Assembly (NCBI GenBank): GCA_963667625.1
Contig: OY763921.1
Location: 325,778-389,777 of the forward strand
DNA length: 64,000 nt
From: Thermodesulfobacteriota bacterium
Lineage (GTDB): Bacteria; Desulfobacterota_D; UBA1144; Nemesobacterales; Nemesobacteraceae
Direction of reading: 5' to 3'
The position numbers were made by a program, and so were the translations under genes. Below the pieces are notes generated by a model, which was not told the origin of the DNA, did no database searches, and saw only the letters and a program-made list of their open reading frames with translations. Positions 1-64,000 of this stretch are shown piece by piece. Positions within the stretch are counted from its first letter, which is position 1; the number at the start of each line of letters is the position of its first letter.

Positions 1-1511
1 ACGGAAGACTCAGAAGAGTGCCGGGAATATGCCTTGTGACGGCGGGTCCAGGACTTACAAACGCCCTTACCGGGGTATCGGGTTCCTACTTGGCAAATTC
101 TCCAATGGTTCTGATTTCGGGACGTTCGGGGATTGAGGAGAACGACAGGATGTCCCTTCAGGAAATAGACCAGGAAGCGATCGTAAGACCAGTTACGAAG
201 TGGGCGAGAACGGTTTACGAGGTATCGAGACTAGAAGAATACGTCTCGGCCGCCTACGGGGCCGCGATCTCTGCCAGGCCGGGGCCCGCGTATCTTGGAA
301 TGTCCTACGAGGTTCTTTATCCGAGCTGCGGCGAAAAGGAAACTTCGCTTGTGAGGACTCCCGTTCCCGACACGGACTGCGAACCGCCCGAGCGCAAGAT
401 CTCGGAGTTTTTCCGGTTGTTTTCCGACTCGAAAAGACCCGTTGTGATTGTTGGAAGCGGCGGGTGGTACTCGGGTGCCGAGCAAAGTCTTTTGGAGTTT
501 GCCGAGATGCTTGGAGCGCCTTTTTTCACTCTTAACATGGGAAGAGGGATCCTGCCGGACAACCACAAATGCTGCTTTGGGGCGGCATCACCTGCAAGTC
601 CCGGGGGATTCAGGGAGATAAGCGCAAACGCGGATCTTGTGATCCTTCTTGGCATAAGGCTCAGCATCTACGCCGGGTTCGGAAAGACAATAAACCCCAA
701 GGCCAAAACCGTCCAGGTGGATATCCATCCCGAGGAGCTCGGGAGAAACCGCCCGGCCGATCTCGGGGTAGTCTGTGATCTAGATTCTTTTCTCGCAAAA
801 GCAAATCTATACGCCCTGGAAAACAAGACAAGATTCGATTTTCGTTCTTGGATGAAGGATGCCCGCTCCTCAAGGTCCCGCGCCCGCGCGGCGTTTCGCC
901 GGACCGTTTCCAAATCGAAGGGAATCCACCCGGCCGCGGTAGCGAAAACAGTTTCGGACTACCTCGGGGGAGAGGGGATAATCGCGGTTGACGGGGGAGA
1001 CTGCCAGTCATGGACAGACCTTTCATCCGAAGTGAGAAGACCCGGGCATTACCTTAAGGGAGGCCCGCTTGGGTGCATGGGCGTCGGGGTGCCTTTCGCC
1101 CTGGGGGCAAAGGTAGCTTTTCCCCAAAAGCCCGTGGCGCTTGTGACCGGAGACGGGGCCGTGGCCATGAATTTCATGGAGATGGAGACCGCGGTGAGAC
1201 ACTCTATCCCGTTTGTGGTGGTGGTCTGCAACGATTCCGCGTGGGGAATGACCAAGCACCAGATAGAGATAACCTATCCTGACGCGGGGGTAACCCAGGG
1301 AGTGGACCTCGGTTTTGTCGATTTTCACGAAATAATAAAAGCCATGGGCGGATACGGGGAGAAGATAGAGGAAATAAAAGACCTGACCCCAGGATTGGAA
1401 AGGGCTTTTTCCTCGGGGCTTCCAGCGGTGCTTAACGTGAGCACCGACCCTGACGCGGTAAGCGGCGCAACGCGGGTGATCACGGAGATGATGATGAGGG
1501 AGATGGACTGA
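1..1511 (+). CDS. Thiamine pyrophosphate-dependent enzyme (acetolactate synthase / sulfoacetaldehyde acetyltransferase-like); 5' end outside window
   Basis: Reading frame is open to the window start (GTG at 18 is only the first start-like codon). It contains the TPP-enzyme motifs PGICLVTAGPGLTN and GDGAVAMNFMEMETAVRHSIPFVVVVCNDSAWGM. The N-terminal ~70 aa of a typical ~560 aa TPP enzyme are missing. Confidence 0.8.
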   Translation, partial: GRLRRVPGICLVTAGPGLTNALTGVSGSYLANSPMVLISGRSGIEENDRMSLQEIDQEAIVRPVTKWARTVYEVSRLEEYVSAAYGAAISARPGPAYLGMSYEVLYPSCGEKETSLVRTPVPDTDCEPPERKISEFFRLFSDSKRPVVIVGSGGWYSGAEQSLLEFAEMLGAPFFTLNMGRGILPDNHKCCFGAASPASPGGFREISANADLVILLGIRLSIYAGFGKTINPKAKTVQVDIHPEELGRNRPADLGVVCDLDSFLAKANLYALENKTRFDFRSWMKDARSSRSRARAAFRRTVSKSKGIHPAAVAKTVSDYLGGEGIIAVDGGDCQSWTDLSSEVRRPGHYLKGGPLGCMGVGVPFALGAKVAFPQKPVALVTGDGAVAMNFMEMETAVRHSIPFVVVVCNDSAWGMTKHQIEITYPDAGVTQGVDLGFVDFHEIIKAMGGYGEKIEEIKDLTPGLERAFSSGLPAVLNVSTDPDAVSGATRVITEMMMREMD

Positions 1512-1536
1512 AGTTCCCTTTCGGAGGGCTTTGCCG

Positions 1537-3333
1537 TCAGTCGGTTTTAAGCACGGCCAGAAAAGCTTCCTGCGGTATTTCCACCCTTCCTACCTGCTTC
1601 ATCCTCTTTTTCCCCTCTTTCTGTTTTTCAAGAAGTTTTCTTTTCCTGGTGACGTCTCCCCCGTAGCACTTGGAAGTAACGTCTTTCCTCATCGCCCTTA
1701 CGGATTCGCGGGCTATCACCCTGCTTCCGATTGCGGCCTGTATGACTACCTCGTAGAGCTGACGGGGTATAAGCGACCGGAGTTTCCCTATAAGCCCCCT
1801 TCCTCTCTCGTAGGCCTTGTCCTTGTGGGAAATTATCGAGAGCGCATCGACCATGTTTCCGTTAACCAGGATATCAAGCTTTATGAGGTCTGAGTCTTTG
1901 TATCCGGCGGGTTCGTAATCCATCGAGGCGTAGCCCTTGGTGACGGATTTTAGATTGTCGTAAAAATCGTAGACTATTTCCCCAAGAGGAAGCTCATATT
2001 CGATTATGGCCCTGTTTTCGGTCACGTAGCTTAGGTTCTTCTGTATTCCCCTTCTTTTTTCGCAGAGTTCGAATATTTGCCCCAGGTAATCCGAAGGGGT
2101 ATGAACGAACACAGACACATACGGTTCCTGGAGCCGGGCTGAGCGGTCGCCGGTCGGGAGTTCGCTGGGATTGTCGACGTACACTTCCCTTCCTCCCGGA
2201 TAGACGGCCTTGTAAATAACGGTTGGCGCGGTAGTTATGAGGTTTACCTCGAATTCTCTCTCCACCCTCTCCCGCACGATCTCCATATGAAGCAGCCCGA
2301 GAAAGCCGCAGCGGAAACCGAACCCGAGCGCCAAAGACGTCTCGGGCTCGTAAACAAGTGACGAATCATTAAGCTTGAGTTTCTCGAGCCCTTCCTTGAG
2401 CCTGTCGTAATCTCCCGTGTCGATGGGGTAGAGCCCGCTGAAGACCATGGGCTTTATGACCTTGAATCCCTCGAGGGGGTTTTCGGTGGGGGAATCGGCA
2501 CCTGTTATCGTGTCTCCGACTCCAGCTTCCCCGATTTCTTTTATAGAGGCGGTTATGAATCCGACCTGTCCCGTTATGAGCTGTTCAAGTTCCTTTGCCT
2601 GCGGGGCAAACGCACCTATTTTCCTCACCTCGTATTTTTTGCCGGTCGCCATGAGCTTGATTCTCATGCCGAGCCTTACCGTCCCCTCGTATACCCTCAC
2701 CAGCATCACGACGCCCTGGTATGAGTCGAACCAGCTGTCGAATATAAGTGCCTTGAGCCTCGAGTCCTCAGGGCTATTTGGCGGCGGCACAAGCGCCACG
2801 ATCGATTCCAGTATCTCCTTTGTGCCGGTTCCGTCCTTGGCGCTTGCCAAAACGGCGTCTTCGGTGGAGATTCCGACTATATCCTCTATCTCTTTTTTCA
2901 CTCTCTCGGGTTCGGCGGAAGGCAGGTCTATCTTGTTTATGACGGGTATCATCTCAAGCCCTGAATCAGCGGCTAGGTAAGCGTGGGCAAGCGTCTGGGC
3001 CTCGACTCCCTGGGAGGCGTCAACCACAAGTAGTGCTCCCTCGCACGCTATCAGGCTTCGCGAAACCTCGTAACTGAAATCGACGTGTCCGGGGGTATCT
3101 ATCAGGTTGAACTCATAGGTTCTGCCGTCATCGGCCTTGTACCTCAGCCTTACCGCCTGGGCCTTTATGGTTATTCCCCTCTCCCTTTCTATTTCCATGT
3201 TGTCGAGGAACTGCTCGGTTTTCTCGCGTTCGCTGAGGGTGCCTGTGAACTCAAGAAGCCTGTCGGCAAGAGTTGATTTGCCGTGGTCGACGTGGGCTAT
3301 TATGGAGAAATTTCGAATTAGATCTGTTTCCAT
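1537..3333 (-). CDS. lepA: Elongation factor 4 (LepA)
   Basis: 598 aa. N-terminus [26 protein letters not shown] is the LepA GTPase G1 signature, and the overall EF-G-like architecture and length are typical of LepA. Confidence 0.95.
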
Positions 3334-3497
3334 GGTCAGGCTGAAAGTATAAAGTAATGTCCTTATGTTTCAAACGCCGTGAAGCCGCCTTACATTTCAA
3401 TAAAGTAAAGGCCGACCATAGACGCTTGCCAAGGTTTTTTTTAAAGGTCAGCAAGAACAGTAGTGACGACTTTTTGTTTCTAAGTAAAGATCGTGGT

Positions 3498-3526
3498 TTA
3501 AATCAAACTGCCCCTTGTGTTATAAT
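3498..3526 (+). promoter_or_regulatory. Candidate sigma70-type promoter with extended -10 (TGtTATAAT) upstream of the TonB-dependent receptor gene
   Basis: TTAAAT at 3498-3503, a 14-nt gap to TG at 3518-3519, then TATAAT at 3521-3526; roughly 35 nt upstream of the AGGAGG RBS at about 3552. Confidence 0.3.
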
Positions 3527-3563
3527 AAAGACCTTAGTATTATTTCGAAATAGGAGGATTAGG

Positions 3564-6104
3564 ATGAAAAAAGGAATCATTGCAGGGCTTGCTGCACTGC
3601 TCGTTACAGGGTTGCTAAGTCCCTTAACAAATGCTTTCGAACTTGAAAAGCTCGTTGTACTTGGAAGCCGTTTTGAGGAACGCAGCGTTTCAGACTCCCC
3701 GGTTCCCGTTGACGTCATAACAGAAGAGGAGATTGTCGCTACGGGGCAGACCGAGGTAGGCCGGATTATTCAGGAACTCCTACCGTCTTTTAACTTTTCA
3801 AGCTCGACCATAAGCGATGGAACGGACGCTCTGCGCCCCGCCACGCTTAGGGGCCTTGGACCTGATCAGGTTTTGGTTCTGGTTAACGGAAAACGCCGCC
3901 ACAAAAGCGCCCTGATACACGTAAACACCTCCGTTGGTCGTGGTACCGCGGGTGTTGACATGAACACGATTCCGGTAAGCGCGATAAAGAGAATCGAGGT
4001 ACTGAGGGACGGCGCTTCAGCGCAGTACGGATCAGACGCTATATCCGGTGTTATAAACATAGTCCTTAAGGACGGCTACGACGGTAAGATAACGGCGACT
4101 GCCGGACAGCTTTATGAAGGAGACGGAGAAACTCTTGTGGCGAGCATAAACAAGGGCTTTTCTCTCGGGGGCGAAAGCGTCGTGAATGCGACCCTTGAAG
4201 TAAGGGACAGGAAGAGTTCCAACAGGGCGGGGGTGATGGGAGATATCCAGTATCCGAACAGCGAATGTCTTGACGCGGATGGGAATGCGGCCCCGTGCGG
4301 AACCCTGGGTAGTCCGCGGACGCTTTCAAACAACAGTGTAAACGATCCTGAGCGCGTTTTTGACAGGGACAGGTTCAGAGTGGGTGATGCGGATTCCACG
4401 CACGTAAGCTTCGTGCTTAACATGAGGGCACCGGTGGATTTGATGGACGGTGAGATTTACAGCTTCTTTGACCTGTCGAAAAGGGAAAACGAGAGCGGAG
4501 GTTTTTACAGAAGGGCAAATCAGCTTCCCAGAAACCCTGCTGGATCGGATTACCCGGATGGTTTTCTTCCTCTTATCAACACCAGTATAAGTGATTACGC
4601 ATTCGGTGTGGGTTTCGAGGGAGACCTTACCGACAGCGTCAAAATGGACGCGAGTTATGTAGTGGGCGGAAACTCTTTTTCCTTTGAAATCACTGATTCC
4701 CATAACGCCTCATGGGTCAGGTGTCATACTGGTGAAGCGGAGCAATGTCTCTCCGACGTGGATTACACCGGTTCAATTCAATTGTCTGCCGATGCGGGAG
4801 AGTTGAAGCTTTTCCAGCATACCGTGAATCTTGATTTTACGACTCCTTTTACGTTTGGAAATCTCGCCTGGGGAGGTGAGTACAGAAGGGAGGAATATGA
4901 AATAGAAGCCGGCGAAGCGTATTCATATGAAGACTACGATGGTCCTGGAGGTAGAGGATCTCCCGGAATACAGGTATTTCCTGGTTTCAAACCTAGCAAC
5001 GAGCTTTCAGAAGCAAGGGATGCTTTTTCCGCTTACGCCGACGCGGAGTTTGACGTAGGGGAAATGCTGCTTTTAAGCCCAGCCGTGCGTTACGAGAACT
5101 ACAGCGATTTCGGAAACACCTTTAACGGAAAACTCTCCGCCCGAGCCGGACTTTCCGATTCGTTTGCCCTTAGAGGTTCTGCGAGCACCGGGTTTAGGGC
5201 TCCCTCCATGCAGCAGATTTATTTCAATAACGTCTCGACACAGTTCAATCTTAATGAGCAAACAGGAGAATTTGACGCATTTGAAGTGGGGACTTTCCGT
5301 AATGACAGTGATCTGGCGAGGATGATAGGAATTCCGGAGCTTCAAGAAGAAACTTCAAGGAATTTCAGCGCCGGCTTCGTGTTCAACCCGCTTCCCGCCC
5401 TCACAATCACAACCGACTTCTACTACATACTGATTGATGATCGTATTATCCTAAGCGGAAGGATTAGCGAGGGTAACGAAGCCATTCCTCAATCGGTAAG
5501 GGATAGCGTAGGGGCGCAGCAGGGTCAGTTTTTCATGAACGCTGCGGATACTACGACCAAGGGGATGGATGTGGTAGCGAGTTACGATCATTCCTTTGCT
5601 GACACTTCCACTTTAAAAATTGTTTTTGCCGGAACTGTCAACGAAACGGAGATCACGGACGTGAATCTTCCGCTCGGTCTTCCCGAAGAGCTTTTTACGG
5701 AGCAGGACCGTTCGATTATAGAAGAATGGCAGCCTAAGGACCGGTTCTCACTTTCCGGTTCTTATTCAAAAGGCTTCGCGTCTCTGCTGGTTGCGGTTCA
5801 CCGTTACGGAGAGTATACCGTTGTTGACGGAGGTAACAGACAGACTTACGGCGCAAAGTACATTACCGATGCGAATCTTAGCTTGGAACTGGGCAAAGTC
5901 GGTACGTTTAAAGTTGGAGCGAACAATCTTTTCGACGTGAAGCCCGACAAAAACGAAATCGGCCAGTCAAGGGGCGGTACAATATATGATCACGACGGGT
6001 CTCTTATAGTCGATTCCCCGGGAGTTTTCACCTACTCCCGGCGCTCGGCGCCTTTCGGATTTAACGGCGGTTATTACTACTTGGCTTACGAGTACAGCTT
6101 CTAA
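3564..6104 (+). CDS. TonB-dependent outer-membrane receptor
   Basis: Start chosen at ATG 3564 (MKKGIIAGLAALLVTG, a signal peptide) preceded by AGGAGGATTAGG rather than the upstream extension at 3357. Plug-domain residues LEKLVVLGSRFEE...VPVDVITEEEI, beta-barrel length, and a C-terminal aromatic residue (YEYSF). Confidence 0.85.
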   Translation: MKKGIIAGLAALLVTGLLSPLTNAFELEKLVVLGSRFEERSVSDSPVPVDVITEEEIVATGQTEVGRIIQELLPSFNFSSSTISDGTDALRPATLRGLGPDQVLVLVNGKRRHKSALIHVNTSVGRGTAGVDMNTIPVSAIKRIEVLRDGASAQYGSDAISGVINIVLKDGYDGKITATAGQLYEGDGETLVASINKGFSLGGESVVNATLEVRDRKSSNRAGVMGDIQYPNSECLDADGNAAPCGTLGSPRTLSNNSVNDPERVFDRDRFRVGDADSTHVSFVLNMRAPVDLMDGEIYSFFDLSKRENESGGFYRRANQLPRNPAGSDYPDGFLPLINTSISDYAFGVGFEGDLTDSVKMDASYVVGGNSFSFEITDSHNASWVRCHTGEAEQCLSDVDYTGSIQLSADAGELKLFQHTVNLDFTTPFTFGNLAWGGEYRREEYEIEAGEAYSYEDYDGPGGRGSPGIQVFPGFKPSNELSEARDAFSAYADAEFDVGEMLLLSPAVRYENYSDFGNTFNGKLSARAGLSDSFALRGSASTGFRAPSMQQIYFNNVSTQFNLNEQTGEFDAFEVGTFRNDSDLARMIGIPELQEETSRNFSAGFVFNPLPALTITTDFYYILIDDRIILSGRISEGNEAIPQSVRDSVGAQQGQFFMNAADTTTKGMDVVASYDHSFADTSTLKIVFAGTVNETEITDVNLPLGLPEELFTEQDRSIIEEWQPKDRFSLSGSYSKGFASLLVAVHRYGEYTVVDGGNRQTYGAKYITDANLSLELGKVGTFKVGANNLFDVKPDKNEIGQSRGGTIYDHDGSLIVDSPGVFTYSRRSAPFGFNGGYYYLAYEYSF

Positions 6105-6129
6105 GCCTGTCTCGCCACAACGATATTTT

Positions 6130-6170
6130 CCTGCCGGGATGAATTCGGTCCCGGCAGGAACTTTTCTTCC
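6130..6170. terminator. Bidirectional rho-independent terminator between convergent genes
   Basis: Perfect 10-bp stem CCTGCCGGGA / TCCCGGCAGG with a 9-nt loop, followed by the T-rich tract AACTTTTCTTCC. Confidence 0.6.
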
Positions 6171-6179
6171 AAGATTCTT

Positions 6180-7574
6180 TTATACAGCGGATGACCTTAT
6201 TACCATAAGTTTTTCGTGGGTCATCTCGCGCATCGTGTACGGAATTCCTCCCGTTCCAATTCCCGAGTGCCCGGCCCCACGAAAAGGCATCCAGTCGACC
6301 CGGAACGCGGTGTGATCGTTTACAAGCACTGAAGCCGCCTTTAACTTCTTTACGGCCTCAAGTGCGGTATCGATGTTCTTGGTGAATACTGACGCCTGAA
6401 ACGAGTAGGGGAGGCTGTTCGCCAGTTCTACGGCCTCGTCCATTCCTTCGTAAGAGTAAACCGCTATAACGGGTCCGAAAATCTCCTCACGCGAGAGTCT
6501 GCAGTTCTGGCTCGGGTTAAGGATTACCGTGGGCTCGTAGCAGGTTTTCCCGATTCTCCTGCCTCCGCAAAGAAGCTCCCCGTCTTTTCTCAAAGCCTCT
6601 TTTACCCAGTTGTGAACTCTTGTGACTTCCCTCGGGCTTATGAGGGGGCCTATATGCGTTTCTTCGCTCATCGGGTCTCCGACTTTTGTCTCAAGAGCGA
6701 GTTTTTTAAGTCCTTTGGCGACTTTTTTCACTAACGAGCTCTGCGCGAAAACCCTCTGCACGGAAACGCAGACCTGGCCCGCGTGGTAGAAGCCGCCTTT
6801 TGCAAGAAGGGGAAGCATGTCGTCTATGTCGGCGTCGCGCTCTACTATCACGGGAGCCGCGCCCCCGTGTTCAAGAGCGCATCTTGTTCCCGGCGCGAGT
6901 CTTGACCTCAGGTGCCACCCCACTTTGGCGGAGCCGATGAATGTGAGGTAGTTGACCCTCCTGTCTGTGGCCAGTGCTTCGGCGAGCGTATCGTCCACTA
7001 TAACGGCGCGGGCCCATTTTTCCGGAAGACCGCTTTCGTAGAGAGCTTCAAGCAGGTTAAGGCAGGAAAGGGGAGTATTAAGCGCGGGCTTTATGATTAC
7101 CGGGCAGCCGACGGCCACCGCGGGGATTACCTGGTGAACGGCGAGGTTAAAAGGGTGATTGAAGGCCGAGATGGCCACCACAACCCCTATAGGTTCCCTG
7201 ATAGTAAATGCCATCCTGTTAAGGGAAGCGGCGTTTGAGCCCATGGGTATTTCCTCTCCTCCGAGGTTAGAGAGAGATTCGGTCGCCACCTTTATTCCGT
7301 TTATGGCTCTTGTGATCTCGGCTCTGGTGTCAATGAGGGGTTTTCCTCCCTCTGCGGCGGCGTCCGCTACGATACGGTCGTAGTTTCTCTCGACAAATGC
7401 CTTGGTTCGCTCGAGGATCTCTATTCTTTGTGGAATGGGAATTCTTTCTGACGGCCGGTCGGCAAGAGTCCTTGCCGTGGAAAGCGCTTTTTGCATCTCC
7501 CTTTTGCTGGTCACGGGGATTTTTCTTATGAGTTTTTCGTCGTAGGCTCCAAGAACCTCAAGTGTTTTCGGCAT
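6180..7574 (-). CDS. NAD(P)-dependent aldehyde dehydrogenase family protein
   Basis: 464 aa. Catalytic Cys context GQVCVSVQRVF, an EHGG (ELGG-like) motif, and ALDH-family length. Confidence 0.85.
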   Translation of the reverse strand: MPKTLEVLGAYDEKLIRKIPVTSKREMQKALSTARTLADRPSERIPIPQRIEILERTKAFVERNYDRIVADAAAEGGKPLIDTRAEITRAINGIKVATESLSNLGGEEIPMGSNAASLNRMAFTIREPIGVVVAISAFNHPFNLAVHQVIPAVAVGCPVIIKPALNTPLSCLNLLEALYESGLPEKWARAVIVDDTLAEALATDRRVNYLTFIGSAKVGWHLRSRLAPGTRCALEHGGAAPVIVERDADIDDMLPLLAKGGFYHAGQVCVSVQRVFAQSSLVKKVAKGLKKLALETKVGDPMSEETHIGPLISPREVTRVHNWVKEALRKDGELLCGGRRIGKTCYEPTVILNPSQNCRLSREEIFGPVIAVYSYEGMDEAVELANSLPYSFQASVFTKNIDTALEAVKKLKAASVLVNDHTAFRVDWMPFRGAGHSGIGTGGIPYTMREMTHEKLMVIRSSAV

Positions 7575-7689
7575 GCTTTTTCCCTCCGCCGCCCTTTGGT
7601 GTGGGCTTTTTGTTTTTTTAGATACCTGATTTTAAGGCACTTTACATGCTGACAGAGGGTGTTTATATTGAGAAATAGAGGTTGTTTTC

Positions 7690-8187
7690 ATGATTATGCG
7701 CGGAATTGCCCTAATTGTTTTTGCGGTTGCGGTTCTTGTTATTTGGCCACTTCTGCCTGCAGGCGGAGAACAGGCTGAAAAACCCCTGCCCGAGGGGATC
7801 ATGGGGCTTACAGCGGAGCAGTGGAAGAAGAAGCTTTCGCCTCTTGAGTACAAGGTGCTTTGGAAAAAAGGCACGGAAGCTCCTTTTTCGGGAAAACTGC
7901 TTTACAACAAGGAAAAGGGAACCTACGTTACCGCCGGCTGCGGGCAGCCCGTTTTTTCCTCCGAACATAAATACGATTCAAAAACCGGATGGCCGAGTTT
8001 CTGGAGACCCATAAGCGAGGACGCCGTGAAGATAGTTCCCGACAACTCCTTCGGGCTCAGGCGCTATGAGGTGGTATCAAGTGAATGCGGAGAACACCTG
8101 GGACATGTTTTCAAAGATGGCCCTCCTCCGACGGGACTTCGATACTGCATAAACTCGGTCGCTTTGGATTTTATTCCCTCCCAGTAA
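7690..8187 (+). CDS. msrB: Peptide-methionine (R)-S-oxide reductase MsrB with N-terminal signal/TM segment
   Basis: SelR domain motifs GWPSFW, HLGHVFKDGP and catalytic RYCINS. Hydrophobic N-terminus MIMRGIALIVFAVAVLVIWPLL. The usual two zinc-binding CxxC pairs are absent (AGCG ... SECGEH). Confidence 0.85.
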   Translation: MIMRGIALIVFAVAVLVIWPLLPAGGEQAEKPLPEGIMGLTAEQWKKKLSPLEYKVLWKKGTEAPFSGKLLYNKEKGTYVTAGCGQPVFSSEHKYDSKTGWPSFWRPISEDAVKIVPDNSFGLRRYEVVSSECGEHLGHVFKDGPPPTGLRYCINSVALDFIPSQ

Positions 8188-8319
8188 TGCCGCTTTGCCC
8201 CGGGTTGCAGATGTAATTTTGCTTGACATTGAATACGCACCTGTGATAGAAGCATAATTAGCGGTCCCTGTCTTGGGACCGGGAACGGTTATGATCTCAT
8301 ACAGGAGGTATGGTTAGTT

Positions 8320-8844
8320 ATGGTTCCAATAGAAGCTTTGTTAGGTTACGTTTTGCTGCTCGTAGGGTTCGTGTTCTTCGCGAACGGAATGACCCTTTTG
8401 GGTAAAACCGGAGCAAAAGAAGTGGGAGTGCTCAATCTCGGAGTCGGCGTTCTTATAGCGATTGCCGCTTGGAAGCTGCACACCCTTGGTCTTACGGCGG
8501 CTACCGCGCTTGTGTCGGTATTTGCATTGATATACCTGATAGTCTACGCGGTATTCGTACATGGACATGACGCGAAAGGGCTTGGAGTATACTGTCTTTT
8601 CGCAACGGTAGTGTTCATATGGTACGGAGCTCACTTCCAGGCACTTGGGCTTGCGGAGTTTGCGTACTTCTGCTGGGCTTGGGCTTTGCTTGTGCTTCTT
8701 TGCTTCTTGGCGTTTTCGCAGGGCAAGGATCTCGGTAAGCCGATAGCCTATCTGTTCATAATAGAGTCCATTGTGACTCTGTTGATACCGGGAATGCTTC
8801 TGCTTACAGAAAAGTGGAATCCTCTCGGAGGAGTACCAGGCTAA
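8320..8844 (+). CDS. AmiS/UreI-family channel (proton-gated urea / short-chain amide transporter family)
   Basis: 174 aa, about six predicted TM helices. The N-terminus LGYVLLLVGFVFFANGMTLLGKTG...LNLGVGVLIAI aligns, from memory, with H. pylori UreI LGLVLLYVGIVLISNGICGLTK...MNFFVGGLSII. The C-terminus IIESIVTLLIP resembles UreI IIEGILTAWIP. AGGAGG RBS at 8303-8308. Confidence 0.7.
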   Translation: MVPIEALLGYVLLLVGFVFFANGMTLLGKTGAKEVGVLNLGVGVLIAIAAWKLHTLGLTAATALVSVFALIYLIVYAVFVHGHDAKGLGVYCLFATVVFIWYGAHFQALGLAEFAYFCWAWALLVLLCFLAFSQGKDLGKPIAYLFIIESIVTLLIPGMLLLTEKWNPLGGVPG

Positions 8845-9073
8845 GGTTGGCTTTGCCTTGCTTCCCTGAAACAGTCCGGCTTTTTAAGTGTCGGAGCAAA
8901 CGGGAAGCACGAGATGTTTAAGAGTCTGTTTTGTTTCGGCTAGGCAGTCCGAAACTTAACGAAAGTTTGCGAGGAGACTTCGGTTTCAAATGGTTTTTGA
9001 TGCGGTGGTCACCGAGCAAATAATTCCTAGCCCTTGAGGCGAGGAAGTGCCGGTTTACAGGTGGTTAGAAAAA

Positions 9074-9112
9074 AGGGGGACTTTCTTCAAGTCCCCCTCT
9101 TTTTTTGCTTTT
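9074..9112. terminator. Rho-independent terminator in convergent intergenic region
   Basis: 9-bp stem AGGGGGACT / AGTCCCCCT with a 7-nt loop, followed by CTTTTTTTGCTTTTTCC; an A-run precedes the hairpin, so it can act bidirectionally. Confidence 0.65.
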
Positions 9113-9188
9113 TCCGTTCCGTTGGTCTTCTGACTTCAGTTGGGTTTGAGTTTCGTATATAAACCCAAGTCAGCAAATTCCGGAGTTT

Positions 9189-9641
9189 TTACGCTTCTTC
9201 TTTTCTCTGGACGAGAATTACCCACTTTCCCTTCTGGACGGGTTTTTCAGCGTCTTTGTGGGTAAATACATTTACCTCAAAGATAAAAAATCCCATGTTC
9301 GGACGCTTGTGTTCCCTTTTCTCAACGAGCTTTCTCGTTATGTGAATCGTATCACCTGGGAATACCGCTCCCGAGAATCTCCAGTCTTCAAGCCCCATGA
9401 AAGCGACGGTAGCGAGTCTCGGCATGGTGAACCAGAGGCCCGTTGCTATGGATGTGACCAGCATGCCGTGGGCTACCCTTGTCTTGAAAACGGTTTTCTT
9501 GGCAAACTCCTCGTCTATGTGCATATTGTTGTAATCTGCGGAAAGTCCCGCGAAGTTGACGATGTCGGCTTCAGTAATCGTCCTTCCTGAGCTTTTGTGC
9601 TCGTCTCCCTCGTTCAGATCTTCGTAAAAAAGTTTTGGCAT
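9189..9641 (-). CDS. MaoC-like (R)-specific enoyl-CoA hydratase / hot-dog fold dehydratase
   Basis: 150 aa; DYNNMHIDEEFAKKTVFKTRVAHGMLV is a typical MaoC dehydratase motif. Confidence 0.8.
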   Translation of the reverse strand: MPKLFYEDLNEGDEHKSSGRTITEADIVNFAGLSADYNNMHIDEEFAKKTVFKTRVAHGMLVTSIATGLWFTMPRLATVAFMGLEDWRFSGAVFPGDTIHITRKLVEKREHKRPNMGFFIFEVNVFTHKDAEKPVQKGKWVILVQRKEEA

Positions 9642-9656
9642 CTTTGGTTCTCCTTT

Positions 9657-10082
9657 TTAACCCGCTGGTTTGAATTTGGGCAGTGTGACCTCATCGGTAA
9701 CGTCATCGAAGCAGACCTGCACTTCCATCCCTATGGACACTTCATTCGGATCCACGTCAACCACGTTGGACATCATCTTAACTCCTTCATCCATCTCGAT
9801 AAGGGCCACGACATAAGGAGGCTCACCCTTGTAGGCTTTCGAGGGTCCCATGTGGTGTATGGAAAAAGTCCACACCTTCCCCCGTCCCTCGCTCTCAACC
9901 CACTCTATGTCGTCACTCATGTCCCCTCCCGGGGAAAGAGCCCTCGGGTAAAAGAAAAACTCCCCTGTCTCCCTTGATCTGGGGATAACCAGCTTGTGCT
10001 CCTTCGCGGCATCCCAAAACGGCTTTGTCTCGGGCCTGAATTCAGGCAAAGGCTTGTTGTACGCTTTTTTCTCTTCTGACAT
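9657..10082 (-). CDS. DUF35 OB-fold / Zn-ribbon protein (thiolase partner subunit)
   Basis: 141 aa. N-terminal Zn-ribbon-like region plus OB-fold segment GRGKVWTFSIHH; it lies immediately downstream of the SCP-x-type thiolase, as in BbsA/ChsH-type pairs. Confidence 0.7.
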   Translation of the reverse strand: MSEEKKAYNKPLPEFRPETKPFWDAAKEHKLVIPRSRETGEFFFYPRALSPGGDMSDDIEWVESEGRGKVWTFSIHHMGPSKAYKGEPPYVVALIEMDEGVKMMSNVVDVDPNEVSIGMEVQVCFDDVTDEVTLPKFKPAG

Positions 10083-10109
10083 CTTCTTGTTCTCCTTGTT
10101 TGCTTACTG

Positions 10110-11321
10110 TTAATTAATCGGCTGGCTGCCAAGAACCACTGTGCTGTGAGCCGACACTATCCCGCCGTTTCCATGCACAACCGCAACCTCGGGATTCTCA
10201 ACCTGCCTTGCCCCCGCGTCTCCCCTCAACTGCAACGTGGCTTCCACCACATGATGCATGGCCCCCAGGTGAGCCTGGGAGAGCAGTCCCCCGTGGGTGT
10301 TCACAGGAAGGTCCTTCCCAATCTCCATCCTTCCCTCAAGAGCAAACGCTCCTCCCTCTCCCTTGGGGACAAAACCCAGTCCCTCAAGTTCAAGCAGCAC
10401 TGTTATGGTGAAGCAGTCGTAAAGAAACGCTATGTCAACATCCCTGGGCTCTATCCCAGCTGTGCTGAAAGCTTTCTGCCCCGACCGCTCAACAGCGTTG
10501 TATATCTGGTCAAGGTTCTCAAGAGTGGTTAAGTACTGGTGGGAGTATCCCTGTCCCATTCCCCAAAGATACGCAAGATCGTTTTCTATCCCAAGCTCCT
10601 TGGCCTTGTCCTCCGTGGTCACTATGAAAGCGGCTCCGCCGTCTGAGATAATGGAGCAGTCATACTTGGTAAGAGGCTCGGCTATAACCCTTGAGCTGAG
10701 AACGTCCTCTACGGAGAGGGGGTCCTTGTTCATGGCGTTTTCCTTGTCGGCGGCATGCTTTCTCATTGTCACTGCCACAGCTGCAAGGTGTTCTCTTCGG
10801 GCACCCCAGTCATGGAGGTATCTCTGCGCCGCGAGGGCGTAACCCCCAGGGGTGGTAAGTCCGTATGGGAATTCAAACTCCGCGTGGCACATTTCCCTTA
10901 TAAGCGCGAGCATGCCTGAAGACGAAATCCCCGAGAGGGTGTTGTCCCCCCTTACGCAGAGTACCACTTCAGCCTGTCCCGACGCTATGGCCATGGCGGC
11001 TTCGGCGACCATCCACACGGCCGTTGCCCCGCCCACTGCAACCGAGGAGAAAAACCTCGGGTTCATGCCGAAGTAATCGGCAAAGGTTGTGCAGTGCATG
11101 AACGTGTGCTCCACTAGGGAGAAGGCCGTTACGAGGCCGTCCACGTCATCTTTTTTAATTCCCGCGTCCTCAATCGCAAGCTTTGAAGCTTCGCTCAGGA
11201 AGTGAAAGGAGCTTTTATCCGGGATTTTACCCTGTTCCGTCTCGCCCACTCCGGCGATAACCACTTTTTTCTTCTTAAGAAGTTCTCGGGTCTCTTGTAT
11301 GCCCGGAAGATTATCTGACAT
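10110..11321 (-). CDS. Thiolase-like protein (SCP-x / nonspecific lipid-transfer protein-type thiolase)
   Basis: 403 aa, thiolase fold length. N-terminus KVVIAGVGETEQGK; paired with a DUF35 gene. Confidence 0.75.
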   Translation of the reverse strand: MSDNLPGIQETRELLKKKKVVIAGVGETEQGKIPDKSSFHFLSEASKLAIEDAGIKKDDVDGLVTAFSLVEHTFMHCTTFADYFGMNPRFFSSVAVGGATAVWMVAEAAMAIASGQAEVVLCVRGDNTLSGISSSGMLALIREMCHAEFEFPYGLTTPGGYALAAQRYLHDWGARREHLAAVAVTMRKHAADKENAMNKDPLSVEDVLSSRVIAEPLTKYDCSIISDGGAAFIVTTEDKAKELGIENDLAYLWGMGQGYSHQYLTTLENLDQIYNAVERSGQKAFSTAGIEPRDVDIAFLYDCFTITVLLELEGLGFVPKGEGGAFALEGRMEIGKDLPVNTHGGLLSQAHLGAMHHVVEATLQLRGDAGARQVENPEVAVVHGNGGIVSAHSTVVLGSQPIN

Positions 11322-11406
11322 TGTAATGCTTCCTCCTTGATGAATCTTTACGATTCGGTATTAAAAATCCGTATCATATTACTATATACCTGCGGCTTTT
11401 GCCAAA

Positions 11407-12639
11407 CTAAATTCCAAGTTCGCGCGAAATAACGATACGCTGTATCTCCGAAGTGCCTTCGGTTATGGAAGCTAGCCTTGCGTCGCGGTAGTATCTCTCC
11501 GCATTGTACTCGACGCTGTAACCGTAGCCCCCGAGTACCTGTAGGGCTTCGGTGGCTACCGATTGTACCACCTCGGCCGAGTAAAGCTTGGCCATGGAAG
11601 CTTCCTTAAGACATTTTTTCCCGTTGCTGTAGAGCCAGGCGGCCTTATATACCATGAGTCTTGCAGTTTCTATCTTGACCGCCATGTCGGCAAGCTTGAA
11701 GCTTATGGCCTGGAACTTGGATATGGGCCTTCCGAACGCCTCTCTTTCCTTTGAATACTGAAGGGCGTACTCGAAGGCGGCCTGGGCTATTCCGACGCTT
11801 TTTGCGGAATGGGTTATGCGTGCTCCGAGCAAGGTTTGCATCGCTCCCGCGAATCCCCCTTCTCCCACGAGCAGGCTTTCCTCGGGAACTTCGCAGCCCT
11901 CGAATATAAGTTCCGAGGTGTCCGCGGAGCGGTGCCCGAGCTTATGCATCTTTCCGCTGACGGAAAATCCCGGGGTGCCCTTGTCCACTATGAATATGCT
12001 TATTCCGTGACCTTTTTTCGTCTTGTCGGTGTAGGCGGCTACCACCGCGTAATCGCACATCGTGCCGTTTGTTATCCAGGTTTTCGTGCCGTTAAGCACA
12101 TAGTGGTCTCCCTTTTTTTCCGCCTGGGTTCTTATGCTTCGCGCGTCGGAGCCGGCGTTGGGTTCGGTGATTCCCAGAGAGCCTATTTTCTTGCCCTCGA
12201 TCCCGGGGATGAGATATTTTTGCTTCTGTTCCTCGGAACCGAATTTGTATATGGGGAACATGGACAGACTCGTGTGAGCGTTAACGCACATCGCTATGCC
12301 GGCGTTAACCTTTCCCATCTCCTCGGAGAATATGCAGTCCATTATCTTGTCCTGAGCGACCCCTCCGTATTCTTCCGGAAAGGAGATTCCGAGCAGTCCG
12401 ATTTCCCCGAGCATGGGAAACAGTTGCTTGGGGAAGGTCTGGGTGGCTTCCGCTTCTTCAACCAGCGGTTCTATCTCGTTCTGGGCGAAATCCACTATCA
12501 TTTCCCGGAACATGTGCTGTTCGTCGGTGAATTCGAAATCAATAGGCAATTTGGCGTCCTCCCTGTGCCAATCCTCATTATAGCGAGAAAGTTTTTCGGG
12601 AAGGCAGTATAGCCGTTTTAGCGTGCTCTGGCAAAGCAA
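11407..12639 (-). CDS. Acyl-CoA dehydrogenase
   Basis: ACAD motifs GITEPNAGSDARSIRTQAEKKGDHYVLNGTKTWITNG and C-terminal ITEGTSEIQRIVISRELGI. The N-terminal IDFEFTDEQHMFREMIVDFA matches the usual ACAD start, so the true start may lie internal to the ORF as drawn. Confidence 0.85.
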   Translation of the reverse strand: MLCQSTLKRLYCLPEKLSRYNEDWHREDAKLPIDFEFTDEQHMFREMIVDFAQNEIEPLVEEAEATQTFPKQLFPMLGEIGLLGISFPEEYGGVAQDKIMDCIFSEEMGKVNAGIAMCVNAHTSLSMFPIYKFGSEEQKQKYLIPGIEGKKIGSLGITEPNAGSDARSIRTQAEKKGDHYVLNGTKTWITNGTMCDYAVVAAYTDKTKKGHGISIFIVDKGTPGFSVSGKMHKLGHRSADTSELIFEGCEVPEESLLVGEGGFAGAMQTLLGARITHSAKSVGIAQAAFEYALQYSKEREAFGRPISKFQAISFKLADMAVKIETARLMVYKAAWLYSNGKKCLKEASMAKLYSAEVVQSVATEALQVLGGYGYSVEYNAERYYRDARLASITEGTSEIQRIVISRELGI

Positions 12640-12925
12640 CTTTGCAATTACTCTAAAAACTTTATTGACATCCCTGCTAAATAGAGAGTACTATAAGAAA
12701 TGTTCCACCTTCCGGTTGCCGCCGTGGCTGTTTTTTCCCTAACGGGATTAAGTGGCTTCGGCGGCTTTTTTTTTACCCGATTCGGTATAAGCCGTAATTG
12801 CGTTTCGGATGAAAAATTCCCCGTTTTCTTCACACCGAAATCAGCATTTTCAGGGGGTTGAGCGGGCAGATATTCTTCAGCACCTCAGAACCCGGAAACT
12901 TTGCTTTAGGTATAGAAAAAAGTAC

Positions 12926-12955
12926 TTGACAAAGGGGTTGGGAGTTTGATTAAAT
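12926..12955 (+). promoter_or_regulatory. Candidate sigma70-type promoter for the ADC-like gene pair
   Basis: TTGACA at 12926-12931, a 17-nt spacer, then ATTAAA/TTAAAT at 12949-12955; a second TTGACA lies at about 13010. Confidence 0.3.
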
Positions 12956-13094
12956 GTAAATCGGGTGAGGTTGCGTCTATTCGCATCCAACAGAACTGCC
13001 GACATTTTATTGACAGGGGCAAAGGGGATGTTGGAGAGGTATGGAATGGGTGGTTAGTTTTGGCCCAAATCTACAGTTTAAGGAGGCTTATAAT

Positions 13095-14075
13095 ATGAGC
13101 CATAGTCATTTAAACGTCCCAACGAAGTACTGGGAGTTGACGAAAGAGGTCCCGCCCCCTCCGATAGAGCGGGATATCAAGTCATGGATCATAGCGAATC
13201 CGTCGGATCCGCTGTGGGACATAGACGTGCTGCCGCTGACATACACGGACAGCAGGTGGTCAGCATTTGTAGTAAGGTGCGACGAGGCAACTCGGAGCCG
13301 TCTGTGCCCGAATCCCCCGTTGCAGGTATGGGATGGCGAAAATGCAGACCTAGTAGAGTTTTGGTATGTGGATCATAAGCACACCATGTTAGGTCCATAC
13401 CTTGAGTTTGGTGTAACAGTGTCGGCGTCATACACGGACCCGGACGGGAACGTGTGGAGAGCAGGATACTATCCGTATATGTATCTTACGGGAGATGCGC
13501 CAGTGGACGCAGGTCGTGTGCTTGGATTTCCAAAGAAGATGTCCTACATCAGATGTACGGTACATGGTGGAGAGAAGGGAACAGACTTCTTTGGATTTGC
13601 GATGAGTCGTAATGGTTACCTGATGCATAGCGCAACGGGTCAGTTTGACGACAAGCAGGTAACACCTCCGTACTTCTATGGGAAGACGGACTGGGGTAAG
13701 TTCAACATGAAGGTAATAACGCGTCCGGACGTATCGAGTTCGGAGTGGCAGCTCACATATCTGCCATCGGCGTTGCCGCCTCCGTTTGACAGCATGATTC
13801 AGGGACACAGGTTCAAGATAAAGCCGGAGCATACCAGGACGGCTAGCGGAGACGCTATCAACTGGTTTATGCAGGCCACTCCGTTTGACAACATGGGAGC
13901 GGAAGTAAAGATCCAGGAAGTAACTGGATTGATTTCGTTTGTGTTCGATCTTGTAATACCGCCAGCGGTAGTACTATGGACGGAGACATACGAGAGGCCG
14001 GCAAGTTATCGTGGATATGCCACACCATACAAGTATGGATTGAGGCAGCAGTTCCCGATCAGTCAGGGTTCATAA
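13095..14075 (+). CDS. Acetoacetate decarboxylase (ADC)-superfamily protein, paralog 1
   Basis: Start moved to ATG 13095 (MSHSHLNV) behind AGGAGG at 13081-13086. The motif YYPYMYLTGDAPVDAGRVLGFPKK matches, from memory, the ADC active-site region YLHMMYLDNEPAIAVGRELSAYPKK, including the Lys-Lys dyad. The N-terminal AFVVRCDEATRSRLCPNPPL resembles ADC DMDALRKVVPEPLEI. Confidence 0.65.
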   Translation: MSHSHLNVPTKYWELTKEVPPPPIERDIKSWIIANPSDPLWDIDVLPLTYTDSRWSAFVVRCDEATRSRLCPNPPLQVWDGENADLVEFWYVDHKHTMLGPYLEFGVTVSASYTDPDGNVWRAGYYPYMYLTGDAPVDAGRVLGFPKKMSYIRCTVHGGEKGTDFFGFAMSRNGYLMHSATGQFDDKQVTPPYFYGKTDWGKFNMKVITRPDVSSSEWQLTYLPSALPPPFDSMIQGHRFKIKPEHTRTASGDAINWFMQATPFDNMGAEVKIQEVTGLISFVFDLVIPPAVVLWTETYERPASYRGYATPYKYGLRQQFPISQGS

Positions 14076-14107
14076 TATAGAGATAAAGTTAAGGAGGTAA
14101 AACCATA

Positions 14108-15079
14108 ATGGGATTACATGCAAATGAGTACAGTTATCCTTGGCTGGATGAGGGAGAAGTTCCACCATTACCATTGGACAGGGACAGGATCCACATAATC
14201 AGTCAGGGCGTAGCGGACCCAGTGTTCGACTACGACATCATACCGCTTACGTACACAGAGAGCAGGTGGATGGCCTATGTGATAAGGGCAGACATCAGCG
14301 CAATGAAAGCGGTAGTTCCGGAACCTATAGAGGTTCAGGATGATGTAATAGAGTTTTGGTACGTAATACACAAGAACACGATGTTAGGTCCATACATGGA
14401 GATGGGCGTAACGTTCTCGGCGACAGTGGATGACGGGAGTGGGCACATATACAAAGCGGGATACTATCCGTATATGTATCTGTCGAACGACTCACCGATA
14501 TTTGCAGGTAAGGAGCCATTCGGATTTCCGAAGAAAGCTGCTTACATAGCCGGGTATGAGCACGGTACCAACAACAACTATTTCAACCACTTGATGGAGC
14601 GCAGGGGTTATATACTGCACACGGCGAACGGGCGTTATTCTGACAGGCCGCTTTCAGCCAGGCCGACTTTCTACGGGAAGACGGACTGGGGAAGGATGAA
14701 CTACAGGATAACAACGAGGCCGGATGTATCGAACAGCATCCATGAAGTAACGTATCTGCCGTCGGATCTGCCGCCGGGATTTGGAACGGGACACAGGTTC
14801 CAGCTGAATCCGGAGAGCGTGAGGACAGCTGTTACGGAGGATGTACGTTCGTGGTACATGTCAGGGACGCCATTTGACTACATGGGTGGTCAGATACCAG
14901 CGGCGGAGGTAGTAGGGTTGATAAGCTTCACGTTTAACCTGATCATACCGCCGGCGCAGACGATATGGACAAGGACGGTAGAGAGGGCCACAGAAGATAT
15001 GGGCCATATAGTATACTCCACACCGTTTGAGTACACGATGCGTCACAGGTTCCTGCTGCCGCAGTATAGCCAGGGATAA
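14108..15079 (+). CDS. Acetoacetate decarboxylase (ADC)-superfamily protein, paralog 2
   Basis: Strong RBS TAAGGAGGTAAAACCATAATG. Clearly paralogous to the upstream gene: EFWYV.HK.TMLGPY, AGYYPYMYL, GFPKK, FYGKTDWG, TTRPDVS and GLISF.F.L.IPPA are all shared; KK dyad conserved. Confidence 0.65.
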   Translation: MGLHANEYSYPWLDEGEVPPLPLDRDRIHIISQGVADPVFDYDIIPLTYTESRWMAYVIRADISAMKAVVPEPIEVQDDVIEFWYVIHKNTMLGPYMEMGVTFSATVDDGSGHIYKAGYYPYMYLSNDSPIFAGKEPFGFPKKAAYIAGYEHGTNNNYFNHLMERRGYILHTANGRYSDRPLSARPTFYGKTDWGRMNYRITTRPDVSNSIHEVTYLPSDLPPGFGTGHRFQLNPESVRTAVTEDVRSWYMSGTPFDYMGGQIPAAEVVGLISFTFNLIIPPAQTIWTRTVERATEDMGHIVYSTPFEYTMRHRFLLPQYSQG

Positions 15080-15130
15080 TGGCGAAGAGCTGGTGTCGGA
15101 AGACACTGAGTTCTTGATGAGTAAGATGAA

Positions 15131-15172
15131 GAGGAGGGAAGCCGGTAACGGTTGTCCCTCCTCTTTTTTTTG
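15131..15172. terminator. Rho-independent terminator
   Basis: GAGGAGGGA ... TCCCTCCTC 9-bp stem followed by TTTTTTTT; lies between the convergent ADC-like paralog 2 and the DUF1015 gene. Confidence 0.6.
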
Positions 15173-15177
15173 CCTGC

Positions 15178-16389
15178 TTAACGCCAGAGAGGGTTGAATA
15201 CTAGTCCGGAGAGAATTTTCGGATAGAAATAAGTGGTCTTGTGAGGCATCTTGGTTCCGTCGAGAACCACTTTGAATATCTCCTCTGATTTTAGCTTGGG
15301 AAGAAGAAATCCGGCCTCAAACTCCCCGTTGTGCACATTTTCGAATACTTCTTCCGGGAACTTGGAGTATCGTACGCCTGCCTTGTCTTCTTCTATCAGT
15401 GCTTCGAACACCTGACTGTGAAGAATTATCACGGCGAGGTTCTCGTAGTCTTTTTCCCTCTTTGTCTTGGGAGTAAGTCTGAAGGTTTTCTCGGGGTCTT
15501 TGGTTACGACGGATATCTGGTCCGGGCCGAGATCAAGCGAACGCTCAAGCGCAATTCTCTCAACTTCGAAATCTTTCCGCAGATTCTCAATCAGTTTATC
15601 CCCGACTTTTCTCGCTATCCTGTGAGTGGGATTAATTATAAGTCCCTGGCCTTCTCCGCGCGAGAGATAGGTCATTACATAATCCCAAGGCATCTTTCCT
15701 GAATCCTCCCCCGTTTCTTCCCTTTTAAGGTTTCTGAAGTTTATCGAGGTTTCGTAACGGTGGTGACCGTCTGCAATCAGAATCGATCTGTCTGCGAGGC
15801 GGTTTTTTATGCGTTCTATGATTTTCGGATCGGATATCTTCCAGAGAGTATTTCTTATTCCCTCTTCAAATGTGACGTCCACAAGAGGTTCTCCGATATT
15901 TTTATCTACATCTTCCTCGATCTCTCCCGAGGCGTCGGGATAGACGCAGAAGATCTGGCTCAGGTTGGAGTTGCATGCGATTGTGAGCGCCAGTCGGTCT
16001 TCCTTGTGTTTTCTGAAAGTCTGTTCGTGCGGCAGGACGATTTTCTTGTCGAAGTCTTCAACCTTTAGGTTCGCTATGAACCCTTTTCTTGTGTAGCGTT
16101 GTCCTTCGAACTCGAAATCCTGGTAGTAAGGATAGATTGAAGGCTCATCATCCCTTATGAGCACCTTGTCGCGGAGCCACTTCGAATAGATTTCCTTCGC
16201 GTTTTGATAACGCTGCTTGCCTTCTCCGTCGGGCAGTTCAATTCTCACGGCGTTAAAGGGACTTTTGGCGTAGAGTTCCTCGCGTTGCCGCGGACTTATT
16301 ACGTCGTAGGGAGGAGCGATGACTTTCGCGAAGTCCTCGACCGCTTCCTTGCTGTATCTTATACCTCTGAAAGGTTTTATTTCAGCCAT
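15178..16389 (-). CDS. DUF1015-family protein
   Basis: The N-terminal hallmark KPFRGIRY...VIAPPYDVIS is characteristic of DUF1015 proteins. Confidence 0.7.
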   Translation of the reverse strand: MAEIKPFRGIRYSKEAVEDFAKVIAPPYDVISPRQREELYAKSPFNAVRIELPDGEGKQRYQNAKEIYSKWLRDKVLIRDDEPSIYPYYQDFEFEGQRYTRKGFIANLKVEDFDKKIVLPHEQTFRKHKEDRLALTIACNSNLSQIFCVYPDASGEIEEDVDKNIGEPLVDVTFEEGIRNTLWKISDPKIIERIKNRLADRSILIADGHHRYETSINFRNLKREETGEDSGKMPWDYVMTYLSRGEGQGLIINPTHRIARKVGDKLIENLRKDFEVERIALERSLDLGPDQISVVTKDPEKTFRLTPKTKREKDYENLAVIILHSQVFEALIEEDKAGVRYSKFPEEVFENVHNGEFEAGFLLPKLKSEEIFKVVLDGTKMPHKTTYFYPKILSGLVFNPLWR

Positions 16390-16999
16390 GGAGAATCTTC
16401 TCTATTTCGGTTACGGAAAGATCGCCCTCTCTGATAATCTCGGGTGACTTGGTCGTCAGGTTCACTATCGCTGAACCCATTGAGGATGGAAGGTTACCAG
16501 AATCAACGATAACATCAATCCCGCTCGGAAAATCCCTGCGGATATCGTCAAACCGGTTTGAGTTGCCCCTGCCGCTTATGTTCGCGCTTGTAGAGGTTAT
16601 TGGTTCTCCCACGCGGCGAAGGATCTCTTTTGCGAAAGGAGAGGTGGAGATTCTTGTCGCGACCGAGTCCCTTCCTCCTGAAACCTCTTTGGGAAAAACG
16701 GATTTCGGATGCAGTATGAGCGTAAGGGGTTTTTGGCTCCGGGAGTATCTTTCGAGGAGGTCGCCGGGAACATGAAAGTGGCGATCAAGCATCTCCTCAT
16801 CACTTACGAGGACTATAAGTCCCTTGCCTCCGGATCTTCGTTTTATGTTTACTATTTTCCGGCAGGCCTCTTGGTCAAACGCAAGACAGCCGATTCCGTA
16901 GAGAGTTTCGGTCGGGTATACGATCACACCACCGCCCGTAAGGCATTCGGATAGCTTATCAAATACGAGCGGATCGGTTTCTTTGATAATTTCAGTCAA
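16382..16999 (-). CDS. tsaC: L-threonylcarbamoyladenylate synthase (Sua5/YrdC/TsaC family)
   Basis: YrdC signature GGVIVYPTETLYGIGC; 205 aa. Confidence 0.85.
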   Translation of the reverse strand: MTEIIKETDPLVFDKLSECLTGGGVIVYPTETLYGIGCLAFDQEACRKIVNIKRRSGGKGLIVLVSDEEMLDRHFHVPGDLLERYSRSQKPLTLILHPKSVFPKEVSGGRDSVATRISTSPFAKEILRRVGEPITSTSANISGRGNSNRFDDIRRDFPSGIDVIVDSGNLPSSMGSAIVNLTTKSPEIIREGDLSVTEIEKILHG

Positions 17000-17041
17000 T
17001 TTTTCGCGTTCCCCGGGTTCCGATATACTATAAGTTTAACG

Positions 17042-18529
17042 ATGGACTCGCAAGCTGTAAAAAGAACCGGCAGATGGAAATCCCGTATCACCTCGGAACT
17101 TGTGGGAATCCTGGGTGCCGGAGCGGTTATATCAGCCGAGGATGAGCTGATCGCCTATGAAAGCGATGGGCTTACGGGATACAGGGTAAAGCCTCTTTTC
17201 GTTGTTTTGCCTTCAACTGCGGAGGAGGTTTCCCAAGTCGTAAAAATTTGCAATCGCGAGAAAATTCCTTTTGTTCCTAGAGGGGCGGGAACCGGGCTCT
17301 CCGGGGGCGCTCTTCCTAATAGCGAGGGAATAGTGATATCGCTTTCAAGAATGAACAGGATTCTTGACGTGGATATCCCGAACCGCGTCGTTGTGGTCGA
17401 GCCCGGAGTGGTCAATATTTCCGTAACCGATGCCGTGAGCGCCGAGGGATTTTACTACGCCCCCGATCCTTCAAGCCAGATCGTGTGCACAATAGGAGGC
17501 AATGTCGCGGAGAATTCGGGCGGAGTTCATTGTCTTAAGTATGGAGTCACGACCAACCACGTGCTCGGAGTGGAGATGGTTCTGCCCGACGGAGCAGTGG
17601 TCACGCTCGGGGGCCCTGCCCCGGAGAGTCTCGGATATGACCTTCTTTCGCTTGTGGTCGGAAGCGAGGGGCTTTTGGGCATAGTGACCAAGGTCTTTTT
17701 GAGAATAATAAAAAAACCTCAGATGGTTAAGACTCTTTTCGCTTCGTTTGAGAGAATCGAGGACGCCGGGGCGTCGGTCTCCGCAATCATTTCTTCCGGG
17801 GTTATTCCCGCAGGAATGGAAATCATGGACAATCTCAGCATAAACGCTGTGGAAACCACTGTGGGTGCCGGATACCCTAGGGACGCGGGAGCTATTCTTC
17901 TCGTAGAGCTTGACGGACCTGAGGCGGAGGTTAAAGCGCAGGTTCCTGCCGTAAGCGAGATACTTCGGGAAGACGGTGCGATTGAAATAAAGCTGGCGGC
18001 GGATGAAAGCGAGAGACAGCTTTTCTGGAAGGGGCGTAAAAGTGCGTTTGCCGCCATGGGGAAGATAAGTCCCGGATACTATGTTCAGGACGGTGTAATT
18101 CCCAGGAGCACCTTGGCCAAGGTGCTTGGAGAGATAGGGGAGCTCGGCAGAAGGTACGGTCTTCGGGTTGCGAACGTCTTTCATGCGGGAGACGGAAATC
18201 TTCATCCGCTGGTGCTCTACGATCCTGAAGTTGAGGGGGAATCCGAGAAAGCCGAGGAACTTTCCGGGGAAATTCTCAGGGTATGCGTTGACGTCGGCGG
18301 CAGCATTACGGGAGAGCACGGTGTTGGCTTTGACAAGAAAAGGTTTCTTCCGCTTATGTTCAACGAGCAGGAAATAGACACGATGAATCTGGTGCGGTGC
18401 GCTTTCGACGAGGAGGGGCTCTGCAATCCCGGCAAGGTGTTCCCGACTCCTAGAACGTGCGTTGAGCCCGGGATGAAAAAACGAGGTCCCGAGACTACTC
18501 CTGCAAAGGAGATGGGGGAGCTTTTCTAG
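17042..18529 (+). CDS. glcD: FAD-linked oxidase, glycolate oxidase subunit GlcD-like
   Basis: FAD-binding PCMH-type domain (FVPRGAGTGLSGGALP) and a C-terminal FAD-oxidase domain, with GlcE-like and GlcF-like genes downstream. Confidence 0.75.
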   Translation: MDSQAVKRTGRWKSRITSELVGILGAGAVISAEDELIAYESDGLTGYRVKPLFVVLPSTAEEVSQVVKICNREKIPFVPRGAGTGLSGGALPNSEGIVISLSRMNRILDVDIPNRVVVVEPGVVNISVTDAVSAEGFYYAPDPSSQIVCTIGGNVAENSGGVHCLKYGVTTNHVLGVEMVLPDGAVVTLGGPAPESLGYDLLSLVVGSEGLLGIVTKVFLRIIKKPQMVKTLFASFERIEDAGASVSAIISSGVIPAGMEIMDNLSINAVETTVGAGYPRDAGAILLVELDGPEAEVKAQVPAVSEILREDGAIEIKLAADESERQLFWKGRKSAFAAMGKISPGYYVQDGVIPRSTLAKVLGEIGELGRRYGLRVANVFHAGDGNLHPLVLYDPEVEGESEKAEELSGEILRVCVDVGGSITGEHGVGFDKKRFLPLMFNEQEIDTMNLVRCAFDEEGLCNPGKVFPTPRTCVEPGMKKRGPETTPAKEMGELF

Positions 18530-18556
18530 TAGAGCGGGTCCCGTGTTCGAGATTTA

Positions 18557-19891
18557 ATGGTCCGTTCGTTTGAAAAAAAGATGTCTCACGTAACAGAACT
18601 CTACAAGATGGTTTCAAATTTCCATGTTCCCGGTTCCGGTGATACGGACTCGGGTGTTCCGGAATTCGGCTTCTCTCCCGAAGTAGTTCTCTATCCCGAA
18701 AGCGTCGAGGAGATATCCCGGGTTCTCGGGTTTGCTTCGCAGAAGGGCATCCGTGTTTTTCCTTTTGCGGGGGGCACCAAGCTTTTTCTTGGCAATCCGG
18801 TCTGTTCGGTCGGCGCGGCGCTTTCACTCAAGCGTCTTGGCAGGGTCCTGTTTCACGAGCCTTCCGACATGGTTTCCACGGTCGAATGCGGGATGGAGGT
18901 GAGGGAGTTTCAGAAAGCCGTCGGGCGTGAAAACCAACTTTTTCCCGTGGATCCGCCGGGTCTTAACTCCGGAGCCACTGTGGGGGGACTTGTGTCGACA
19001 AATCTTTGCGGTCCAATGAGTACCAGATACGGTACGTGCAGGGAGCTTATCTTGGGAATCAGGGCCGTGAGAGCTGATGGTGAGATCATAAACTTGGGAG
19101 GAAAAGTGGTTAAAAACGTAGCGGGTTATGATATTCCTAAACTTATGGCAGGTTCGCTCGGAACCCTGTGCGTCTTAGTAGAAGCGACTTTCAGGTTATA
19201 CCCACGCCAACCCTCTTCAAGAACCCTGGTTCTGGGTTTTGACAACCATGTTTCCTGTTCCCAGGCGGCTAGAGCGATATTTGCTGCGGATGTTGTTCCC
19301 ACATGCTTTGAAATACTTGACGAGAGACTCTCGTCGGAATTTTCGGCTGCACCGGGGGCTAAAAGAAGCGTCCTGCTTAAATTCGACAGCTTCGAAGAGG
19401 CGATGATCGAGCAGATAAAACAGGTGAGGGAGATAACCTCTGGAAAATCTGCCTCTTTCGTCGAGATGGGCGATGAGGATTCACGGGAGTTATGGGATTC
19501 GGCTAGGGAATTCCCGTTTTTGTCCGGGGCAAGTTTTTCCTCGAAGCTGACTCTCCCCGTAACTGCTTCAATCGAGATTCTCTCCGATATTGAGAGCAAT
19601 CCTGCACTCTCGGGAGTCACAGTGCGCTGCCTTTCAAGGCCCGCTAGGGGGGTTGCGCTTGTTTCGGTAAGCGGTGAGGGTGAAGAGGCGGTCATAGCGG
19701 CACGTTTTCTTGAAAATCTTGCCGATTCGCTCGGGGGCCGTATCATGTTCTCCGGGGTCCGTCGCGAACTCAGGGAGAGGGTAAAAGCGTGGGGAGATTT
19801 CGGAGATGCGCTTTTTCTTATGAAGAACATCAAACGGCGTTTTGATCCGGGAAACATTTTGCCCGGCGAAAAAATATTCGATGCAGACTGA
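18557..19891 (+). CDS. glcE: FAD-binding oxidoreductase, GlcE-like subunit
   Basis: Second FAD-binding PCMH-type protein (VFPFAGGTKLFLGNP) lying between the glcD-like and glcF-like genes. Confidence 0.6.
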   Translation: MVRSFEKKMSHVTELYKMVSNFHVPGSGDTDSGVPEFGFSPEVVLYPESVEEISRVLGFASQKGIRVFPFAGGTKLFLGNPVCSVGAALSLKRLGRVLFHEPSDMVSTVECGMEVREFQKAVGRENQLFPVDPPGLNSGATVGGLVSTNLCGPMSTRYGTCRELILGIRAVRADGEIINLGGKVVKNVAGYDIPKLMAGSLGTLCVLVEATFRLYPRQPSSRTLVLGFDNHVSCSQAARAIFAADVVPTCFEILDERLSSEFSAAPGAKRSVLLKFDSFEEAMIEQIKQVREITSGKSASFVEMGDEDSRELWDSAREFPFLSGASFSSKLTLPVTASIEILSDIESNPALSGVTVRCLSRPARGVALVSVSGEGEEAVIAARFLENLADSLGGRIMFSGVRRELRERVKAWGDFGDALFLMKNIKRRFDPGNILPGEKIFDAD

Positions 19892-19902
19892 GGATACGGA
19901 TT

Positions 19903-20697
19903 ATGATAAGAAGGGAATCTGGTGAGGGATGGACTCTCATAACGCAGCCAAGCCACGCTTTTCTTTCTTCAAGAATAATGAATTTCTGGGGGAATGAGGA
20001 TTTCGAGACTATCACTCCCAGAGACGAAGTAATGCTGGCAATAAAGGAACATGACTGCGGATGGGAGAAAACGGATTCCGCGGTCGATCTGAACCCGAGA
20101 AACGGCCATCCGAGAAATTTTATGGAGATGCGGCCTGAAAGCCAGTTTGAGATCTGGTCTGAGTGTTTCGAAAGACATGTAGGCGAGTATCCATACGCCT
20201 GCGCTCTAATAGCGCTTCACTTCTCCGAGCTTAATGAGAGGACTATATCCAAAGATCCGGACAACAAAGCGGCCGTTTCGCTTAGAGAGAAAATCGGGGA
20301 ATTCCTGCACCGAAGCCTCGGGATCAGGGTAGGAGAGGGAAACCCGGACGGATACCTTTCCGCTGATATCCGGACTAACCTCAGGTTTCTTCAGGTGGGC
20401 GACATGATATCTCTCGCTCTTTGCCACGGATCAAGGTCGGTCACTATTCCGGACGTTCCGATTAATTACCTTGGAGACACGGTGGAGATAGCCCTGTCAT
20501 CGGAAGACGGGCTTAACTATACGGTCTGCCCAAATCCTTTTTCTCGAGACTCTCTTTACTTTGATATATCCGGCAGAAAACTTGGGAAAAAATCGTTTGA
20601 TGCCCAAGCGGAACTCAAAGAGGCTTTCCATAGCGCAGGTTTCGAGACTTTCGATTTTTCGATTTCTTCGGGAGCGGAGGGACGCAATGTCGCTTGA
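19903..20697 (+). CDS. Hypothetical protein (possibly DUF3891-like) within the glc cluster
   Basis: 264 aa, no recognisable catalytic motif. It overlaps the extended glcF ORF, so glcF is taken to start at 20687. Confidence 0.45.
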   Translation: MIRRESGEGWTLITQPSHAFLSSRIMNFWGNEDFETITPRDEVMLAIKEHDCGWEKTDSAVDLNPRNGHPRNFMEMRPESQFEIWSECFERHVGEYPYACALIALHFSELNERTISKDPDNKAAVSLREKIGEFLHRSLGIRVGEGNPDGYLSADIRTNLRFLQVGDMISLALCHGSRSVTIPDVPINYLGDTVEIALSSEDGLNYTVCPNPFSRDSLYFDISGRKLGKKSFDAQAELKEAFHSAGFETFDFSISSGAEGRNVA

Positions 20698-21982
20698 GAC
20701 AGCTTTTGACAATACGGACCGGCCGAGCAGGAAGATAATACAGGACTGCGTTCATTGCGGTTTTTGCCTTTCATCCTGTCCTACCTACCTGGAGACCGGA
20801 AACGAGCTTGATTCTCCAAGGGGAAGAATCCATCTGATAAAAGCCGCGGAGGAGGGAAGAATCCCGATGGGCGAGTCGCTTGTAAAGCATCTTGACCTGT
20901 GTCTTGGGTGTCTTGCCTGTGAAACCGCATGTCCCTCGGGGGTCAAGTATGGAAGTCTGATAGAGATGTCGAGGGCACAGATCGAAAGGAGGTTCAAGAG
21001 GGGACTGGGGGAGAAAATTCTCAGGGCCTTCATCTTCAAAATCTTTCCCTATCCGCAAAAGCTGAGGCTTCTTCTGCCGTTTGTCTACCTGATAAAAACA
21101 CTTGGCCTGAAGAGGGTTTTCCCGCCGTGGCTTCTTAACAGAATAAGTCCCTCGGCTTCTTCCATGTTCCATATGCTGCCCGAGGTCAGTTCCGCTTTCG
21201 GGGAGACTCTTTCGGCTTTTTATCCGGCAATTGGAGAGAGAAAAAAGAAAGTTGCCCTTCTAAGCGGGTGCGTTCAGAGGGTTTTCTTCCCGGAAATAAA
21301 CAGGGCGACGGTCGAAGTGCTTCGCGCAAGCGGTTGCGAAGTTTTTGTTCCCAAGAATCAGGGATGTTGCGGGGCCCTTTCTGTTCACTCAGGAAGGCTT
21401 GAGGAGGGAAGGGAATTCGCAAGAAAACTGGTGGCCCTTTTCGCCACCTTAAACGTAGATGCCATAGTCGTCAATTCTGCCGGATGCGGTTCCACTATGA
21501 AGGAATACGCCGAGATCCTGCGCGGGGATCCGGTTTACTCCGAAGCCGCAGCGCAGCTCTCAGCGAAAACCGTGGACGTCATGGAATTTCTTTCGGATGC
21601 GGAAATAGGGGAGTCACTGCACCCTCTTGATATAAAGATCACTTATCAGGACGCGTGCCATATTGTTCACGGACAGGGGATACGCTCCGCTCCAAGAGAA
21701 CTTCTGAGAAGTATCCCGGGACTGGAACTCGTCGAAATGCAGCGGTCGGATCACTGCTGCGGAAGCGCCGGGATATATAATATCGTGCAGACGGAAATGT
21801 CTGCCAAACTTCTTTCGGGGAAAATAAGCGAGATAGGGAAAACCGGCGCCAATTACCTGGCCGTCGGGAATCCCGGGTGCATGATACAAATCCGCAAGGG
21901 ACTGCTTGGTTCAGATTCCAAAACCAAGGTTGTGCATCCAGTAGAAATTCTCAACTGGTCGCTGAGAGGCAGCATCAACTAG
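20687..21982 (+). CDS. glcF: (Fe-S)-binding glycolate oxidase subunit GlcF-like (two ferredoxin Cys clusters + CCG domains)
   Basis: Start at ATG 20687 (MSLETAF) behind GGAGCGGAGGGA. Contains CVHCGFCLSSCPTY and CLGCLACETACPSG 4Fe-4S motifs and C-terminal CCG-type Cys motifs. Confidence 0.8.
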   Translation: MSLETAFDNTDRPSRKIIQDCVHCGFCLSSCPTYLETGNELDSPRGRIHLIKAAEEGRIPMGESLVKHLDLCLGCLACETACPSGVKYGSLIEMSRAQIERRFKRGLGEKILRAFIFKIFPYPQKLRLLLPFVYLIKTLGLKRVFPPWLLNRISPSASSMFHMLPEVSSAFGETLSAFYPAIGERKKKVALLSGCVQRVFFPEINRATVEVLRASGCEVFVPKNQGCCGALSVHSGRLEEGREFARKLVALFATLNVDAIVVNSAGCGSTMKEYAEILRGDPVYSEAAAQLSAKTVDVMEFLSDAEIGESLHPLDIKITYQDACHIVHGQGIRSAPRELLRSIPGLELVEMQRSDHCCGSAGIYNIVQTEMSAKLLSGKISEIGKTGANYLAVGNPGCMIQIRKGLLGSDSKTKVVHPVEILNWSLRGSIN

Positions 21983-22001
21983 ATGGATTGTGGAGACAGT
22001 T

Positions 22002-22298
22002 CTAGCCTAGCACAGAGTCCTTGCAGGCTTTCGCCACACGAAACTTCAGGACTTTTCTTGCAGGTATGCTGATTTCTTCGCCAGTGGCAGGATTTCTCCC
22101 CATTCTGGCACTGCGATTGCTGATAACCAGTTTGCCGATTCCAGGAATCGTGAATTCTCCTTTTTCCTTTACCTCTTCACATGCAATTGACGCTATAGCA
22201 TCAATAACGGTTTTGGCTGTCGCCTTGGTTATTCCCGCCTTCTCTGCCAAGCTGCTTGAAAGCTGGGATTTTGTTAAAGGTTTTCCGTTCACTAACAT
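22002..22298 (-). CDS. HU-family DNA-binding protein
   Basis: 98 aa; ...GEFTIPGIGKLVISNRSARMGRNPATGEEISIPARKVLKFRVAK is the typical HU/IHF arm. Confidence 0.85.
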   Translation of the reverse strand: MLVNGKPLTKSQLSSSLAEKAGITKATAKTVIDAIASIACEEVKEKGEFTIPGIGKLVISNRSARMGRNPATGEEISIPARKVLKFRVAKACKDSVLG

Positions 22299-22435
22299 CC
22301 TCCTTAAAATCTCTTAATAATTATCGGGTTATTCTGGCTAAAAGTCAATCTGTTTTGCCGGTTGTTGCTAAATCGCCGGATTCTCAATATTGTTAAGAAT
22401 GTTTTTCTTATTGAAGCTTTTGTAGGTGGAAATAG

Positions 22436-23575
22436 ATGAGATCTTGGTTCAGGGAAAGAAAAATGAAGAGCTGGTTGACTCTGGCTTTAGTATTTCTTGG
22501 TTTCCTTTTGGTTCTTTTTCTTCTGTACGCAAGGTTTCTTCAAGAAAGGGAATCGAGTGCACAGCATCACTCTGAAGATAACGTCTACAGGCCCATAAAG
22601 GTGATGACGCCTGTAGCGTCCTCAGGTTCAGTTTACACCGAAGTTCTCGGAAGAGTCCGTGGCAAGCAGACCGTCTTGGTCCGAACGACTGTTTCGGGAT
22701 GGGTAAAGCGGATAGATTCCGGCCGAGGTCAGGAGATCGAAAAGGACGGAATTATCCTCGAACTCTACGATTACCGCGTGGAAACGCGGCTTGACGAGGC
22801 AAAGTACAATCTTGAATCCGCCAAGGGGAAGCTTGCCGAGGCTGAAAGGGTATACCGCAGGAACGAGGCTCTTTTTGAGAAGGGAATAGTCTCTGAGGAT
22901 GAAACCGAAGCGTCGCGAAACCTTCTTGAAACCGCCTCGGCCGGCGTAAAGGCACTTGAAGCTTCTTACAAAAGGGCCAAGTGGAATTACGAAAACCTCA
23001 AGATTCGTTCCCCTATCCAAGGCCAGATTGTTGAAATCGTTCCCGACGTCGGACAGGAGACAAGAAACGGGGATGTGGTAGCCAAAGTCGTTAATCTAAG
23101 CGGCAGGAAAGTCATAGCCGGCGTGGATGTGTCCGTTGCCAGGAGTGTCAAACGGGGAGATGCTCTTGAGGTATCACTTACAAGAGACGGAACGGTGGAA
23201 ACCGTCGCGGGCGAGGTTGACGGCGTGAGTCCGGGTTCTGATGATTTCTCGGGCACCTACGATATCGAGATTGCCATATCTGATCCCTTTGTAAAATGGT
23301 GGCCGGGGGAAATGGTTTCCGTGAAAATACCGCTCCAGACGCTTGATAATGTCGTCAGAATCCCCAAAACGGCTGTCTTGTCCGACAATAAAGAAAATTT
23401 CTCTTTCGTGCTGGTTGAAAAAAACGGAGAAGTTCTCAAGGCTAAAGTGGCGCCCACGTGGATAGACGATAATTCGGCCTACATATCCTTTGATTCGCTT
23501 CCCCCAGCTTCAAGAATAATAACCGAGGGGAACTTCGGCCTCCTTCCCGGTCAGCCGGTAAGGGTTGTCGACTGA
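22436..23575 (+). CDS. Efflux RND/HlyD-family periplasmic adaptor (membrane fusion protein)
   Basis: N-terminal TM segment, coiled-coil region, biotin-lipoyl-like and beta-barrel segments (IRSPIQGQIVEI). Confidence 0.7.
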   Translation: MRSWFRERKMKSWLTLALVFLGFLLVLFLLYARFLQERESSAQHHSEDNVYRPIKVMTPVASSGSVYTEVLGRVRGKQTVLVRTTVSGWVKRIDSGRGQEIEKDGIILELYDYRVETRLDEAKYNLESAKGKLAEAERVYRRNEALFEKGIVSEDETEASRNLLETASAGVKALEASYKRAKWNYENLKIRSPIQGQIVEIVPDVGQETRNGDVVAKVVNLSGRKVIAGVDVSVARSVKRGDALEVSLTRDGTVETVAGEVDGVSPGSDDFSGTYDIEIAISDPFVKWWPGEMVSVKIPLQTLDNVVRIPKTAVLSDNKENFSFVLVEKNGEVLKAKVAPTWIDDNSAYISFDSLPPASRIITEGNFGLLPGQPVRVVD

Positions 23576-23602
23576 TTTTCCACCTCTCTGGGGTGTCTGG
23601 GT

Positions 23603-24766
23603 TCAGCAGGGGTTACTTCTGAGAAATTCGCATTTCTCCCGGACAATCTCTGTCGCCTTTTGTATCTCCTCGAAGGTGTTCTCCGGGCAGAAGCTGAATC
23701 TTATGCTTGAATATGCATGCTGTTCATCCAGTCCCATGGCGGTCAGAACGTAGGATGGCGTAACGTCGAAATTCGTGCACGCAGAACTCTGGGAACACCT
23801 TATTCCAGCCTCGTCAAGAAGGGAGACTAGTTCTCTTCCGTCAGTTCCGCCGAAATGGATATTGGTGGTGTTGCATACTCTTTCCCCGCCGCCACCGTTA
23901 ACCGAGGTGTCCGGGATGGATTCAATTATTGTTTTCTCGAACCGGTCGCGAAGGTCTTTCATCTTTCCTGTGGCCTGCTTAAGCCTTGTGCACCTTATCT
24001 CGCAGGCGGTCCCGAAGCCTGCTACGCCTGGAAGGTTCTCAGTCCCGGGACGAAACCCTTCCTCCTGGAATCCTCCAAAAAGGAAAGGATTCACAAGCAG
24101 CCTGTCTTTTGCGTAGAGAACCGCGGCACCCTGAGGACCGCTGATTTTATGAGCTGTGAAAGAGAGAAAATCCACGTGAAGCTTCGCAAGGTCCACCTCA
24201 AGCTTCCCTACGGCTTGGGCAGCGTCGGTATGGAGAAGCACTCCGTTTTTCCTGCAGACCTCGGAAATGCTCGCCATATCCTGTATAACTCCGGTCTCGT
24301 TGTTAACCCACTGCACGGAAACGAGGTCGGTTTTCTCGGAAATCGCGTTTTCGAGTCTTCGGATGTCAAGAACCCCCTGTCTATCCACCTCGAGCATTTC
24401 GACGTGCACGTCGTTTAGTTCGAGGAAATTGCACATCTTCATTATCGAGGAATGCTCTACTTGGGTTGTGACAACGCGCGGCTTCTCTTTTTTCCTCGTG
24501 CAGGAATAAAAAACCATGTTGTTTGATTCCGTGCCGGAACTTGTGAATATGAGGTCTTCGGGGGAGCATCCCACAAGATCGGAGGTCCGTTTGCGGGCAA
24601 GCTCCATGCGGCGCCTCGCTCGCTCTCCAGCCGAATGGGCACTTGAGGGATTGCCGAAACCCTCACCCATGGCTTCGTGCATGGCCTCCGTTACTTCGGG
24701 AAGTGGTCTTGTGGTTGCGTTGTTGTCAAAGTAGATTTCGCCGGAAATGTCCTCTGTACACCCCAT
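23603..24766 (-). CDS. Cysteine desulfurase (NifS/IscS-like, class V aminotransferase)
   Basis: PLP-lysine motif SFTAHKISGPQGAAVLY and an N-terminus IYFDNNATTRP. Confidence 0.85.
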   Translation of the reverse strand: MGCTEDISGEIYFDNNATTRPLPEVTEAMHEAMGEGFGNPSSAHSAGERARRRMELARKRTSDLVGCSPEDLIFTSSGTESNNMVFYSCTRKKEKPRVVTTQVEHSSIMKMCNFLELNDVHVEMLEVDRQGVLDIRRLENAISEKTDLVSVQWVNNETGVIQDMASISEVCRKNGVLLHTDAAQAVGKLEVDLAKLHVDFLSFTAHKISGPQGAAVLYAKDRLLVNPFLFGGFQEEGFRPGTENLPGVAGFGTACEIRCTRLKQATGKMKDLRDRFEKTIIESIPDTSVNGGGGERVCNTTNIHFGGTDGRELVSLLDEAGIRCSQSSACTNFDVTPSYVLTAMGLDEQHAYSSIRFSFCPENTFEEIQKATEIVREKCEFLRSNPC

Positions 24767-24795
24767 TGTAAAGCTAATAATACACGATTTTATGG

Positions 24796-25188
24796 CTAAG
24801 GTGTTTCTTCCGGCAGGTCTTCGGGCAGGAGAAGGGTTAAGCAGGGTTCCTCGGAGTCTTTCGTTACCGGGCCCAGACAGGAAATAACCTGAAATTCCCG
24901 ATCTTTTCCGTCTTTGGTAACCGAAGCGGTGAAATCGATCAGGTTGGTTCTCTTCGTCTTTCTGGTCGCTCTTATGGACGACACGAGCGGGGAAAGAATT
25001 TCTTTTAGTCTGGTGTTCTCGTCCTCGCCGCGGGCCGAGGCCTCGGAATCGGGCTCCATCATTTCCTTTTTAAGCGAGGAGGTTACAAATATGCGGATCA
25101 TGAGGCCTGATTCCCTCGCCACGTTGGATACCTCAAACTGCTTTTCGAGTTCAAGGTCGGCCTCTCTCTCCAAACAGAATTTTTCCAT
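24796..25188 (-). CDS. Hypothetical protein
   Basis: 130 aa ORF with an upstream AGAGGGAGAG RBS; no recognisable motif. Confidence 0.4.
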   Translation of the reverse strand: MEKFCLEREADLELEKQFEVSNVARESGLMIRIFVTSSLKKEMMEPDSEASARGEDENTRLKEILSPLVSSIRATRKTKRTNLIDFTASVTKDGKDREFQVISCLGPVTKDSEEPCLTLLLPEDLPEETP

Positions 25189-25274
25189 TTCTCTCCCTCT
25201 TGATATCGGTAATATATACTAGATGGTTTAGCTGTATATACAAAACGCCGTTGCGGCATCGGGAGAGTTTCCGC

Positions 25275-26054
25275 ATGGACAAGACTGGAGAGATAAGATT
25301 TGTTCCCTTGAGGGGAATTCCGGAAGTGAGGGAGGGGGACAGTCTCGGGGAGATGATTCTGCGCGCCGCCGGCGACGGTGAGGGATTTTCGTTTCTCGAC
25401 GGGGATATAGTCGTAATTGCGCAGAAAGTGGTCTCAAAGGCCGAAGGCAGGGTAGTTAATCTTTCCCAGGTGGAACCTTCGGGTTTTGCGGTTACGGTCT
25501 CCGAGGAGGTTTCAAAGGATCCGAGGCTCGTGGAAGTGATTCTGGGTGAAACTAGGAGAATCGTGAAAATGGACGAGAGAGAAACCGGCAAGGGAAGGCT
25601 TATAGTTGAGACGACCGGAGGGCTTGTGCTGGCAAACGCCGGTGTTGATGCTTCGAACGTTTCCGGGGGCGAGGATGTCACACTTCTTCCGCTTGATTCC
25701 GATCGCTCCGCCGGGGTTATAAGGAAACATATAGAACAGGAAACCGGGAAGCACGTAGCTGTCATAATAAGCGATACTGTGGGACGTCCCTGGCGGGAAG
25801 GGCTTACCGACATCGCCATTGGGTGTAGCGGCATGAGGCCACTTTCTGACCGCAGGGGAGAGACCGACACCAAGGGTCTTCTGCTTACGGCAACCGAGAT
25901 GGCGACTGCGGACCAGGTGGCGTGTGCTGCGGGTTTGCTGATGGAGAAAACCGCGGCGCTGCCCGTTGTGATAGCGCGCGGGGTTGACTACATCCGGGGG
26001 GAAGGAAGTTCGGATGAACTGATCAGAGATCCGGCCCATGACCTGTTCAGGTAA
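25275..26054 (+). CDS. cofE: Coenzyme F420-0:L-glutamate ligase (CofE family)
   Basis: Start at ATG 25275 (MDKTGEIRFVPL). Carries the CofE-family pattern GDIVVIAQKVVSKAEGR ... GLVLANAGVDASNV. Confidence 0.7.
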   Translation: MDKTGEIRFVPLRGIPEVREGDSLGEMILRAAGDGEGFSFLDGDIVVIAQKVVSKAEGRVVNLSQVEPSGFAVTVSEEVSKDPRLVEVILGETRRIVKMDERETGKGRLIVETTGGLVLANAGVDASNVSGGEDVTLLPLDSDRSAGVIRKHIEQETGKHVAVIISDTVGRPWREGLTDIAIGCSGMRPLSDRRGETDTKGLLLTATEMATADQVACAAGLLMEKTAALPVVIARGVDYIRGEGSSDELIRDPAHDLFR

Positions 26055-26068
26055 TTTCCTCGAATTCC

Positions 26069-26752
26069 ATGAAAGATTTTTTCGAAAAAAACTTCCTCCT
26101 CATCTCTCACCGTGGCGCGAGTCATTACGAACCGGAAAATACTCTTCGCTCTTTCCGCAGGGCCCTGGACATGGGGGCTGGGGTGATAGAGTTCGATGTG
26201 AGGAAAAGTCTTGACGGCCGCTTGGTCGTCATCCACGATCGGACGGTCGACAGGACCACGGATGGCAAAGGAGCCGTTTCGGGGAAGACGCTTTCTGAAC
26301 TCAGGTCTCTTGACGCCGGTTGCGGGGAGCGGATACCGACTCTTGAAGAGGTCTTTGAGAATTTCGGGGGGCGTTGCAGACTCGTAGTTGAGCTTAAGGA
26401 GAGGGGCACCGAAGAGGAAACGGTCTCGCTTATAAAAAAACATGGTCTCACCACAGAAGTCGCGGTGGTTTCTTTCCGCGGAGACTGTATTCGCTCGGTA
26501 AGGGCGCTTGATTCCGCCATCCCCACGGGACTTATTACGGTTTTCGGCTTCGGGTGCGTGAAGAAGGCTCTTTCGCTGGGTTGCCGGGTAGTTGCTGCGA
26601 ATCACCGTTTTATGACGCGTCGGCTTGTTTCGCAAGCACGGGAAACCGGTCTTTTTGTATGCTGCTGGACAGTTAATGACCCGAAGCGAGCCGAAAAACT
26701 GGCGGGGATGGGCCTTAACGGGGTAATTACAGACAAGCCCGACCTGCTCTGA
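26069..26752 (+). CDS. Glycerophosphodiester phosphodiesterase
   Basis: GDPD motifs HRGASHYEPENTL and EFDVRKSLDGRLVVIHD. Confidence 0.85.
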   Translation: MKDFFEKNFLLISHRGASHYEPENTLRSFRRALDMGAGVIEFDVRKSLDGRLVVIHDRTVDRTTDGKGAVSGKTLSELRSLDAGCGERIPTLEEVFENFGGRCRLVVELKERGTEEETVSLIKKHGLTTEVAVVSFRGDCIRSVRALDSAIPTGLITVFGFGCVKKALSLGCRVVAANHRFMTRRLVSQARETGLFVCCWTVNDPKRAEKLAGMGLNGVITDKPDLL

Positions 26753-26824
26753 AGCCTGCTTGCGGCTGCGCGTTGCCGTGATTTACGCAGTCAATCGGTT
26801 ATTATCCGGTACCAGATATGCTGT

Positions 26825-28009
26825 TTGACTAACGGTGAGGAAATGCCGCCTGACTCCATAAGTTCCATATATCTTGACTATAACGCGACCACGCCCCTTG
26901 ACCCGCGCGTTCTGGAAGAGATGACTTCCTATTTCGCCGAGAACTACGGGAACCCTTCCAGCATTCATTCTCCCGGAAGCGTCGCGCGTGCGGCGGTTGA
27001 TTCCGCCCGGGAAAGAGTATCGGATTATCTCGGAGCGAGGCCGGGAGAGATAGTTTTTACTTCCGGGGGCAGCGAAAGCAACAATTTCGCCATAAAAGGC
27101 CTTGCCTACGCCCTCTCCGACAGAGGAAACCACTTGGTTACGACCGCAGTCGAGCACGCATCGTGTCTTGAGACGTTCAGGTTTTTTGAGCGCAGCGGTT
27201 TCGAGGTCACTTACCTTCCGGTAGATTCCTTCGGTCTGGTTTCCCCCGAGCAGTTCCGAGAAGCGATTACCGAGCGCACGATTCTTGTCTCCTGTATGTA
27301 CGTGAATAACGAGACCGGGGTTATAAGCCCGATTCGCAACATAGGAGAAATTGCCCGCGAGAGAGGAGTGGTTTTCCATACAGATGCGGTCCAGGCCCTG
27401 GGGAAAATGGAAATCAACCTTGCTGATCTGCCGGTGGATATGGCGTCTTTTTCCTCTCACAAGATTTGCGGTCCCAAGGGGGCGGGCGCTCTTTACGTAA
27501 GAAAAGGAATCGGCCTTGAGCCTTTTGTGCACGGCGGGGGGCAGGAGAGGGGAAAGAGATCGGGAACGGAGAACGTGGCGGCCGTCTGCGGATTCGGTTA
27601 CGCGTGCGAGCTTCTCTGTGCGGAGCTTGAGACGGAAAACGAAAGACTGGGGAAGCTGCGCGACCGTCTTTTCGAAGAGCTTTCCCGGAGGGTAGGGGAT
27701 GTTTACCTGAACGGACATCCCGACGCGAGAGTCTCAAATACCCTTAACGTTGGCTTTCCCGGCACTCCGGGCGACTCCGTGGTGATGAATCTCGATACCG
27801 CAGGCGTAGCGGTTTCAACTGGTTCCGCCTGCTCCGAGGGAAACGTCGATCCTTCCCACGTGTTGATTGCTATGGGACTCAAAGAACAGGAAGCGCTTTG
27901 CTCGGTCAGGTTCAGCTTCGGTCGTTTTACCCGTTCGGAAGAAATTGACAGAGTGATCGAGCTTCTTCCCGCCATAGTGGAGAGAATAAGGACGCTTCAG
28001 GATTTCTGA
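26825..28009 (+). CDS. Cysteine desulfurase (NifS/IscS-like), second paralog
   Basis: SFSSHKICGPKGAGALYVRKG PLP-Lys motif and N-terminus IYLDYNATTPLDP. Confidence 0.85.
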   Translation: MTNGEEMPPDSISSIYLDYNATTPLDPRVLEEMTSYFAENYGNPSSIHSPGSVARAAVDSARERVSDYLGARPGEIVFTSGGSESNNFAIKGLAYALSDRGNHLVTTAVEHASCLETFRFFERSGFEVTYLPVDSFGLVSPEQFREAITERTILVSCMYVNNETGVISPIRNIGEIARERGVVFHTDAVQALGKMEINLADLPVDMASFSSHKICGPKGAGALYVRKGIGLEPFVHGGGQERGKRSGTENVAAVCGFGYACELLCAELETENERLGKLRDRLFEELSRRVGDVYLNGHPDARVSNTLNVGFPGTPGDSVVMNLDTAGVAVSTGSACSEGNVDPSHVLIAMGLKEQEALCSVRFSFGRFTRSEEIDRVIELLPAIVERIRTLQDF

Positions 28010-28173
28010 TGGGATGTCCGGGAACCGCTTGATGGCGAGTTAATCTGCGGAGAAATTTGGCAGAAAGCCAAATTCTGGACCAAAATTATGGTTGGTCGCT
28101 GTAAATTTCCTAAAACCTGCGGTAAAATGGAAGAAGAAGAAAGGACAGCAAGTCAGGAACCAGACCGACGGTT

Positions 28174-28545
28174 TTGTTCCCTGTAGATTTTCCGATGGAA
28201 AAAAACATCAACATATCCATATTTGAAGTTGTCGGGAGTTCCTTATGCGTCGCCTCGGATGATGGACATAAAGTGTACCATCGCCTTGTCGCCGCACTTG
28301 GCAAGAATCTGCATGTCTGCCTGTCTTTCCGCAACATTTCCACGCTCACATCGGCATTTCTCAATACGGCAATAGGCCAGTTGTACGGAGAGTTTGATGA
28401 AAAACGGATTCGGGAACTGCTGAAAGTGGAAGACATCGAACCTGATGACGTAGCGTTGCTCAAGCATGTTGTTGTCAATGCCAAGCAGTACTTTGAGGAT
28501 GAAGCGGCTTTCGGGAAAGCACTTCTGGAAACAACCGAAGATTGA
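28174..28545 (+). CDS. Stand-alone STAS-like protein (DUF4325-like; anti-sigma-antagonist fold)
   Basis: 123 aa from a TTG start (alternative ATG at 28195, MEKNINISIF). SIFEVVGSSLCVASDDGHKVYHRLV ... VCLSFRNISTLTSAFLNTAIGQLYG resembles STAS/DUF4325 (weak, from memory). Lower GC than the flanks. Its stop lies 4 nt before the next gene's ATG. Confidence 0.55.
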   Translation: MFPVDFPMEKNINISIFEVVGSSLCVASDDGHKVYHRLVAALGKNLHVCLSFRNISTLTSAFLNTAIGQLYGEFDEKRIRELLKVEDIEPDDVALLKHVVVNAKQYFEDEAAFGKALLETTED

Positions 28546-28549
28546 AGCA

Positions 28550-29113
28550 ATGAAGAGTCAGGCCGTCCATGTGAGAAACTACTCCTTCGGACCTCAGGAC
28601 AAGCTGTTTTTCGATGCCAATATCTGGATGTTTCTCTACGGCCCGCAGGGGCAAAACAATCTTCCTGGTAACAGGATGTCAGTTTATTCTTCCGCATTTA
28701 GCCGTATCCTTAAGGCGCAAAGCCGTATTTATATTGATGTTCTTATAGTTTCGGAATTTATTAATACCTACGCGCGACGGAAATGGGAGATATTTAAGGC
28801 AACTGATCGTTCTGGCAGAGGCAGCGAAAGCTTCAAGAATTTTCGCAACAGTTCTGATTTCAACCCCGTTGCCAAGGAAATCGCCGACAAGACTAGGCGG
28901 ATTCTGAAACATTGTCGCAAGATTGAAAGTGGCTTTGAAATATTGGAGATGGACAGCTTGATTAAAAGGTATGAAAACGGAGGCACGGATTTCAACGACC
29001 AGGTTTTCATGCAACTGTGCAAAAATAGAGAATTCAAACTTGTAACGGATGACCGTGATTTCAAAAATCAGGGAATATCCATACTGACGGCCAATGGTCG
29101 TTTGCTGAGATAG
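28550..29113 (+). CDS. PIN-like nuclease-domain protein
   Basis: 188 aa from ATG 28550, translationally coupled to the upstream gene. Acidic residues sit at PIN-like positions: LFFDANIWMFLY (strand 1 Asp), IYIDVLIVSEF, TDFNDQVF, and C-terminal LVTDDRDF. Confidence 0.5.
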   Translation: MKSQAVHVRNYSFGPQDKLFFDANIWMFLYGPQGQNNLPGNRMSVYSSAFSRILKAQSRIYIDVLIVSEFINTYARRKWEIFKATDRSGRGSESFKNFRNSSDFNPVAKEIADKTRRILKHCRKIESGFEILEMDSLIKRYENGGTDFNDQVFMQLCKNREFKLVTDDRDFKNQGISILTANGRLLR

Positions 29114-29240
29114 CCTTCGTGTCATCAAATGCTGAATTTAATGAATCGCAATTGCCACAGGCGTCGAGACTCCGGGGGACGGGTTCCATCAGGACTGCCG
29201 ACGTTTTTAACGGCATTATAACGGTTTTGGAGGTATCGGC

Positions 29241-30113
29241 ATGAAATTCTATCTGCCGGAAATCAGGAATGACTTTGAAGGCTTTGCGGCCCTGACCCAA
29301 CTCTATTCTCAGACCAGGAATTGTCTTTTTGAGAATATCGAAATCGACATGCGGGCAACAAGCTGGTTCGATGCCGACATGTGTTCGGTATTCGGGGCGA
29401 TTCTCTATAGCTTGAGGAGCAACCTGAATAATGTCACCTTGACCAACATAACCCCAGGCGTGAAACAAATTCTATCGAAAAACAGTTTTCTTGTTCATTA
29501 CGGACAGGCGTTGAATATTGCTGACCACTGGGGAACAACCATTTTCTACAAACGGTTCAATATCGGCGAAAGGCGCTATTTTTCTGATTATATAGATAAT
29601 GAATTCATTAATCGTGAAGAGATACCGCAGATGTCCCACGCTCTTCTTAAAAAATTCAGGGAGAGCCTTTTCGAGATATTCGACAATTCCATGATCCATT
29701 CTAGAACGGAATTGGGGGTTTTCAGCTGCGGACAATTTTTTCCTAATCGAAACAGACTTGACTTTATTGTTGTCGATTTGGGCGTCGGCATTCGAAAAAA
29801 AGTATGCGACCATCTGGAGTTTGATATTTCGCCGGAACAAGCCATTGAATGGGCCACTCAGGAAACAAACACAACCAAGAGAGGTACTCCCGGCGGGCTA
29901 GGATTAAAACTCCTTTCCAACTTCATTGACTTAAACAGCGGTCGCATACAGATCGTTTCTGACGCGGGATACTGGTGTCGAAAGAATCGGAACACCATTA
30001 CTAGACGGCTGGACCACCCGCTTCCCGGTACCGCGGTAAGCCTAGAGATAAACACCGCAGATACCAATTCCTACCGACTTTCCCACGAAACTAGTCTCGA
30101 CGATATTTTCTAA
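29241..30113 (+). CDS. STAS-like N-domain fused to GHKL (histidine-kinase/anti-sigma-factor-like) ATPase
   Basis: RBS GGAGG at 29229-29233. C-terminal HATPase_c boxes: N-box EIFDNSMIHS, G1 DLGVGI, G2 GTPGGLGLKLLSNF. The N-terminal ~140 aa (IDMRATSWFDADMCSVFGAILYSL ... VTLTNITPGVKQILSKNSFL) has a STAS/SpoIIAA-like pattern. Confidence 0.6.
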   Translation: MKFYLPEIRNDFEGFAALTQLYSQTRNCLFENIEIDMRATSWFDADMCSVFGAILYSLRSNLNNVTLTNITPGVKQILSKNSFLVHYGQALNIADHWGTTIFYKRFNIGERRYFSDYIDNEFINREEIPQMSHALLKKFRESLFEIFDNSMIHSRTELGVFSCGQFFPNRNRLDFIVVDLGVGIRKKVCDHLEFDISPEQAIEWATQETNTTKRGTPGGLGLKLLSNFIDLNSGRIQIVSDAGYWCRKNRNTITRRLDHPLPGTAVSLEINTADTNSYRLSHETSLDDIF

Positions 30114-30402
30114 ACAATTTAGCCGTTGCCTTATTATGCATGCTGCTGAACCAACAGGGTTTTTCGTAAACTTTCGCGCTGTTTCCAAGATCAATTTTCT
30201 AGACTTCACAGGCGTTTGAAGGAAGCGGATGCCAGCTTAACTGATTAACTCAAAAGCCCGATAATTTAATCCCTGCGCTTATATTACAAAATTGATTATT
30301 TTACAATAAGGCGGTTGTTACTTTAACCAAGAACAATGGGAATAAGATAGATTTTCACATACCCTATCTTGTAACGCCCGGTTTCTTGGCGTTCCATATA
30401 TA

Positions 30403-30639
30403 GTGGTTACACTGCTACATATGAAAGGATTTATTTGGGAATTGCTGCTCATTGTTGTACTTGCAGTAATTCCCATGTCTAATGGCTTAAGATTAACATT
30501 GGATTTACTAGGTAATGTTGTGCTTCATAGTACAGAAGCAGAAACACAGGTAGTTTCGGAAACAACAGAGAAACCAATCCCAACTTATTCACTATCCCCA
30601 GACGACTACATAGATTCCCATTCCAAAACAATTAACCTT
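30403..30639 (+). pseudogene. 5' fragment of a small AT-rich ORF interrupted by IS30 insertion (N-terminal TM helix)
   Basis: The ORF runs into the IS left inverted repeat. After excising 30640-31719 and one CTT copy, the frame continues into 31723-31851, giving a reconstructed ORF of about 120 aa. Confidence 0.5.
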
Positions 30640-31719
30640 CGTGCTTTCAAGTTTGAAACGCAACTTTTGATGTAAATTAAAAGGGCAAGTTGCGATAATC
30701 TTCGCAACCCTCTTTTAACGACCAAATCAAAAGGAGCGTTTGAATGAGAAAACCAAAGCAACTTACCCTGGAACAAAGATACCAGATTTACATCCTGCGC
30801 AAAGCAGGGCACAACCAGACCCAGACCGCAAGGCACCTGGGCGTGCACAAATCCACCATAAGCAGGGAACTTCACCGCAACCGCGGCAAACGGGGTTACC
30901 GTCCCAAGCAGGCTCAGAGGCTTGCGGAGGGCAGGCGCAATTGTTGTGGAAACCGTATCCCCCAACAAACCTGGATTCGCGTGGAGCTGCTGCTCGGAGA
31001 AGACTGGAGTCCCCAGCAGATAAGCTGCTGGCTTGCCCGAAACGAAGGACTCAGCGTAAGCCACCAGAGCATCTACAATCACGTAAGGGAAGACAAGATT
31101 AATGGAGGAGATCTCCACACGCACCTTCGCTGCCGCAAGAAGCGCAGAAAGCGCTACGGAGCGCCCTCGCGCAGGGGACATATAAAAAACCGTGTCTGTA
31201 TAGACCAGCGCCCCGAAGTGGTGGATAAGCGTGTGCGCTTAGGAGACTGGGAAGCCGACACTGTGCTTGGCTCAAGAAAAAAAGGCAAGGTGCTCGTAAC
31301 CCTCGCCGAGCGCAAGTCCCGCTATTGCATGATTCTGGTCTCTGAGGACAAAAAAGCTTCCTCCGTCTCCCGGGCCATACTCGAGGCGGCGACACCCATG
31401 CGCAAGCGCTTCGAGACTGTGACGTGCGATAACGGAAAGGAGTTCGCGTTGCATGAGGAACTATCAAGCGAGCTCTCGGCGCGGTGGTACTTCGCCCATC
31501 CTTACCACTCGTGGGAGCGGGGGTCCTGTGAAAACGCAAACGGACTTATAAGGCAGTACTTCCCAAAGGGAATGGACTTCGGGAAACTGACGCAGGAAGA
31601 TGTAGACAGAGTTATGGACAAATTGAACAACAGACCGAGGCAATGCCTTGGCTTCAAAACCCCGAATCAGGTACTCTTCGGTGCTGATCCACCTGTTGCG
31701 TTTCAAACTTGAAAGCACG
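30640..31719 (+). mobile_element. IS30-family insertion sequence (1080 bp) with perfect 25-bp terminal inverted repeats and 3-bp CTT target-site duplication
   Basis: IRL CGTGCTTTCAAGTTTGAAACGCAAC at 30640-30664 and IRR GTTGCGTTTCAAACTTGAAAGCACG at 31695-31719 are exact reverse complements. CTT flanks both ends (30637-30639 and 31720-31722). A single transposase ORF lies inside, and the IRR overlaps its stop. Confidence 0.85.
30744..31712 (+). CDS. IS30-family DDE transposase
   Basis: 322 aa with an N-terminal HTH (LTLEQRYQIYILRKAGHNQTQTARHLGVHKSTISRELHRNRG) and DDE core (DWEADTV, CDNGKEF, then a third acidic residue) typical of IS30-family transposases. AAGGAG RBS upstream. Confidence 0.85.
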   Translation: MRKPKQLTLEQRYQIYILRKAGHNQTQTARHLGVHKSTISRELHRNRGKRGYRPKQAQRLAEGRRNCCGNRIPQQTWIRVELLLGEDWSPQQISCWLARNEGLSVSHQSIYNHVREDKINGGDLHTHLRCRKKRRKRYGAPSRRGHIKNRVCIDQRPEVVDKRVRLGDWEADTVLGSRKKGKVLVTLAERKSRYCMILVSEDKKASSVSRAILEAATPMRKRFETVTCDNGKEFALHEELSSELSARWYFAHPYHSWERGSCENANGLIRQYFPKGMDFGKLTQEDVDRVMDKLNNRPRQCLGFKTPNQVLFGADPPVAFQT

Positions 31720-31851
31720 CTTAATAGAGAACTGCTGGATATCGAGTTTGATGAAATGCTTAGACTATATGAACCATACGCTAAAAGAGAACGTGAGGCT
31801 TTTCTCAGAATAGCGGTATTTCCCGATAACATAACTCCCTACAATTATTAG
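31720..31851 (+). pseudogene. 3' fragment of the IS30-interrupted small ORF
   Basis: In-frame continuation (NRELLDIEFDEMLRLYEPYAKREREAFLRIAVFPDNITPYNY*) of the 30403-30639 fragment once the IS is removed. Confidence 0.45.
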
Positions 31852-31888
31852 ACTTTATTAGCTTCAATATATAGTTCCCCAAGCAAAG

Positions 31889-32932
31889 TTATGGATAAAG
31901 CGGGATGGAGTCAAGTCCCAGGCTCTCAGGAAGGTCAAGCATGATGTTCATGTTCTGTATTGCCTGGCCGGAGGCTCCCTTTACCAAGTTATCTATGGCG
32001 CAGACAATTACCGCGGTTTTTTTCTCCGGGTTTGCCCTTACGCCTATGTCGCAGAAATTTGAACCCCTGACGCAGGAAGTGTTCGGGAAAGTTCCCTCGG
32101 GAAGAATCCTCACGAAGGGAGAGTTCTTGTAGAATTGCCCTAGAGCGTCCAGCAGGTCCTGGGTCTTCCGGCTGCCCGAGAGGCTTACGTATATTGTCGA
32201 GAGGATGCCCCTGTTTATCGGTATAAGATGCGGAGTGAAAGCGACTTCCACCTTGCTGCCTAGAAAATCCGAAAGTCCCTGCTCTATTTCAGGGGCATGG
32301 CGGTGTTCGCCTACTTTGTAGGCTTTCATTCCTTCGGAGACTTCGCAGAAATGGAGGTCAAGCGAAGGGTTCCTTCCGGCTCCCGAAGCCCCGGATTTCG
32401 AATCGATAATGATCCCTTCTGTCTCCACCATGCCGTTTTCGAGAAGCGGCGCGAGCGGAAGGATTGAAGAGGTGGGATAGCACCCCGGGTTTGCCACCAG
32501 TTTTGTTTCCGATATCCGTTCCGCATGCAGTTCAGGGATTCCGTAGACGGCGTTTTCGAGAAGATGGGCGCACGGATGATCCCCGTACCAGTCCCTGTAG
32601 GTGCCTTCCCTGAGACGGAAATCCGCCCCGAGATCAATTATCCTTACGTCCCTTCCATAAATTTCTTCTATGAGTTCGGCCGATGCCCCGTGCGGAAGCG
32701 CGGCGAATACCACGTCGGTATCATCCGGGATGAGCGAGGGGTCTGAACTGCTGAGCTCGAGATCGGTTATCTCTCCAAGGTGCGGAAACACCTCGGCCAG
32801 AGCACGACCTGCATTCCTCGATGCTGTTAAATGCGAAATACTAGCCCGGGGATGTCCCCTAAGGAGCCTTATGAGTTCCGCTCCCGTATAGCCGCTTGCT
32901 CCCAGAATACATACGTTAAGCTTTTCCATCAC
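31889..32932 (-). CDS. argC: N-acetyl-gamma-glutamyl-phosphate reductase
   Basis: N-terminal Rossmann segment VCILGASGYTGAELIRLL, a Cys active-site region, and 347 aa length. Confidence 0.9.
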   Translation of the reverse strand: MMEKLNVCILGASGYTGAELIRLLRGHPRASISHLTASRNAGRALAEVFPHLGEITDLELSSSDPSLIPDDTDVVFAALPHGASAELIEEIYGRDVRIIDLGADFRLREGTYRDWYGDHPCAHLLENAVYGIPELHAERISETKLVANPGCYPTSSILPLAPLLENGMVETEGIIIDSKSGASGAGRNPSLDLHFCEVSEGMKAYKVGEHRHAPEIEQGLSDFLGSKVEVAFTPHLIPINRGILSTIYVSLSGSRKTQDLLDALGQFYKNSPFVRILPEGTFPNTSCVRGSNFCDIGVRANPEKKTAVIVCAIDNLVKGASGQAIQNMNIMLDLPESLGLDSIPLYP

Positions 32933-33280
32933 CGTGAAACGATACTACGGGAATCGGAAAAACTCAATCCGACCCCGGCAATTCAGAGATTTGTTCCGGG
33001 AATGACATAAGCAACCTTAAATTCTCGGTATCCGTTCCGGAATTTCCGAGGTTTCTTCGAAGAATTATGAGGCGTTTTATTATCCGGTACAATTACCAGA
33101 GGCGTTTTGAGGCTGTGGTTAACCGCAGGACGGGTGGAAACTCCGTTTAACAAGGCAAGACACGGTTTCAAATCCGCAGGAGGAACCCCTGCCGATACCG
33201 AAAAGACATACCGCTTGATCGGGCTCCCCCCACTCGGGATCATAATCGAGCGCACACTAAGCATTGTCGACTGATTCTCT

Positions 33281-36200
33281 ATGCATGTCGCCGATTTTTC
33301 AGTAAGAAATTCCTTTTTCGTGAACCTGCTGATGGGAGCCATAATACTTATAGGGCTTCTGTTTTCATTCTCTCTTCCCCTTGAACTGTTCCCGTCGGTA
33401 AAACTCGAAATGGTGACGGTCACCACGTCTTTTCCGGGTTCTTCCGCCGAAGACGTTGAGAATCTTGTAAGCGTTCCAATTGAGCAGCAGATAAAGAACG
33501 TCTCCGGCGTCAAGATCGTAAAATCCGTTTCTTCCGAAGGGTTCTCACGGGTTACGGCTGAGGTTTATCCAGGTGAAGACACCAGAAGGATTGCCTGGGA
33601 GATTGATTCCAAGATCAACCTGATAGTAGACGATCTTCCAGAGGATGCCGAAGAACCCGTAACAGAAGAGCAAAAGGCGAGTTTTCCGCTGGTGAGCGTT
33701 TCGGTCTCAGGGGATATGCCAAGAGATATTCTCTATAGTAGCGCCAGAAGACTGCGGGATGAGCTTGCTCTTTTGGACGGTATTGACAACGTGACTTCCG
33801 TCGGACTGCCTGACCCGGCAATATGGGTGTATCTGGACTACCCGAAGATGGTGCAGTTTGGACTGGGGATTGGGGAGATTTCAGATGCCATCAACGCAAG
33901 AAATCTTGATATTCCCGGGGCGAATTTTACTCGGAACAGTGCTGACTTTCTGCTTAGAACCGAGGGAAAGATAAGATCTGTGGAAGATCTTCTCGATATT
34001 CCGGTTGCTAGGAGCATTGAGGGTAAACATGTCCTACTCCGCGATGTGGCGACGGTCACTCTCGGGGAACAGCGAGAGGACCTGAGATCGAGGATAAACG
34101 GTCGTCCTGCGATTACTTTCTGGGTGGAGAAGCAGAAAAACGTTGATATCCTCGATACCGTCGACCACATAAAGCAGCTTACCGAAAAATACAAAAGCAA
34201 GCTTCCCGAAGATGTGGAGATAACCCTGGCGTTTGACAGGTCACACTGGGTGAAAAGTCGTCTTCGGACCATGCTTAAAAGCGGGGGTCTGGGGTTTGTT
34301 CTGGTAGTAATCCTTCTCACTCTTTTTCTTGATCGCAAGGCAGCCTTCATAGCCGCCCTGGGGATTCCTGTTTCATTTCTTGGGGCTGCGATATTAATGA
34401 AGATGACCGGCACGACGCTGAATGTCCTTTCGATGTTCGGTCTCATAATGATGTTGGGCCTAGTGGTGGATGACGCCATAATCGTTGTTGAGAACGTCCA
34501 GAGGTATATATCAAGGGGAATGAAACCGCTGAGGGCGGCGGTAGTAGGGACAAAAGAGGTTGCTTGGCCAGTGGTTGCGACTGTGCTGACCAATATCGCC
34601 GCGTTTACTCCCCTTCTTCTTGCCACGGGACTGATCGGGCAGTTCCTTTCCATAATTCCCAAGGTTGCGATCTTCGCTCTTTGCTTCTCCCTTTTCGAAG
34701 CCCTGGTGATCATGCCATCTCACTGCGCCAGCTGGCTTCCGGCCAACGGCAGAACGAGACCTCCTCGTGGAAACGCGGCGCTTCTGCGCGTAAGAGGCCT
34801 GTATCTGCGGGGACTTCTGTTTGCGCTTAGAAACCGCTATGCGGTAATAGGGTGTTTCACGGTTATTTTTGCCGTTTCGGTCTTTATCTTTGTCCGGATT
34901 CCCAACGTGATGTTCTACCTTCATGATATCGAGGAGGTAATGGTGAGGGTTGAGAATCCCCCCTCATCCAGTCTGGAGAATACAGTTGCTTCCGTAGCCC
35001 AGGTGGAGGAAGCGGTGCGTCACAGCGTTCCCCCTCATGTTCTGAGGAACACTTTATCCATGGTTGGCATCGATATGTCTGATCCTGACACTCTGTTTTC
35101 CACGGGAGACCACCTGGCCACGGTTCTGGTTGAATACGAGGATTACTCTGCCAGGAAAGAAAACGCGGTCAAACTCTCTGAGATTGCGGAAAACAGAGCA
35201 AGGGAAACGGTTACGGGAGCCAAACAGGTTGATTTCCTCAAGACGACGGGTCCTCCTACCGGGAAAGCGGTGGACGTCAAAATAATCGGAGATGACATAC
35301 CGGTGCTGATGGAAATAGCTTCCCGGGTCCGGGAGTTTTTGAGTAGTCAGCCGGGGGTGAGTGCTGCGACTAGTAATCTTGTTTACGGAAAGCCCGAGGC
35401 GAGAGTTGAGATAGACGAAAGAAAAGCCGGGGTGTTCGGTATTGACAAGTGGAGTGTGTCGCGGGAAATCAAGGCCCTTGGAGACGGTCTCACAGTTGCG
35501 AAGACCAGAGTGGGTGAGGAAGAGGCCGAGATAAATCTGCGATACGGAAGGGGGGATTCCAGTGTTTTCTCGGTGAAATCGCACCAGATCCCGACTCCTC
35601 TCGGGGAGCGGGTTCCTATCGGCACTGTGGCGGAGATAACGGACTCCAAGACACCGCTTGAGATAAGAAGGGAGAAACTTCGAAGAACAGTCACCGTAAC
35701 AGCCGAAGTCGATGCCCACACGACCACTTCAAGAGAGGTAAACGCAAACCTTTCGCGTCACCTCGGCAGTCTTCTGGAGAGCTACCCGGGCTACTCGTTT
35801 CGGTTCGCGGGGGAGGAGGAGCAATATACTCAGGCTATAAGCGACATAAAAAAGGCGTCGCTTTTGGCTTTACTTCTTATTTATCTCATTCTCGCAAGCA
35901 TACTGCGCTCCGTCTTTCAGCCCTTTATAATAATGAGTGTCCTGCCTTTTTGTGTTACGGGAGTGATCGTAGCGATTCTGCTGCGCGGCGAACCCATGAC
36001 GCTTCCCGCCATAATAGGAATGGTCGCGCTTCTGGGAATAGTGGTGAACGACAGTTTGCTGCTGATGAATTTCATCAACCGAAGGGCGAAAAAGATGCCG
36101 AGCAAGGTAATAGCGGTAGTATTTTCCGCCAGGTATCGTTTCCGCCCGATTGTTCTCACCACGCTTACGACTTTCTTGGGGCTTTTCTCCCTGATGTTCG

Positions 36201-36397
36201 CCTATAAGGGTCAGGCGGGTATTCTCGCCCCGATGGCGGCTTCCCTGGGATTCGGACTTGTTTTTTCGACCTTCGTCATACTTTACCTCGTACCCTGTCT
36301 TTATCTGGTTCTTGACGATATTACCAAGCGGTTGCGGTATTTCACCCATCTGAGAACATTGGGGCCGGGTGGAAGAAATTCCCTGCAAATTAGTTAA
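33281..36397 (+). CDS. RND-superfamily efflux permease (AcrB/HAE1-like)
   Basis: 1038 aa with 12-TM RND topology. The N-terminus FSVRNSFFVNLLMGAIILIGLL is AcrB-like, and there are two large periplasmic loops. No adjacent adaptor or outer-membrane factor gene. Confidence 0.85.
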   Translation: MHVADFSVRNSFFVNLLMGAIILIGLLFSFSLPLELFPSVKLEMVTVTTSFPGSSAEDVENLVSVPIEQQIKNVSGVKIVKSVSSEGFSRVTAEVYPGEDTRRIAWEIDSKINLIVDDLPEDAEEPVTEEQKASFPLVSVSVSGDMPRDILYSSARRLRDELALLDGIDNVTSVGLPDPAIWVYLDYPKMVQFGLGIGEISDAINARNLDIPGANFTRNSADFLLRTEGKIRSVEDLLDIPVARSIEGKHVLLRDVATVTLGEQREDLRSRINGRPAITFWVEKQKNVDILDTVDHIKQLTEKYKSKLPEDVEITLAFDRSHWVKSRLRTMLKSGGLGFVLVVILLTLFLDRKAAFIAALGIPVSFLGAAILMKMTGTTLNVLSMFGLIMMLGLVVDDAIIVVENVQRYISRGMKPLRAAVVGTKEVAWPVVATVLTNIAAFTPLLLATGLIGQFLSIIPKVAIFALCFSLFEALVIMPSHCASWLPANGRTRPPRGNAALLRVRGLYLRGLLFALRNRYAVIGCFTVIFAVSVFIFVRIPNVMFYLHDIEEVMVRVENPPSSSLENTVASVAQVEEAVRHSVPPHVLRNTLSMVGIDMSDPDTLFSTGDHLATVLVEYEDYSARKENAVKLSEIAENRARETVTGAKQVDFLKTTGPPTGKAVDVKIIGDDIPVLMEIASRVREFLSSQPGVSAATSNLVYGKPEARVEIDERKAGVFGIDKWSVSREIKALGDGLTVAKTRVGEEEAEINLRYGRGDSSVFSVKSHQIPTPLGERVPIGTVAEITDSKTPLEIRREKLRRTVTVTAEVDAHTTTSREVNANLSRHLGSLLESYPGYSFRFAGEEEQYTQAISDIKKASLLALLLIYLILASILRSVFQPFIIMSVLPFCVTGVIVAILLRGEPMTLPAIIGMVALLGIVVNDSLLLMNFINRRAKKMPSKVIAVVFSARYRFRPIVLTTLTTFLGLFSLMFAYKGQAGILAPMAASLGFGLVFSTFVILYLVPCLYLVLDDITKRLRYFTHLRTLGPGGRNSLQIS

Positions 36398-36560
36398 TGA
36401 CTAAGTACCCGGTACAATTATAAAAACTGCTTCTGGGGGCTTGGCGACTGGAGGTCGGGTGGAAAAAGTCGATTAAGAACTTTTATGCTTGGTATTTATC
36501 CGCTAGGGTGGTTCACTCACGCAACGAAATACGGTATTTTTTCTCAAATTGCTTTCTCTA

Positions 36561-36589
36561 TTGACTAACAGCAGGCAAGTGTATAGTTT
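36561..36589 (+). promoter_or_regulatory. Candidate sigma70-type promoter upstream of gap-pgk
   Basis: TTGACT at 36561-36566, then TATAGT at 36582-36587 or TAGTTT at 36584-36589 (15-17 nt spacer); about 40 nt upstream of the gap RBS. Confidence 0.3.
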
Positions 36590-36625
36590 TTGCGGAGTTC
36601 AAAGTCAAATTTCGGAGGTTTTGAG

Positions 36626-37633
36626 ATGTCTATCAGGGTTGGAATAAACGGTTTCGGGAGAATAGGGAGACACGTACTCAGAATCGGTCTCGGCAGAGAA
36701 GACCTTGAGTTCGTGGGAATAAACGATATTACAGACACCGAAACCCTGGCCCATCTTTTCAAGTACGATTCGGTGTTCGGCCGCTACCCGGGAGAGGTAA
36801 AGTGCGACAGTGAGGGAATAACAGTTGATGGAAAGTTCATAAGGGTGTTCTCGGAGAGAGACCCTGCGAATATTCCGTGGGCCGATACGGGAGCGCAGAT
36901 AGTGGCGGAGGCAAGCGGCATTTTCAGAACCCGCGAGGCCGCCGCGGCGCACATGGGCGAGACCGTGAAGAAGGTAATAATTACCGCGCCGGCAAGCGGC
37001 AAGGTGGATTTCACCACGGTAATGGGCATAAACGATGATGACTACGAACCCGAAGGTCACGACGTGATTTCAAACGCATCCTGCACCACCAACTGCTTCG
37101 GGCTGCTGGTCAAGGTTCTCCACGAAAGTTTCTCGATCAGGCGCGGAGAGATGACCACGATACACTCCTATACGAACGATCAGAGAATACTCGACACTCC
37201 GCATAAGGATAAAAGAAGGGCGAGAGCGGCCGCCCTCTCCATTATCCCCACCAGCACGGGTGCTGCAAATGCCATACAGATTGTCTTTCCCGAACTGAAA
37301 GGAAAACTTTCCGCGGTCGCCGTACGGGTGCCTACTCCCAACGTGTCGCTTGTGGATTTTACCTGCGAGGTGGAAAAAGGAACTTCCGTGGATGAGGTGA
37401 ACGCCAAGTTCAAGGAAGCGGCTGAAGGAACGCTTAGCGGTTACCTCGCTTACGTTGAGGACGAAATTGTTTCTTCCGATCTTGTGGGAGACACCCATTC
37501 CTCCTCTTTTGACTCCATGCTGACTTCGGTGGTGGAGGATAGCCTAGTCAAGGTCGTCGCCTGGTATGACAACGAGTACGGATACACCTCCAGGGTAGTT
37601 GATCTTATAGAACTCGTCGGGAGGGCGCTTTGA
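36626..37633 (+). CDS. gap: Glyceraldehyde-3-phosphate dehydrogenase
   Basis: Start at ATG 36626 behind GGAGG. Motifs MSIRVGINGFGRIGR and the catalytic SCTTNC. Confidence 0.95.
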   Translation: MSIRVGINGFGRIGRHVLRIGLGREDLEFVGINDITDTETLAHLFKYDSVFGRYPGEVKCDSEGITVDGKFIRVFSERDPANIPWADTGAQIVAEASGIFRTREAAAAHMGETVKKVIITAPASGKVDFTTVMGINDDDYEPEGHDVISNASCTTNCFGLLVKVLHESFSIRRGEMTTIHSYTNDQRILDTPHKDKRRARAAALSIIPTSTGAANAIQIVFPELKGKLSAVAVRVPTPNVSLVDFTCEVEKGTSVDEVNAKFKEAAEGTLSGYLAYVEDEIVSSDLVGDTHSSSFDSMLTSVVEDSLVKVVAWYDNEYGYTSRVVDLIELVGRAL

Positions 37634-38829
37634 AGAAAAAGCTTCTTGTAAGCGACTTTCCCTGCTCGCAGTACGAGGGGAAAAGAGTTTTTGTAAGGGT
37701 TGATTTCAACGTTCCCGTAAGCGGCGGAAAGATAAGAGAAGACTACAGAATAAGGCGCGCTATCCCCACGATCGATTACCTTACCAGATGCGGGGCCAAG
37801 GTAATCCTGGCTTCCCACATGGGAAGACCGAAAGGACGCAAGATAGAAGATTTTTCAATGGCTCCGGTGGCGGAGAGGCTTAACGAGTTTCTGGGAATCA
37901 AAGTTCGTTTTCCGGGCGCGGTTGTTGGCAGAAAAGTCGAAAACGCCTCTAAGAAACTCAAAAACGGCGAGGTAATGCTCCTTGAGAACCTAAGATATCA
38001 CAATGAGGAAACGGAAAACGACGCGGATTTCTCCCAGAAGCTGGCCTCTCTGGCCGATATCTACGTGAACGAAGCTTTCGGTACCTCGCACAGGGCCCAC
38101 GCCTCCACTTACGGAATGACCTCTCACTTCGAGAAAAAGTTCGCGGGCTTCATGGTGGGAAACGAAATAAAATTTCTGAGCCGTCTCATAAGAAGACCCA
38201 AAAAGCCCTATGTGGTCATCGTCGGGGGAATGAAGATAAAGGACAAGATAGGGGCGCTCAGGAACATAATAAAAAAGGCGGACAGGGTTCTTGTGGGCGG
38301 GGGAGTGGCCTATACTTTTCTTGCAGCGCGCGGGGTTAGCGTTGGAAAATGTTCCATTGAGAAGGAGATGCTTTCCTGGGCCCGTGAGGCTCTTGAAACC
38401 TACAAGGAAAAAATCATCCTGCCTGTTGACCACGTAATGGCCGAGGTCGCTGGCGGCAGAAAAATGCGTGTAGTGGTTACGGGCGCGGAGATTCCCGACG
38501 ACATGACGGCTTTTGACATAGGACCGAAGACGGTGGAGAAATTCACCTCTCATATAAAGGGAGAGGGCACGGTCTTCTGGAACGGTCCCATGGGATTTTT
38601 CGAGATGGACGATTTCTCAAACGGCACAAGCTCCATCGCCAGATCGTTCGCACTTGCCACGTGGAGGGGAGCCATCACGGTTCTCGGAGGAGGGGACAGC
38701 GTGGCGGCGCTTAAAAAGTCCGGGGTCAAATTTTCTGAAGCAACCCACGTTTCGACCGGGGGCGGTGCCTGTTTCGAGTTCCTCGGAGGATCCGACCTCC
38801 CGGGAATATCAATTCTCAGTGACAGCTAA
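37630..38829 (+). CDS. pgk: Phosphoglycerate kinase
   Basis: [12 protein letters not shown] near the N-terminus and GGGA...TGGGA near the C-terminus; its start overlaps the gap stop. Confidence 0.95.
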
Positions 38830-38883
38830 GGTCTGATCAGGTATTTATTTCCGTAGAATCTGAAATTTTTCAGGGGTGAACTC

Positions 38884-39957
38884 ATGGCTATAAAGGAACT
38901 TAAGGGAATTGATAAGGTACAGACGTTGCTGGGAGAGGATTCGGAATACCTGCTCGGCCACAAGTGTGCGACTATAAGCAAAAAAAGCCTTTATCTTCCA
39001 GGCCCGGATTACGTAGACGAGGTCTTCGTCCAGAACGACCGCTCACCCGCGGTGATAAGAAACCTGCAGACCATCCTTAACCACGGTCGTCTCGGGGGGA
39101 CGGGATACGTATCCATCCTGCCGGTCGACCAAGGGATTGAGCATTCGGCGGGAGCCTCTTTTGCGGTGAATCCGCTCTATTTCGATCCTGAGAACATAGT
39201 TAAGCTTGCCATTGAGGGAGGGTGTAACGCCGTGGCCTCGACCGTGGGGGCGCTGGGTTCGGTTTCAAGAAAATACGCGCACAAAATTCCTTTCATAGCA
39301 AAAATCAACCACAATGAGTTGTTAAGCTATCCTAATACTTTCGATCAGATTCTTTTCGGGAACGTAGATCAGGCTTTTCAGATGGGAGCAGTGGCAGTCG
39401 GGGCGACGATATATTTCGGCTCCGAGGAAAGTTCCCGCCAGATCGAGGAAATATCCGAGGTTTTCAGCCACGCCCATTCCCTGGGACTCGCGACCATACT
39501 CTGGGCTTATCTGAGGAACCCGGCTTTCAAGCAGGATGAGGCTGATTATCATGTGTCCGCTGATCTCACGGGGCAGGCGAACCATCTCTCGGTAAGTGTA
39601 GGAGCCGATATAGTCAAGCAGAAGCTTCCGGAAAACAACGGAGGCTTTACAGCTCTTTCCTTCGGAAAGACCCACGAGCGCGTTTATTCGAAACTGACTT
39701 CCGATCACCCCATAGACCTTGCCCGCTACCAGCTTGCCAACTGCTATATGGGAAGGATAGGGCTTATAAATTCTGGGGGTGCCTCAGGCTCGGACGATCT
39801 TGGAGACGCGGTGAGAACTGCCATTATAAACAAAAGGGCCGGAGGGATGGGGCTCATAAGCGGGAGAAAGTCTTTCCAGAAACCAATGAAGGAAGGGGTC
39901 GCTCTCCTAAAGAGCATTCAGAACGTCTATCTGGAGCGTGAAATCACGATTGCCTGA
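38884..39957 (+). CDS. fbaB: Class I fructose-bisphosphate aldolase (FbaB/DhnA type)
   Basis: Near-colinear similarity, recalled from memory, to E. coli FbaB: [77 protein letters not shown] and VKQK. Confidence 0.9.
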
Positions 39958-39971
39958 GGAGTGTCGGGCGC

Positions 39972-41018
39972 TTACCTGAAGTGATTTATTACCTCTCCCC
40001 CAAGGGCATTGAAGGAGTATTCCAGGTCAGGGCTGAAATCCCTGATTATGAAGTGGGTGACTCCGGCTTCTATGTATTCTTCGAACCTTTTTATCGCGTC
40101 GCCGGCCGTTCCATAAATCACGAAATCAGACAATATCTCCCGTGTATAGTACGTTTCTCCCATCTGCCGGAATCTGGTTAGCATGTCCTGGTCGTTGGGC
40201 ATTATGCTTGTGTAGGAAAGCCCCTTGTACTTGGGATCTATTTTTAGGTCATACCCGGCTTCCTCTATGACGTCCGGCCAGATTATCGCGTGCTTTATTC
40301 TGTCAAGGGTCTCGTAGGCCGCGTCCTTGTCTCTGGCGATGGACACGAAAATATATATGCACTTCTCAAAATTCTCTGCCGCGGCGGCGTTCTCACCCAT
40401 GGCTTTTTCCACTTCGGCGAGTTTGCTCGAAAAAACCCATGTTGGCATTGCGTTTGTTACCCAGCCGTTTCCGAGCGCGCCTGCGACCCCGAGAGCCTTC
40501 GGTCCGGTCGCGGCTATGTATACGGGAACATCCTTTCCGTTAACGGGGCTTACCCTTACTTCGGCTTCGCTGAGGGAGAAGAATTCCCCCTCGAAAGTTA
40601 CCGTTTCCCCGGCCCAAAGCCGCCTCATAAGCGGAACGGATTCCCTAAGACGCGCGAGAGGCTTGTTCCAGCTTATGCCGTAGTAGTCAAGATTCATTTT
40701 TTCCCCGTACCCAAGGCAGCTGAACGCTCTTCCCCCGGAGAGGTTGTCTATGGTTGCGAGTCTGTGGGCGAACATCGCGGGATGGGACCTGTGAGGATCC
40801 CCTATGGCTCCAAGGCGGATTCTTTCAGTCTTTACCGCCGCGGCCGTGATTACCGACCATACTTCGGGAGTCAGTTTTTTCGCCATAAACAGTATGTGGT
40901 CTGGGTACCACACGGCGTCGAAACCGGCCTCCTCGCAGTGTACGGCGAAGTCCACGAGTTCCGTAACCGGTTTTCCCGGAAGTGGGGCGGTAAGCCCGAA
41001 GCTTATTTTTTCACCCAT
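39972..41018 (-). CDS. LLM-class (luciferase-like) flavin-dependent oxidoreductase, possibly F420-dependent
   Basis: 348 aa TIM-barrel LLM pattern (FDAVWYPDH ... IGDPHRSHPAMFA). The F420 link is inferred only from cofE being present in the same window. Confidence 0.65.
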   Translation of the reverse strand: MGEKISFGLTAPLPGKPVTELVDFAVHCEEAGFDAVWYPDHILFMAKKLTPEVWSVITAAAVKTERIRLGAIGDPHRSHPAMFAHRLATIDNLSGGRAFSCLGYGEKMNLDYYGISWNKPLARLRESVPLMRRLWAGETVTFEGEFFSLSEAEVRVSPVNGKDVPVYIAATGPKALGVAGALGNGWVTNAMPTWVFSSKLAEVEKAMGENAAAAENFEKCIYIFVSIARDKDAAYETLDRIKHAIIWPDVIEEAGYDLKIDPKYKGLSYTSIMPNDQDMLTRFRQMGETYYTREILSDFVIYGTAGDAIKRFEEYIEAGVTHFIIRDFSPDLEYSFNALGGEVINHFR

Positions 41019-41020
41019 TT

Positions 41021-42040
41021 TTATTCCTCCTCAGGTTCTCTGGTGTCCTTCAGGAAATTGAGGAACTTGCTTACCATGTTGTAGGAACCTATATATATGG
41101 GGGCTCTCTGGTGAAGTTCCGTCGGCTGAATGTCAAGAGTTCTTTCCGTTCCGCTTGACGACGCTCCTCCGGCCTGTTCCACGATGAAGGCCATCGGGTT
41201 GCACTCGTAGAGAAGCCTGAGCTTTCCGTTGGGGGAATCCGAGGTCTTCGGATAAAGAAAGATTCCTCCCTTGAGCAGGTTCCTGTGGATATCTGCTACC
41301 ATGGATCCGACGTACCGAAGCGATAGGCTGGAACTGTTTTCCCCGTCCCTGCAGTAATCGAGATACTCCCTTACCCTGTCGGGGAATTTCGAGTAGTTAT
41401 AGTAGTTGACCGAGAAGATATTGCCGTGGCTCGGGATCTTTATGTTCGGATGGGAGAGGCAGAATTCTCCTATCGACGGGTCAAGAGTAAACCCGTTTAC
41501 TCCGTGGCCGGTAGTGTACACCAGCATGGTCGAAGAACCGTATATTATGTATCCGGCGGCCGTCTGGGCCTTGCCCGGCTGCAAAAAATCCTCCTTGAGA
41601 CACGGGGAGAACATCTTTGACGTTCTTCTGTATACGGAAAATATGGTTCCAACCGATACGTTCACGTCTATGTTGGAGGATCCGTCGAGAGGGTCCATCG
41701 CTATGACGTATTTCGAGGTTTTTGACTTCTCGTCTGAAAAAGCTATGAAATCCTCGTTTTCCTCAGACGCAACCCCGGCGCATTCTCCGCCATGTTCAAG
41801 TGCGGTAAGAAATCTTTCGTTCGCGTAGGAATCGAGCTTTCTTACCTCTTCTCCCTGGATGTTTATCTGGCCCGTTTTGCCTAAGATGTCCGCGACCAAA
41901 CCGGCTTTGTTTACTTCCCTGTGAACTATTTTCGCCGCGAACCCTATATCCCGAAGCAGCCTGGAGAGTTCCCCGGTGGAATAGGGAAATTCATACTGAT
42001 TTCTTATGATGAATTCGTCAAGAGTAGTTATCGAAACCAT
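41021..42040 (-). CDS. fbp: Fructose-1,6-bisphosphatase class I
   Basis: FBPase signature [23 protein letters not shown] and [14 protein letters not shown]. Confidence 0.9.
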
Positions 42041-42246
42041 GTCGCGAGTTGTTCTAGAGAAAGGCCATAGGCAGAATGCTCTTCAGATAAGAGTCTAACT
42101 GAATCAGCTCAGTTAATTAAGGGAGTACTGATTAACAGTGATTGAAAAAACGACGCTTCGGCCTCAAAAAAGGGCTCAGAGTTGCGGGGTTCCTGGGCAG
42201 TGCCGCGGAGAATGTTGCTATCAGAATTCCGCGGTTCATTCCTCGC

Positions 42247-42783
42247 TCACTCGAAGTCTAGCTCTGGTTTTCCTTCCCGCAGTTCCCGGAGTTTTTCCAG
42301 GCTCTCGTCAAGATCATTCGGCGCCTGTTCCCTGATAATCTGATATCCGGTGATGACTTTGGGAGCCAGAACGGAATCCTTGAGGAAAGGAGCATCCTCA
42401 TCCATAAACTGCTTGACTCCAGTTACTAATAGATAGCAGAGCAGTAGACCGACTATAAAGCCTATCACCCCGCCGAGGAGGTGGTTAATCCATCCCATTT
42501 TGATCTTTTCCAGCAGGTCTGTCAGGAAATGGGAAAGATAATGTACGAGCATGTACGCAAGGCAGGCTACGACCAGGAATCCCAGAATATCGGCGATTCT
42601 CGGTTCGGCGACAATGTTTTTTTCAAGCAGAATAGCGCCCAGAGGCTCATAGAAAAAAAAGCCCAGCGCTACTCCCCCTATTATGGCGGTCAGGGAGAAA
42701 ATCTGCTTTATAACGCCTGACCTGAGTCCTGAACCGAAACAGACTAAGATCACGAATAAGAGTAAGATATCAAACAGGTTCAA
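42247..42783 (-). CDS. cvpA: CvpA-family membrane protein
   Basis: MNLFDILLLFVILVCFGSGLRSGVIKQIFSL is a typical CvpA N-terminus; about four TM helices. Confidence 0.75.
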   Translation of the reverse strand: MNLFDILLLFVILVCFGSGLRSGVIKQIFSLTAIIGGVALGFFFYEPLGAILLEKNIVAEPRIADILGFLVVACLAYMLVHYLSHFLTDLLEKIKMGWINHLLGGVIGFIVGLLLCYLLVTGVKQFMDEDAPFLKDSVLAPKVITGYQIIREQAPNDLDESLEKLRELREGKPELDFE

Positions 42784-42913
42784 AGCGGTTTACCGTTGCG
42801 CTCTTGCGGGCTGTTTTGCGAAAAATTTCATTTAAAAAAGGAAACTTACATCAGGTTAACGGTGGTGTCCAGTCTTTGACTTGTCGGGTCCGTTCATATA
42901 GTCTAACCGTCCG

Positions 42914-43897
42914 ATGGAGTTCTCAGACATAATTGAGATAATTCACCCGAGCCTCGTCGAAACGGAGAGGAAAATCGATGAATTCATAAAATCCGACGTT
43001 CCTCTGGTTTACGAAATAGCCAAGTATCTGCTTGGCGGAGGAGGAAAGAGAATCAGGCCTTCTCTCGTTCTTCTCTCAAGCGCCGCCTGCGGGCTTACCG
43101 ATGGGGAAAACCGGATCGCGGCCGCCGCCGGGATTGAACTTTTCCATGCCGGCACCCTTTTTCACGACGATGTGGTTGATCAGGCGGAGTTCAGAAGGGG
43201 GAACGCCTCTTCCAACATGGTCTGGGGAAACAAACCCACCGTGCTCGTGGGAGATTTTATGCTGGCCCGGGGTCTTGAGCTTATATACAGCTGCGGCAGT
43301 ATTGAACTCCTGAGAGTGGTTTCCAGGGCCTCATCGCGCCTTGCCGAGGGCCATGTGCTTGAGATTATGAGCGAAAGAAGAATGGTTGAAATCTCGGAGG
43401 ATTTCTGTTTTTCCGTGATTGACCACAAAACAGCTGCGCTCATTGAATGCTCGACCGAGACCGGAGCGCTTCTGGCGAATACTTCAAACGGGGCGGTCGA
43501 GGCTCTTTCACACTACGGACACAACATAGGAATAGCCTTTCAGCTTATAGACGATGCGCTTGATTACTGTTCTGAGGAAGACAAGTTTGGGAAAAAGACC
43601 GGACAGGACCTGGCTGAACGAAAGATGACTCTTCCGCTTTACTACTCAATCGAAAACGCCCCGGAAGACGTGAAACGCAAAGTGATCAAAACGCTTGATA
43701 AAGAAGATGATCTCGATAGTTCCGAGATAGAGGAGATAACACAGCTAGTAGACCACTACCGCGGGGTCGATTTGACCAGACAGCGGGCAAAAGAGTTTGT
43801 GGTTGAAGCAAAAAAATCTCTGGACGAGATACCGCAGAACGATTACAAAGAATCTCTCGGTAGCCTTGCCGATTACGTGGCTGAGAGAAACTTCTGA
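42914..43897 (+). CDS. Polyprenyl diphosphate synthase (IspB/octaprenyl-type)
   Basis: Two DDxxD motifs (FHDDVVDQ and LIDDALDY). Confidence 0.85.
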   Translation: MEFSDIIEIIHPSLVETERKIDEFIKSDVPLVYEIAKYLLGGGGKRIRPSLVLLSSAACGLTDGENRIAAAAGIELFHAGTLFHDDVVDQAEFRRGNASSNMVWGNKPTVLVGDFMLARGLELIYSCGSIELLRVVSRASSRLAEGHVLEIMSERRMVEISEDFCFSVIDHKTAALIECSTETGALLANTSNGAVEALSHYGHNIGIAFQLIDDALDYCSEEDKFGKKTGQDLAERKMTLPLYYSIENAPEDVKRKVIKTLDKEDDLDSSEIEEITQLVDHYRGVDLTRQRAKEFVVEAKKSLDEIPQNDYKESLGSLADYVAERNF

Positions 43898-44346
43898 TAG
43901 TAGCTGTCAAGCGCAAGACCCATGACATAGGCGTCTCCTTTTCCCCTGCCGTAGTAGTTCTCGCGTGTTCTAAGGATTTCAAACCCGAGCTTTTTGTAAA
44001 GCGTAATTGCCGGGGTGTTTGTCGTTCTTACCTCGAGAATAACCGAAAGAGCCCCCATTTTTTCATAAAAATTAAATGTGTCCGAGAGCAGTTCAATCGC
44101 TACTCCCCTTCTCCTGTGGCAGGATGCCACGGCGATCTTGAATACGTGAATTTCGTCGTAGATAATGGTGGATATCGAGTAGCCAGCAACGTCTTCGTCG
44201 CTTCCGTTTATAGCTATATTGCAGAAGAACCCGGTTTTTTTGATGTAATCTGCGAGCACCTGTTTCGGCCACGGGGAGATGAAGGACTCGTTTTCGATCT
44301 TCACGATCTCGTTTATGTATTTCGGTGATAGGGCCTTTATGATCAT
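43873..44346 (-). CDS. rimI: GNAT acetyltransferase, RimI-like
   Basis: 157 aa; acetyl-CoA binding segment HRRRGVAIELL...LEVRTTNTPAITLYKKLGF. Confidence 0.7.
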   Translation of the reverse strand: MIIKALSPKYINEIVKIENESFISPWPKQVLADYIKKTGFFCNIAINGSDEDVAGYSISTIIYDEIHVFKIAVASCHRRRGVAIELLSDTFNFYEKMGALSVILEVRTTNTPAITLYKKLGFEILRTRENYYGRGKGDAYVMGLALDSYYQKFLSAT

Positions 44347-45368
44347 TTTTCTTGTGCCGACCGAGGGGGACGAAATCTCTCAAAATAAAGATCGAGCAGA
44401 TTCGCGGCTCCCGTGTAGGGATCCGTCTTTCCTTCCATTACTTCTTTTTCCACTTTGACGAGCGTTTCTTTGACGAGGGAGTTTTCATAGAAGCTGTCCT
44501 CAAGATTCTGGACGAGCGCTTCATGCAGGCGATATTTAGCCTGCTTCCTTCTTTTTTCCGTAAAGTATCCGTTTTCTCTGCAGAGATCTTCATAGTCCAT
44601 GACGCACTGCCAGATTTCCCTTATCCCGAAACCCGTGACAGATGAGCAGGCATAAGCCTTGGGAACCCACCCGGATTCGGGCGGCCTGTGAAATCTCAGC
44701 GCCTCTTCCATTTCCTGTTTCATAAGCTCCGCCTTTTTTTTGTTTCTCCCATCCGCTTTGGTTATCAATACGGCGTCAGCGCGCTCGATTATTCCCCTTT
44801 TTATTCCCTGAATGTCATCTCCCGCCCCGGTAATCATGAGCAGCATGAAAAAATCGACCATGGAGTGGCAGGTAATTTCGGACTGCCCGACTCCCACCGT
44901 TTCTATAAAGATCGTGTCGAATCCTGCCGCCTCGCAGAGAATCACGGCGTCGCTTGTCTTTTTTGCGACTCCTCCCAGAGAACCGGCCGACGGAGAAGGC
45001 CTTATGTAGACGTTTTCGTGCCGGGAAAGTTCCTGCATTCTGAGTTTGTCGCCCAAAACGCTTCCCCCGGTTTCGCTGCTCGTGGGATCGATTGCGAGCA
45101 CCGCTATCTTTTTTCCGCACTCGCGGGCTAGATAGAGACCCAGAGATTCTAAGAAGCTGCTCTTCCCGACTCCGGGTATCCCCGTAATTCCCACCCTTAT
45201 GGATTTTCCAGACCGCGGCAGACACCACGTGATTATCTCCCGTGCAAGCTTTTTGTGCTCGGGAAGGGTGCTCTCCGCAAGGGTTATTGCCCTGCTCAGA
45301 GCGGGTATTTCTCCTTTGGCTATGCCTTGGCGGTAAGTTTCCGCTTCCGTTTTTCTGTGCGGGGTCAT
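44343..45368 (-). CDS. meaB: Methylmalonyl-CoA mutase-associated GTPase MeaB (ArgK)
   Basis: P-loop [18 protein letters not shown]; directly downstream of, and overlapping, the mutase genes. Confidence 0.85.
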
Positions 45369-47503
45369 CTTCGGGTTTCTGTCAGGGGCACGAGTATGGC
45401 TTCAGCCGCTTCGGACAGCACGGTGCCTGGACCGAATATCTGCGAGACTCCGGCGCTTCTGAGGTAATCGTAATCGCGTTTGGGTATTACTCCTCCTGCG
45501 ACCACCATTATGTCGTCGCCCCCCATCTCGTTGAGTTTTTTTATAAGTTCGGGAATGAGTGTCTTGTGGCCGGCGGCCAGGCTTGATATTCCGATTATGT
45601 GGACATCGTTTTCAACCGCCTGTCTCGCCGCTTCTTCAGGAGTCTGAAAGAGCGGACCTATGTCCACGTCGAAACCCAAATCGGCAAAGCCCGTCGCTAT
45701 TATTTTCGCCCCGCGGTCGTGGCCGTCCTGGCCCATTTTTGCGACCAGTATTCTGGGTCTTCTTCCTTCTAGAGTGGCGAAACGGTCGGCAAGCTCTCTT
45801 GCCCTGGCAAATCCGGCGTCCTTCGAAATTTCCGATGAATACACTCCCGAGATCGTGCGCCATCCAGGCCTATATCTTCCCCATGCCTCCTCGCACGCGT
45901 CGGATATTTCTCCGAGGGTGGCGTTTTCCCTTGCGGCCTCAACTGCCAGGGAGAGAAGGTTGCCTTGCCCCGTTTTTGCACATTCAGTGATTTTCTGAAG
46001 CGTGCGCCAAACCGCCTCGGAATCCCTTTTTTCTTTGAGCTTCTTTAGTCTTTTAATCTGGTTCTCCCTCACCTTGCGGTTATCCACTTCCAGTATATCG
46101 AATTCTTCCTGCGCGTCCGAATTATAGCTGTTGACTCCTACTATTAAGTCTTTTCCCGAGTCTATTCTCGCCTGTTTTCGTGCTGCCGCTTCCTCTATTT
46201 TCATTTTCGGCAAACCGGTCTCTATGGCTTTGGACATTCCTCCCAGTTCTTCTATTTCCATTATGAGTTCCCAGGCCCTTTTCGCCAGATTGTGAGTCAG
46301 GTGCTCGACATAGTAGGACCCCGCCCAGGGATCGATCAACCTGCATACATCTGTTTCTTTCTGAAGATAAAGCTGGGTGTTTCTCGCTATCCTGGCGGAA
46401 AAGTCGGTGGGAAGGGCGATTGCTTCATCCAAGGCGTTTGTGTGGAGCGACTGAGTGCCGCCGAGCACCGCGCTTAGGGCTTCAACGCATGTTCTCGTCA
46501 CGTTGTTGAACGGATCCTGTTCCGTGAGGCTCCATCCCGAAGTCTGGCAGTGGGTTCTGAGCATGAGCGATGTCGGCTTTTTGGGCTCAAAGGTCTTGAC
46601 GATCTTGGCCCAGAGCATCCTTGCTGCCCTCATTTTCGCGATTTCCATGAAATGGTCCATGCCTATTCCCCAGAAAAAGGAAATTCTGGGAGCGAAATCG
46701 TCAATGTTGAGTCCCGCCTCAACGCCCGCCCTTAAATACTCAAGGCCGTCGGCAAGCGTATAGGCAAGTTCTATGTCCGACGTGGCGCCCGCTTCTTCCA
46801 TGTGGTAGCCGCTTACGCTTATTGAATTGAACTTCGGCATGTTTTTCGATGTATATTCGAAGATGTCAGAGACTATCTTCATTGAGAATTCGGGTGGGTA
46901 AATGTAGGTGTTCCTTACCATGAACTCCTTGAGTATGTCGTTCTGGATCGTTCCGCTCAGTTTTTCCGGTCCCACTCCCTGCCGCTCCGCAACGATTATG
47001 TAGAAAGCCATGATCGGCAGAACTGCGCCGTTCATGGTCATGGAAACCGAGATTCGGTCAAGGGGTATTCGATCGAGAAGAATTTCCATGTCGAGTACCG
47101 AATCTATTGCTACGCCTGCCTTTCCAACGTCTCCCGAAACCCTGGGGTGATCCGAGTCATATCCCCTGTGAGTCGGAAGATCAAAGGCTATGGAAAGCCC
47201 CTTCTGTCCCGCGGCCAGGTTTCTTCTGTAAAAAGCGTTTGATTCCTCCGCGGTGGAGAATCCCGCGTACTGCCTGATGGTCCAGGGCCTCGTGAGGTAC
47301 ATGGTCGGGTAGGGTCCGCGGAGGTAGGGTGGAATTCCGGAGACGAATCCCAGGTGTTCGGAATCGCTGAGATCGTCGCGGACATAAAATGTTTTTATGT
47401 CTATTTTCTCCGGTGATTCCCTTACGACATCTCCGCTCGCACGTGCGCTGCTGCTGCCGTTTGAACCGAAGCCGAGATTTATTTTCGAAAAATCAGGTCT
47501 CAT
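45365..47503 (-). CDS. Methylmalonyl-CoA mutase large (catalytic, B12-binding) subunit
   Basis: 712 aa with an MCM TIM-barrel N-domain and a C-terminal B12-binding DxHxxG segment ([13 protein letters not shown]). Confidence 0.9.
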
Positions 47504-49443
47504 GATCCTACCTTGTCTGAGAAGAGCAACTGCTGGTATCTTTCAAGCATGTCGCGGACATCCGAATCCGCATTGATAAAATCATCCACGCCTGCCTCGG
47601 CGAGCCCCTCCCATTCGCTTTGGCTACCGCCTGGAACGACAACTTTTATTTCCGCTTCCTTGTTCTTGAGTTTTCTTACGGCCTCTTCTGCTAACTGCTC
47701 GTAATCTTTGTCGGAACCGCAGATTGCTACCGCAAGCGGATTCTCCCGCAAGGCTGCCGCAACTCCCTCATCAATGCCCGGATTTTCTACTCCGTCTACT
47801 ATCGCGAACCCTCCGCATCCGAAGAAATTCATCGAGAAAACCGATCTTGCGGCTGTCTGCGGCGAATCGCTCAGGTGGAGCAGAAAAACTTTGGGCGCCT
47901 CGCTCGTTCTCTCCGCGTATTCCTCGCTTAGAAGCCTTATTTCCTCAAAAACTTGAGCTGCCCTTGATTCCGTAAGAGGCGCTACAGTCGGGGCCGAACC
48001 GTTAGTCTCTTTTTCCGCGAGGAGGGTTTCCCGGATATCCCCCGCCATTTTTTCCAGCAGGTTGGGAAACTCGTTTGTTCCGACAAGCGTTTTTTTCCTC
48101 TGGGAAATGTCACTCAGGACTTTTTTCCTGCTGTCCTCGACCGCACTCTGTATGAAACCGCTTTTAAGGCACTCAAGATAGCCGCCTTTTCTTTCTATTT
48201 CTTGGAACAGTTCGAGGGATTTCTGTGAAATGGACTGCGTCAGTTTCTCTATGTGGTAGGAGCCCCCTCCGGGGTCGGTCACTGCGTCGAGGTGGGATTC
48301 GTTTCTTGAGAGAAGCTGAACGTTTCTCGCCACTCTCCTTGAGAATCCGTCGGGTTCCCTGTAGTGGGCGTCAAAGGGCTCCACGGTCAGGGAGTCTGTC
48401 CCCCCGATTACAGACGCCATTGCTTCAAGCGCCGTCCGCAATATGTTTGTGTGCGGGTCGTAAATGGTTTTGTTGAAGGCGCTGGTGCGGCAGTGAATCT
48501 TCATTTTCGTGGATTCGGCAGAGGCGGGGGAGAACTGTTGTGCGACGTTCGCCCAGAGGGCTCTTGCGGCGCGAAGTTTGGCGATTTCCGCAAAGTAGCT
48601 CGATCCTGTGGAGAAGGAAAAGATGAGGTGGCGGCAGGCGCTGTCTGCATCAACACCTCTTTGGCGAAGCATAACCAGATACTCGACCGCTGCGGCGATG
48701 GTGAAGGCGAGTTCCTGGGTTATCGTTGCGCCTGAGTCTTTAAACGTCAAGCTTTTTACCGAAAACGCCGCGTAGCCGGGCGCGGTGTCTGAGAGATATC
48801 CGATGGCTTTTGCGATTTTATCCATATTCTCGTCAAGCGACGTTGCGGGGGATCCATGGGTAAGCAGATGCGATAGAGGGTCGAAGAACACGGCCCCGCT
48901 GAGTTCCTGCGTGTCGATTTCTTTTTTGGCGCAGGAGGAGATGAAAAGGGCGCAGGTTTTTTCCGGATATTCTCTCAAGGCGAAGTTTATGCTGATGCGC
49001 AGGGGATCTATATCTTTTATGAGGGTTTCGAGGGTCTTGCGCTTCATTCCCGCCTGCGGGATGAAGGTAAGAGAATCCGCTCCGCCCTCTATTGCCGCAA
49101 GCGCCGCGGTTCCAGCCTGTTTCGGGCTCGTGAGCTTTATCTCTTCTGTAAGGAGCCATCTGTTATCTTTTCTGCTGGTTCCCCGGACGAACGGAGATTC
49201 TCCCGGAAGCGGGGTTTCCCCCAGGAAAAAGTCCCTGGCTTCCTCTTCGGTATAGAAGGGTTCAACCTCTATGCCGTCTTCGGTATGCCATATGAGATCT
49301 TTATAGGAAATCCTTTTTTCGGCTTCTTTCTTCCAGCTTTCTTTCGAGACGCTTGGAAAATCATCGAAAAGAAGGACCTGTCCATGTTCTTTTTCTGTTT
49401 TGCTCATAATTCTCCACTCTGTGTTTCTCACACCCTCAAACAA
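47500..49443 (-). CDS. Methylmalonyl-CoA mutase small (beta) subunit
   Basis: 647 aa MCM-like protein with no DxHxxG B12 motif. Translationally coupled (overlapping) with the large subunit. An alternative start at MSKTEKEH is possible. Confidence 0.8.
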
Positions 49444-49510
49444 ATAATTATATAATTCCGATTCGTTTCTGCCAACATACTGAAACTATTTTGTAGGAAG
49501 CAAATTAAAC

Positions 49511-50892
49511 TGACCGGTTTTTGAACAAATTGGTTGACCGGTTTTGTTTTTTTCTTTTTCTTTCAAATCAGACTTGAAGGGCGAGCCCGAAAAGTCTGAT
49601 TTGAAACCGCCGCCTTATCCCTGTGCGGCCCTCCTCATCACTTCTGCTTCTTTCACCACCTTCCCCTCCCTGTCATAAACCCCGAGCCTGCGCTTCCCTT
49701 CGTGAACTACTGCCATTCTCCCATCCTCGTACTCATGCACCATTACCTTCGCCCTCACGAAGTGATAACGGTCCTCAACCGGTGGAATCTGCAGACTCAT
49801 CCCCTTGTACCTCACGCAGTTGTCGTTGCCCACTACCCTTGGGTGCTTCAAACACAGTATGTCCTCTGTCCCCACGCCCAGCAGGGGCACAAACGCTCTT
49901 CCATCCTCCCTGGCCTCTACAGCGAAACGCCCGTTGAAATCCTCAACAAAGCTCTGCTCAAGGTATCTGTTCGCTTCTTCCATATCCCCTATACCCCGCT
50001 CCTCAAGCTCTTGGGGCAACCGCCCCTGCAAAGTCCTGAACATCCTCTCGCTTCGCCCCCTGGCCTCTGGCGAATACCCCGGTATCATCAAAATGCCCAG
50101 TTCAGCCATCGCTCTGGCGAACTGCGTGGGATTCCCCTTGTCCACCTTCCCCCCGGCACTCGGGGTCCTCCAGTAGTGCGACCCCCTGTCGCTGTAAAAA
50201 CTTGCGAATATACCCTCTCTCTCCAATACGTCGCGTACACCTCTCATGCTGCTCCATGTACCCTCCTGGGCACAGAAAAACGCGCTGTATATCCTCCCCG
50301 TGGCATCGTCCATGGTTACAACCAGATCCCACACCTTCCCGCAAACCCACCCGTGCGTGCTTGCGTCCTGGTGGATCATCTCCCCCTCCTGCCCCTTGCG
50401 TTCCCTCATCTCCCTGTGCGGCCCCCGACGCCTTCCCTTCGCCACCACCCCGGCTTCCTGCAGGCGACTCTTTACCCATCCGTAGCTTCGCCTCCCTCCG
50501 TGACGCTCGCCATATGCTTCGTAGAAGTGCCTTATGTTGCGCCCCCCGTAGTGGTCCCGATACAGCCCCACCGCCTCCGAAACCTCCTCCTCGCAAGCAC
50601 GCCGAGGCGAAGGCTTGCCCAGACGCCTGTCCAAAAGCCCCCGCATACCTTCCTCCCTGTAACGAACCACGTAGCGGCGAAATGTCCTCTCGCTCATCTC
50701 AAGCTGCTCTGCAGCTTCAACCTGTGTAATCCTCTTCGCTTCCCATCTCCGGTATACTCGCTCAAACTGGTTTGTCCTGACCATCTGAAGATATCTTGAC
50801 TGACCCATCTCCATCTCCTCCTTACTTCAGAGAAGATAAATACAGTCAACCTCTCTCCAAACCGGTCAACCAATTTGTTCAAAATCCGGTCA
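49511..50892 (-). mobile_element. Insertion sequence (about 1.38 kb) with 34-bp imperfect terminal inverted repeats, rve-type DDE transposase (IS481/ISNCY-like)
   Basis: IRL TGACCGGTTTTTGAACAAATTGGTTGACCGGTTT (49511-49544) against the reverse complement of IRR at 50859-50892, with one mismatch. A single transposase ORF lies inside and is GC-rich relative to its surroundings. Confidence 0.75.
49615..50814 (-). CDS. DDE (rve/integrase-core) transposase with N-terminal HTH
   Basis: 399 aa. HTH (ITQVEAAEQLEMSERTFRRYV) plus an integrase-core D...D...E pattern (HQDASTH, MDDATG, SDRGSHY, YSPEARGRSERMFRTLQ). Confidence 0.75.
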   Translation of the reverse strand: MEMGQSRYLQMVRTNQFERVYRRWEAKRITQVEAAEQLEMSERTFRRYVVRYREEGMRGLLDRRLGKPSPRRACEEEVSEAVGLYRDHYGGRNIRHFYEAYGERHGGRRSYGWVKSRLQEAGVVAKGRRRGPHREMRERKGQEGEMIHQDASTHGWVCGKVWDLVVTMDDATGRIYSAFFCAQEGTWSSMRGVRDVLEREGIFASFYSDRGSHYWRTPSAGGKVDKGNPTQFARAMAELGILMIPGYSPEARGRSERMFRTLQGRLPQELEERGIGDMEEANRYLEQSFVEDFNGRFAVEAREDGRAFVPLLGVGTEDILCLKHPRVVGNDNCVRYKGMSLQIPPVEDRYHFVRAKVMVHEYEDGRMAVVHEGKRRLGVYDREGKVVKEAEVMRRAAQG

Positions 50893-51012
50893 TATAACTT
50901 ACTCTCTACACATACTGAAACTATTTAAATTACCGTTTCTCCCACCCGTTGTTCAGGACGGACCTTGTTACGAGGATTGTTATTTGTTTTTTTCGACTTT
51001 AATATTAAGGGA

Positions 51013-51687
51013 ATGTCTGGGAAAGCGGTTGTCATGGTCTCTGGAGGCGTGGACAGTTCTACTCTCTGCTACAAGGCGGTTCGGGAAGGGTACGAAGTCT
51101 TTCCTCTTACCTTCATCTATGGGCAGAAGCACGAAAAGGAGATTCGCTCCTCAGAGAGTATATGTCGCCGTCTTGGGCTTGTCCCCAACATAGTCGATCT
51201 TTCTTCCGTAAGGACTCTTTTCGGTTCCTCCGCGCTTACCGACCGGGACGTCGAAATTCCCAGGGTTTCCGCGACGGCAGGCAATTATGAGACACTCTCG
51301 GCAACAGTCGTTCCGAATCGAAACGCCATCTTTCTTTCCCTTTCCGTTGCCTATTCACAGAGCATCGGCTGCGACACTGTGTTCTACGGCGCGCATCGTT
51401 CCGACAGGGGTGTGTATCCCGACTGTCGACCGGAGTTCATTTCGGCTTTCGAGAAAGCGGAGAAACTCGCGACTGATAACGAACGCCTCACCATAGTTGC
51501 CCCGTTTGTAGATATGGACAAGTCGGGGATAGTCAGACTCGGCGCAAGTCTCAGGGTTCCTTTCGAAGACACGTGGTCATGCTACGTGGGTTCCCGTATG
51601 CACTGCGGCACCTGCAGCTCGTGCAGGGAGAGAAAAAGGGCTTTTATCGAAGCGGATGTGGACGATCCGACGCAATACGAGGCGTAA
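51013..51687 (+). CDS. queC: 7-cyano-7-deazaguanine synthase
   Basis: Start at ATG 51013. PP-loop VVMVSGGVDSST and C-terminal Zn-binding Cys residues (CGTCSSC). Confidence 0.9.
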   Translation: MSGKAVVMVSGGVDSSTLCYKAVREGYEVFPLTFIYGQKHEKEIRSSESICRRLGLVPNIVDLSSVRTLFGSSALTDRDVEIPRVSATAGNYETLSATVVPNRNAIFLSLSVAYSQSIGCDTVFYGAHRSDRGVYPDCRPEFISAFEKAEKLATDNERLTIVAPFVDMDKSGIVRLGASLRVPFEDTWSCYVGSRMHCGTCSSCRERKRAFIEADVDDPTQYEA

Positions 51688-51692
51688 TCTCA

Positions 51693-52334
51693 ATGAAAGT
51701 AAGCGAAATTTTCTTTTCAATACAGGGTGAGGGAATCCATATCGGACTGCCGACGGTTTTCCTCAGGCTTTTTGCCTGTGATCTCAGGTGCAGTTGGTGC
51801 GATACCATGTACGCCGTGGAGGGATCTGACTTCCGGGAGATGGAAATCGGGGAAGTCCTAAACAGGATACTTGAGTATGGCTGCTCCCGCGTCTGCATAA
51901 CGGGAGGGGAGCCGCTTATCCAGCGGGATGAAGTGGAAAAGGTGGCGGAATTTCTCCTTGAAAGGGATTTCGTTGTTGTGCTTGAAACAAGCGGGAATAA
52001 AAAGCCGCCCGGAATTTTTTCCCATCCCAATTCGGTTGTGAGTATGGACTGTAAGTGTCCCGGTTCGGGCATGGCCTCCAGAATGGATTTTTCGCTATAC
52101 GACGCCTTGGGGAAAAAGGACCAGCTCAAGTTCGTGATAGCGGACAAAGAGGACTACGAATACGCAAGGGGTGTTCTAGCGCAGCGTCGCATAAGGGCTT
52201 CAATCATATTTCAGCCCGTTTACGGTACAAAAGCGGACTGGATAGCCGAGAGAGTCCTGCGCGACGGTATGGAAGATGTAAGAGTGCTCCCCCAGCTTCA
52301 CAAAATATTCTGGGGAGAAAAAAGGGGGGTTTAA
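51693..52334 (+). CDS. queE: 7-carboxy-7-deazaguanine synthase (radical SAM)
   Basis: Start at ATG 51693. EIFFSIQGEG and CDLRCSWCDT (the QueE-type CxxxCxxC variant). Confidence 0.85.
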   Translation: MKVSEIFFSIQGEGIHIGLPTVFLRLFACDLRCSWCDTMYAVEGSDFREMEIGEVLNRILEYGCSRVCITGGEPLIQRDEVEKVAEFLLERDFVVVLETSGNKKPPGIFSHPNSVVSMDCKCPGSGMASRMDFSLYDALGKKDQLKFVIADKEDYEYARGVLAQRRIRASIIFQPVYGTKADWIAERVLRDGMEDVRVLPQLHKIFWGEKRGV

Positions 52335-52462
52335 CTTCTTGCATAGTTTTGGAACTCCTCGATTCCGTTTTTAATTTTTTAACGTTTTTCTTGCTATTAT
52401 GTTAGAATTCAGGGTATAAATGGTAGGCCACGCGGGCGGATTAGAAGCTGAGGAGAGAAACG

Positions 52463-53329
52463 ATGGAAAAGCACGCAGAAGATTACAATTACGAGCCTTT
52501 TGCCGATACCGAGGAGTACAGGAAGGTAAACGGCGATATAACCAGAAGCTGGATCCAGATAATGGTCGACAGAGGGGTGGAGAGCCTTGACAGGTTCCTT
52601 GACATCGCTACGGGAGCGGGCACAATGGCGCAGCTTTTCTTCGATATGCTTCCCGCGAATCTAAAGGATTCGGCGGTGTTTTGCCTTGACCAGTCGGCAG
52701 GCGCTCTTAAACTCGCCAAGAGCAGGCTTGAAAAAGAAATTGACAAACTGAATCTTATCAATTCATCCATACAGGAACTTGATCTGCCTCCGAAAAGCCT
52801 TGACGTGGCGGTATGGGGCAACGGCATACATTACCTTGATGAGGAGGAACAGCTGAAGAGCCTCAAGGCGATCAAAAAAGCGCTTAAGCCTGGAGGCTGG
52901 TTTTTTTTCAACACCTCTTTTTACGAAGGGGCAAGACCCGAGGAGACCATACCTTTCTACAGGACCCAAGTGAGAAACGCTGTTCAGTTCCTGAGAAAAC
53001 AGGGAGTGAAAAGAGTAAAGGTTGAGGGGAAAGCCGAAGCCGCGAAGTTTCACCCGCGCTCCTACTACGAAGAGCTGGTTGGCAAGGTAGGACTTGACCT
53101 TGTCGACGCTCAGGAATTTGCTGCTGACCTTACGAAAGAAGCGTGGGAGCACATAAGTTCTTTCCAGCAGTATGCCGCCGGCGCCCTTCACGGCTATCCG
53201 GACGAGGCCGTTTCCGATGCTATGAAAAACGCTGTTGAGCCGGCAATTCTTCTCCACGGAGAAGTGAACAAGGATGGCAACCACTTTGTTACCAGAAAGT
53301 GGCTTTCCATAAGCGCCCGACGGGCGTGA
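52463..53329 (+). CDS. Class I SAM-dependent methyltransferase
   Basis: Motif I LDIATGAGTMA and LKPGGWFFF. Confidence 0.75.
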   Translation: MEKHAEDYNYEPFADTEEYRKVNGDITRSWIQIMVDRGVESLDRFLDIATGAGTMAQLFFDMLPANLKDSAVFCLDQSAGALKLAKSRLEKEIDKLNLINSSIQELDLPPKSLDVAVWGNGIHYLDEEEQLKSLKAIKKALKPGGWFFFNTSFYEGARPEETIPFYRTQVRNAVQFLRKQGVKRVKVEGKAEAAKFHPRSYYEELVGKVGLDLVDAQEFAADLTKEAWEHISSFQQYAAGALHGYPDEAVSDAMKNAVEPAILLHGEVNKDGNHFVTRKWLSISARRA

Positions 53330-53347
53330 TTTTCCGCAGCGGGGACA

Positions 53348-53815
53348 TTATTCGCCCGGAACGCTGTTTTCCCTTAAAAAATCGAATGTATAGAATCCGG
53401 TTTCGCACCAGTTCTCACCTATGAACCTTATGGCGTAATTCCCGACGTACTCTATCTTCTCCGGTGCCATGCTGCTTTTTCCGAGGGGTATCCGTTTTTT
53501 AAACGGAAGTTTCCCGGTTCTGCTTTTTTTTCTGAGCCTCCTGCAGGTGGCGCAGGGACAGATTTCCCTGAGTTCATCGTAAAAGAATATGCTTTCTTCC
53601 CCGTTATCCCAGACGATCTGAAGAGCTTTTTCTGTAAATTCGTTTATTTCCTTAGGTTTTACGCTCACGACACCATATTTTACCTGCCCGCTCAACCGCA
53701 ATCGATTTAAACCGATTTTTGTATTATCGAGGGGGTTTTCCCCGCCGGTTCCAAAGAGCGGCTGATCTAGATTTTCGTGTCCTGAATTCGCCCGGCATCG
53801 GGGGGCTGCGATCAA
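53348..53815 (-). CDS. DUF971-family protein (gamma-butyrobetaine hydroxylase-like N-terminal domain)
   Basis: LQIVWDNGEESIFFYDELREICPCATCR matches the DUF971 hallmark; the true start is probably internal, giving a protein of about 110 aa. Confidence 0.6.
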   Translation of the reverse strand: MIAAPRCRANSGHENLDQPLFGTGGENPLDNTKIGLNRLRLSGQVKYGVVSVKPKEINEFTEKALQIVWDNGEESIFFYDELREICPCATCRRLRKKSRTGKLPFKKRIPLGKSSMAPEKIEYVGNYAIRFIGENWCETGFYTFDFLRENSVPGE

Positions 53816-53857
53816 TTTGCGGACAGTTAACGCAAGCGGTTATAATCAAAACCTGAA

Positions 53858-54622
53858 ATGAGCGAGCAGGAACAGGATGCACTCTCGGCGACGGTCGAAT
53901 GGATTCGGGAAGCCTCCCAGATAGTTTTTCTAACGGGAATTGAACTCTCTCTTGAAGTCGGACTGCCCGACGTTTCGGATTTGAGCTTCAATCCCGACAT
54001 AGGGAAATTCAAGAATCGCCCGGAGGTAAGAAGAGAGTACTGGGAAAAGATAAAGGATTTTTATCCCAGAATCTCGGAGGCTAGGCCTTCTCCTGCCCAC
54101 GAAGCCATTTACGAGATGGAGTTTCTCTGCAACGTCGACTGCGTTCTTACCCAGGCGGCCGACGGCTTGCACAGCAAAACCGGCAGTGAAAAGATAATAG
54201 AGATATACTCGACGATAAACTGGGTCCACTGCCATGAATGCGGAAACGATTACCACACCGACGGGATATTGCTTTCCCTTGAGGACAGCAAGACCGGCAT
54301 TCCGAAATGCAAGGAATGCCAGAGCGATCAGATGAAGCCTCCGCTATCCTTTCCGGGACAGCCGCTTCCCCACTGGGAGATAAGGGAGTCCTGGATGAGG
54401 CTTCAGCACTGCGATCTCTTCATAGTTGTCGGGGCGAATCTGGAGATCGAGCCCGTGGCGTCTTTTCCCTTCCAGGTCATGAACAAGGGGAACAAGGCCG
54501 TTATTATCGGCGAGAGGAACACCCCGGCCGACGATTACGTAAGTGCCGTCATATACGGAAGCCCGAGCCAAGTCATGCCTTACATAGTTGATAAACTCAA
54601 GGAAACCCATACGGTTTCCTGA
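53858..54622 (+). CDS. Sir2-family (sirtuin-like) protein with Zn-ribbon; glycine-rich NAD loop degenerate
   Basis: QAADGLH (QNIDxLH-like), Zn ribbon CHEC...CKEC, and VVGANLEIEP (VIGTSLxVxP-like). The canonical GAGIS motif is replaced by LTGIELSLEVGLP. Confidence 0.65.
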   Translation: MSEQEQDALSATVEWIREASQIVFLTGIELSLEVGLPDVSDLSFNPDIGKFKNRPEVRREYWEKIKDFYPRISEARPSPAHEAIYEMEFLCNVDCVLTQAADGLHSKTGSEKIIEIYSTINWVHCHECGNDYHTDGILLSLEDSKTGIPKCKECQSDQMKPPLSFPGQPLPHWEIRESWMRLQHCDLFIVVGANLEIEPVASFPFQVMNKGNKAVIIGERNTPADDYVSAVIYGSPSQVMPYIVDKLKETHTVS

Positions 54623-54677
54623 ACCGCGGGAGCCGTGGGAGGAGAGCGGGAGAGCAGGCTTGTCCACCGAGATAAAA

Positions 54678-56153
54678 ATGGATGATAAAGACATCGCGCG
54701 GGAGATGCAACGTTACGTTTCGAATCTCGACAGGGACATCTACACCATAAGCAACATTCCCGAGGAAGTCGTTGCCGTCATCTTTGCCTACGTAAGCAGA
54801 AGTCCCAAAAGTTTCAGGGAAAACATAGACACCGTGATAAGGGAGCAGGAGATGGGGAGGGACAGGGCGGAGAAGTTCCACGAGAAGTGGGTTCTTAACT
54901 ACGGTCACGCTTCCGTTGCCGAGCACGCGACCGTGCACATAGGAGTTGAGAGGGTTTCAAGGCTTTTCTCGTCCCTGCTTGAATGCGCAAACGAATTCCT
55001 CTCGTTTACCGAATACTCGCAGAGATACCAGAGGCCCCGCAAAGGCGACAACTATATTCCCCAAGAGCTTGACCAGCACCCCGCACTTAAAAAAGAATTC
55101 GAGGAGCTTTGCGATTTTCAGTACGAGGTTTACTCGAGGCTCAACACCGAGCTCTTTGATTTTCTGAAAAAGAAATTTCCCGTTCCCGAAAACAAGGAGG
55201 AAAAAGCCCACTTCAGGGCGCTTGAGAAAATAGCGTTTGAGGACGCAAGGTACGCACTTAATCTCTCCACGCTTACGAATCTCGGCATGACGGCGAACGC
55301 AAGGGCAATGGAGCAGACCCTCTCCGCGCTTCTCTCAAGCCGCTACTTGGAAGCCAGAAAGAGGGCCGAGGAGATAAAAAGCGAGGTCAAATTCTCGATT
55401 CCGACCCTTGTGAAGTATGCAGACGAGAACCCCTACATGGTCAGAACGCGAGAGGCGTTCGAGGAGTTCTTGCGTAGTCTCGGCGACGCTTGGAAAAACG
55501 CACCCGGCAACGGATCCTCGGTTACCCTTTTTGACTACACGGGGCGGGGAAAAGAAAATCCCCAGGCCGAGGCTTTAAGTGAGATCGCAAGAGGACTTCT
55601 TTTCGAATTCTCGGGGCTTTCAGTCGGAGATATAGAAAGACACCTTTCCGAAAACACCCCGGAGCTTAAGAAGATTTTTTTAATGGCTGTCCAAGAACTC
55701 GGAAAGCACGACAACCCGGTGGGCATATTCAGATCGATTAACTACAATGCTGAGTTCGTCCTGAGCGAAGCGGCATGGCATCAGCTGCTGAGGCACAGGA
55801 AGGTCAGCTGGACCGCGAAGGAGCCTTCTGTGGGGGAGGGAGTGACGATTCCACCACATGTTACGGAATCGGGAACAGAGGAGCTTCTGCTCGAAGCCGT
55901 CGGGCGAAGCGAGCGGTTCTATGGGGAACTCGTTGACGCCGGTTTTCGCGACGTGGCGAGCTACGTTGTCACAAACGCCCACAACAGGAGAGTCCGCGGG
56001 AGCTTCGATCTCTGGGAGCTATACCACCTGACGAACCTGCGGATGTCGGAGGGGGCGCAATGGGATATAAAGAAAGTCATTGGGCAGCTTGCGGAAGAAA
56101 TTGACAAAGTGCATCCGGTCTTTGTTCGTTCCGCTTTGAAAAGGGTTGGTTAA
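54678..56153 (+). CDS. thyX: FAD-dependent thymidylate synthase ThyX-like, long tandem-duplicated form
   Basis: Start at ATG 54678. The N-half has YGHASVAEHATVHIG (ThyX HxSVxEH-like) and SRLFSS...FTEYSQRY. The C-half has WHQLLRHRKVS (RHR motif) and GSFDLWELYHLTNLRMSEGAQWDI. About 490 aa, roughly twice the canonical ThyX length. Confidence 0.65.
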   Translation: MDDKDIAREMQRYVSNLDRDIYTISNIPEEVVAVIFAYVSRSPKSFRENIDTVIREQEMGRDRAEKFHEKWVLNYGHASVAEHATVHIGVERVSRLFSSLLECANEFLSFTEYSQRYQRPRKGDNYIPQELDQHPALKKEFEELCDFQYEVYSRLNTELFDFLKKKFPVPENKEEKAHFRALEKIAFEDARYALNLSTLTNLGMTANARAMEQTLSALLSSRYLEARKRAEEIKSEVKFSIPTLVKYADENPYMVRTREAFEEFLRSLGDAWKNAPGNGSSVTLFDYTGRGKENPQAEALSEIARGLLFEFSGLSVGDIERHLSENTPELKKIFLMAVQELGKHDNPVGIFRSINYNAEFVLSEAAWHQLLRHRKVSWTAKEPSVGEGVTIPPHVTESGTEELLLEAVGRSERFYGELVDAGFRDVASYVVTNAHNRRVRGSFDLWELYHLTNLRMSEGAQWDIKKVIGQLAEEIDKVHPVFVRSALKRVG

Positions 56154-56171
56154 GAAAGAAAAAGGGATAGT

Positions 56172-56393
56172 TTGATGTCGCTTCAGCCTGTCAGAAGATG
56201 TGAAGAGTGTGGTTACGAGACCACGGCGAAAACGGATGTATGCCTTTCCTGCGGAGAGAGGATGCGACGCAGGGGGAAAGGTGGAGTCAGAGGACTTCTC
56301 CGAAGCCTGATACTTCTAGCAATTGCGATTTACATACTTCTGTCCGCGTTTAAGGTCTTCGGATTATCGCTGGTGGTGGGGTGCTGTGGCTGA
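56172..56393 (+). CDS. Small Zn-ribbon + C-terminal TM protein
   Basis: CEECGYETTAKTDVCLSCGE double CxxC, then a hydrophobic tail LLRSLILLAIAIYILLSAF. Overlaps the next ORF in a different frame. Confidence 0.4.
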   Translation: MMSLQPVRRCEECGYETTAKTDVCLSCGERMRRRGKGGVRGLLRSLILLAIAIYILLSAFKVFGLSLVVGCCG

Positions 56394-56883
56394 TTCGAAG
56401 CATGTCTCGAAGGTAAAAGAGGGGGCGGCCGCGTGGAACCAGTGGCGGGAGGAGGAGCCCGATGTTATGCCGGATCTTGGCTGGGCGAATCTTAACGGGA
56501 TTAATCTTGACGGCGCCGTGTTTGCGAAGTCAGCTCTCAAGCTTGCTTTCTGCAAGGGGTGCAGTCTGGTAGGCGCGGATTTTTCCGAGGCGAACATGCG
56601 CGGAGTGAACCTTGAGGGTTGCGATCTTCGCGGCGCGGTATTCAGGGGTGCCAACCTTGAAGGGGCTCACATGCTGGGTGCTGATCTAACGGGTGCCGAT
56701 TTCGCCGGAGCTAACCTCAAGCTTGCGAATTTCGACGGGGCGATTCTGAGGGATGCCAACCTTACGGGCGCAAGGAAATTGCGGGCTTCCCAGCTGTTTC
56801 ATCTAAAGGATCTTGAAAATCTCAAGGTTTCGGACGAAATGCTGAAAAAGGTGAAAACTAAATCTCCGCATCTGTTTGAGTAA
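56323..56883 (+). CDS. Pentapeptide-repeat protein
   Basis: Consecutive A(D/N)LxG pentapeptides (ANLNGINLDGAVFAKSAL...GADFSEANMRGVNLEGCDLRGAVFRGANLEGAHMLGADLTGADFAGANLKLANF). The start is uncertain (no in-frame ATG near the typical WNQWR N-terminus), so a frameshift fusion with the upstream Zn-ribbon ORF is possible. Confidence 0.65.
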   Translation: MRFTYFCPRLRSSDYRWWWGAVADSKHVSKVKEGAAAWNQWREEEPDVMPDLGWANLNGINLDGAVFAKSALKLAFCKGCSLVGADFSEANMRGVNLEGCDLRGAVFRGANLEGAHMLGADLTGADFAGANLKLANFDGAILRDANLTGARKLRASQLFHLKDLENLKVSDEMLKKVKTKSPHLFE

Positions 56884-56990
56884 GTTCTCCGCCCGGGAAG
56901 GTGCTTTTTGCTTTCCCCTCACGCTTTAACGTCTCCCTGTTTCGTGCCTTGCCAACTGCTGCCCGACCGATTACTTTACGTTTAAGAATG

Positions 56991-58139
56991 GACAGGAAAA
57001 TCTACAGCGTATCGGAACTCAATTCCTCGATAAAGGATGCGATTGAGCTTGAGTTCGGCAGGGAAGCAATATGGGTTGAGGGCGAGATTTCCGGTTTCAA
57101 GGGGAATTACGCAAGCGGCCACTGGTATTTTTCCCTGAAAGACGAGAAGAGCCAGATCTCCGCTGCCTGCTTCAGAAGGGACAACCAGCAGATAAAGTTC
57201 ACACCGGAGAACGGGATGGATGTTGTTTGCGCCGCGCGCGTTGGAGTTTACGAGAAAAACGGTGTTTACCAATTGTACGTAAGCGCAATGGAGCCGAAGG
57301 GAGTCGGCGCCGATGCGCTCGCGCTTGAAAAACTCAAGCAGAAGCTTCTCGAAGAAGGACTTTTTGACGTTTCGAAAAAACGCCCTCTTCCTTTTCTCTC
57401 CCGCAAAATAGGGGTAGTTACTTCTCCCTCGGGAGCCGCCGTGAGGGATGTTATCAAGGTCGTATACAGGAGGTCTCCCAATGTAGAGGTTGTTATTTCT
57501 CCCGCGAGCGTTCAGGGGGATAACGCCCCGGCCGAGATAACAAGAGCTCTTGATAGGCTTTACGGCATGGAAGACCTTGATCTTGTGATCGTGACCAGGG
57601 GAGGGGGATCGAAAGAGGATCTCAGGGCCTTTAACGACGAGGGGGTCGCCAGAAAAATCGCCGCTTCCCCCTTTCCCGTGATCTCGGCCGTGGGTCACGA
57701 AGTGGACGTGACAATAGCCGATCTGGTATCCGACGTGAGAGCGGCCACCCCTTCAATGGCCGCCGAACTTGCGGTAAAGGAAAAAAGGGAAATTCTCGAA
57801 GATCTCGCGCAGTTTCGCCGCAGGCTCGATTTCTCCCTCACAAGCCGTATAGACATGTTCTCCATGCAGCTTGACGGACTCGCAACAAGCTTCAGGCATC
57901 ATATGACCTCACGGATCGAGAATCTTGAACGGCGCATCGAGAATTACTCGGGGAAACTTACCTCCCTAAACCCTTTCGGCGTTCTTGAGAGGGGATACGC
58001 TATAGTCTCAAAAGAAAAAAGCGGAGAGATAGTGGAGGATTCCCGGACGCTTGAACCCGAGGAAAAACTCGTTTTAAGGTTGAGCAGGGGCAGGGCGTTT
58101 TGCAGCGTTGAGGGAACGGAGAACGAACCGCAGGTCTGA
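56991..58139 (+). CDS. xseA: Exodeoxyribonuclease VII large subunit
   Basis: Start at ATG 56991. OB-fold N-terminus IWVEGEISGFKGNYASGHWYFSLKDE and overall XseA length. Confidence 0.85.
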   Translation, partial: DRKIYSVSELNSSIKDAIELEFGREAIWVEGEISGFKGNYASGHWYFSLKDEKSQISAACFRRDNQQIKFTPENGMDVVCAARVGVYEKNGVYQLYVSAMEPKGVGADALALEKLKQKLLEEGLFDVSKKRPLPFLSRKIGVVTSPSGAAVRDVIKVVYRRSPNVEVVISPASVQGDNAPAEITRALDRLYGMEDLDLVIVTRGGGSKEDLRAFNDEGVARKIAASPFPVISAVGHEVDVTIADLVSDVRAATPSMAAELAVKEKREILEDLAQFRRRLDFSLTSRIDMFSMQLDGLATSFRHHMTSRIENLERRIENYSGKLTSLNPFGVLERGYAIVSKEKSGEIVEDSRTLEPEEKLVLRLSRGRAFCSVEGTENEPQV

Positions 58140-58142
58140 TCC

Positions 58143-59138
58143 TCAGGGAACGACCGAAAGACTGCTGAGCTTGACGACCGATATGTTCTGCGCAAGCAGC
58201 AGGTCCCTTGTTTTCTCGGGCGGCAGGACATCCGTAAGCAAAAGCCTTATTCTTCCCCCGAGATTGCTTCTGAGATTCTTTACCGAACCGTTTTCGCCCC
58301 GGAGACTGTTAACGACATTTTCGATCTCGGCACCCGGAAGAAAAAGCATAACCGGCATTATCTCAGGGGCATCGACGAAAAAATCTTCCGCACCTTCCGC
58401 AATGGCTCCCCTGGCCGCGGTCTGCAGGTTAAGCAGGTTGGCGAATTTGGAAAAAGAACCACAGCCGGGAAGGTAGGAGAATGTCTGATCCTCGGCTGAG
58501 ATTTCTCCCAATTCCTGTTCTGAGAGGCGCAGGAGATCGAGTATGTCTCCATGGGAAAAGCTTTTGCTCTCGGCCGCGACGGTCCCCGCGCCAAATATTA
58601 CGGCTGGGAAGTCTTCTTTTACCGAACTTCCAATCGCGCTTATTTCGTCCTTGAGCTTTCTCCTGGCGAGAAAGCCGAATTTTACGACGTTCGAGTAACT
58701 GACCGTTTTTTCCTCTACGGGAATCTTTTCGTTTACGCTTAGAAAGGCTTTTTCTATTTTCTCCCCGAGCACCGGAGTCTCGACGAGTTCGCGCGCCTCA
58801 TCCGCACTTGCGCAAAGAAGAAAGCAGTTTCCGGATGAGTTCACAAGGATTTCCCCTGCTTCCTTCGTGTTCTTTGCGGGCAGGCAGATCCCCCCCAGCG
58901 CGAATACCGCCAGTTCGAAAAAAAGGCACGCCAGTGTATTAGGCGAAAGAACGACGATCCTGCTTCCGGTTGAGAACCCCGAATTCAGAAGAAAGCAGGC
59001 TATGCTTTCAACCTCTGTAACAAGATCGGGCCATGTGATCTGTTTCCAGCTCCATCCGTCTTTTTTCTGAAACAGCAGCTTTGAGCCGTTTTCCTTTGTG
59101 CTTCGCACGAGAAAATTGCGGAAGTTCCTTTCGTTCAT
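58143..59138 (-). CDS. Hypothetical protein with degenerate AMP-binding (acyl-CoA synthetase N-domain)-like features
   Basis: 331 aa. VIFGAGTVAAESKSFSHGDI weakly resembles the AMP-binding P-loop (T/S-G-T-T-G-x-P-K-G) but lacks the conserved residues. Confidence 0.35.
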   Translation of the reverse strand: MNERNFRNFLVRSTKENGSKLLFQKKDGWSWKQITWPDLVTEVESIACFLLNSGFSTGSRIVVLSPNTLACLFFELAVFALGGICLPAKNTKEAGEILVNSSGNCFLLCASADEARELVETPVLGEKIEKAFLSVNEKIPVEEKTVSYSNVVKFGFLARRKLKDEISAIGSSVKEDFPAVIFGAGTVAAESKSFSHGDILDLLRLSEQELGEISAEDQTFSYLPGCGSFSKFANLLNLQTAARGAIAEGAEDFFVDAPEIMPVMLFLPGAEIENVVNSLRGENGSVKNLRSNLGGRIRLLLTDVLPPEKTRDLLLAQNISVVKLSSLSVVP

Positions 59139-59225
59139 TCTTCTCCGGACCGCTTTTGCGGATTGTGATTCGGGTAAAATTAAAAACTATAATTTAACCG
59201 GTTTGCACACCATGGTGGCGAATTT

Positions 59226-60581
59226 ATGAAAAGGGAACTTGATTTCGAGAAGAAAAATTTCGCGGGGGCGCTTGAGATTGTAAAAACCCTCGGAGAAAAG
59301 GGACACGAAGCTTTTTTCGTGGGCGGCTGCGTGCGTGACGCCTTGCTCGGCGTTGAGTGCAACGAGATCGATATAGCGACAAGCGCGACTCCAGAGCAGA
59401 TTCAGCGGACGTTTGCAAAGACCGTGGCCGTGGGGGAGAGCTTCGGTGTGGTGCTGGTGATAAAAGAAGACATGAAGTTCGAGGTTGCCACCTTCAGGAA
59501 GGAATCAAGTTACGGGGACGGAAGGCATCCGGAACATGTCGATTACACGAAAAGCGCGGAAGAAGACGTTCGCAGAAGGGATTTTACGGTAAACGGAATG
59601 CTTTACGATCCGGTCTCTGGAGAGCTTTACGATTACGTGGAGGGTCTTGGGGATCTTGAACGGAGGATTGTTAGGGCTATAGGAGATCCCGAGGAAAGAT
59701 TCGGTGAGGACAGGCTGAGAATGATGAGAGCGGTGCGGTTCGCGTCATGTCTCGATTTTGAGCTCGACGGAGCGGCCCTTTCGGCTATACGCAACGAGGC
59801 CTCCGCGATATCTGTTGTAAGTGGGGAGAGAATACGCGAAGAACTCGTCAAGATACTTACCCGCCGGAATCCGGGAAACGGACTCAGGCTTCTTAGCTCC
59901 AGCGGTCTTCTTGAACATTTTCTTCCGGAAGTCGAATGTATGCACGGAGTTCGCCAGCCCCCTCAGTTTCATCCCGAAGGAGACGTGTTTGGGCATACCT
60001 GCCTTGTGATGGACATGCTCTGCGGTAACACCGACGGTCGCTACTCTGAGGAGCTTGCCGTAGCCGCACTTCTCCATGATGTGGGGAAGCCGCCTACTTA
60101 CAGCGAGTCTGACAGGATAAGGTTCAACGGACACGACAGGGTAGGGGCCAAGATGTCTGAGGATATCTGCAGGAGGCTCAGATTCTCCAAAAAGCAGATA
60201 AAGAGAATTTCCGAGCTTATCCTTGAGCATCTTAAGTTCAAGGATGTTTTCAACATGAGAGAAAGCACCCTGAAGAGATTTCTTTCCCTCCCGTATTTTG
60301 AGGAGCATATGCAGATGCATCTTGCGGACTGCATGGCCAGTCACGGAAAAACCGACGCCTACGATTTCATAAGGGAAAAGATGGAAGAGTACGGGCGTGA
60401 GGAGATAAAGCCCCCGCCGCTTCTCAGCGGACAGGATCTTATAGACCTTGGCTATTCTCCAGGCCCTGTTTTTTCGGAAATGCTGGGACAGGTGGAAGAA
60501 CTACAGCTTGAAAACAGGATCTCCTTGAAGGAAGAAGCCATAGAGTTTATTCTGAAGAACTACCCCGGCAACCGCAGTTAG
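59226..60581 (+). CDS. cca: CCA tRNA nucleotidyltransferase / poly(A) polymerase family with HD domain
   Basis: Pol-beta-like head FFVGGCVRDALLG with RDFTVNGM and a C-terminal HD domain (LLHDVGK). Confidence 0.85.
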   Translation: MKRELDFEKKNFAGALEIVKTLGEKGHEAFFVGGCVRDALLGVECNEIDIATSATPEQIQRTFAKTVAVGESFGVVLVIKEDMKFEVATFRKESSYGDGRHPEHVDYTKSAEEDVRRRDFTVNGMLYDPVSGELYDYVEGLGDLERRIVRAIGDPEERFGEDRLRMMRAVRFASCLDFELDGAALSAIRNEASAISVVSGERIREELVKILTRRNPGNGLRLLSSSGLLEHFLPEVECMHGVRQPPQFHPEGDVFGHTCLVMDMLCGNTDGRYSEELAVAALLHDVGKPPTYSESDRIRFNGHDRVGAKMSEDICRRLRFSKKQIKRISELILEHLKFKDVFNMRESTLKRFLSLPYFEEHMQMHLADCMASHGKTDAYDFIREKMEEYGREEIKPPPLLSGQDLIDLGYSPGPVFSEMLGQVEELQLENRISLKEEAIEFILKNYPGNRS

Positions 60582-60827
60582 TGATTATCATTCAAGCTTT
60601 GCTTGCAATAGGAACAAGCCCTTTGTCGCTCATTTTTGCTTGATTGTGAGCGCCTAATGAATTTGTGTCTAATATATGAGCGTCAAAATGTGGAAGAGGT
60701 TTGTATAATGGCAATAGGTCGGGGGAATGCCAGAATCGATGACTGTCGTTCTTGAGCAGGCCGAAGTTCGTATATTCCTGAGAACCATATCCCGCTATTC
60801 CCTTATGCTCTGAAATTATTTAATGCT

Positions 60828-62048
60828 TTAACCCTCTTGAATCGCCGTGGCGTAGATGTCGATGTCTTTTGAGCTCATACCTAAGCGGTGCGCTGTGCTC
60901 AGCCAGTTTTTCAGGGGAGCCGATATTTCATCGATTATTGCCTCGGCCTCTTTTTTCTTTAGGGCGAAAAACGGTGTTGCCTCACGCGCCAGATTGAGGT
61001 CGGCTTCGGGTCCCTGCTCTGAAATCCAAGTTGTAAGTTCTCGAACTTTTTCCACAAGCGGCACGGGATTCAGGTCGTAGGCGGGTGAGAGGCGCCATCT
61101 GCCGTTGCCGTTGTAAAGAAATCCGTGATTACGGAGGTGATCGTCAAGATTACCAATCAGCACATTAAAGACGATCCGTCGCCAGAGTTCGTGCAGGTCT
61201 TCCGTCGGCGAGCTTGAATGCATGCGTATAATTTCCGCGATGTCGGTATAAGTTGCTTCATCTCCGTCGTTTAGTCCTAGAAGGCTCATGGCTGACAGAA
61301 ACGGGATACGTCGGTTGCCAGTTCGGTCGAAGCGCCGGATCAGTGCCACCGGTCGGCCGACGACATCCACCAGTTCTGCATCGGCCACAGTCAGTCCTGC
61401 CTCGCGTGCCAGAGTCATCGCCAGTACTTCCCCGTGCGGTATGCTTCGATCATCATCGGGTTTTGGGAACTTGGCGATTGCCAACGTGCCGTCTGTGTTC
61501 TCTACTGCGGATTTCGGACGCGCGCCGCCAAGCGGCGAGCCCTCATTCAAAAGCAGTTTAAGGTCTTCTGAAGTTTCGGTATTCGTCTGAACGGCGTCAG
61601 TCGCGTTGAGAAGCGCTGGCAGTTGAATCAGGGGCGGTACGCGGGAATTGCTTATGTGATGATCAAAGGAGTCTTCGCCCTTGCGTCTGAAACGTAGCGC
61701 GCCGATGCGTGTATGGTCCGTGACCGCAAGCAAATAATCAATTTCCGAAAGGGTTCGCCTTCCCCCGGCTTTGGCAAACGCTCGCTTGATAAGCTGTCGA
61801 CCCCAGCGGTCTGGTGCCGCGTCACGGATGGCTCCCGGCAGCGCGGATTTATCTGAAGAAGTATAAAACGGTCCTGCCTGCAGCGGCAGATTCTTCGGAT
61901 CAATTGCGAAGGCAGCCATGTCACCGAGCCATTCGGCTGCATATTCGAACACAGAGCTTCGGCTGTGGCGCTTGCTGACATAGCGGAACCGACCGACCAT
62001 TCGGGTACCGCCCGGCTGGTCAACATGGATCTCGATTGCATCTTTCAT
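60828..62048 (-). CDS. hipA: HipA-family serine/threonine kinase toxin
   Basis: 406 aa. HipA C-terminal catalytic motifs NLDDHLRNHGFLY and LSPAYDLN. Its start overlaps the stop of the upstream HTH gene (ATGA). Confidence 0.85.
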   Translation of the reverse strand: MKDAIEIHVDQPGGTRMVGRFRYVSKRHSRSSVFEYAAEWLGDMAAFAIDPKNLPLQAGPFYTSSDKSALPGAIRDAAPDRWGRQLIKRAFAKAGGRRTLSEIDYLLAVTDHTRIGALRFRRKGEDSFDHHISNSRVPPLIQLPALLNATDAVQTNTETSEDLKLLLNEGSPLGGARPKSAVENTDGTLAIAKFPKPDDDRSIPHGEVLAMTLAREAGLTVADAELVDVVGRPVALIRRFDRTGNRRIPFLSAMSLLGLNDGDEATYTDIAEIIRMHSSSPTEDLHELWRRIVFNVLIGNLDDHLRNHGFLYNGNGRWRLSPAYDLNPVPLVEKVRELTTWISEQGPEADLNLAREATPFFALKKKEAEAIIDEISAPLKNWLSTAHRLGMSSKDIDIYATAIQEG

Positions 62049-62386
62049 CAGGAGATCCTTTTGCTTCTGCGTCTTCCGGACATGATCTTCTTAGGCAGAC
62101 GGTCCTCGTCAAGATCGAGGCCCAAAACATCATTGATACGGTCGGCGACTTGGCCTAGACCTTCGGCAAGACCGAGGATAGCCAGAACCGTCGCGTATAT
62201 TCCCATCGAGACCGTGGGGTCACCCTTTTCGATCTTGTAAAGAGTGGCGCGGCTTATAAAAGCGCGTTCCGCCATTGAAACAGTTGAAATGCGGCGTTTT
62301 TTGCGTGCAACGGCTATATCCGCGCCGAGTTTGACTAAAGCTTGCCGGGCTACCCGCGGAAGCGTTTCTGGTGCTTGTGATTTCAT
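62048..62386 (-). CDS. hipB: HipB-like XRE-family HTH antitoxin
   Basis: 112 aa with an HTH (ISTVSMAERAFISRATLYKIEKGD) directly upstream of, and overlapping, hipA. Confidence 0.75.
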   Translation of the reverse strand: MKSQAPETLPRVARQALVKLGADIAVARKKRRISTVSMAERAFISRATLYKIEKGDPTVSMGIYATVLAILGLAEGLGQVADRINDVLGLDLDEDRLPKKIMSGRRRSKRIS

Positions 62387-62611
62387 TGTCCTATATTATT
62401 ATCAATTAAGCTTGATTTGTCTATTATATAAGACATGAAATTAAAAGGAAAGGCTATAGATGCACTGATAAGCCTGTGATTGGAGTCGGAAAGCTTCTTT
62501 GGGAGATATGTCTTACGGGTGGTCTACACATAAGGCACGGCTGGTACGCAAAGGCGGAACCTGTAAATGGCGGGTTTTCCCCCGTACCGTACCGGGGACG
62601 CAACGGCAGGT

Positions 62612-62660
62612 AATAAAAAATGGGGAACAACATATCGTTACGCTGTTCCCCGTTTTTATC
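62612..62660. terminator. Bidirectional rho-independent terminator downstream of atpE
   Basis: GGGGAACA ... TGTTCCCC 8-bp stem flanked by AAAAAA on one side and TTTTTA on the other. Confidence 0.6.
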
Positions 62661-62669
62661 GTGTACGCG

Positions 62670-62996
62670 TCAGATTTTTCCCTGGAGCAGAAACGCTATG
62701 AGCAGGGCGTAGATTACCAGAGACTCGATCAGGGCGAGACCGATAATCATTGGCGTCTGAATCTTTGCGGAAGCACCGGGGTTTCTAGCTATGCCGTCAA
62801 CAGCGGAAGCCGTGGCGAGTCCTTGGCCTACGCCCGCTACGCCTGCGGCTATGCCTATGCCTACTCCGGCACCGATGCCAAGTCCCATCTTCGCCAGTTC
62901 TCCTAAGCCCCCCTCAGTCGCGGCAAACGCATCGGGAACGAAAGCCCCAAACGAAGCCAGTGCCGCCAGACCTATAAAAGAAAACAACCTTTTCAT
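62670..62996 (-). CDS. atpE: F0F1 ATP synthase subunit c
   Basis: 108 aa; two TM helices with a glycine-rich [15 protein letters not shown] segment and the conserved carboxylate helix ([11 protein letters not shown]). Confidence 0.85.
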
Positions 62997-63017
62997 TTCT
63001 TACCTCCTAGATTTATG

Positions 63018-63707
63018 TCAGTGTTCATGCGCTTCGGCAAGCGCGATATATATGGTCGAAAGTATAGTGAATATAAAAGCCTGCAAAAAAGATACGAAAA
63101 TACCTAGTCCCACGAAAGCCATGGGAATCAGTATATGTGTGAGGTTGGTAAACACCCCGAGCACCATGTGGTCGCCCGTTATGTTCATGAAAAGCCTGAG
63201 GGATAAGGACAGGGGCCTTACCAGATGGCTTATAATCTCGATGATCAGCATAAGCGGCGCGAGGAAAATTACCGGGCCCAGAAAATGCTTGATGTAACCC
63301 AACCCGTGCTCCCTTATTCCGTAGTAGTTGTACATGACAAATATGAGAAGCGAGCACGCTACGGTGGTGTTCAGATTTCCGGTCGGCGGAAGAAAGCCCG
63401 GGACCATTCCCAGCAGGTTCGCAAACAGTATGAAGAAAAACGACCCGGCTAGAAGCGGAAAGTATTTCTTCGCCTTCGCGCGGGATCCGAAAACGTTTTC
63501 AATCGTGTTGAAAAGGAACTCAAGCCCCAGGAGTTCGAAGAAAATGTTCATCGACGGCTTCTCTTCGGGGATTACGGCTTCTTCTCTCGAGTAATGTTTT
63601 GTTACCCTCAGGCCGACAAACAGTATGAACAGAAGTACCAGCACTCCGCCCAGAATATGGTCGTATTCTATGAGACCGGCGAGGGAAAACCAACTGAAAT
63701 GTTCCAT
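63018..63707 (-). CDS. atpB: F0F1 ATP synthase subunit a
   Basis: 229 aa; the conserved Arg helix LSLSLRLFMNITGDH and C-terminal FIFTILSTIYIALA. Confidence 0.85.
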   Translation of the reverse strand: MEHFSWFSLAGLIEYDHILGGVLVLLFILFVGLRVTKHYSREEAVIPEEKPSMNIFFELLGLEFLFNTIENVFGSRAKAKKYFPLLAGSFFFILFANLLGMVPGFLPPTGNLNTTVACSLLIFVMYNYYGIREHGLGYIKHFLGPVIFLAPLMLIIEIISHLVRPLSLSLRLFMNITGDHMVLGVFTNLTHILIPMAFVGLGIFVSFLQAFIFTILSTIYIALAEAHEH

Positions 63708-63709
63708 GT

Positions 63710-64000
63710 CTAACCCTTCAAACCTTTACCTATTATTACTATCACCACGGAAGTTAAGCCTATCATTAAACCATATATATTTAGTTTTGCAAATACGAGT
63801 AAAACCGTTATTATCGCAAGCAGCGCGAGCATTTTCATGACCAGTATGAACATGGAAAACGCAAGTGAATACCTTTTTTCCGCAAGCGCTTTTACGACGA
63901 ATCTTATGGCCACGTAATCCAGCAGAAAAAGGACCCCGGCGACCGCTATGGCAACCGCAACTTCCCTTTGCCCGATGGCGATATTCACGGCGAAAAGAAG
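63710..64000 (-). CDS. AtpI/AtpZ-like small membrane protein preceding atpB (N-terminus may lie beyond window end)
   Basis: A hydrophobic ORF of at least 92 aa immediately upstream of atpB with a 2-nt gap; no catalytic motif. Confidence 0.45.
   Translation of the reverse strand, partial: LLFAVNIAIGQREVAVAIAVAGVLFLLDYVAIRFVVKALAEKRYSLAFSMFILVMKMLALLAIITVLLVFAKLNIYGLMIGLTSVVIVIIGKGLKG

Follow-up and report, generated by a model that had tools for sequence, protein, structure and literature searches.

Two adjacent genes in the window (the whole stretch of 64,000 nucleotides that was analysed) resemble acetoacetate decarboxylase (ADC) and lie beside an operon for acyl-CoA metabolism. What kind of enzyme do they encode, why are there two of them, and what links them to their neighbours? 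We think that the pair is a real and probably new variant of ADC-like enzyme. Our best overall explanation, a cassette for a two-subunit ADC-like Schiff-base enzyme tied to an acyl-CoA module, has in our opinion about an even chance of being right.

The gene pair and its family

The initial annotation described two adjacent paralogous open reading frames of about 325 residues, and both are present:

13095..14075, + strand: ORF1, putative A-type subunit, 326 aa, Lys147/Lys148 at nt 13533-13538, PF06314
14108..15079, + strand: ORF2, putative B-type subunit, 323 aa, Lys142/Lys143 at nt 14531-14536, PF06314

Their identity of 47% over 328 columns (E 7e-106) is far beyond chance. All the motifs quoted as shared can be found, with the qualification that TTRPDVS is exact in ORF2 only, ORF1 having ITRPDVS. 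Strong ribosome-binding sites are present too, as AAGGAGG at 13080-13086 for ORF1 and at 14091-14097 for ORF2, and the genes are separated by 32 nt. Mechanical listing of reading frames and gene callers both begin ORF1 at ATG 13041 (344 aa); however, ATG 13095 is the better start, since orthologues begin with MPSHLNV and the AAGGAGG lies 8 nt 5' of this codon.

Both proteins match the Pfam profile PF06314 (64.0 bits for ORF1 and 76.4 for ORF2, gathering score 29.8), over profile positions ~19-181 of 238 only. An AF2 model of ORF2 (pLDDT 83.7) was compared with the PDB by Foldseek: matches 1-24 are all ADC-superfamily members and the next one has E 0.02. The best match is 3bgt (E 2.6e-16, target-normalised TM 0.79, ~245 columns), and the model thus predicts a full ADC fold for ORF2, to which ORF1 is linked through its 47% identity. 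We regard membership of the pair in the ADC superfamily, by family and by fold, as virtually certain.

The active site can be followed residue by residue. In a proper alignment the GFPKK of both ORFs pairs with the AYPKK (K115/K116) of the Clostridium acetobutylicum enzyme (CaADC, 3bh2), so that the Lys-Lys dyad proposed earlier holds, and it is kept in both genes and in 92/92 aligned homologues. In ORF2 numbering, K142, K143, E98 and E82 are invariant in the 92 homologues of both types, and R53 is nearly so (at least 90%). Arg29, Glu61 and Glu76 of CaADC are active-site residues according to structural work on that enzyme. Glu76 pairs with the invariant E98, and its equivalent is kept in both proteins; in the sequence alignment Arg29 pairs with Ser52, the conserved Arg53 being 1 residue off, and Glu61 pairs with Trp84, the conserved Glu82 lying 2 residues earlier.

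Judged by their sequences, ORF1 and ORF2 are not canonical acetoacetate decarboxylases: they reach 24.6 and 55.4 bits against NCBIfam NF002614 (true ADC, EC 4.1.1.4), below the cut-off of 150. True ADCs are nevertheless the nearest solved relatives in a profile-to-PDB search, with E 1.5e-15 for CaADC versus 0.025 for Sbi00515. Among 1.84 billion cluster representatives just 26 were found at E <= 1e-30; the canonical ADCs (240-260 aa) come next, at E 1e-15 to 1e-8 and covering profile positions ~45-175 only. These searches place the pair in a small, separate clade of ~325-aa proteins within the superfamily.

A cassette kept in two copies

The pair belongs to a larger repeat unit, whose parts are as follows:

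12887..15176, + strand: repeat unit, a complete bicistronic cassette of 2,290 bp (promoter, 5'UTR, ORF1, ORF2, terminator)
12926..12955, + strand: putative cassette promoter (A-tract, TTGACA, 18 nt, TGaTTAAAT)
12963..13094, + strand: inferred 5'UTR of ~135 nt, with conserved blocks in alignment A3 and the AAGGAGG at 13080-13086
15121..15173, + strand: intrinsic terminator, a GC-rich hairpin followed by a U8 run

Across 16 species two promoter segments, AAAAAAGTACTTGACAA and TTTGATTAAAT, hardly vary or do not vary at all, whereas the surrounding intergenic DNA does. A consensus promoter scan missed this promoter because its -10 rule demands A at position 2. At 12969-12989 the 5'UTR has a small conserved stem (GGTTGCG..CGCATCC), and locus L041 of alignment A3 shows one compensating change. 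We considered a riboswitch or leader RNA ahead of ORF1 and rejected it: the 5'UTR has no Rfam match at E <= 1, and shuffled versions fold overall just as well (z -0.32). The terminator, which falls within the repeat unit, folds with an MFE of -34.1 kcal/mol (z -7.15), and 0/200 shuffles fold as well.

A second copy of the cassette lies ~124 kb away on the same 1.817-Mb contig (locus L001) and is 99.69% identical to that in the window over 2,290 bp (blastn). The cassette is present in 80/80 related loci retrieved. In the 18 species where it occurs twice, the copies within one genome are 98.3-100% identical, whereas those of different species share 73.8-97% (median 85.3%, i.e. ~15% different); each of the 36 copies is closest to its partner in the same genome. 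The flanks of the two positions, ACAD|DUF1015 and orf126|DUF8083, are orthologous in at least 14 species. Identity within genomes that exceeds identity between species, inside orthologous flanks, indicates that gene conversion keeps both copies uniform, and we hold concerted evolution of the two-copy cassette to be very probable. An assembly artefact is an unlikely source of the two copies, which are resolved on many long contigs and in chromosome-level records.

The DNA upstream of the pair had been described as one leader of about 450 bp. The gap is actually ~545 bp long, counted from the likely start of the acyl-CoA dehydrogenase (ACAD) gene at TTG 12549, and is not a single leader. It contains, in order, the ACAD promoter, a small-RNA-like unit, a variable spacer, the cassette promoter and the 5'UTR. 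This likely ACAD start follows GGGAGGA, and in the 410-aa reading frame NCBIfam alignments set in only at residue 33; the promoter-like TTGCCA-17-TATACT at 12634-12606 is conserved in alignment A3. The small-RNA-like unit is independent of the cassette:

12665..12781, + strand: sRNA-like unit, outside the repeat, between the ACAD gene and the cassette

It has a promoter (TTGACA-18-TACTAT, 12665-12694), an invariant 23-nt 5' segment (12703-12725) and then a terminator hairpin with a U9 run, and it folds with an MFE of -31.6 (z -3.76). The exact 23-mer occurs in 32 loci, distant lineages included, and compensatory changes are seen at three stem pairs. Rfam gave nothing at gathering score in the whole window, the best weak match of this unit being suhB/mmgR (18.9 bits, gathering score 41). 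Its seed has 14 near-complementary sites in the window versus 7.8 expected, none of them at a ribosome-binding site of the module. It is a strongly conserved, unannotated candidate for a small RNA at this locus.

Neighbouring genes

The operon next to the pair is, as had been noted, an ACAD-thiolase-DUF35-MaoC operon, and it is transcribed divergently. In Dadabacteria an AmiS/UreI channel gene is part of this operon:

11407..12549, - strand: acyl-CoA dehydrogenase, first gene of the divergent operon (Pfam Acyl-CoA_dh_N/M/1)
10110..11321, - strand: SCP-x/lipid-transfer-type thiolase (Thiolase_C_1 and Thiolase_N; best NCBIfam NF004811, below cut-off)
9657..10082, - strand: DUF35 protein, ChsH2-type OB fold and zinc ribbon (PF01796, 85 bits; PF12172 at 22.7 bits, just below the gathering score of 23.2)
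9189..9641, - strand: MaoC-type (R)-specific enoyl-CoA hydratase (PF01575, 101.9 bits)
8320..8844, + strand: AmiS/UreI-family channel (PF02293, 96 bits), inside a 632-bp repeat at 8215-8845

The other copy of this AmiS repeat, inverted and 93.8% identical, adjoins the other copy of the cassette, and an AmiS gene lies less than 10 kb from the pair in 44/61 Dadabacteria loci at least 15 kb long. Within Dadabacteria, ACAD-thiolase-DUF35-MaoC-AmiS stands beside the pair in three distinct arrangements.

The association recurs in other phyla. Thiolase and DUF35 genes adjoin the pair in 5/6 non-Dadabacteria loci looked up individually, namely Desulfofundulus luciae and four others, and 4 of these 5 carry ACAD/ETF too; the minimal cluster, L094, consists of thiolase-DUF35-A-B. 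Where B occurs alone it adjoins an Icm/Hcm-type acyl-CoA mutase, another enzyme of short branched acyl-CoA metabolism. In a large soil/sediment group a TRAP transporter is the pair's sole companion and thiolase is missing; these are high-GC metagenome loci where ORF calling is noisy and the TRAP genes alone could be called as conserved. We consider a functional link between the pair and the thiolase/DUF35 module to be likely.

Some further neighbours may be recorded here. Sigma-54 activators with a MimR_N domain occur in two of the clusters, and a sirtuin is found beside the pair both in deep Dadabacteria and in one Firmicute, the two being 44% identical to each other. The distal radical-SAM and SIR2 genes of the window were considered as relocated cluster members, which was unsupported (E 53 and 29% identity).

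Origin, subunits and chemistry

The codon usage of the pair is atypical, as the initial annotation had it: the scaled chi-square deviation is 0.52 and 0.50, versus a median of 0.149 over 49 ORFs, and no other window ORF of 300 aa or more deviates as much. Both genes prefer GTA, ACG and CCG, and ORF1 alone prefers GGA as well. The accompanying claim that the neighbours are richer in GC3 did not stand, the pair having GC3 of 0.57 and 0.61 versus a window mean of 0.586, and a GC3 difference behind the anomaly is rejected: C3 (0.20/0.23 vs 0.305 +/- 0.041) is swapped for G3 (0.385 vs 0.282 +/- 0.047) with GC3 unchanged. No ribosomal-protein or EF-Tu gene, with which a codon bias of high expression could be compared, lies within the window or the fetched loci. 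Could the pair then be a foreign or mobile cassette acquired recently, its odd codons and second copy both stemming from a recent insertion? Besides the deviation itself, the sharp boundaries and the two copies, a similar bias is found in one ORF only, the gene of an IS481-like transposase (deviation-vector r 0.58). The lateral acquisition that had been suggested is, however, not supported as a recent event: the same two loci have orthologous flanks in at least 14 species, and the pair is present throughout Dadabacteria at 79-99% protein identity. Identity then drops from 79-81% to <=57% for the nearest homologues, which have other context types and are non-Dadabacteria where named. The cassette edges carry no integrase, transposase or terminal repeats, the flanking genes being metabolic; mobile-element boundaries were rejected, since positions 12887 and 15176 show neither inverted nor direct repeats. 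Other phyla lack the codon anomaly, and the lineages L066 and L074 show it weakly or not at all, so that it looks lineage-specific rather than like the signature of a donor. Recent transfer of the pair is unlikely, an ancient one possible, and the complete scenario of a freshly inserted mobile cassette seems to us very improbable.

The question of why there are two genes leads to the other phyla. Two indels are common to all A genes and missing from all B genes (9 loci, several phyla). The A-type signatures GR-VLGFPKK and I-NWF appear also in A genes of other phyla, and B genes have the motifs G[KR]EPFGFPKK and IRxW; since the indels are shared across phyla, the A/B split is ancient. Neither this split nor the two-copy repeat apparently kept uniform by gene conversion had been noticed in the initial annotation. 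Wherever both genes are complete (Dadabacteria, a Firmicute, Desulfobacteria-type and soil-metagenome loci), A precedes B, except in L160, where the genes are divergent, and the A-B gaps are 16-107 nt in seven loci with called genes. This order, held across phyla, makes a two-subunit enzyme likely. A and B might instead be separate isozymes, each a homo-oligomer with its own substrate, whose genes just happen to remain side by side: to our knowledge, all solved ADC-superfamily members are homo-oligomers, both paralogues retain every invariant catalytic residue, and four loci (L082, L084-L086) carry B without A within 10 kb, which weakens the case for an obligatory heteromer. Against such isozymes stand the strict adjacency with short gaps and conserved subunit-specific indels, and the fact that one operon has kept both genes for so long, as is typical of heteromers. 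We find separate isozymes unlikely and lean, with some reserve, towards a hetero-oligomeric enzyme of A and B.

For its chemistry, lysine-iminium catalysis is textbook knowledge in the ADC superfamily. The A/B enzyme would apply it to a small carbonyl compound, and the likeliest reaction would be the conversion of an acetoacetate-like beta-keto acid into a methyl ketone and CO2, or a close mechanistic relative. It may end or feed a short- or branched-chain acyl-CoA module (ACAD, MaoC and an SCPx-type thiolase with DUF35), to which the AmiS/UreI small-molecule channel would belong in Dadabacteria, with the two cassette copies giving high dosage. This beta-keto-acid or ketone chemistry, suggested by genomic context only, is a tentative proposal to which we give somewhat less than an even chance. 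Against our overall explanation stand the NCBIfam scores below cut-off, the offsets at Arg29 and Glu61, the soil/sediment group without thiolase, and the missing partner genes: the ORFs scanned in the window and in related clusters include no CoA-transferase, and no CoA-transferase or thioesterase for freeing a beta-keto acid was seen beside the pair. Our literature search found no paper connecting ADC-like proteins with DUF35/thiolase or with Dadabacteria.

Another possibility is an aldolase-dehydratase or hydratase-aldolase of the MppR/Sbi00515 type, whose Schiff base would be with pyruvate or another 2-oxo acid and which would form or cleave a C-C bond to an aldehyde instead of decarboxylating a beta-keto acid. 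Sbi00515, MppR and Swit_4259 match the ORF2 model structurally (E ~1e-12 to 1e-13), the A-type GR-VLGFPKK shares a one-residue deletion with the GW-VQGFPKK of Sbi00515, and ADC Arg29 and Glu61 are not exactly aligned. Among the neighbours, an aminotransferase in Firmicute clusters, TRAP (carboxylate) transporters in many metagenome loci and an aldehyde dehydrogenase 6 kb upstream in the window would fit such a role. Nevertheless, true ADCs are clearly closest by profile and by TM-score, the aminotransferase is limited to one context type, and neighbours such as thiolase/DUF35/ACAD suggest work on acyl-CoA and not on 2-oxo acids, so we judge this type of enzyme improbable, although the more distant relation would be compatible with a similar chemistry. 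More speculative still is that the A/B enzyme runs ADC chemistry uphill, in the condensing direction, as an ATP-independent activation of ketones. Acetone has the shape of urea and acetamide, and textbook free energies give only ~ +5 kJ/mol for acetone + HCO3- + CoA -> acetyl-CoA + acetate. A small ketone such as acetone would come in through the AmiS/UreI channel and be bound by the active-site lysine as an enamine, to be carboxylated or acylated there; thiolysis by the partner thiolase-DUF35 complex would draw the reaction forward, and the cluster-specific sirtuin could restore the hyper-reactive catalytic lysine when it has been acylated by accident. The MimR_N activators, AmiS in an acyl-CoA operon, the Hcm/Icm-like mutase beside the B-only genes and the sirtuin are no more than hints in this direction. 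Published proteomes of acetone-degrading sulfate reducers, including Desulfotomaculum, contain thiolases and DUF35 and no ADC-like protein, which counts against our overall explanation and against ketone activation; the latter we take to be very improbable. Decarboxylation of a beta-keto acid, or a relative of it, remains our preferred reading.

Significance and comparison with known systems

What is new here is a 2.29-kb promoter-to-terminator cassette that occurs twice per genome, with copies 100-150 kb apart, and would be a clean natural example of gene conversion. Because small Dadabacteria genomes keep two identical copies from promoter to terminator, the activity may well be important and is probably highly expressed; many of these small-genome Dadabacteria are apparently host-associated. 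The clade, small and sharply separated, is encoded by two ancient paralogues, and in three or more bacterial lineages it recurs beside acyl-CoA enzymes of the thiolase/DUF35 type. We know of few ADC-superfamily members with known function, all of them single-gene products, and thus we think that this clade is a tractable place to look for new Schiff-base reactions of short keto acids or ketones.

True ADCs (3bh2, 3bgt from Chromobacterium violaceum, 3c8w from Legionella) have the same fold as the ORF2 model over the whole ADC chain, with target-normalised TM of 0.73-0.79, and the equivalents of Lys115, Lys116 and Glu76 are invariant in the pair's clade. In comparison with a true ADC (~245 aa), the proteins of the pair are ~80 residues longer, owing to an N-terminal arm of ~45 aa, a C-terminal tail (arm and tail both of low pLDDT) and inserts, and their C-terminal half has no detectable sequence similarity. 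There are also two paralogous genes (323-326 aa) instead of one, and no ctfAB-type CoA-transferase is nearby. Sbi00515 (4zbo, 6eej), MppR (4jm3 etc.) and Swit_4259 (5upb) share the fold and the GFPKK Schiff-base motif, with target-normalised TM of 0.65-0.69 versus the 0.73-0.79 of true ADCs. Their sequence relation is far weaker (E 0.025-0.09 vs 1e-15), MppR not being found by sequence. They are single-gene enzymes outside any thiolase/DUF35/ACAD context, and MppR belongs to the enduracididine secondary-metabolite pathway, according to PDB entry names.

The neighbouring operon, and not the pair, resembles the ChsE/ChsH1-ChsH2(DUF35)/Ltp2 module of steroid side-chain degradation, with which it shares an ACAD, a MaoC protein, a DUF35 protein, an SCPx/Ltp-type thiolase and the absence of a hydroxyacyl-CoA dehydrogenase. 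A set of enzymes like this suits the cleavage of a beta-branched acyl-CoA by a retro-aldol step that sets a ketone free. The operon differs from that module in that DUF35 stands alone as a small protein; further genes for steroid degradation were not seen in the window, and NCBIfam matches are all below cut-off. The Firmicute and Desulfobacteria-type clusters recall the archaeal-type thiolase/HMG-CoA synthase/DUF35 complex, in having a thiolase, DUF35 and a 328-aa HMG-CoA-synthase-like protein (110 bits, cut-off 244); tblastn for the latter was negative in 80/80 Dadabacteria loci, the neighbourhood in the window included. A difference from that complex is that these clusters carry ACAD/ETF too, which points to a catabolic role.

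The gene pair and its family

The tandem pair of ADC-like paralogs described in the initial annotation has been confirmed, and the interpretation given there is right at its core. The present analysis adds to it a cross-phylum link of the pair to thiolase and DUF35 genes, a two-copy cassette apparently kept uniform by gene conversion, and a conserved sRNA-like neighbour. The mechanical ORF list gives the two genes as:

13041-14075, + strand: ORF1 (A-type gene), 344 aa
14108-15079, + strand: ORF2 (B-type gene), 323 aa

For ORF1, the 326-aa form starting at ATG 13095, which had been proposed from the sequence, is preferred to the gene callers' start at 13041, because the orthologues begin with MPSHLNV... 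and this ATG lies 8 nt beyond an AAGGAGG (13080-13086). The second gene has the same motif at 14091-14097; both ribosome-binding sites are strong. The motifs quoted originally are present, with ITRPDVS in place of TTRPDVS in ORF1. The two proteins align with each other over 328 columns at 47% identity (E 7e-106) and reach 64.0 and 76.4 bits with the expected PF06314 model (gathering score 29.8), the last third of which is left unmatched in both cases.

By a curated test the proteins are not bona fide acetoacetate decarboxylases, since both fail the NCBI ADC model (24.6 and 55.4 bits, cut-off 150). When 1.84 billion cluster representatives were searched exhaustively with an HMM, only 26 proteins reached E <= 1e-30, among them four or five full-length clusters. 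Canonical ADCs of 240-260 aa come next, at 1e-15 to 1e-8, and they cover only profile positions ~45-175. This gap marks the pair out as part of a small clade that stands well apart within the superfamily, and we think that it is best filed as a two-subunit, long-form clade.

When phmmer and a 92-sequence profile were run against solved structures, the three solved true ADCs ranked first; in the profile search they were CaADC (C. acetobutylicum, 3bh2; 1.5e-15), CvADC (Chromobacterium violaceum) and the Legionella enzyme, with Sbi00515 later, at 0.025. The AlphaFold2 model of ORF2 (pLDDT 83.7, pTM 0.78) aligns with a true ADC over that enzyme's full length (3bgt, E 2.6e-16, target-normalised TM 0.79, ~245 columns). 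PDB matches 1-24 to this model all belong to the ADC superfamily (ADCs, 3cmb, Sbi00515, MppR, Swit_4259), the next having E 0.02. Compared with true ADCs, the ~80 extra residues are predicted to make up inserts, an N-terminal arm and a C-terminal tail, the arm and the tail being modelled with low confidence.

The Lys-Lys dyad holds up in a proper alignment, where GFPKK falls on AYPKK. ADC K115/K116 are matched by K142/K143 in ORF2 and K147/K148 in ORF1, and Glu76 is matched by E98. All 92 aligned homologues keep K142, K143, E98 and E82, and at least 90% of them keep R53. ADC Arg29 and Glu61 fall on Ser52 and Trp84, with the conserved Arg53 and Glu82 off register by one and two residues, respectively.

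Gene neighbourhood across lineages

The adjoining operon on the - strand has the composition originally reported, that is, acyl-CoA dehydrogenase (ACAD), SCPx-type thiolase, DUF35 protein and MaoC hydratase, and a Pfam scan places an AmiS/UreI channel gene beyond these. The ACAD start is likely TTG 12549, which is preceded by GGGAGGA and gives a 380-aa protein with the best fit to family models. The mechanical ORF (11407-12639, - strand; 410 aa, from TTG 12639) overlaps the gene's own conserved promoter, and the gene callers' ATG 12513 (368 aa) truncates the Pfam N-domain.

Conservation of the neighbourhood was borne out, since the linkage of the pair to thiolase and DUF35 genes recurs across phyla. 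The smallest such cluster (L094) consists of thiolase, DUF35, A and B. In Desulfofundulus luciae and a related MAG the series runs ACAD, HMG-CoA-synthase-like protein, thiolase, DUF35, DctQ, ETF beta, ETF alpha, A, B, aminotransferase, DctP, radical SAM, acyl-CoA ligase and SIR2, and Desulfobacteria-type contigs additionally carry an ETF-linked membrane FeS oxidoreductase, two DUF2148 proteins and a sigma-54 activator with a MimR_N domain. In Dadabacteria the pair is adjoined by the ACAD-thiolase-DUF35-MaoC-AmiS operon, in three arrangements. Deep members of this group have a further thiolase (with or without DUF35 and nitroreductase) and a SIR2-family deacylase gene directly upstream of A, at three loci:

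L052, 7988-8761: SIR2-family deacylase
L079, 7960-8730: SIR2-family deacylase
L087, 14928-15677: SIR2-family deacylase

This deacylase shares 44% identity (E 3e-65) with the SIR2 protein of the Firmicute cluster and only 29% with the window's distal SIR2 protein (53858-54622), and may be a cluster-specific sirtuin. In a large and widespread soil and sediment group of metagenome loci (L097-L174) the pair adjoins only a divergent TRAP transporter (DctP and fused DctQM); thiolase and ACAD are absent from these flanks. In one locus with B only (L085, 8980-13543), B is flanked by a TetR regulator on one side and, following it, an Icm/Hcm-type acyl-CoA mutase with a large subunit of 557 aa and a B12 subunit of 136 aa. 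Judged from gene content, what these contexts have in common is the metabolism of short or branched acyl-CoAs and keto acids, with a dedicated transporter.

Elsewhere in the window there are an acetolactate-synthase-like ThDP enzyme, cut by the window start (18-1511), and MeaB with a two-subunit methylmalonyl-CoA-mutase-type enzyme (44343-49443). Acetone induces both enzyme classes in sulfate reducers (PMC8084838); the overlap is probably a coincidence involving housekeeping genes.

The two-copy cassette and the intergenic gap

A single 1.817-Mb contig carries the exact ORF2 sequence twice, with 124 kb between the copies, and the closest loci in a species-level genome scan belong to Candidatus Dadabacteria or Thermodesulfobacteriota MAGs and lie on contigs or chromosomes of 1.5-2.4 Mb. 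By blastn, the repeat spans 2,290 bp (12887-15176) at 99.69% identity. A 632-bp piece bearing AmiS/UreI (8215-8845) is also repeated, at 93.8% and inverted, next to the other cassette copy at locus L001. The relevant features are:

TTGACA at 12926-12931, + strand: predicted cassette promoter, with an A-tract, an 18-nt spacer and TGaTTAAAT (to 12955); invariant or nearly so in 16 species
15121-15173, within the repeat: strong intrinsic terminator, -34.1 kcal/mol, z -7.15
L001, 7319-7949: other copy of the AmiS/UreI repeat
L001, 8332-8712: flanking ORF of locus B (orf126), 126 aa, without Pfam match, 59-93% identical across species
L001, 11109-11858: flanking DUF8083 protein of locus B

Between promoter and ORF1 lies a predicted 5'UTR of ~135 nt that holds a small conserved stem; it has no Rfam match and folds no better than shuffles. 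From these signals the repeat reads as a complete transcription unit.

Two cassette copies are present in each of 18 species, with identities of 98.3-100% within genomes and 73.8-97% (median 85.3%) between species, and the nearest neighbour of every copy (36/36) is its partner in the same genome. The flanks are orthologous in at least 14 species, being ACAD and DUF1015 at locus A and orf126 and DUF8083 at locus B, so the duplication is old. We infer that gene conversion keeps both copies uniform. There is one AmiS copy per cassette copy, and the identity of only 93.5-99% within genomes indicates that this repeat is homogenised less than the cassette. Swapped flanks (ACAD/cassette/DUF8083 and orf126/cassette/DUF1015) were seen in one genome (L014/L016, contigs of 491 kb and 183.5 kb) and in a short-read contig (L005), and reflect either a reciprocal crossover between the repeats or an assembler jump through them.

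The long leader that had been proposed for the pair resolves into several units. The gap between the likely ACAD start (TTG 12549) and ORF1 measures 545 bp. Its first element is the ACAD promoter; an independent sRNA-like unit and a variable spacer come next, and after them the cassette promoter with its 5'UTR:

12634-12606, - strand: predicted ACAD promoter, TTGCCA-17-TATACT
12665-12781, + strand: sRNA-like unit, starting 30 bp from the ACAD promoter, with promoter TTGACA-18-TACTAT

The unit comprises an invariant 23-nt 5' segment, GTTCCACCTTCCGGTTGCCGCCG (12703-12725), which contains the anti-Shine-Dalgarno-like stretch CCACCUUCC, and, beyond it, a terminator hairpin with a U9 run. Without a single change the 23-mer recurs at 32 Dadabacteria loci, in each case close to the thiolase/ACAD/ADC gene set, even in lineages whose coding DNA is only ~75-85% identical. 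Compensatory changes occur in the upper stem, and the promoter hexamers are kept while the spacer between them varies. No Rfam family matches the unit, which looks like a candidate for an unannotated small RNA syntenic with the gene set.

Subunits, origin and possible function

Nine loci were compared, drawn from Dadabacteria, Desulfofundulus luciae and several metagenome lineages. In all of them the A gene carries the same two single-residue deletions (GR-VLGFPKK, I-NWF) and the B gene has G[KR]EPFGFPKK and IRxW, which shows the division into A and B to be ancient. In loci with two complete genes the order is always A then B, the divergent L160 being the sole exception. These type-specific indels and the kept order favour a hetero-oligomer. 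B occurs without A within 10 kb in four loci (L082, L084-L086), so the heteromer need not be obligatory, and two independent isozymes deserve some weight as the less probable arrangement.

The deviant codon usage noted initially stands as far as codon choice is concerned, with scaled chi-square values of 0.52 and 0.50 (median 0.149), the highest among the window's long ORFs; the GC3 is ordinary. The pair is low in C3 (0.20 and 0.23 vs 0.305 +/- 0.041) and high in G3 (0.385 vs 0.282 +/- 0.047). Both genes prefer GTA, ACG, CCG, AGG and GAG, with AAG strongest in ORF1, and avoid GCC, CCC, ACC, TCC, GTC and CTC. The two-copy AmiS gene is C3-poor as well. Lateral acquisition had been suspected from the codon bias, and the only similar deviation vector belongs to an IS481-like transposase gene (r 0.58). 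Conserved synteny and phylum-wide presence do not support recent transfer, which we consider very unlikely. The pair is also a frequent local codon outlier in other Dadabacteria (L043, L079, L083, L085, L086; not L066, L074), and not clearly one in the Firmicute and Desulfobacteria-type clusters. Either expression-linked selection or an effect of repeats or gene conversion could explain the bias.

Other parts of the window deviate too. A low-GC stretch at 28000-31800 (0.44-0.46 at 28-31 kb) contains an IS30-like transposase (30744-31712), a PIN-domain ORF and a Pfam-less ORF. The remaining outliers in codon usage are the HipA toxin gene (60828-62048) and an IS481-like HTH/transposase ORF (49615-50814, GC3 0.69). 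All of these regions probably represent islets of mobile or toxin-antitoxin type.

As to function, the fold and the invariant lysine suggest that a small carbonyl substrate would be bound by the A/B enzyme as a lysine imine. Since true ADCs are the nearest relatives, the most economical guess is that a beta-keto acid would be decarboxylated to a methyl ketone. An aldolase-dehydratase of the MppR/Sbi00515 kind, acting on 2-oxo acids, is rather unlikely; both proteins are among the structural matches, and Sbi00515 ranks behind the true ADCs in the profile search. For an ATP-independent, thiolase-pulled ketone carboxylation or condensation the hints are circumstantial. The acetone proteomes published for sulfate reducers contain thiolases and DUF35, but an ADC-like protein is not listed in them. 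They lend that reading no support, and in our opinion it is very improbable.

The neighbouring ACAD operon is without a hydroxyacyl-CoA dehydrogenase. By analogy with the ChsH/Ltp2 system, this composition would fit cleavage of a beta-branched acyl-CoA to a ketone and acetyl-CoA, and a small neutral carbonyl compound could then be carried by the AmiS/UreI channel.

Follow-up and report, generated by a model that had tools for sequence, protein, structure and literature searches.

A low-GC three-gene cassette beside an IS30 element

The window (the whole stretch of DNA analysed, 64,000 nucleotides of contig OY763921.1) holds a cassette of three plus-strand genes, here called vapS, vapC and vapK, followed by an AT-rich spacer and an IS30-family element (Table 1). 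As a preliminary description of the sequence had stated, the three genes are linked and co-directional, with 4 nt between the vapS stop codon and the vapC start, and the motifs that it quoted from their products are present in the window proteins and conserved across the family. The mechanical reading frame of the first gene runs from a TTG (28174-28545); the ATG at 28195 is the likely start, since relatives align from 28193 onwards and the 116-aa product that it yields is identical to a recorded protein (NCBI MCY4379904.1). For vapC, the ATG at 28550 is the most likely start, and the resulting 187-aa product is identical to MCY4379905.1. A GGAGGT ribosome-binding site lies 7 nt before the vapK ATG. 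Among relatives that share the order vapS-vapC-vapK (hereafter S-C-K), the vapC-vapK spacer measures 113-211 nt and is conserved only at the ribosome-binding site, so we propose no regulatory element or small RNA there. A promoter and terminator scan of positions 27900-30800 returned nothing exceeding the shuffled expectation, and neither Rfam families nor tRNAs were found in scans of the whole window.

Table 1. Coordinates of the cassette genes and of their downstream context in the window.
Feature	Position	Strand	Description
vapS	28195-28545	+	Predicted 116-aa STAS-like (DUF4325) antitoxin with a short C-terminal region; predicted phospho-acceptor S53
vapC	28550-29113	+	Predicted 187-aa PIN-domain nuclease toxin; acidic residues D22, E69, D147, D150, D168, D170
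vapC-vapK spacer	29114-29240	+	127 nt; found only with the permuted S-C-K arrangement
vapK	29241-30113	+	Predicted 290-aa kinase: N-terminal STAS-like domain and C-terminal SpoIIAB-like GHKL domain, no HTH
AT-rich spacer downstream of vapK	30114-30639	not assigned	GC 0.38; context only
IS30-family element	30640-31719	+	Intact, 1080 bp; context only, outside the system

The GC content of the cassette is 0.44-0.47 versus 0.54-0.55 in the flanking nifS-like and argC genes, a drop of 8-10 points; the lower GC had been correctly noticed before, and the bins between 28 and 31 kb are the three lowest-GC 1-kb bins in the whole window. DNA homology to one relative (locus L001) spans 28193-30111 only; together with the GC drop, this limit delineates the cassette as a discrete unit. 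It is horizontally mobile across phyla, with a low GC typical of defence cargo. Its neighbours are housekeeping genes (nifS-like, argC, AcrB); no other recognised defence gene lies within ~10 kb, and PADLOC was empty for ten neighbouring window proteins. The only repeats found around the cassette are the inverted repeats of the IS30 element; none flank the cassette itself, and nothing resembling an att site was found. Among the viral contigs scanned there was a single distant relative (37% identity), which argues that the family is not notably phage-borne.

The transposase gene of the IS30 element (30744-31712) encodes HTH_38 and rve domains, perfect 25-nt inverted repeats lie at 30640-30664 and 31695-31719, and the insertion has produced a 3-bp CTT target duplication. 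The AT-rich spacer resumes on the far side of the element, at 31720-31888. By DNA comparison, this spacer is not shared with the relatives that have S-C-K elsewhere, and a 90-aa reading frame within it (30403-30675) has no family match. The preliminary description had taken the element as the sign of an acquired island. Its identification as IS30 is borne out by the domains, the repeats and the duplication, but it is no evidence for how the cassette came to be here: in locus L093, which is 99.96% identical, the cassette occupies this site too, with IS30 absent and the empty site clean. The element is, by this comparison, a later and independent insertion. We also asked whether IS30 had brought the cassette in, since IS30-like genes adjoin the cassette in two other loci (L001 and L090), and rejected this reading for the window locus because its near-identical counterpart has the cassette without the insertion sequence.

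Each product matches a component of Escherichia VapKSC

The closest characterised system is VapKSC, described by Chambers, Rani, Min, Villa and Corbett (EMBO J 2026; PMC13373217) from a type operon of Escherichia sp. E4736, for which the VapS-VapC crystal structure was solved as a VapS2VapC2 complex (PDB 9Z7O). In that system VapC is toxic and its toxicity depends on D28, while VapS rescues cells from VapC in a manner that needs the VapS C-terminus and is abolished by the S48E substitution (PMC13373217).

The second window gene had been read as a PIN nuclease from the pattern of its acidic residues, and this assignment was upheld. VapC matches Pfam PIN (E=3.7e-6, 28 bits versus a cut-off of 23.6); as a single sequence, its best PDB match is Escherichia VapC (9z7o_C) over the full length (E=5.8e-5), which is also the sole PDB match of the VapC family profile (E=1.2e-11). 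D22 aligns with the catalytic D28 of Escherichia VapC, and the acidic residues D22, E69, D147, D150, D168 and D170 are kept in 78-81 of 81 homologues. Gene 2 is therefore a predicted PIN nuclease and a homologue of Escherichia VapC; it has the catalytic Asp and the acidic site that mark this component of the family.

Equally, the earlier reading of gene 1 as a stand-alone STAS or DUF4325-like protein of about 120 aa proved accurate. VapS matches Pfam DUF4325 (E=1.4e-14) and has Escherichia VapS as its best PDB match (9z7o_A, E=5.7e-12, residues 3-104), the two proteins being of equal length (116 aa). S53 aligns with S48 of Escherichia VapS and is kept in 81 of 83 homologues. The Pfam search found no winged-helix (wHTH) domain, leaving the STAS domain and a short tail only. 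[quoted passage not shown]

VapK shares 30% identity over 245 aa with Escherichia VapK (BLASTP, E=2e-28), the query sequence of the latter being taken from the supplementary model file of PMC13373217. Its STAS fold begins at residue 2, with no N-terminal HTH, and is fused to a GHKL domain whose N (E145, N149), G1 (D179-x-G181-x-G183) and G2 (G219-L-G221-L) boxes are present and conserved, in line with the fusion initially described. Of the profile matches then expected, those to DUF4325 and PIN were obtained, but the HATPase_c match of VapK scores under the Pfam gathering threshold. W42 aligns with F54 of Escherichia VapK, a putative ssDNA-contact position, and is conserved at 90% or more in 40 homologues; the related kinase CapK has W68 at the matching aromatic position (PMC13373217). 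The third product hence combines STAS and GHKL domains without HTH, homology to Escherichia VapK and the aromatic residue.

PADLOC additionally gave a weak DrmA match to VapK, which raised DISARM as a candidate. The match covers 133 residues against model positions 144-276 of 1750 (E=2.3e-7), and we read it as a single GHKL-sized region of a long model, not as DrmA as a whole. DISARM combines the DrmA helicase and a methylase with DrmB (DUF1998), DrmC or DrmD. The neighbourhood of the cassette encodes no helicase, DUF1998 protein or methylase, and the candidate was rejected.

A conserved trio in permuted order

Homologues of vapS and vapC lie adjacent to vapK on one strand in 84 of the 86 loci fetched, from many phyla, and further loci (L087-L091) likewise have all three genes clustered co-directionally. 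VapK homologues as a whole make up at least 1372 clusters. Conservation of the trio in other genomes, which the preliminary description had proposed to check, therefore exceeds chance. The window order is S-C-K, with the 127-nt spacer before vapK, versus K-S-C in all 289 operons of Dataset EV3 (PMC13373217), a layout that is a descriptive feature of that catalogue and not a functional criterion of its authors. S-C-K is limited to a small clade of Dadabacteria and other Thermodesulfobacteriota, in which VapK is at least 66% identical to that of the window. Within this clade, which is free of restriction-modification (RM) genes, dN/dS is 0.12-0.32 for all three genes, indicating purifying selection. 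Because the three orthologues are contiguous and under purifying selection, we treat the window locus as a rearranged VapKSC member; that S-C-K is tolerated under such selection argues that it is the three proteins, rather than the order of their genes, that matter for function. Moreover, Nitrotoga AM1P, Nitrosomonas nitrosa Nm90 and others encode proteins 50-64% identical to those of the window and are listed in Dataset EV3, forming a direct bridge from the window cassette to the published catalogue.

Altogether, the window cassette is very probably a kinase-controlled toxin-antitoxin and anti-phage module of the VapKSC family, in the permuted order vapS-vapC-vapK. What we propose of its function draws on sequence homology, on the conservation of residues and of gene linkage, and on purifying selection. 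Counting against this identity are the distance from the sole characterised system, visible in the 30% identity of VapK and in the single-sequence E-value of VapC (5.8e-5), the sub-threshold HATPase_c match, the departure in gene order with its 127-nt gap before vapK, and the lack of other recognised defence genes within ~10 kb and of a PADLOC or NCBIfam model. The cassette had been put forward as a possible undescribed system. It is instead an already known one, a VapKSC member with rearranged gene order: the family has been named, its structure 9Z7O solved and phage protection shown (PMC13373217), and the coupling of PIN with DUF4325 was catalogued in 2017 by Matelska et al. as group PIN.4 (PMC5499597). 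PADLOC and NCBIfam hold no model for the trio and gave no system-level match.

The domain content of genes 1 and 3 can be read in two other ways, both of which make the PIN gene incidental. The fold of VapK resembles that of SpoIIAB/RsbW-type GHKL kinases, and the trio might be a classical anti-sigma partner switch (RsbW/RsbV or SpoIIAB/SpoIIAA type) with its sigma factor elsewhere, lying beside an independent VapC toxin. In anti-sigma modules the kinase binds its cognate sigma factor, usually encoded in the same operon. As initially remarked, no sigma-factor gene is present, with none found among the genes in 24-36 kb, and a STAS domain is fused to VapK itself, which is not the case in RsbW or SpoIIAB. 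In addition, the sequestered protein is here a PIN nuclease, and it would be held by the STAS protein and not by the kinase, as 9Z7O shows for the homologous Escherichia proteins, where the STAS protein sits directly on the nuclease (PMC13373217). With the trio strictly linked across phyla as well, we find this reading hardly credible.

The second reading, to which we give just as little weight, is a CapK/CapS-type pair of transcriptional regulators serving a neighbouring immune operon, with the PIN gene as unrelated cargo. CapK and CapS are homologous to VapK and VapS and share their logic, a GHKL-STAS kinase with a STAS substrate bearing a conserved serine, and the same trigger, ssDNA from DNA damage, is proposed for both (PMC13373217); an association with RM systems is also common to CapK-CapS and to relatives of the window cassette (see below). 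However, CapK and CapS repress a downstream operon through an N-terminal HTH and a C-terminal wHTH, respectively, and the window proteins have neither domain. What follows vapK is the AT-rich spacer, IS30 and argC instead of an immune operon, and the linkage of the PIN gene in 84 of 86 loci is at odds with unrelated cargo. The output of the window VapK and VapS would rather be direct release of the nuclease.

Restriction-modification operons in relatives and the role of the cassette

Relatives often have the cassette inserted as mod-vapK-vapS-vapC-res, vapK overlapping the mod stop codon by 4 nt and res beginning a few nt past vapC. The upstream neighbour is N6_N4_Mtase (Mod) in 25 of 71 relatives and the downstream neighbour ResIII (Res) in 17 of 72. 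Roughly one third of close relatives lie inside RM operons; many K-S-C loci also occur without RM neighbours. The window has no Mod upstream, where the nifS-like gene lies, and no Res downstream, where the AT-rich spacer, IS30 and argC follow. The VapKSC report mentions neither the mod/res intercalation nor a permuted order, and its Dataset EV3 gives Nitrotoga AM1P no PADLOC hit (PMC13373217).

We tentatively raise the possibility that type III R-M operons are the native setting of this subfamily, as an integral module whose kinase, sensing ssDNA or damage, reads restriction or its failure and fires the PIN toxin in a back-up suicide response, the S-C-K form of Dadabacteria being an RM-free, permuted derivative that moves as a self-contained unit. 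If true, S-C-K would translate the toxin-antitoxin pair first and start the kinase separately, beyond a spacer that is not conserved, which could alter the ratio of kinase to antitoxin and the threshold for triggering. The mod/res placement of about one third of the subfamily offers a testable case for restriction coupled to an abortive-infection-type toxin.

The frequent mod-vapK-vapS-vapC-res arrangement could also mean that the window cassette is an orphaned type III R-M accessory, non-working without Mod and Res, or an otherwise decaying remnant, and in some relatives vapC is indeed damaged (frameshifted in L090, interrupted by a stop codon in L020) or not detectable (L056). Yet none of the three window genes is truncated, their catalytic residues are intact, dN/dS of 0.12-0.32 extends across the RM-free S-C-K clade, and many K-S-C loci likewise stand without RM neighbours. 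The Escherichia operon, too, works by itself on a plasmid in a host deleted for RM (PMC13373217). We regard an orphaned or decaying remnant as very improbable.

Whether VapKSC wiring serves immunity at this locus is a separate question. The Escherichia system confers ~2-log protection against phage Bas42, which is gone in the D28A, S48A and F54A mutants (PMC13373217). Since this is the single phage for which protection is reported, the system could instead serve a general response to DNA damage or stress, or addiction: the window cassette would then be a plain addiction or stabilisation toxin-antitoxin, or a general growth-arrest switch for DNA damage and stress, wired as VapKSC with no dedicated anti-phage role. 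Its position alone amid the nifS-like, argC and AcrB housekeeping genes, with no recognised defence genes nearby, would suit such a role; the authors themselves call the immunity/stress-response boundary fuzzy, and 64% of the catalogued operons have no defence neighbour (PMC13373217). We nevertheless consider this unlikely, given that about one third of close relatives reside within RM operons, that cross-phylum mobility and low GC are typical of defence cargo, and that the type system does protect against phage.

Proposed mechanism and comparison with known systems

By homology with the Escherichia sp. E4736 system, VapC would be a PIN nuclease that requires Mg2+ and stops growth, probably through cleavage of rRNA or tRNA. 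VapS would hold it off in a 2:2 complex formed through the STAS domain, with the C-terminal helix placed beside the active site. [quoted passage not shown] Phosphorylated VapS would then dissociate and free VapC, leading to growth arrest or abortive infection. Even for Escherichia, the kinase activity of VapK on VapS, its activation by ssDNA and the RNA target are inferred: Escherichia VapK is insoluble, and support comes from an AlphaFold3 model and the F54A phenotype (PMC13373217). The scheme first suggested from the window, in which a STAS protein and a STAS-GHKL kinase gate a PIN effector with a toxin-antitoxin or abortive-infection logic, agrees with VapKSC as shown or proposed (PMC13373217). 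It needs one refinement: VapS would not only be the kinase substrate but would also neutralise the nuclease directly, as its antitoxin.

The window and Escherichia cassettes share linked, co-directional genes and the key residues (S53/S48 in VapS, D22/D28 in VapC, W42/F54 in VapK). They differ in the order vapS-vapC-(127 nt)-vapK, in sequence, VapS (E=5.7e-12) and VapC (E=5.8e-5) being distant as VapK is, in a W instead of F at the aromatic position, and in the host of the window cassette, an uncultured member of the Dadabacteria. As in VapBC modules and PIN.4, the latter compared by its description (PMC5499597), a VapC-group PIN toxin would be neutralised by a small protein encoded directly upstream. 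Unlike in type II VapBC, the window antitoxin is a predicted STAS/DUF4325 protein and not a DNA-binding VapB of AbrB, RHH, HTH or PHD type; according to the description of 9Z7O, VapS leaves the catalytic Mg2+ in place; and toxin release in VapKSC would proceed by phosphorylation, as opposed to proteolysis in VapBC.

Candidatus Dadabacteria genomes are small, ~1.8 Mb, and the locus extends VapKSC to this group. That a reading of the raw sequence rebuilt the logic of a system characterised only in 2026 validates the approach; it is not a discovery. The divergent VapK orthologues could also prove soluble, which would open the way to the phosphorylation and ssDNA-activation assays in which Escherichia VapK failed.

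The cassette belongs to the VapKSC system

We found that the three genes form a known toxin-antitoxin and anti-phage system, VapKSC, with a minor architectural twist, and we name them accordingly (genes 1, 2 and 3 are vapS, vapC and vapK). The preliminary description had proposed an undescribed STAS, PIN and STAS-GHKL cassette of three co-directional genes; these are present on the plus strand, with 4 nt between the stop of gene 1 and the start of gene 2, and their most likely coding ranges are listed in the table. The start proposed at 28174 stands as the TTG at which the first mechanical ORF opens, but the likely start lies at 28195, since homology to relatives begins at 28193 and the 116-aa product is identical to the deposited protein MCY4379904.1. 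The 187-aa gene 2 product is likewise identical to MCY4379905.1. A spacer of 127 nt, with a GGAGGT ribosome-binding site, precedes gene 3, and no promoter signal above chance was found in the scanned cassette region. As anticipated, Pfam searches matched DUF4325 and PIN, whereas HATPase_c was present but sub-threshold.

Features of the cassette, of its surroundings and of related loci (coordinates count within the window or within the named locus)
Feature	Location	Strand	Details
vapS (gene 1)	window 28195-28545	+	116 aa; Pfam DUF4325, E=1.4e-14
vapC (gene 2)	window 28550-29113	+	187 aa; Pfam PIN, E=3.7e-6, above cut-off
vapK (gene 3)	window 29241-30113	+	290 aa; Pfam HATPase_c, E=0.003, sub-threshold
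IS30-family element	window 30640-31719		intact, 1080 bp; perfect 25-nt inverted repeats 30640-30664 and 31695-31719; HTH_38+rve domains
IS30-like transposase gene	window 30744-31712	+	HTH_38+rve
IS30-like transposase gene	L001/L007 5851-6849	-	HTH_38+rve
IS30-like transposase gene	L090 3568-4542	+	HTH_38+rve
vapK-argC gap	window 30114-30639 and 31720-31888		AT-rich, GC about 0.38-0.40, split by IS30
90-aa ORF	window 30403-30675		in the AT-rich gap; hydrophobic N-terminus
NifS-like aminotransferase gene	window 23603-24766	-	class V
NifS-like aminotransferase gene	window 26825-28009	+	class V
HlyD-like membrane-fusion gene	window 22436-23575
GC dip	window 22000-22750		GC 0.42-0.43
Region without a long ORF	window 7574-10110
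Damaged vapC	L090 5245-5789		frameshift
Damaged vapC	L020 7243-7761		internal stop

The vapKSC operon was defined, besides the CapK/CapS regulators, by Chambers, Rani, Min, Villa and Corbett (EMBO J 2026; PMC13373217; bioRxiv February 2026), who counted 289 instances in IMG, so that the system can no longer be called undescribed; an earlier census of PIN proteins is that of Matelska et al. (PMC5499597). When matched against the PDB, gene 1 had as its top match Escherichia VapS (9z7o_A, E=5.7e-12, residues 3-104), with S53 aligned to chain residue 66, equivalent to native S48 once an 18-residue tag is discounted. Gene 2 best matched Escherichia VapC end to end (9z7o_C, E=5.8e-5), its D22 aligned to the catalytic-position D28, and a profile of 29 family members retrieved 9z7o_C as its sole match in the whole PDB (E=1.2e-11). 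Escherichia VapK, taken from the supplementary AlphaFold3 file of PMC13373217, aligned by BLASTP to gene 3 with 30% identity over 245 residues (E=2e-28). Some of the loci that we fetched are themselves rows of the published catalogue (Dataset EV3) and encode proteins 50-64% identical to those of the window, including Nitrotoga AM1P (L002) and Nitrosomonas nitrosa Nm90 (L022); further catalogue names among them include Thiosymbion oneisti and a Zetaproteobacteria MAG.

The residues on which the system depends are retained. S53 of VapS is kept in 81 of 83 homologues, and D22, E69, D147, D150, D168 and D170 of VapC in 78-81 of 81. VapK joins a SpoIIAB-like GHKL domain to an N-terminal STAS-like domain, which starts at residue 2 and leaves no space for an HTH. 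The motifs first read from its sequence, namely the N box (E145/N149), the G1 box (D179-x-G181-x-G183) and the G2 box (G219-L-G221-L), proved invariant or nearly so across the family. W42, conserved at 90% or more in a 40-homologue alignment, aligns to Escherichia VapK F54, a putative ssDNA contact where CapK likewise has W. Readings of the trio as a CapKS regulator, a classical anti-sigma module, an orphaned restriction-modification accessory or a decayed remnant each failed on architecture or conservation.

In the type system, VapC of Escherichia sp. E4736 is toxic in a D28-dependent manner, and rescue by VapS requires the VapS C-terminus and is abolished by S48E, S48 being buried at the interface of the VapS2VapC2 crystal structure (9Z7O); the operon gives ~2-log protection against phage Bas42, which is lost in VapC D28A, VapS S48A and VapK F54A (PMC13373217). 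Toxicity, neutralisation and the complex were thus established by experiment, while the kinase step and its activation by ssDNA were deduced from CapK and AlphaFold3 models because VapK was insoluble (PMC13373217). This model, carried over by homology, is the best-supported reading of the window cassette, and agrees with the partner-switch-gated nuclease proposed at the outset; it is from homology that we infer every functional step at this locus. VapS would keep VapC inactive until ssDNA or DNA damage activates VapK, which would phosphorylate VapS at S53 and free the nuclease, and the freed VapC would cause growth arrest or abortive infection. Alternatively, the cassette may serve a non-immune stress or addiction role.

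The trio is conserved but permuted

VapK homologues fall into at least 1372 clusters, almost all of 289-294 aa. The gene-neighbourhood comparison suggested earlier bore out the linkage: VapS and VapC homologues adjoin VapK on the same strand in 84 of 86 fetched loci, from phyla including Binatia, Poribacteria, Nitrospirota, Chloroflexota and Pseudomonadota, the two exceptions being a locus at a contig end and L056, which has no detectable vapC. The order vapK-vapS-vapC (K-S-C) is found in all 289 catalogued operons and in 80 of the 86 loci, whereas the window reads vapS-vapC-vapK (S-C-K). This permuted order is restricted to its nearest relatives (VapK at least 66% identical; L001/L007, L008, L009 and L087-L090), and those that bear names are Thermodesulfobacteriota MAGs. 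MCY4379904.1 and MCY4379905.1 were deposited from a Candidatus Dadabacteria MAG (Dadabacteria being a class within Thermodesulfobacteriota), and MCY4379906.1, which comes next, shares a 90% cluster with the VapK of the window.

Flanking DNA differs at every S-C-K locus, and the window and L001 share homologous DNA over exactly 28193-30111 (80.7% identity); the permuted trio thus travels or is maintained as a single unit. Moreover, when the window is compared with three S-C-K relatives, every gene gives a dN/dS of 0.12-0.32, so that vapS, vapC and vapK are all maintained as functional genes in the permuted order. Across S-C-K loci the spacer that precedes vapK spans 113-211 nt, with the ribosome-binding site as its sole conserved part. 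The permutation may have arisen by tandem duplication and subsequent loss, or through a circular intermediate. Separately, vapC is damaged in L090 and L020 with vapK and vapS apparently intact, as they are in L056, a pattern consistent with the toxic component being lost on occasion.

Some related cassettes lie within restriction-modification loci

In K-S-C relatives, the upstream neighbour is an N6_N4_Mtase protein of about 700-770 aa in 25 of 71 cases, with a 4-nt overlap between its stop codon and the start of vapK; the downstream neighbour is a ResIII protein of about 892 aa in 17 of 72, beginning no more than about 100-200 nt, and usually no more than 15 nt, beyond the vapC end. Thus, a sizeable share of the subfamily is intercalated between type III-like mod and res genes. 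The complete mod-vapK-vapS-vapC-res order, with a Mod methylase and a Res helicase-nuclease, occurs at L002, L017, L018, L022, L025, L026, L032, L045, L054, L064, L065, L081, L082 and L091, where res begins at most about 220 nt (15 nt at the majority) beyond vapC. AAA_15/AAA_21 ATPases lie downstream in 8 of 72, chiefly in Poribacteria; at L024, L033, L041, L043, L050 and L053 (Poribacteria, Caldilineaceae) one of ~465 aa replaces Res with Mod upstream, and at L041 a Mrr_cat restriction endonuclease gene directly precedes Mod. PMC13373217, whose neighbour data are PADLOC hits within 10 kb alone and list Nitrotoga AM1P with none, makes no mention of type III systems or of such intercalation. 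The window cassette has neither a mod nor a res partner.

Genomic setting of the cassette

The cassette has a GC content of 0.44-0.47 against 0.54-0.55 in the flanking nifS-like and argC genes, as had been noticed, and the three lowest-GC 1-kb bins of the 64-kb window are those at 28-31 kb. Housekeeping genes surround the cassette (two class-V aminotransferases, F420-ligase-like, GDPD, argC and an AcrB-type pump), and among them a PADLOC search returned 0 matches. The adjacent IS30 element, the only copy in the window, had been taken as a sign of acquisition: it does lie beside the cassette, but was inserted later. An identical VapK is encoded on L093, a 1.82-Mb contig (ENA ERZ25084387 ctg36522c) that matches the window at 99.96% identity over 26241-30639 and 31720-34196. 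This contig lacks IS30 and has a clean empty site at 4397-4399, the 3-bp CTT being duplicated in the window; IS30 therefore entered the AT-rich spacer very recently. Its presence or absence is a strain-level insertion polymorphism, uninformative on how the cassette was acquired. IS30-like transposase genes adjoin the S-C-K cassette in three loci, on differing sides and in differing orientations. The AT-rich gap is absent from relatives with the cassette at other sites, and its 90-aa ORF had no Pfam or PADLOC match.

No tRNA or tmRNA gene, nor any Rfam family at the gathering threshold, was found across the 64-kb window. Between the two paralogous NifS-like genes, which lie on opposite strands, are a 130-aa gene that matched no family, a GDPD gene and an F420-0:gamma-glutamyl-ligase-like gene. 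The second GC dip, smaller than that at the cassette, is found immediately upstream of the HlyD-like gene. The region without a long ORF contains ordinary small genes which, judged by their translations alone, encode MsrB-like, membrane, MaoC-like dehydratase and DUF35-like proteins.
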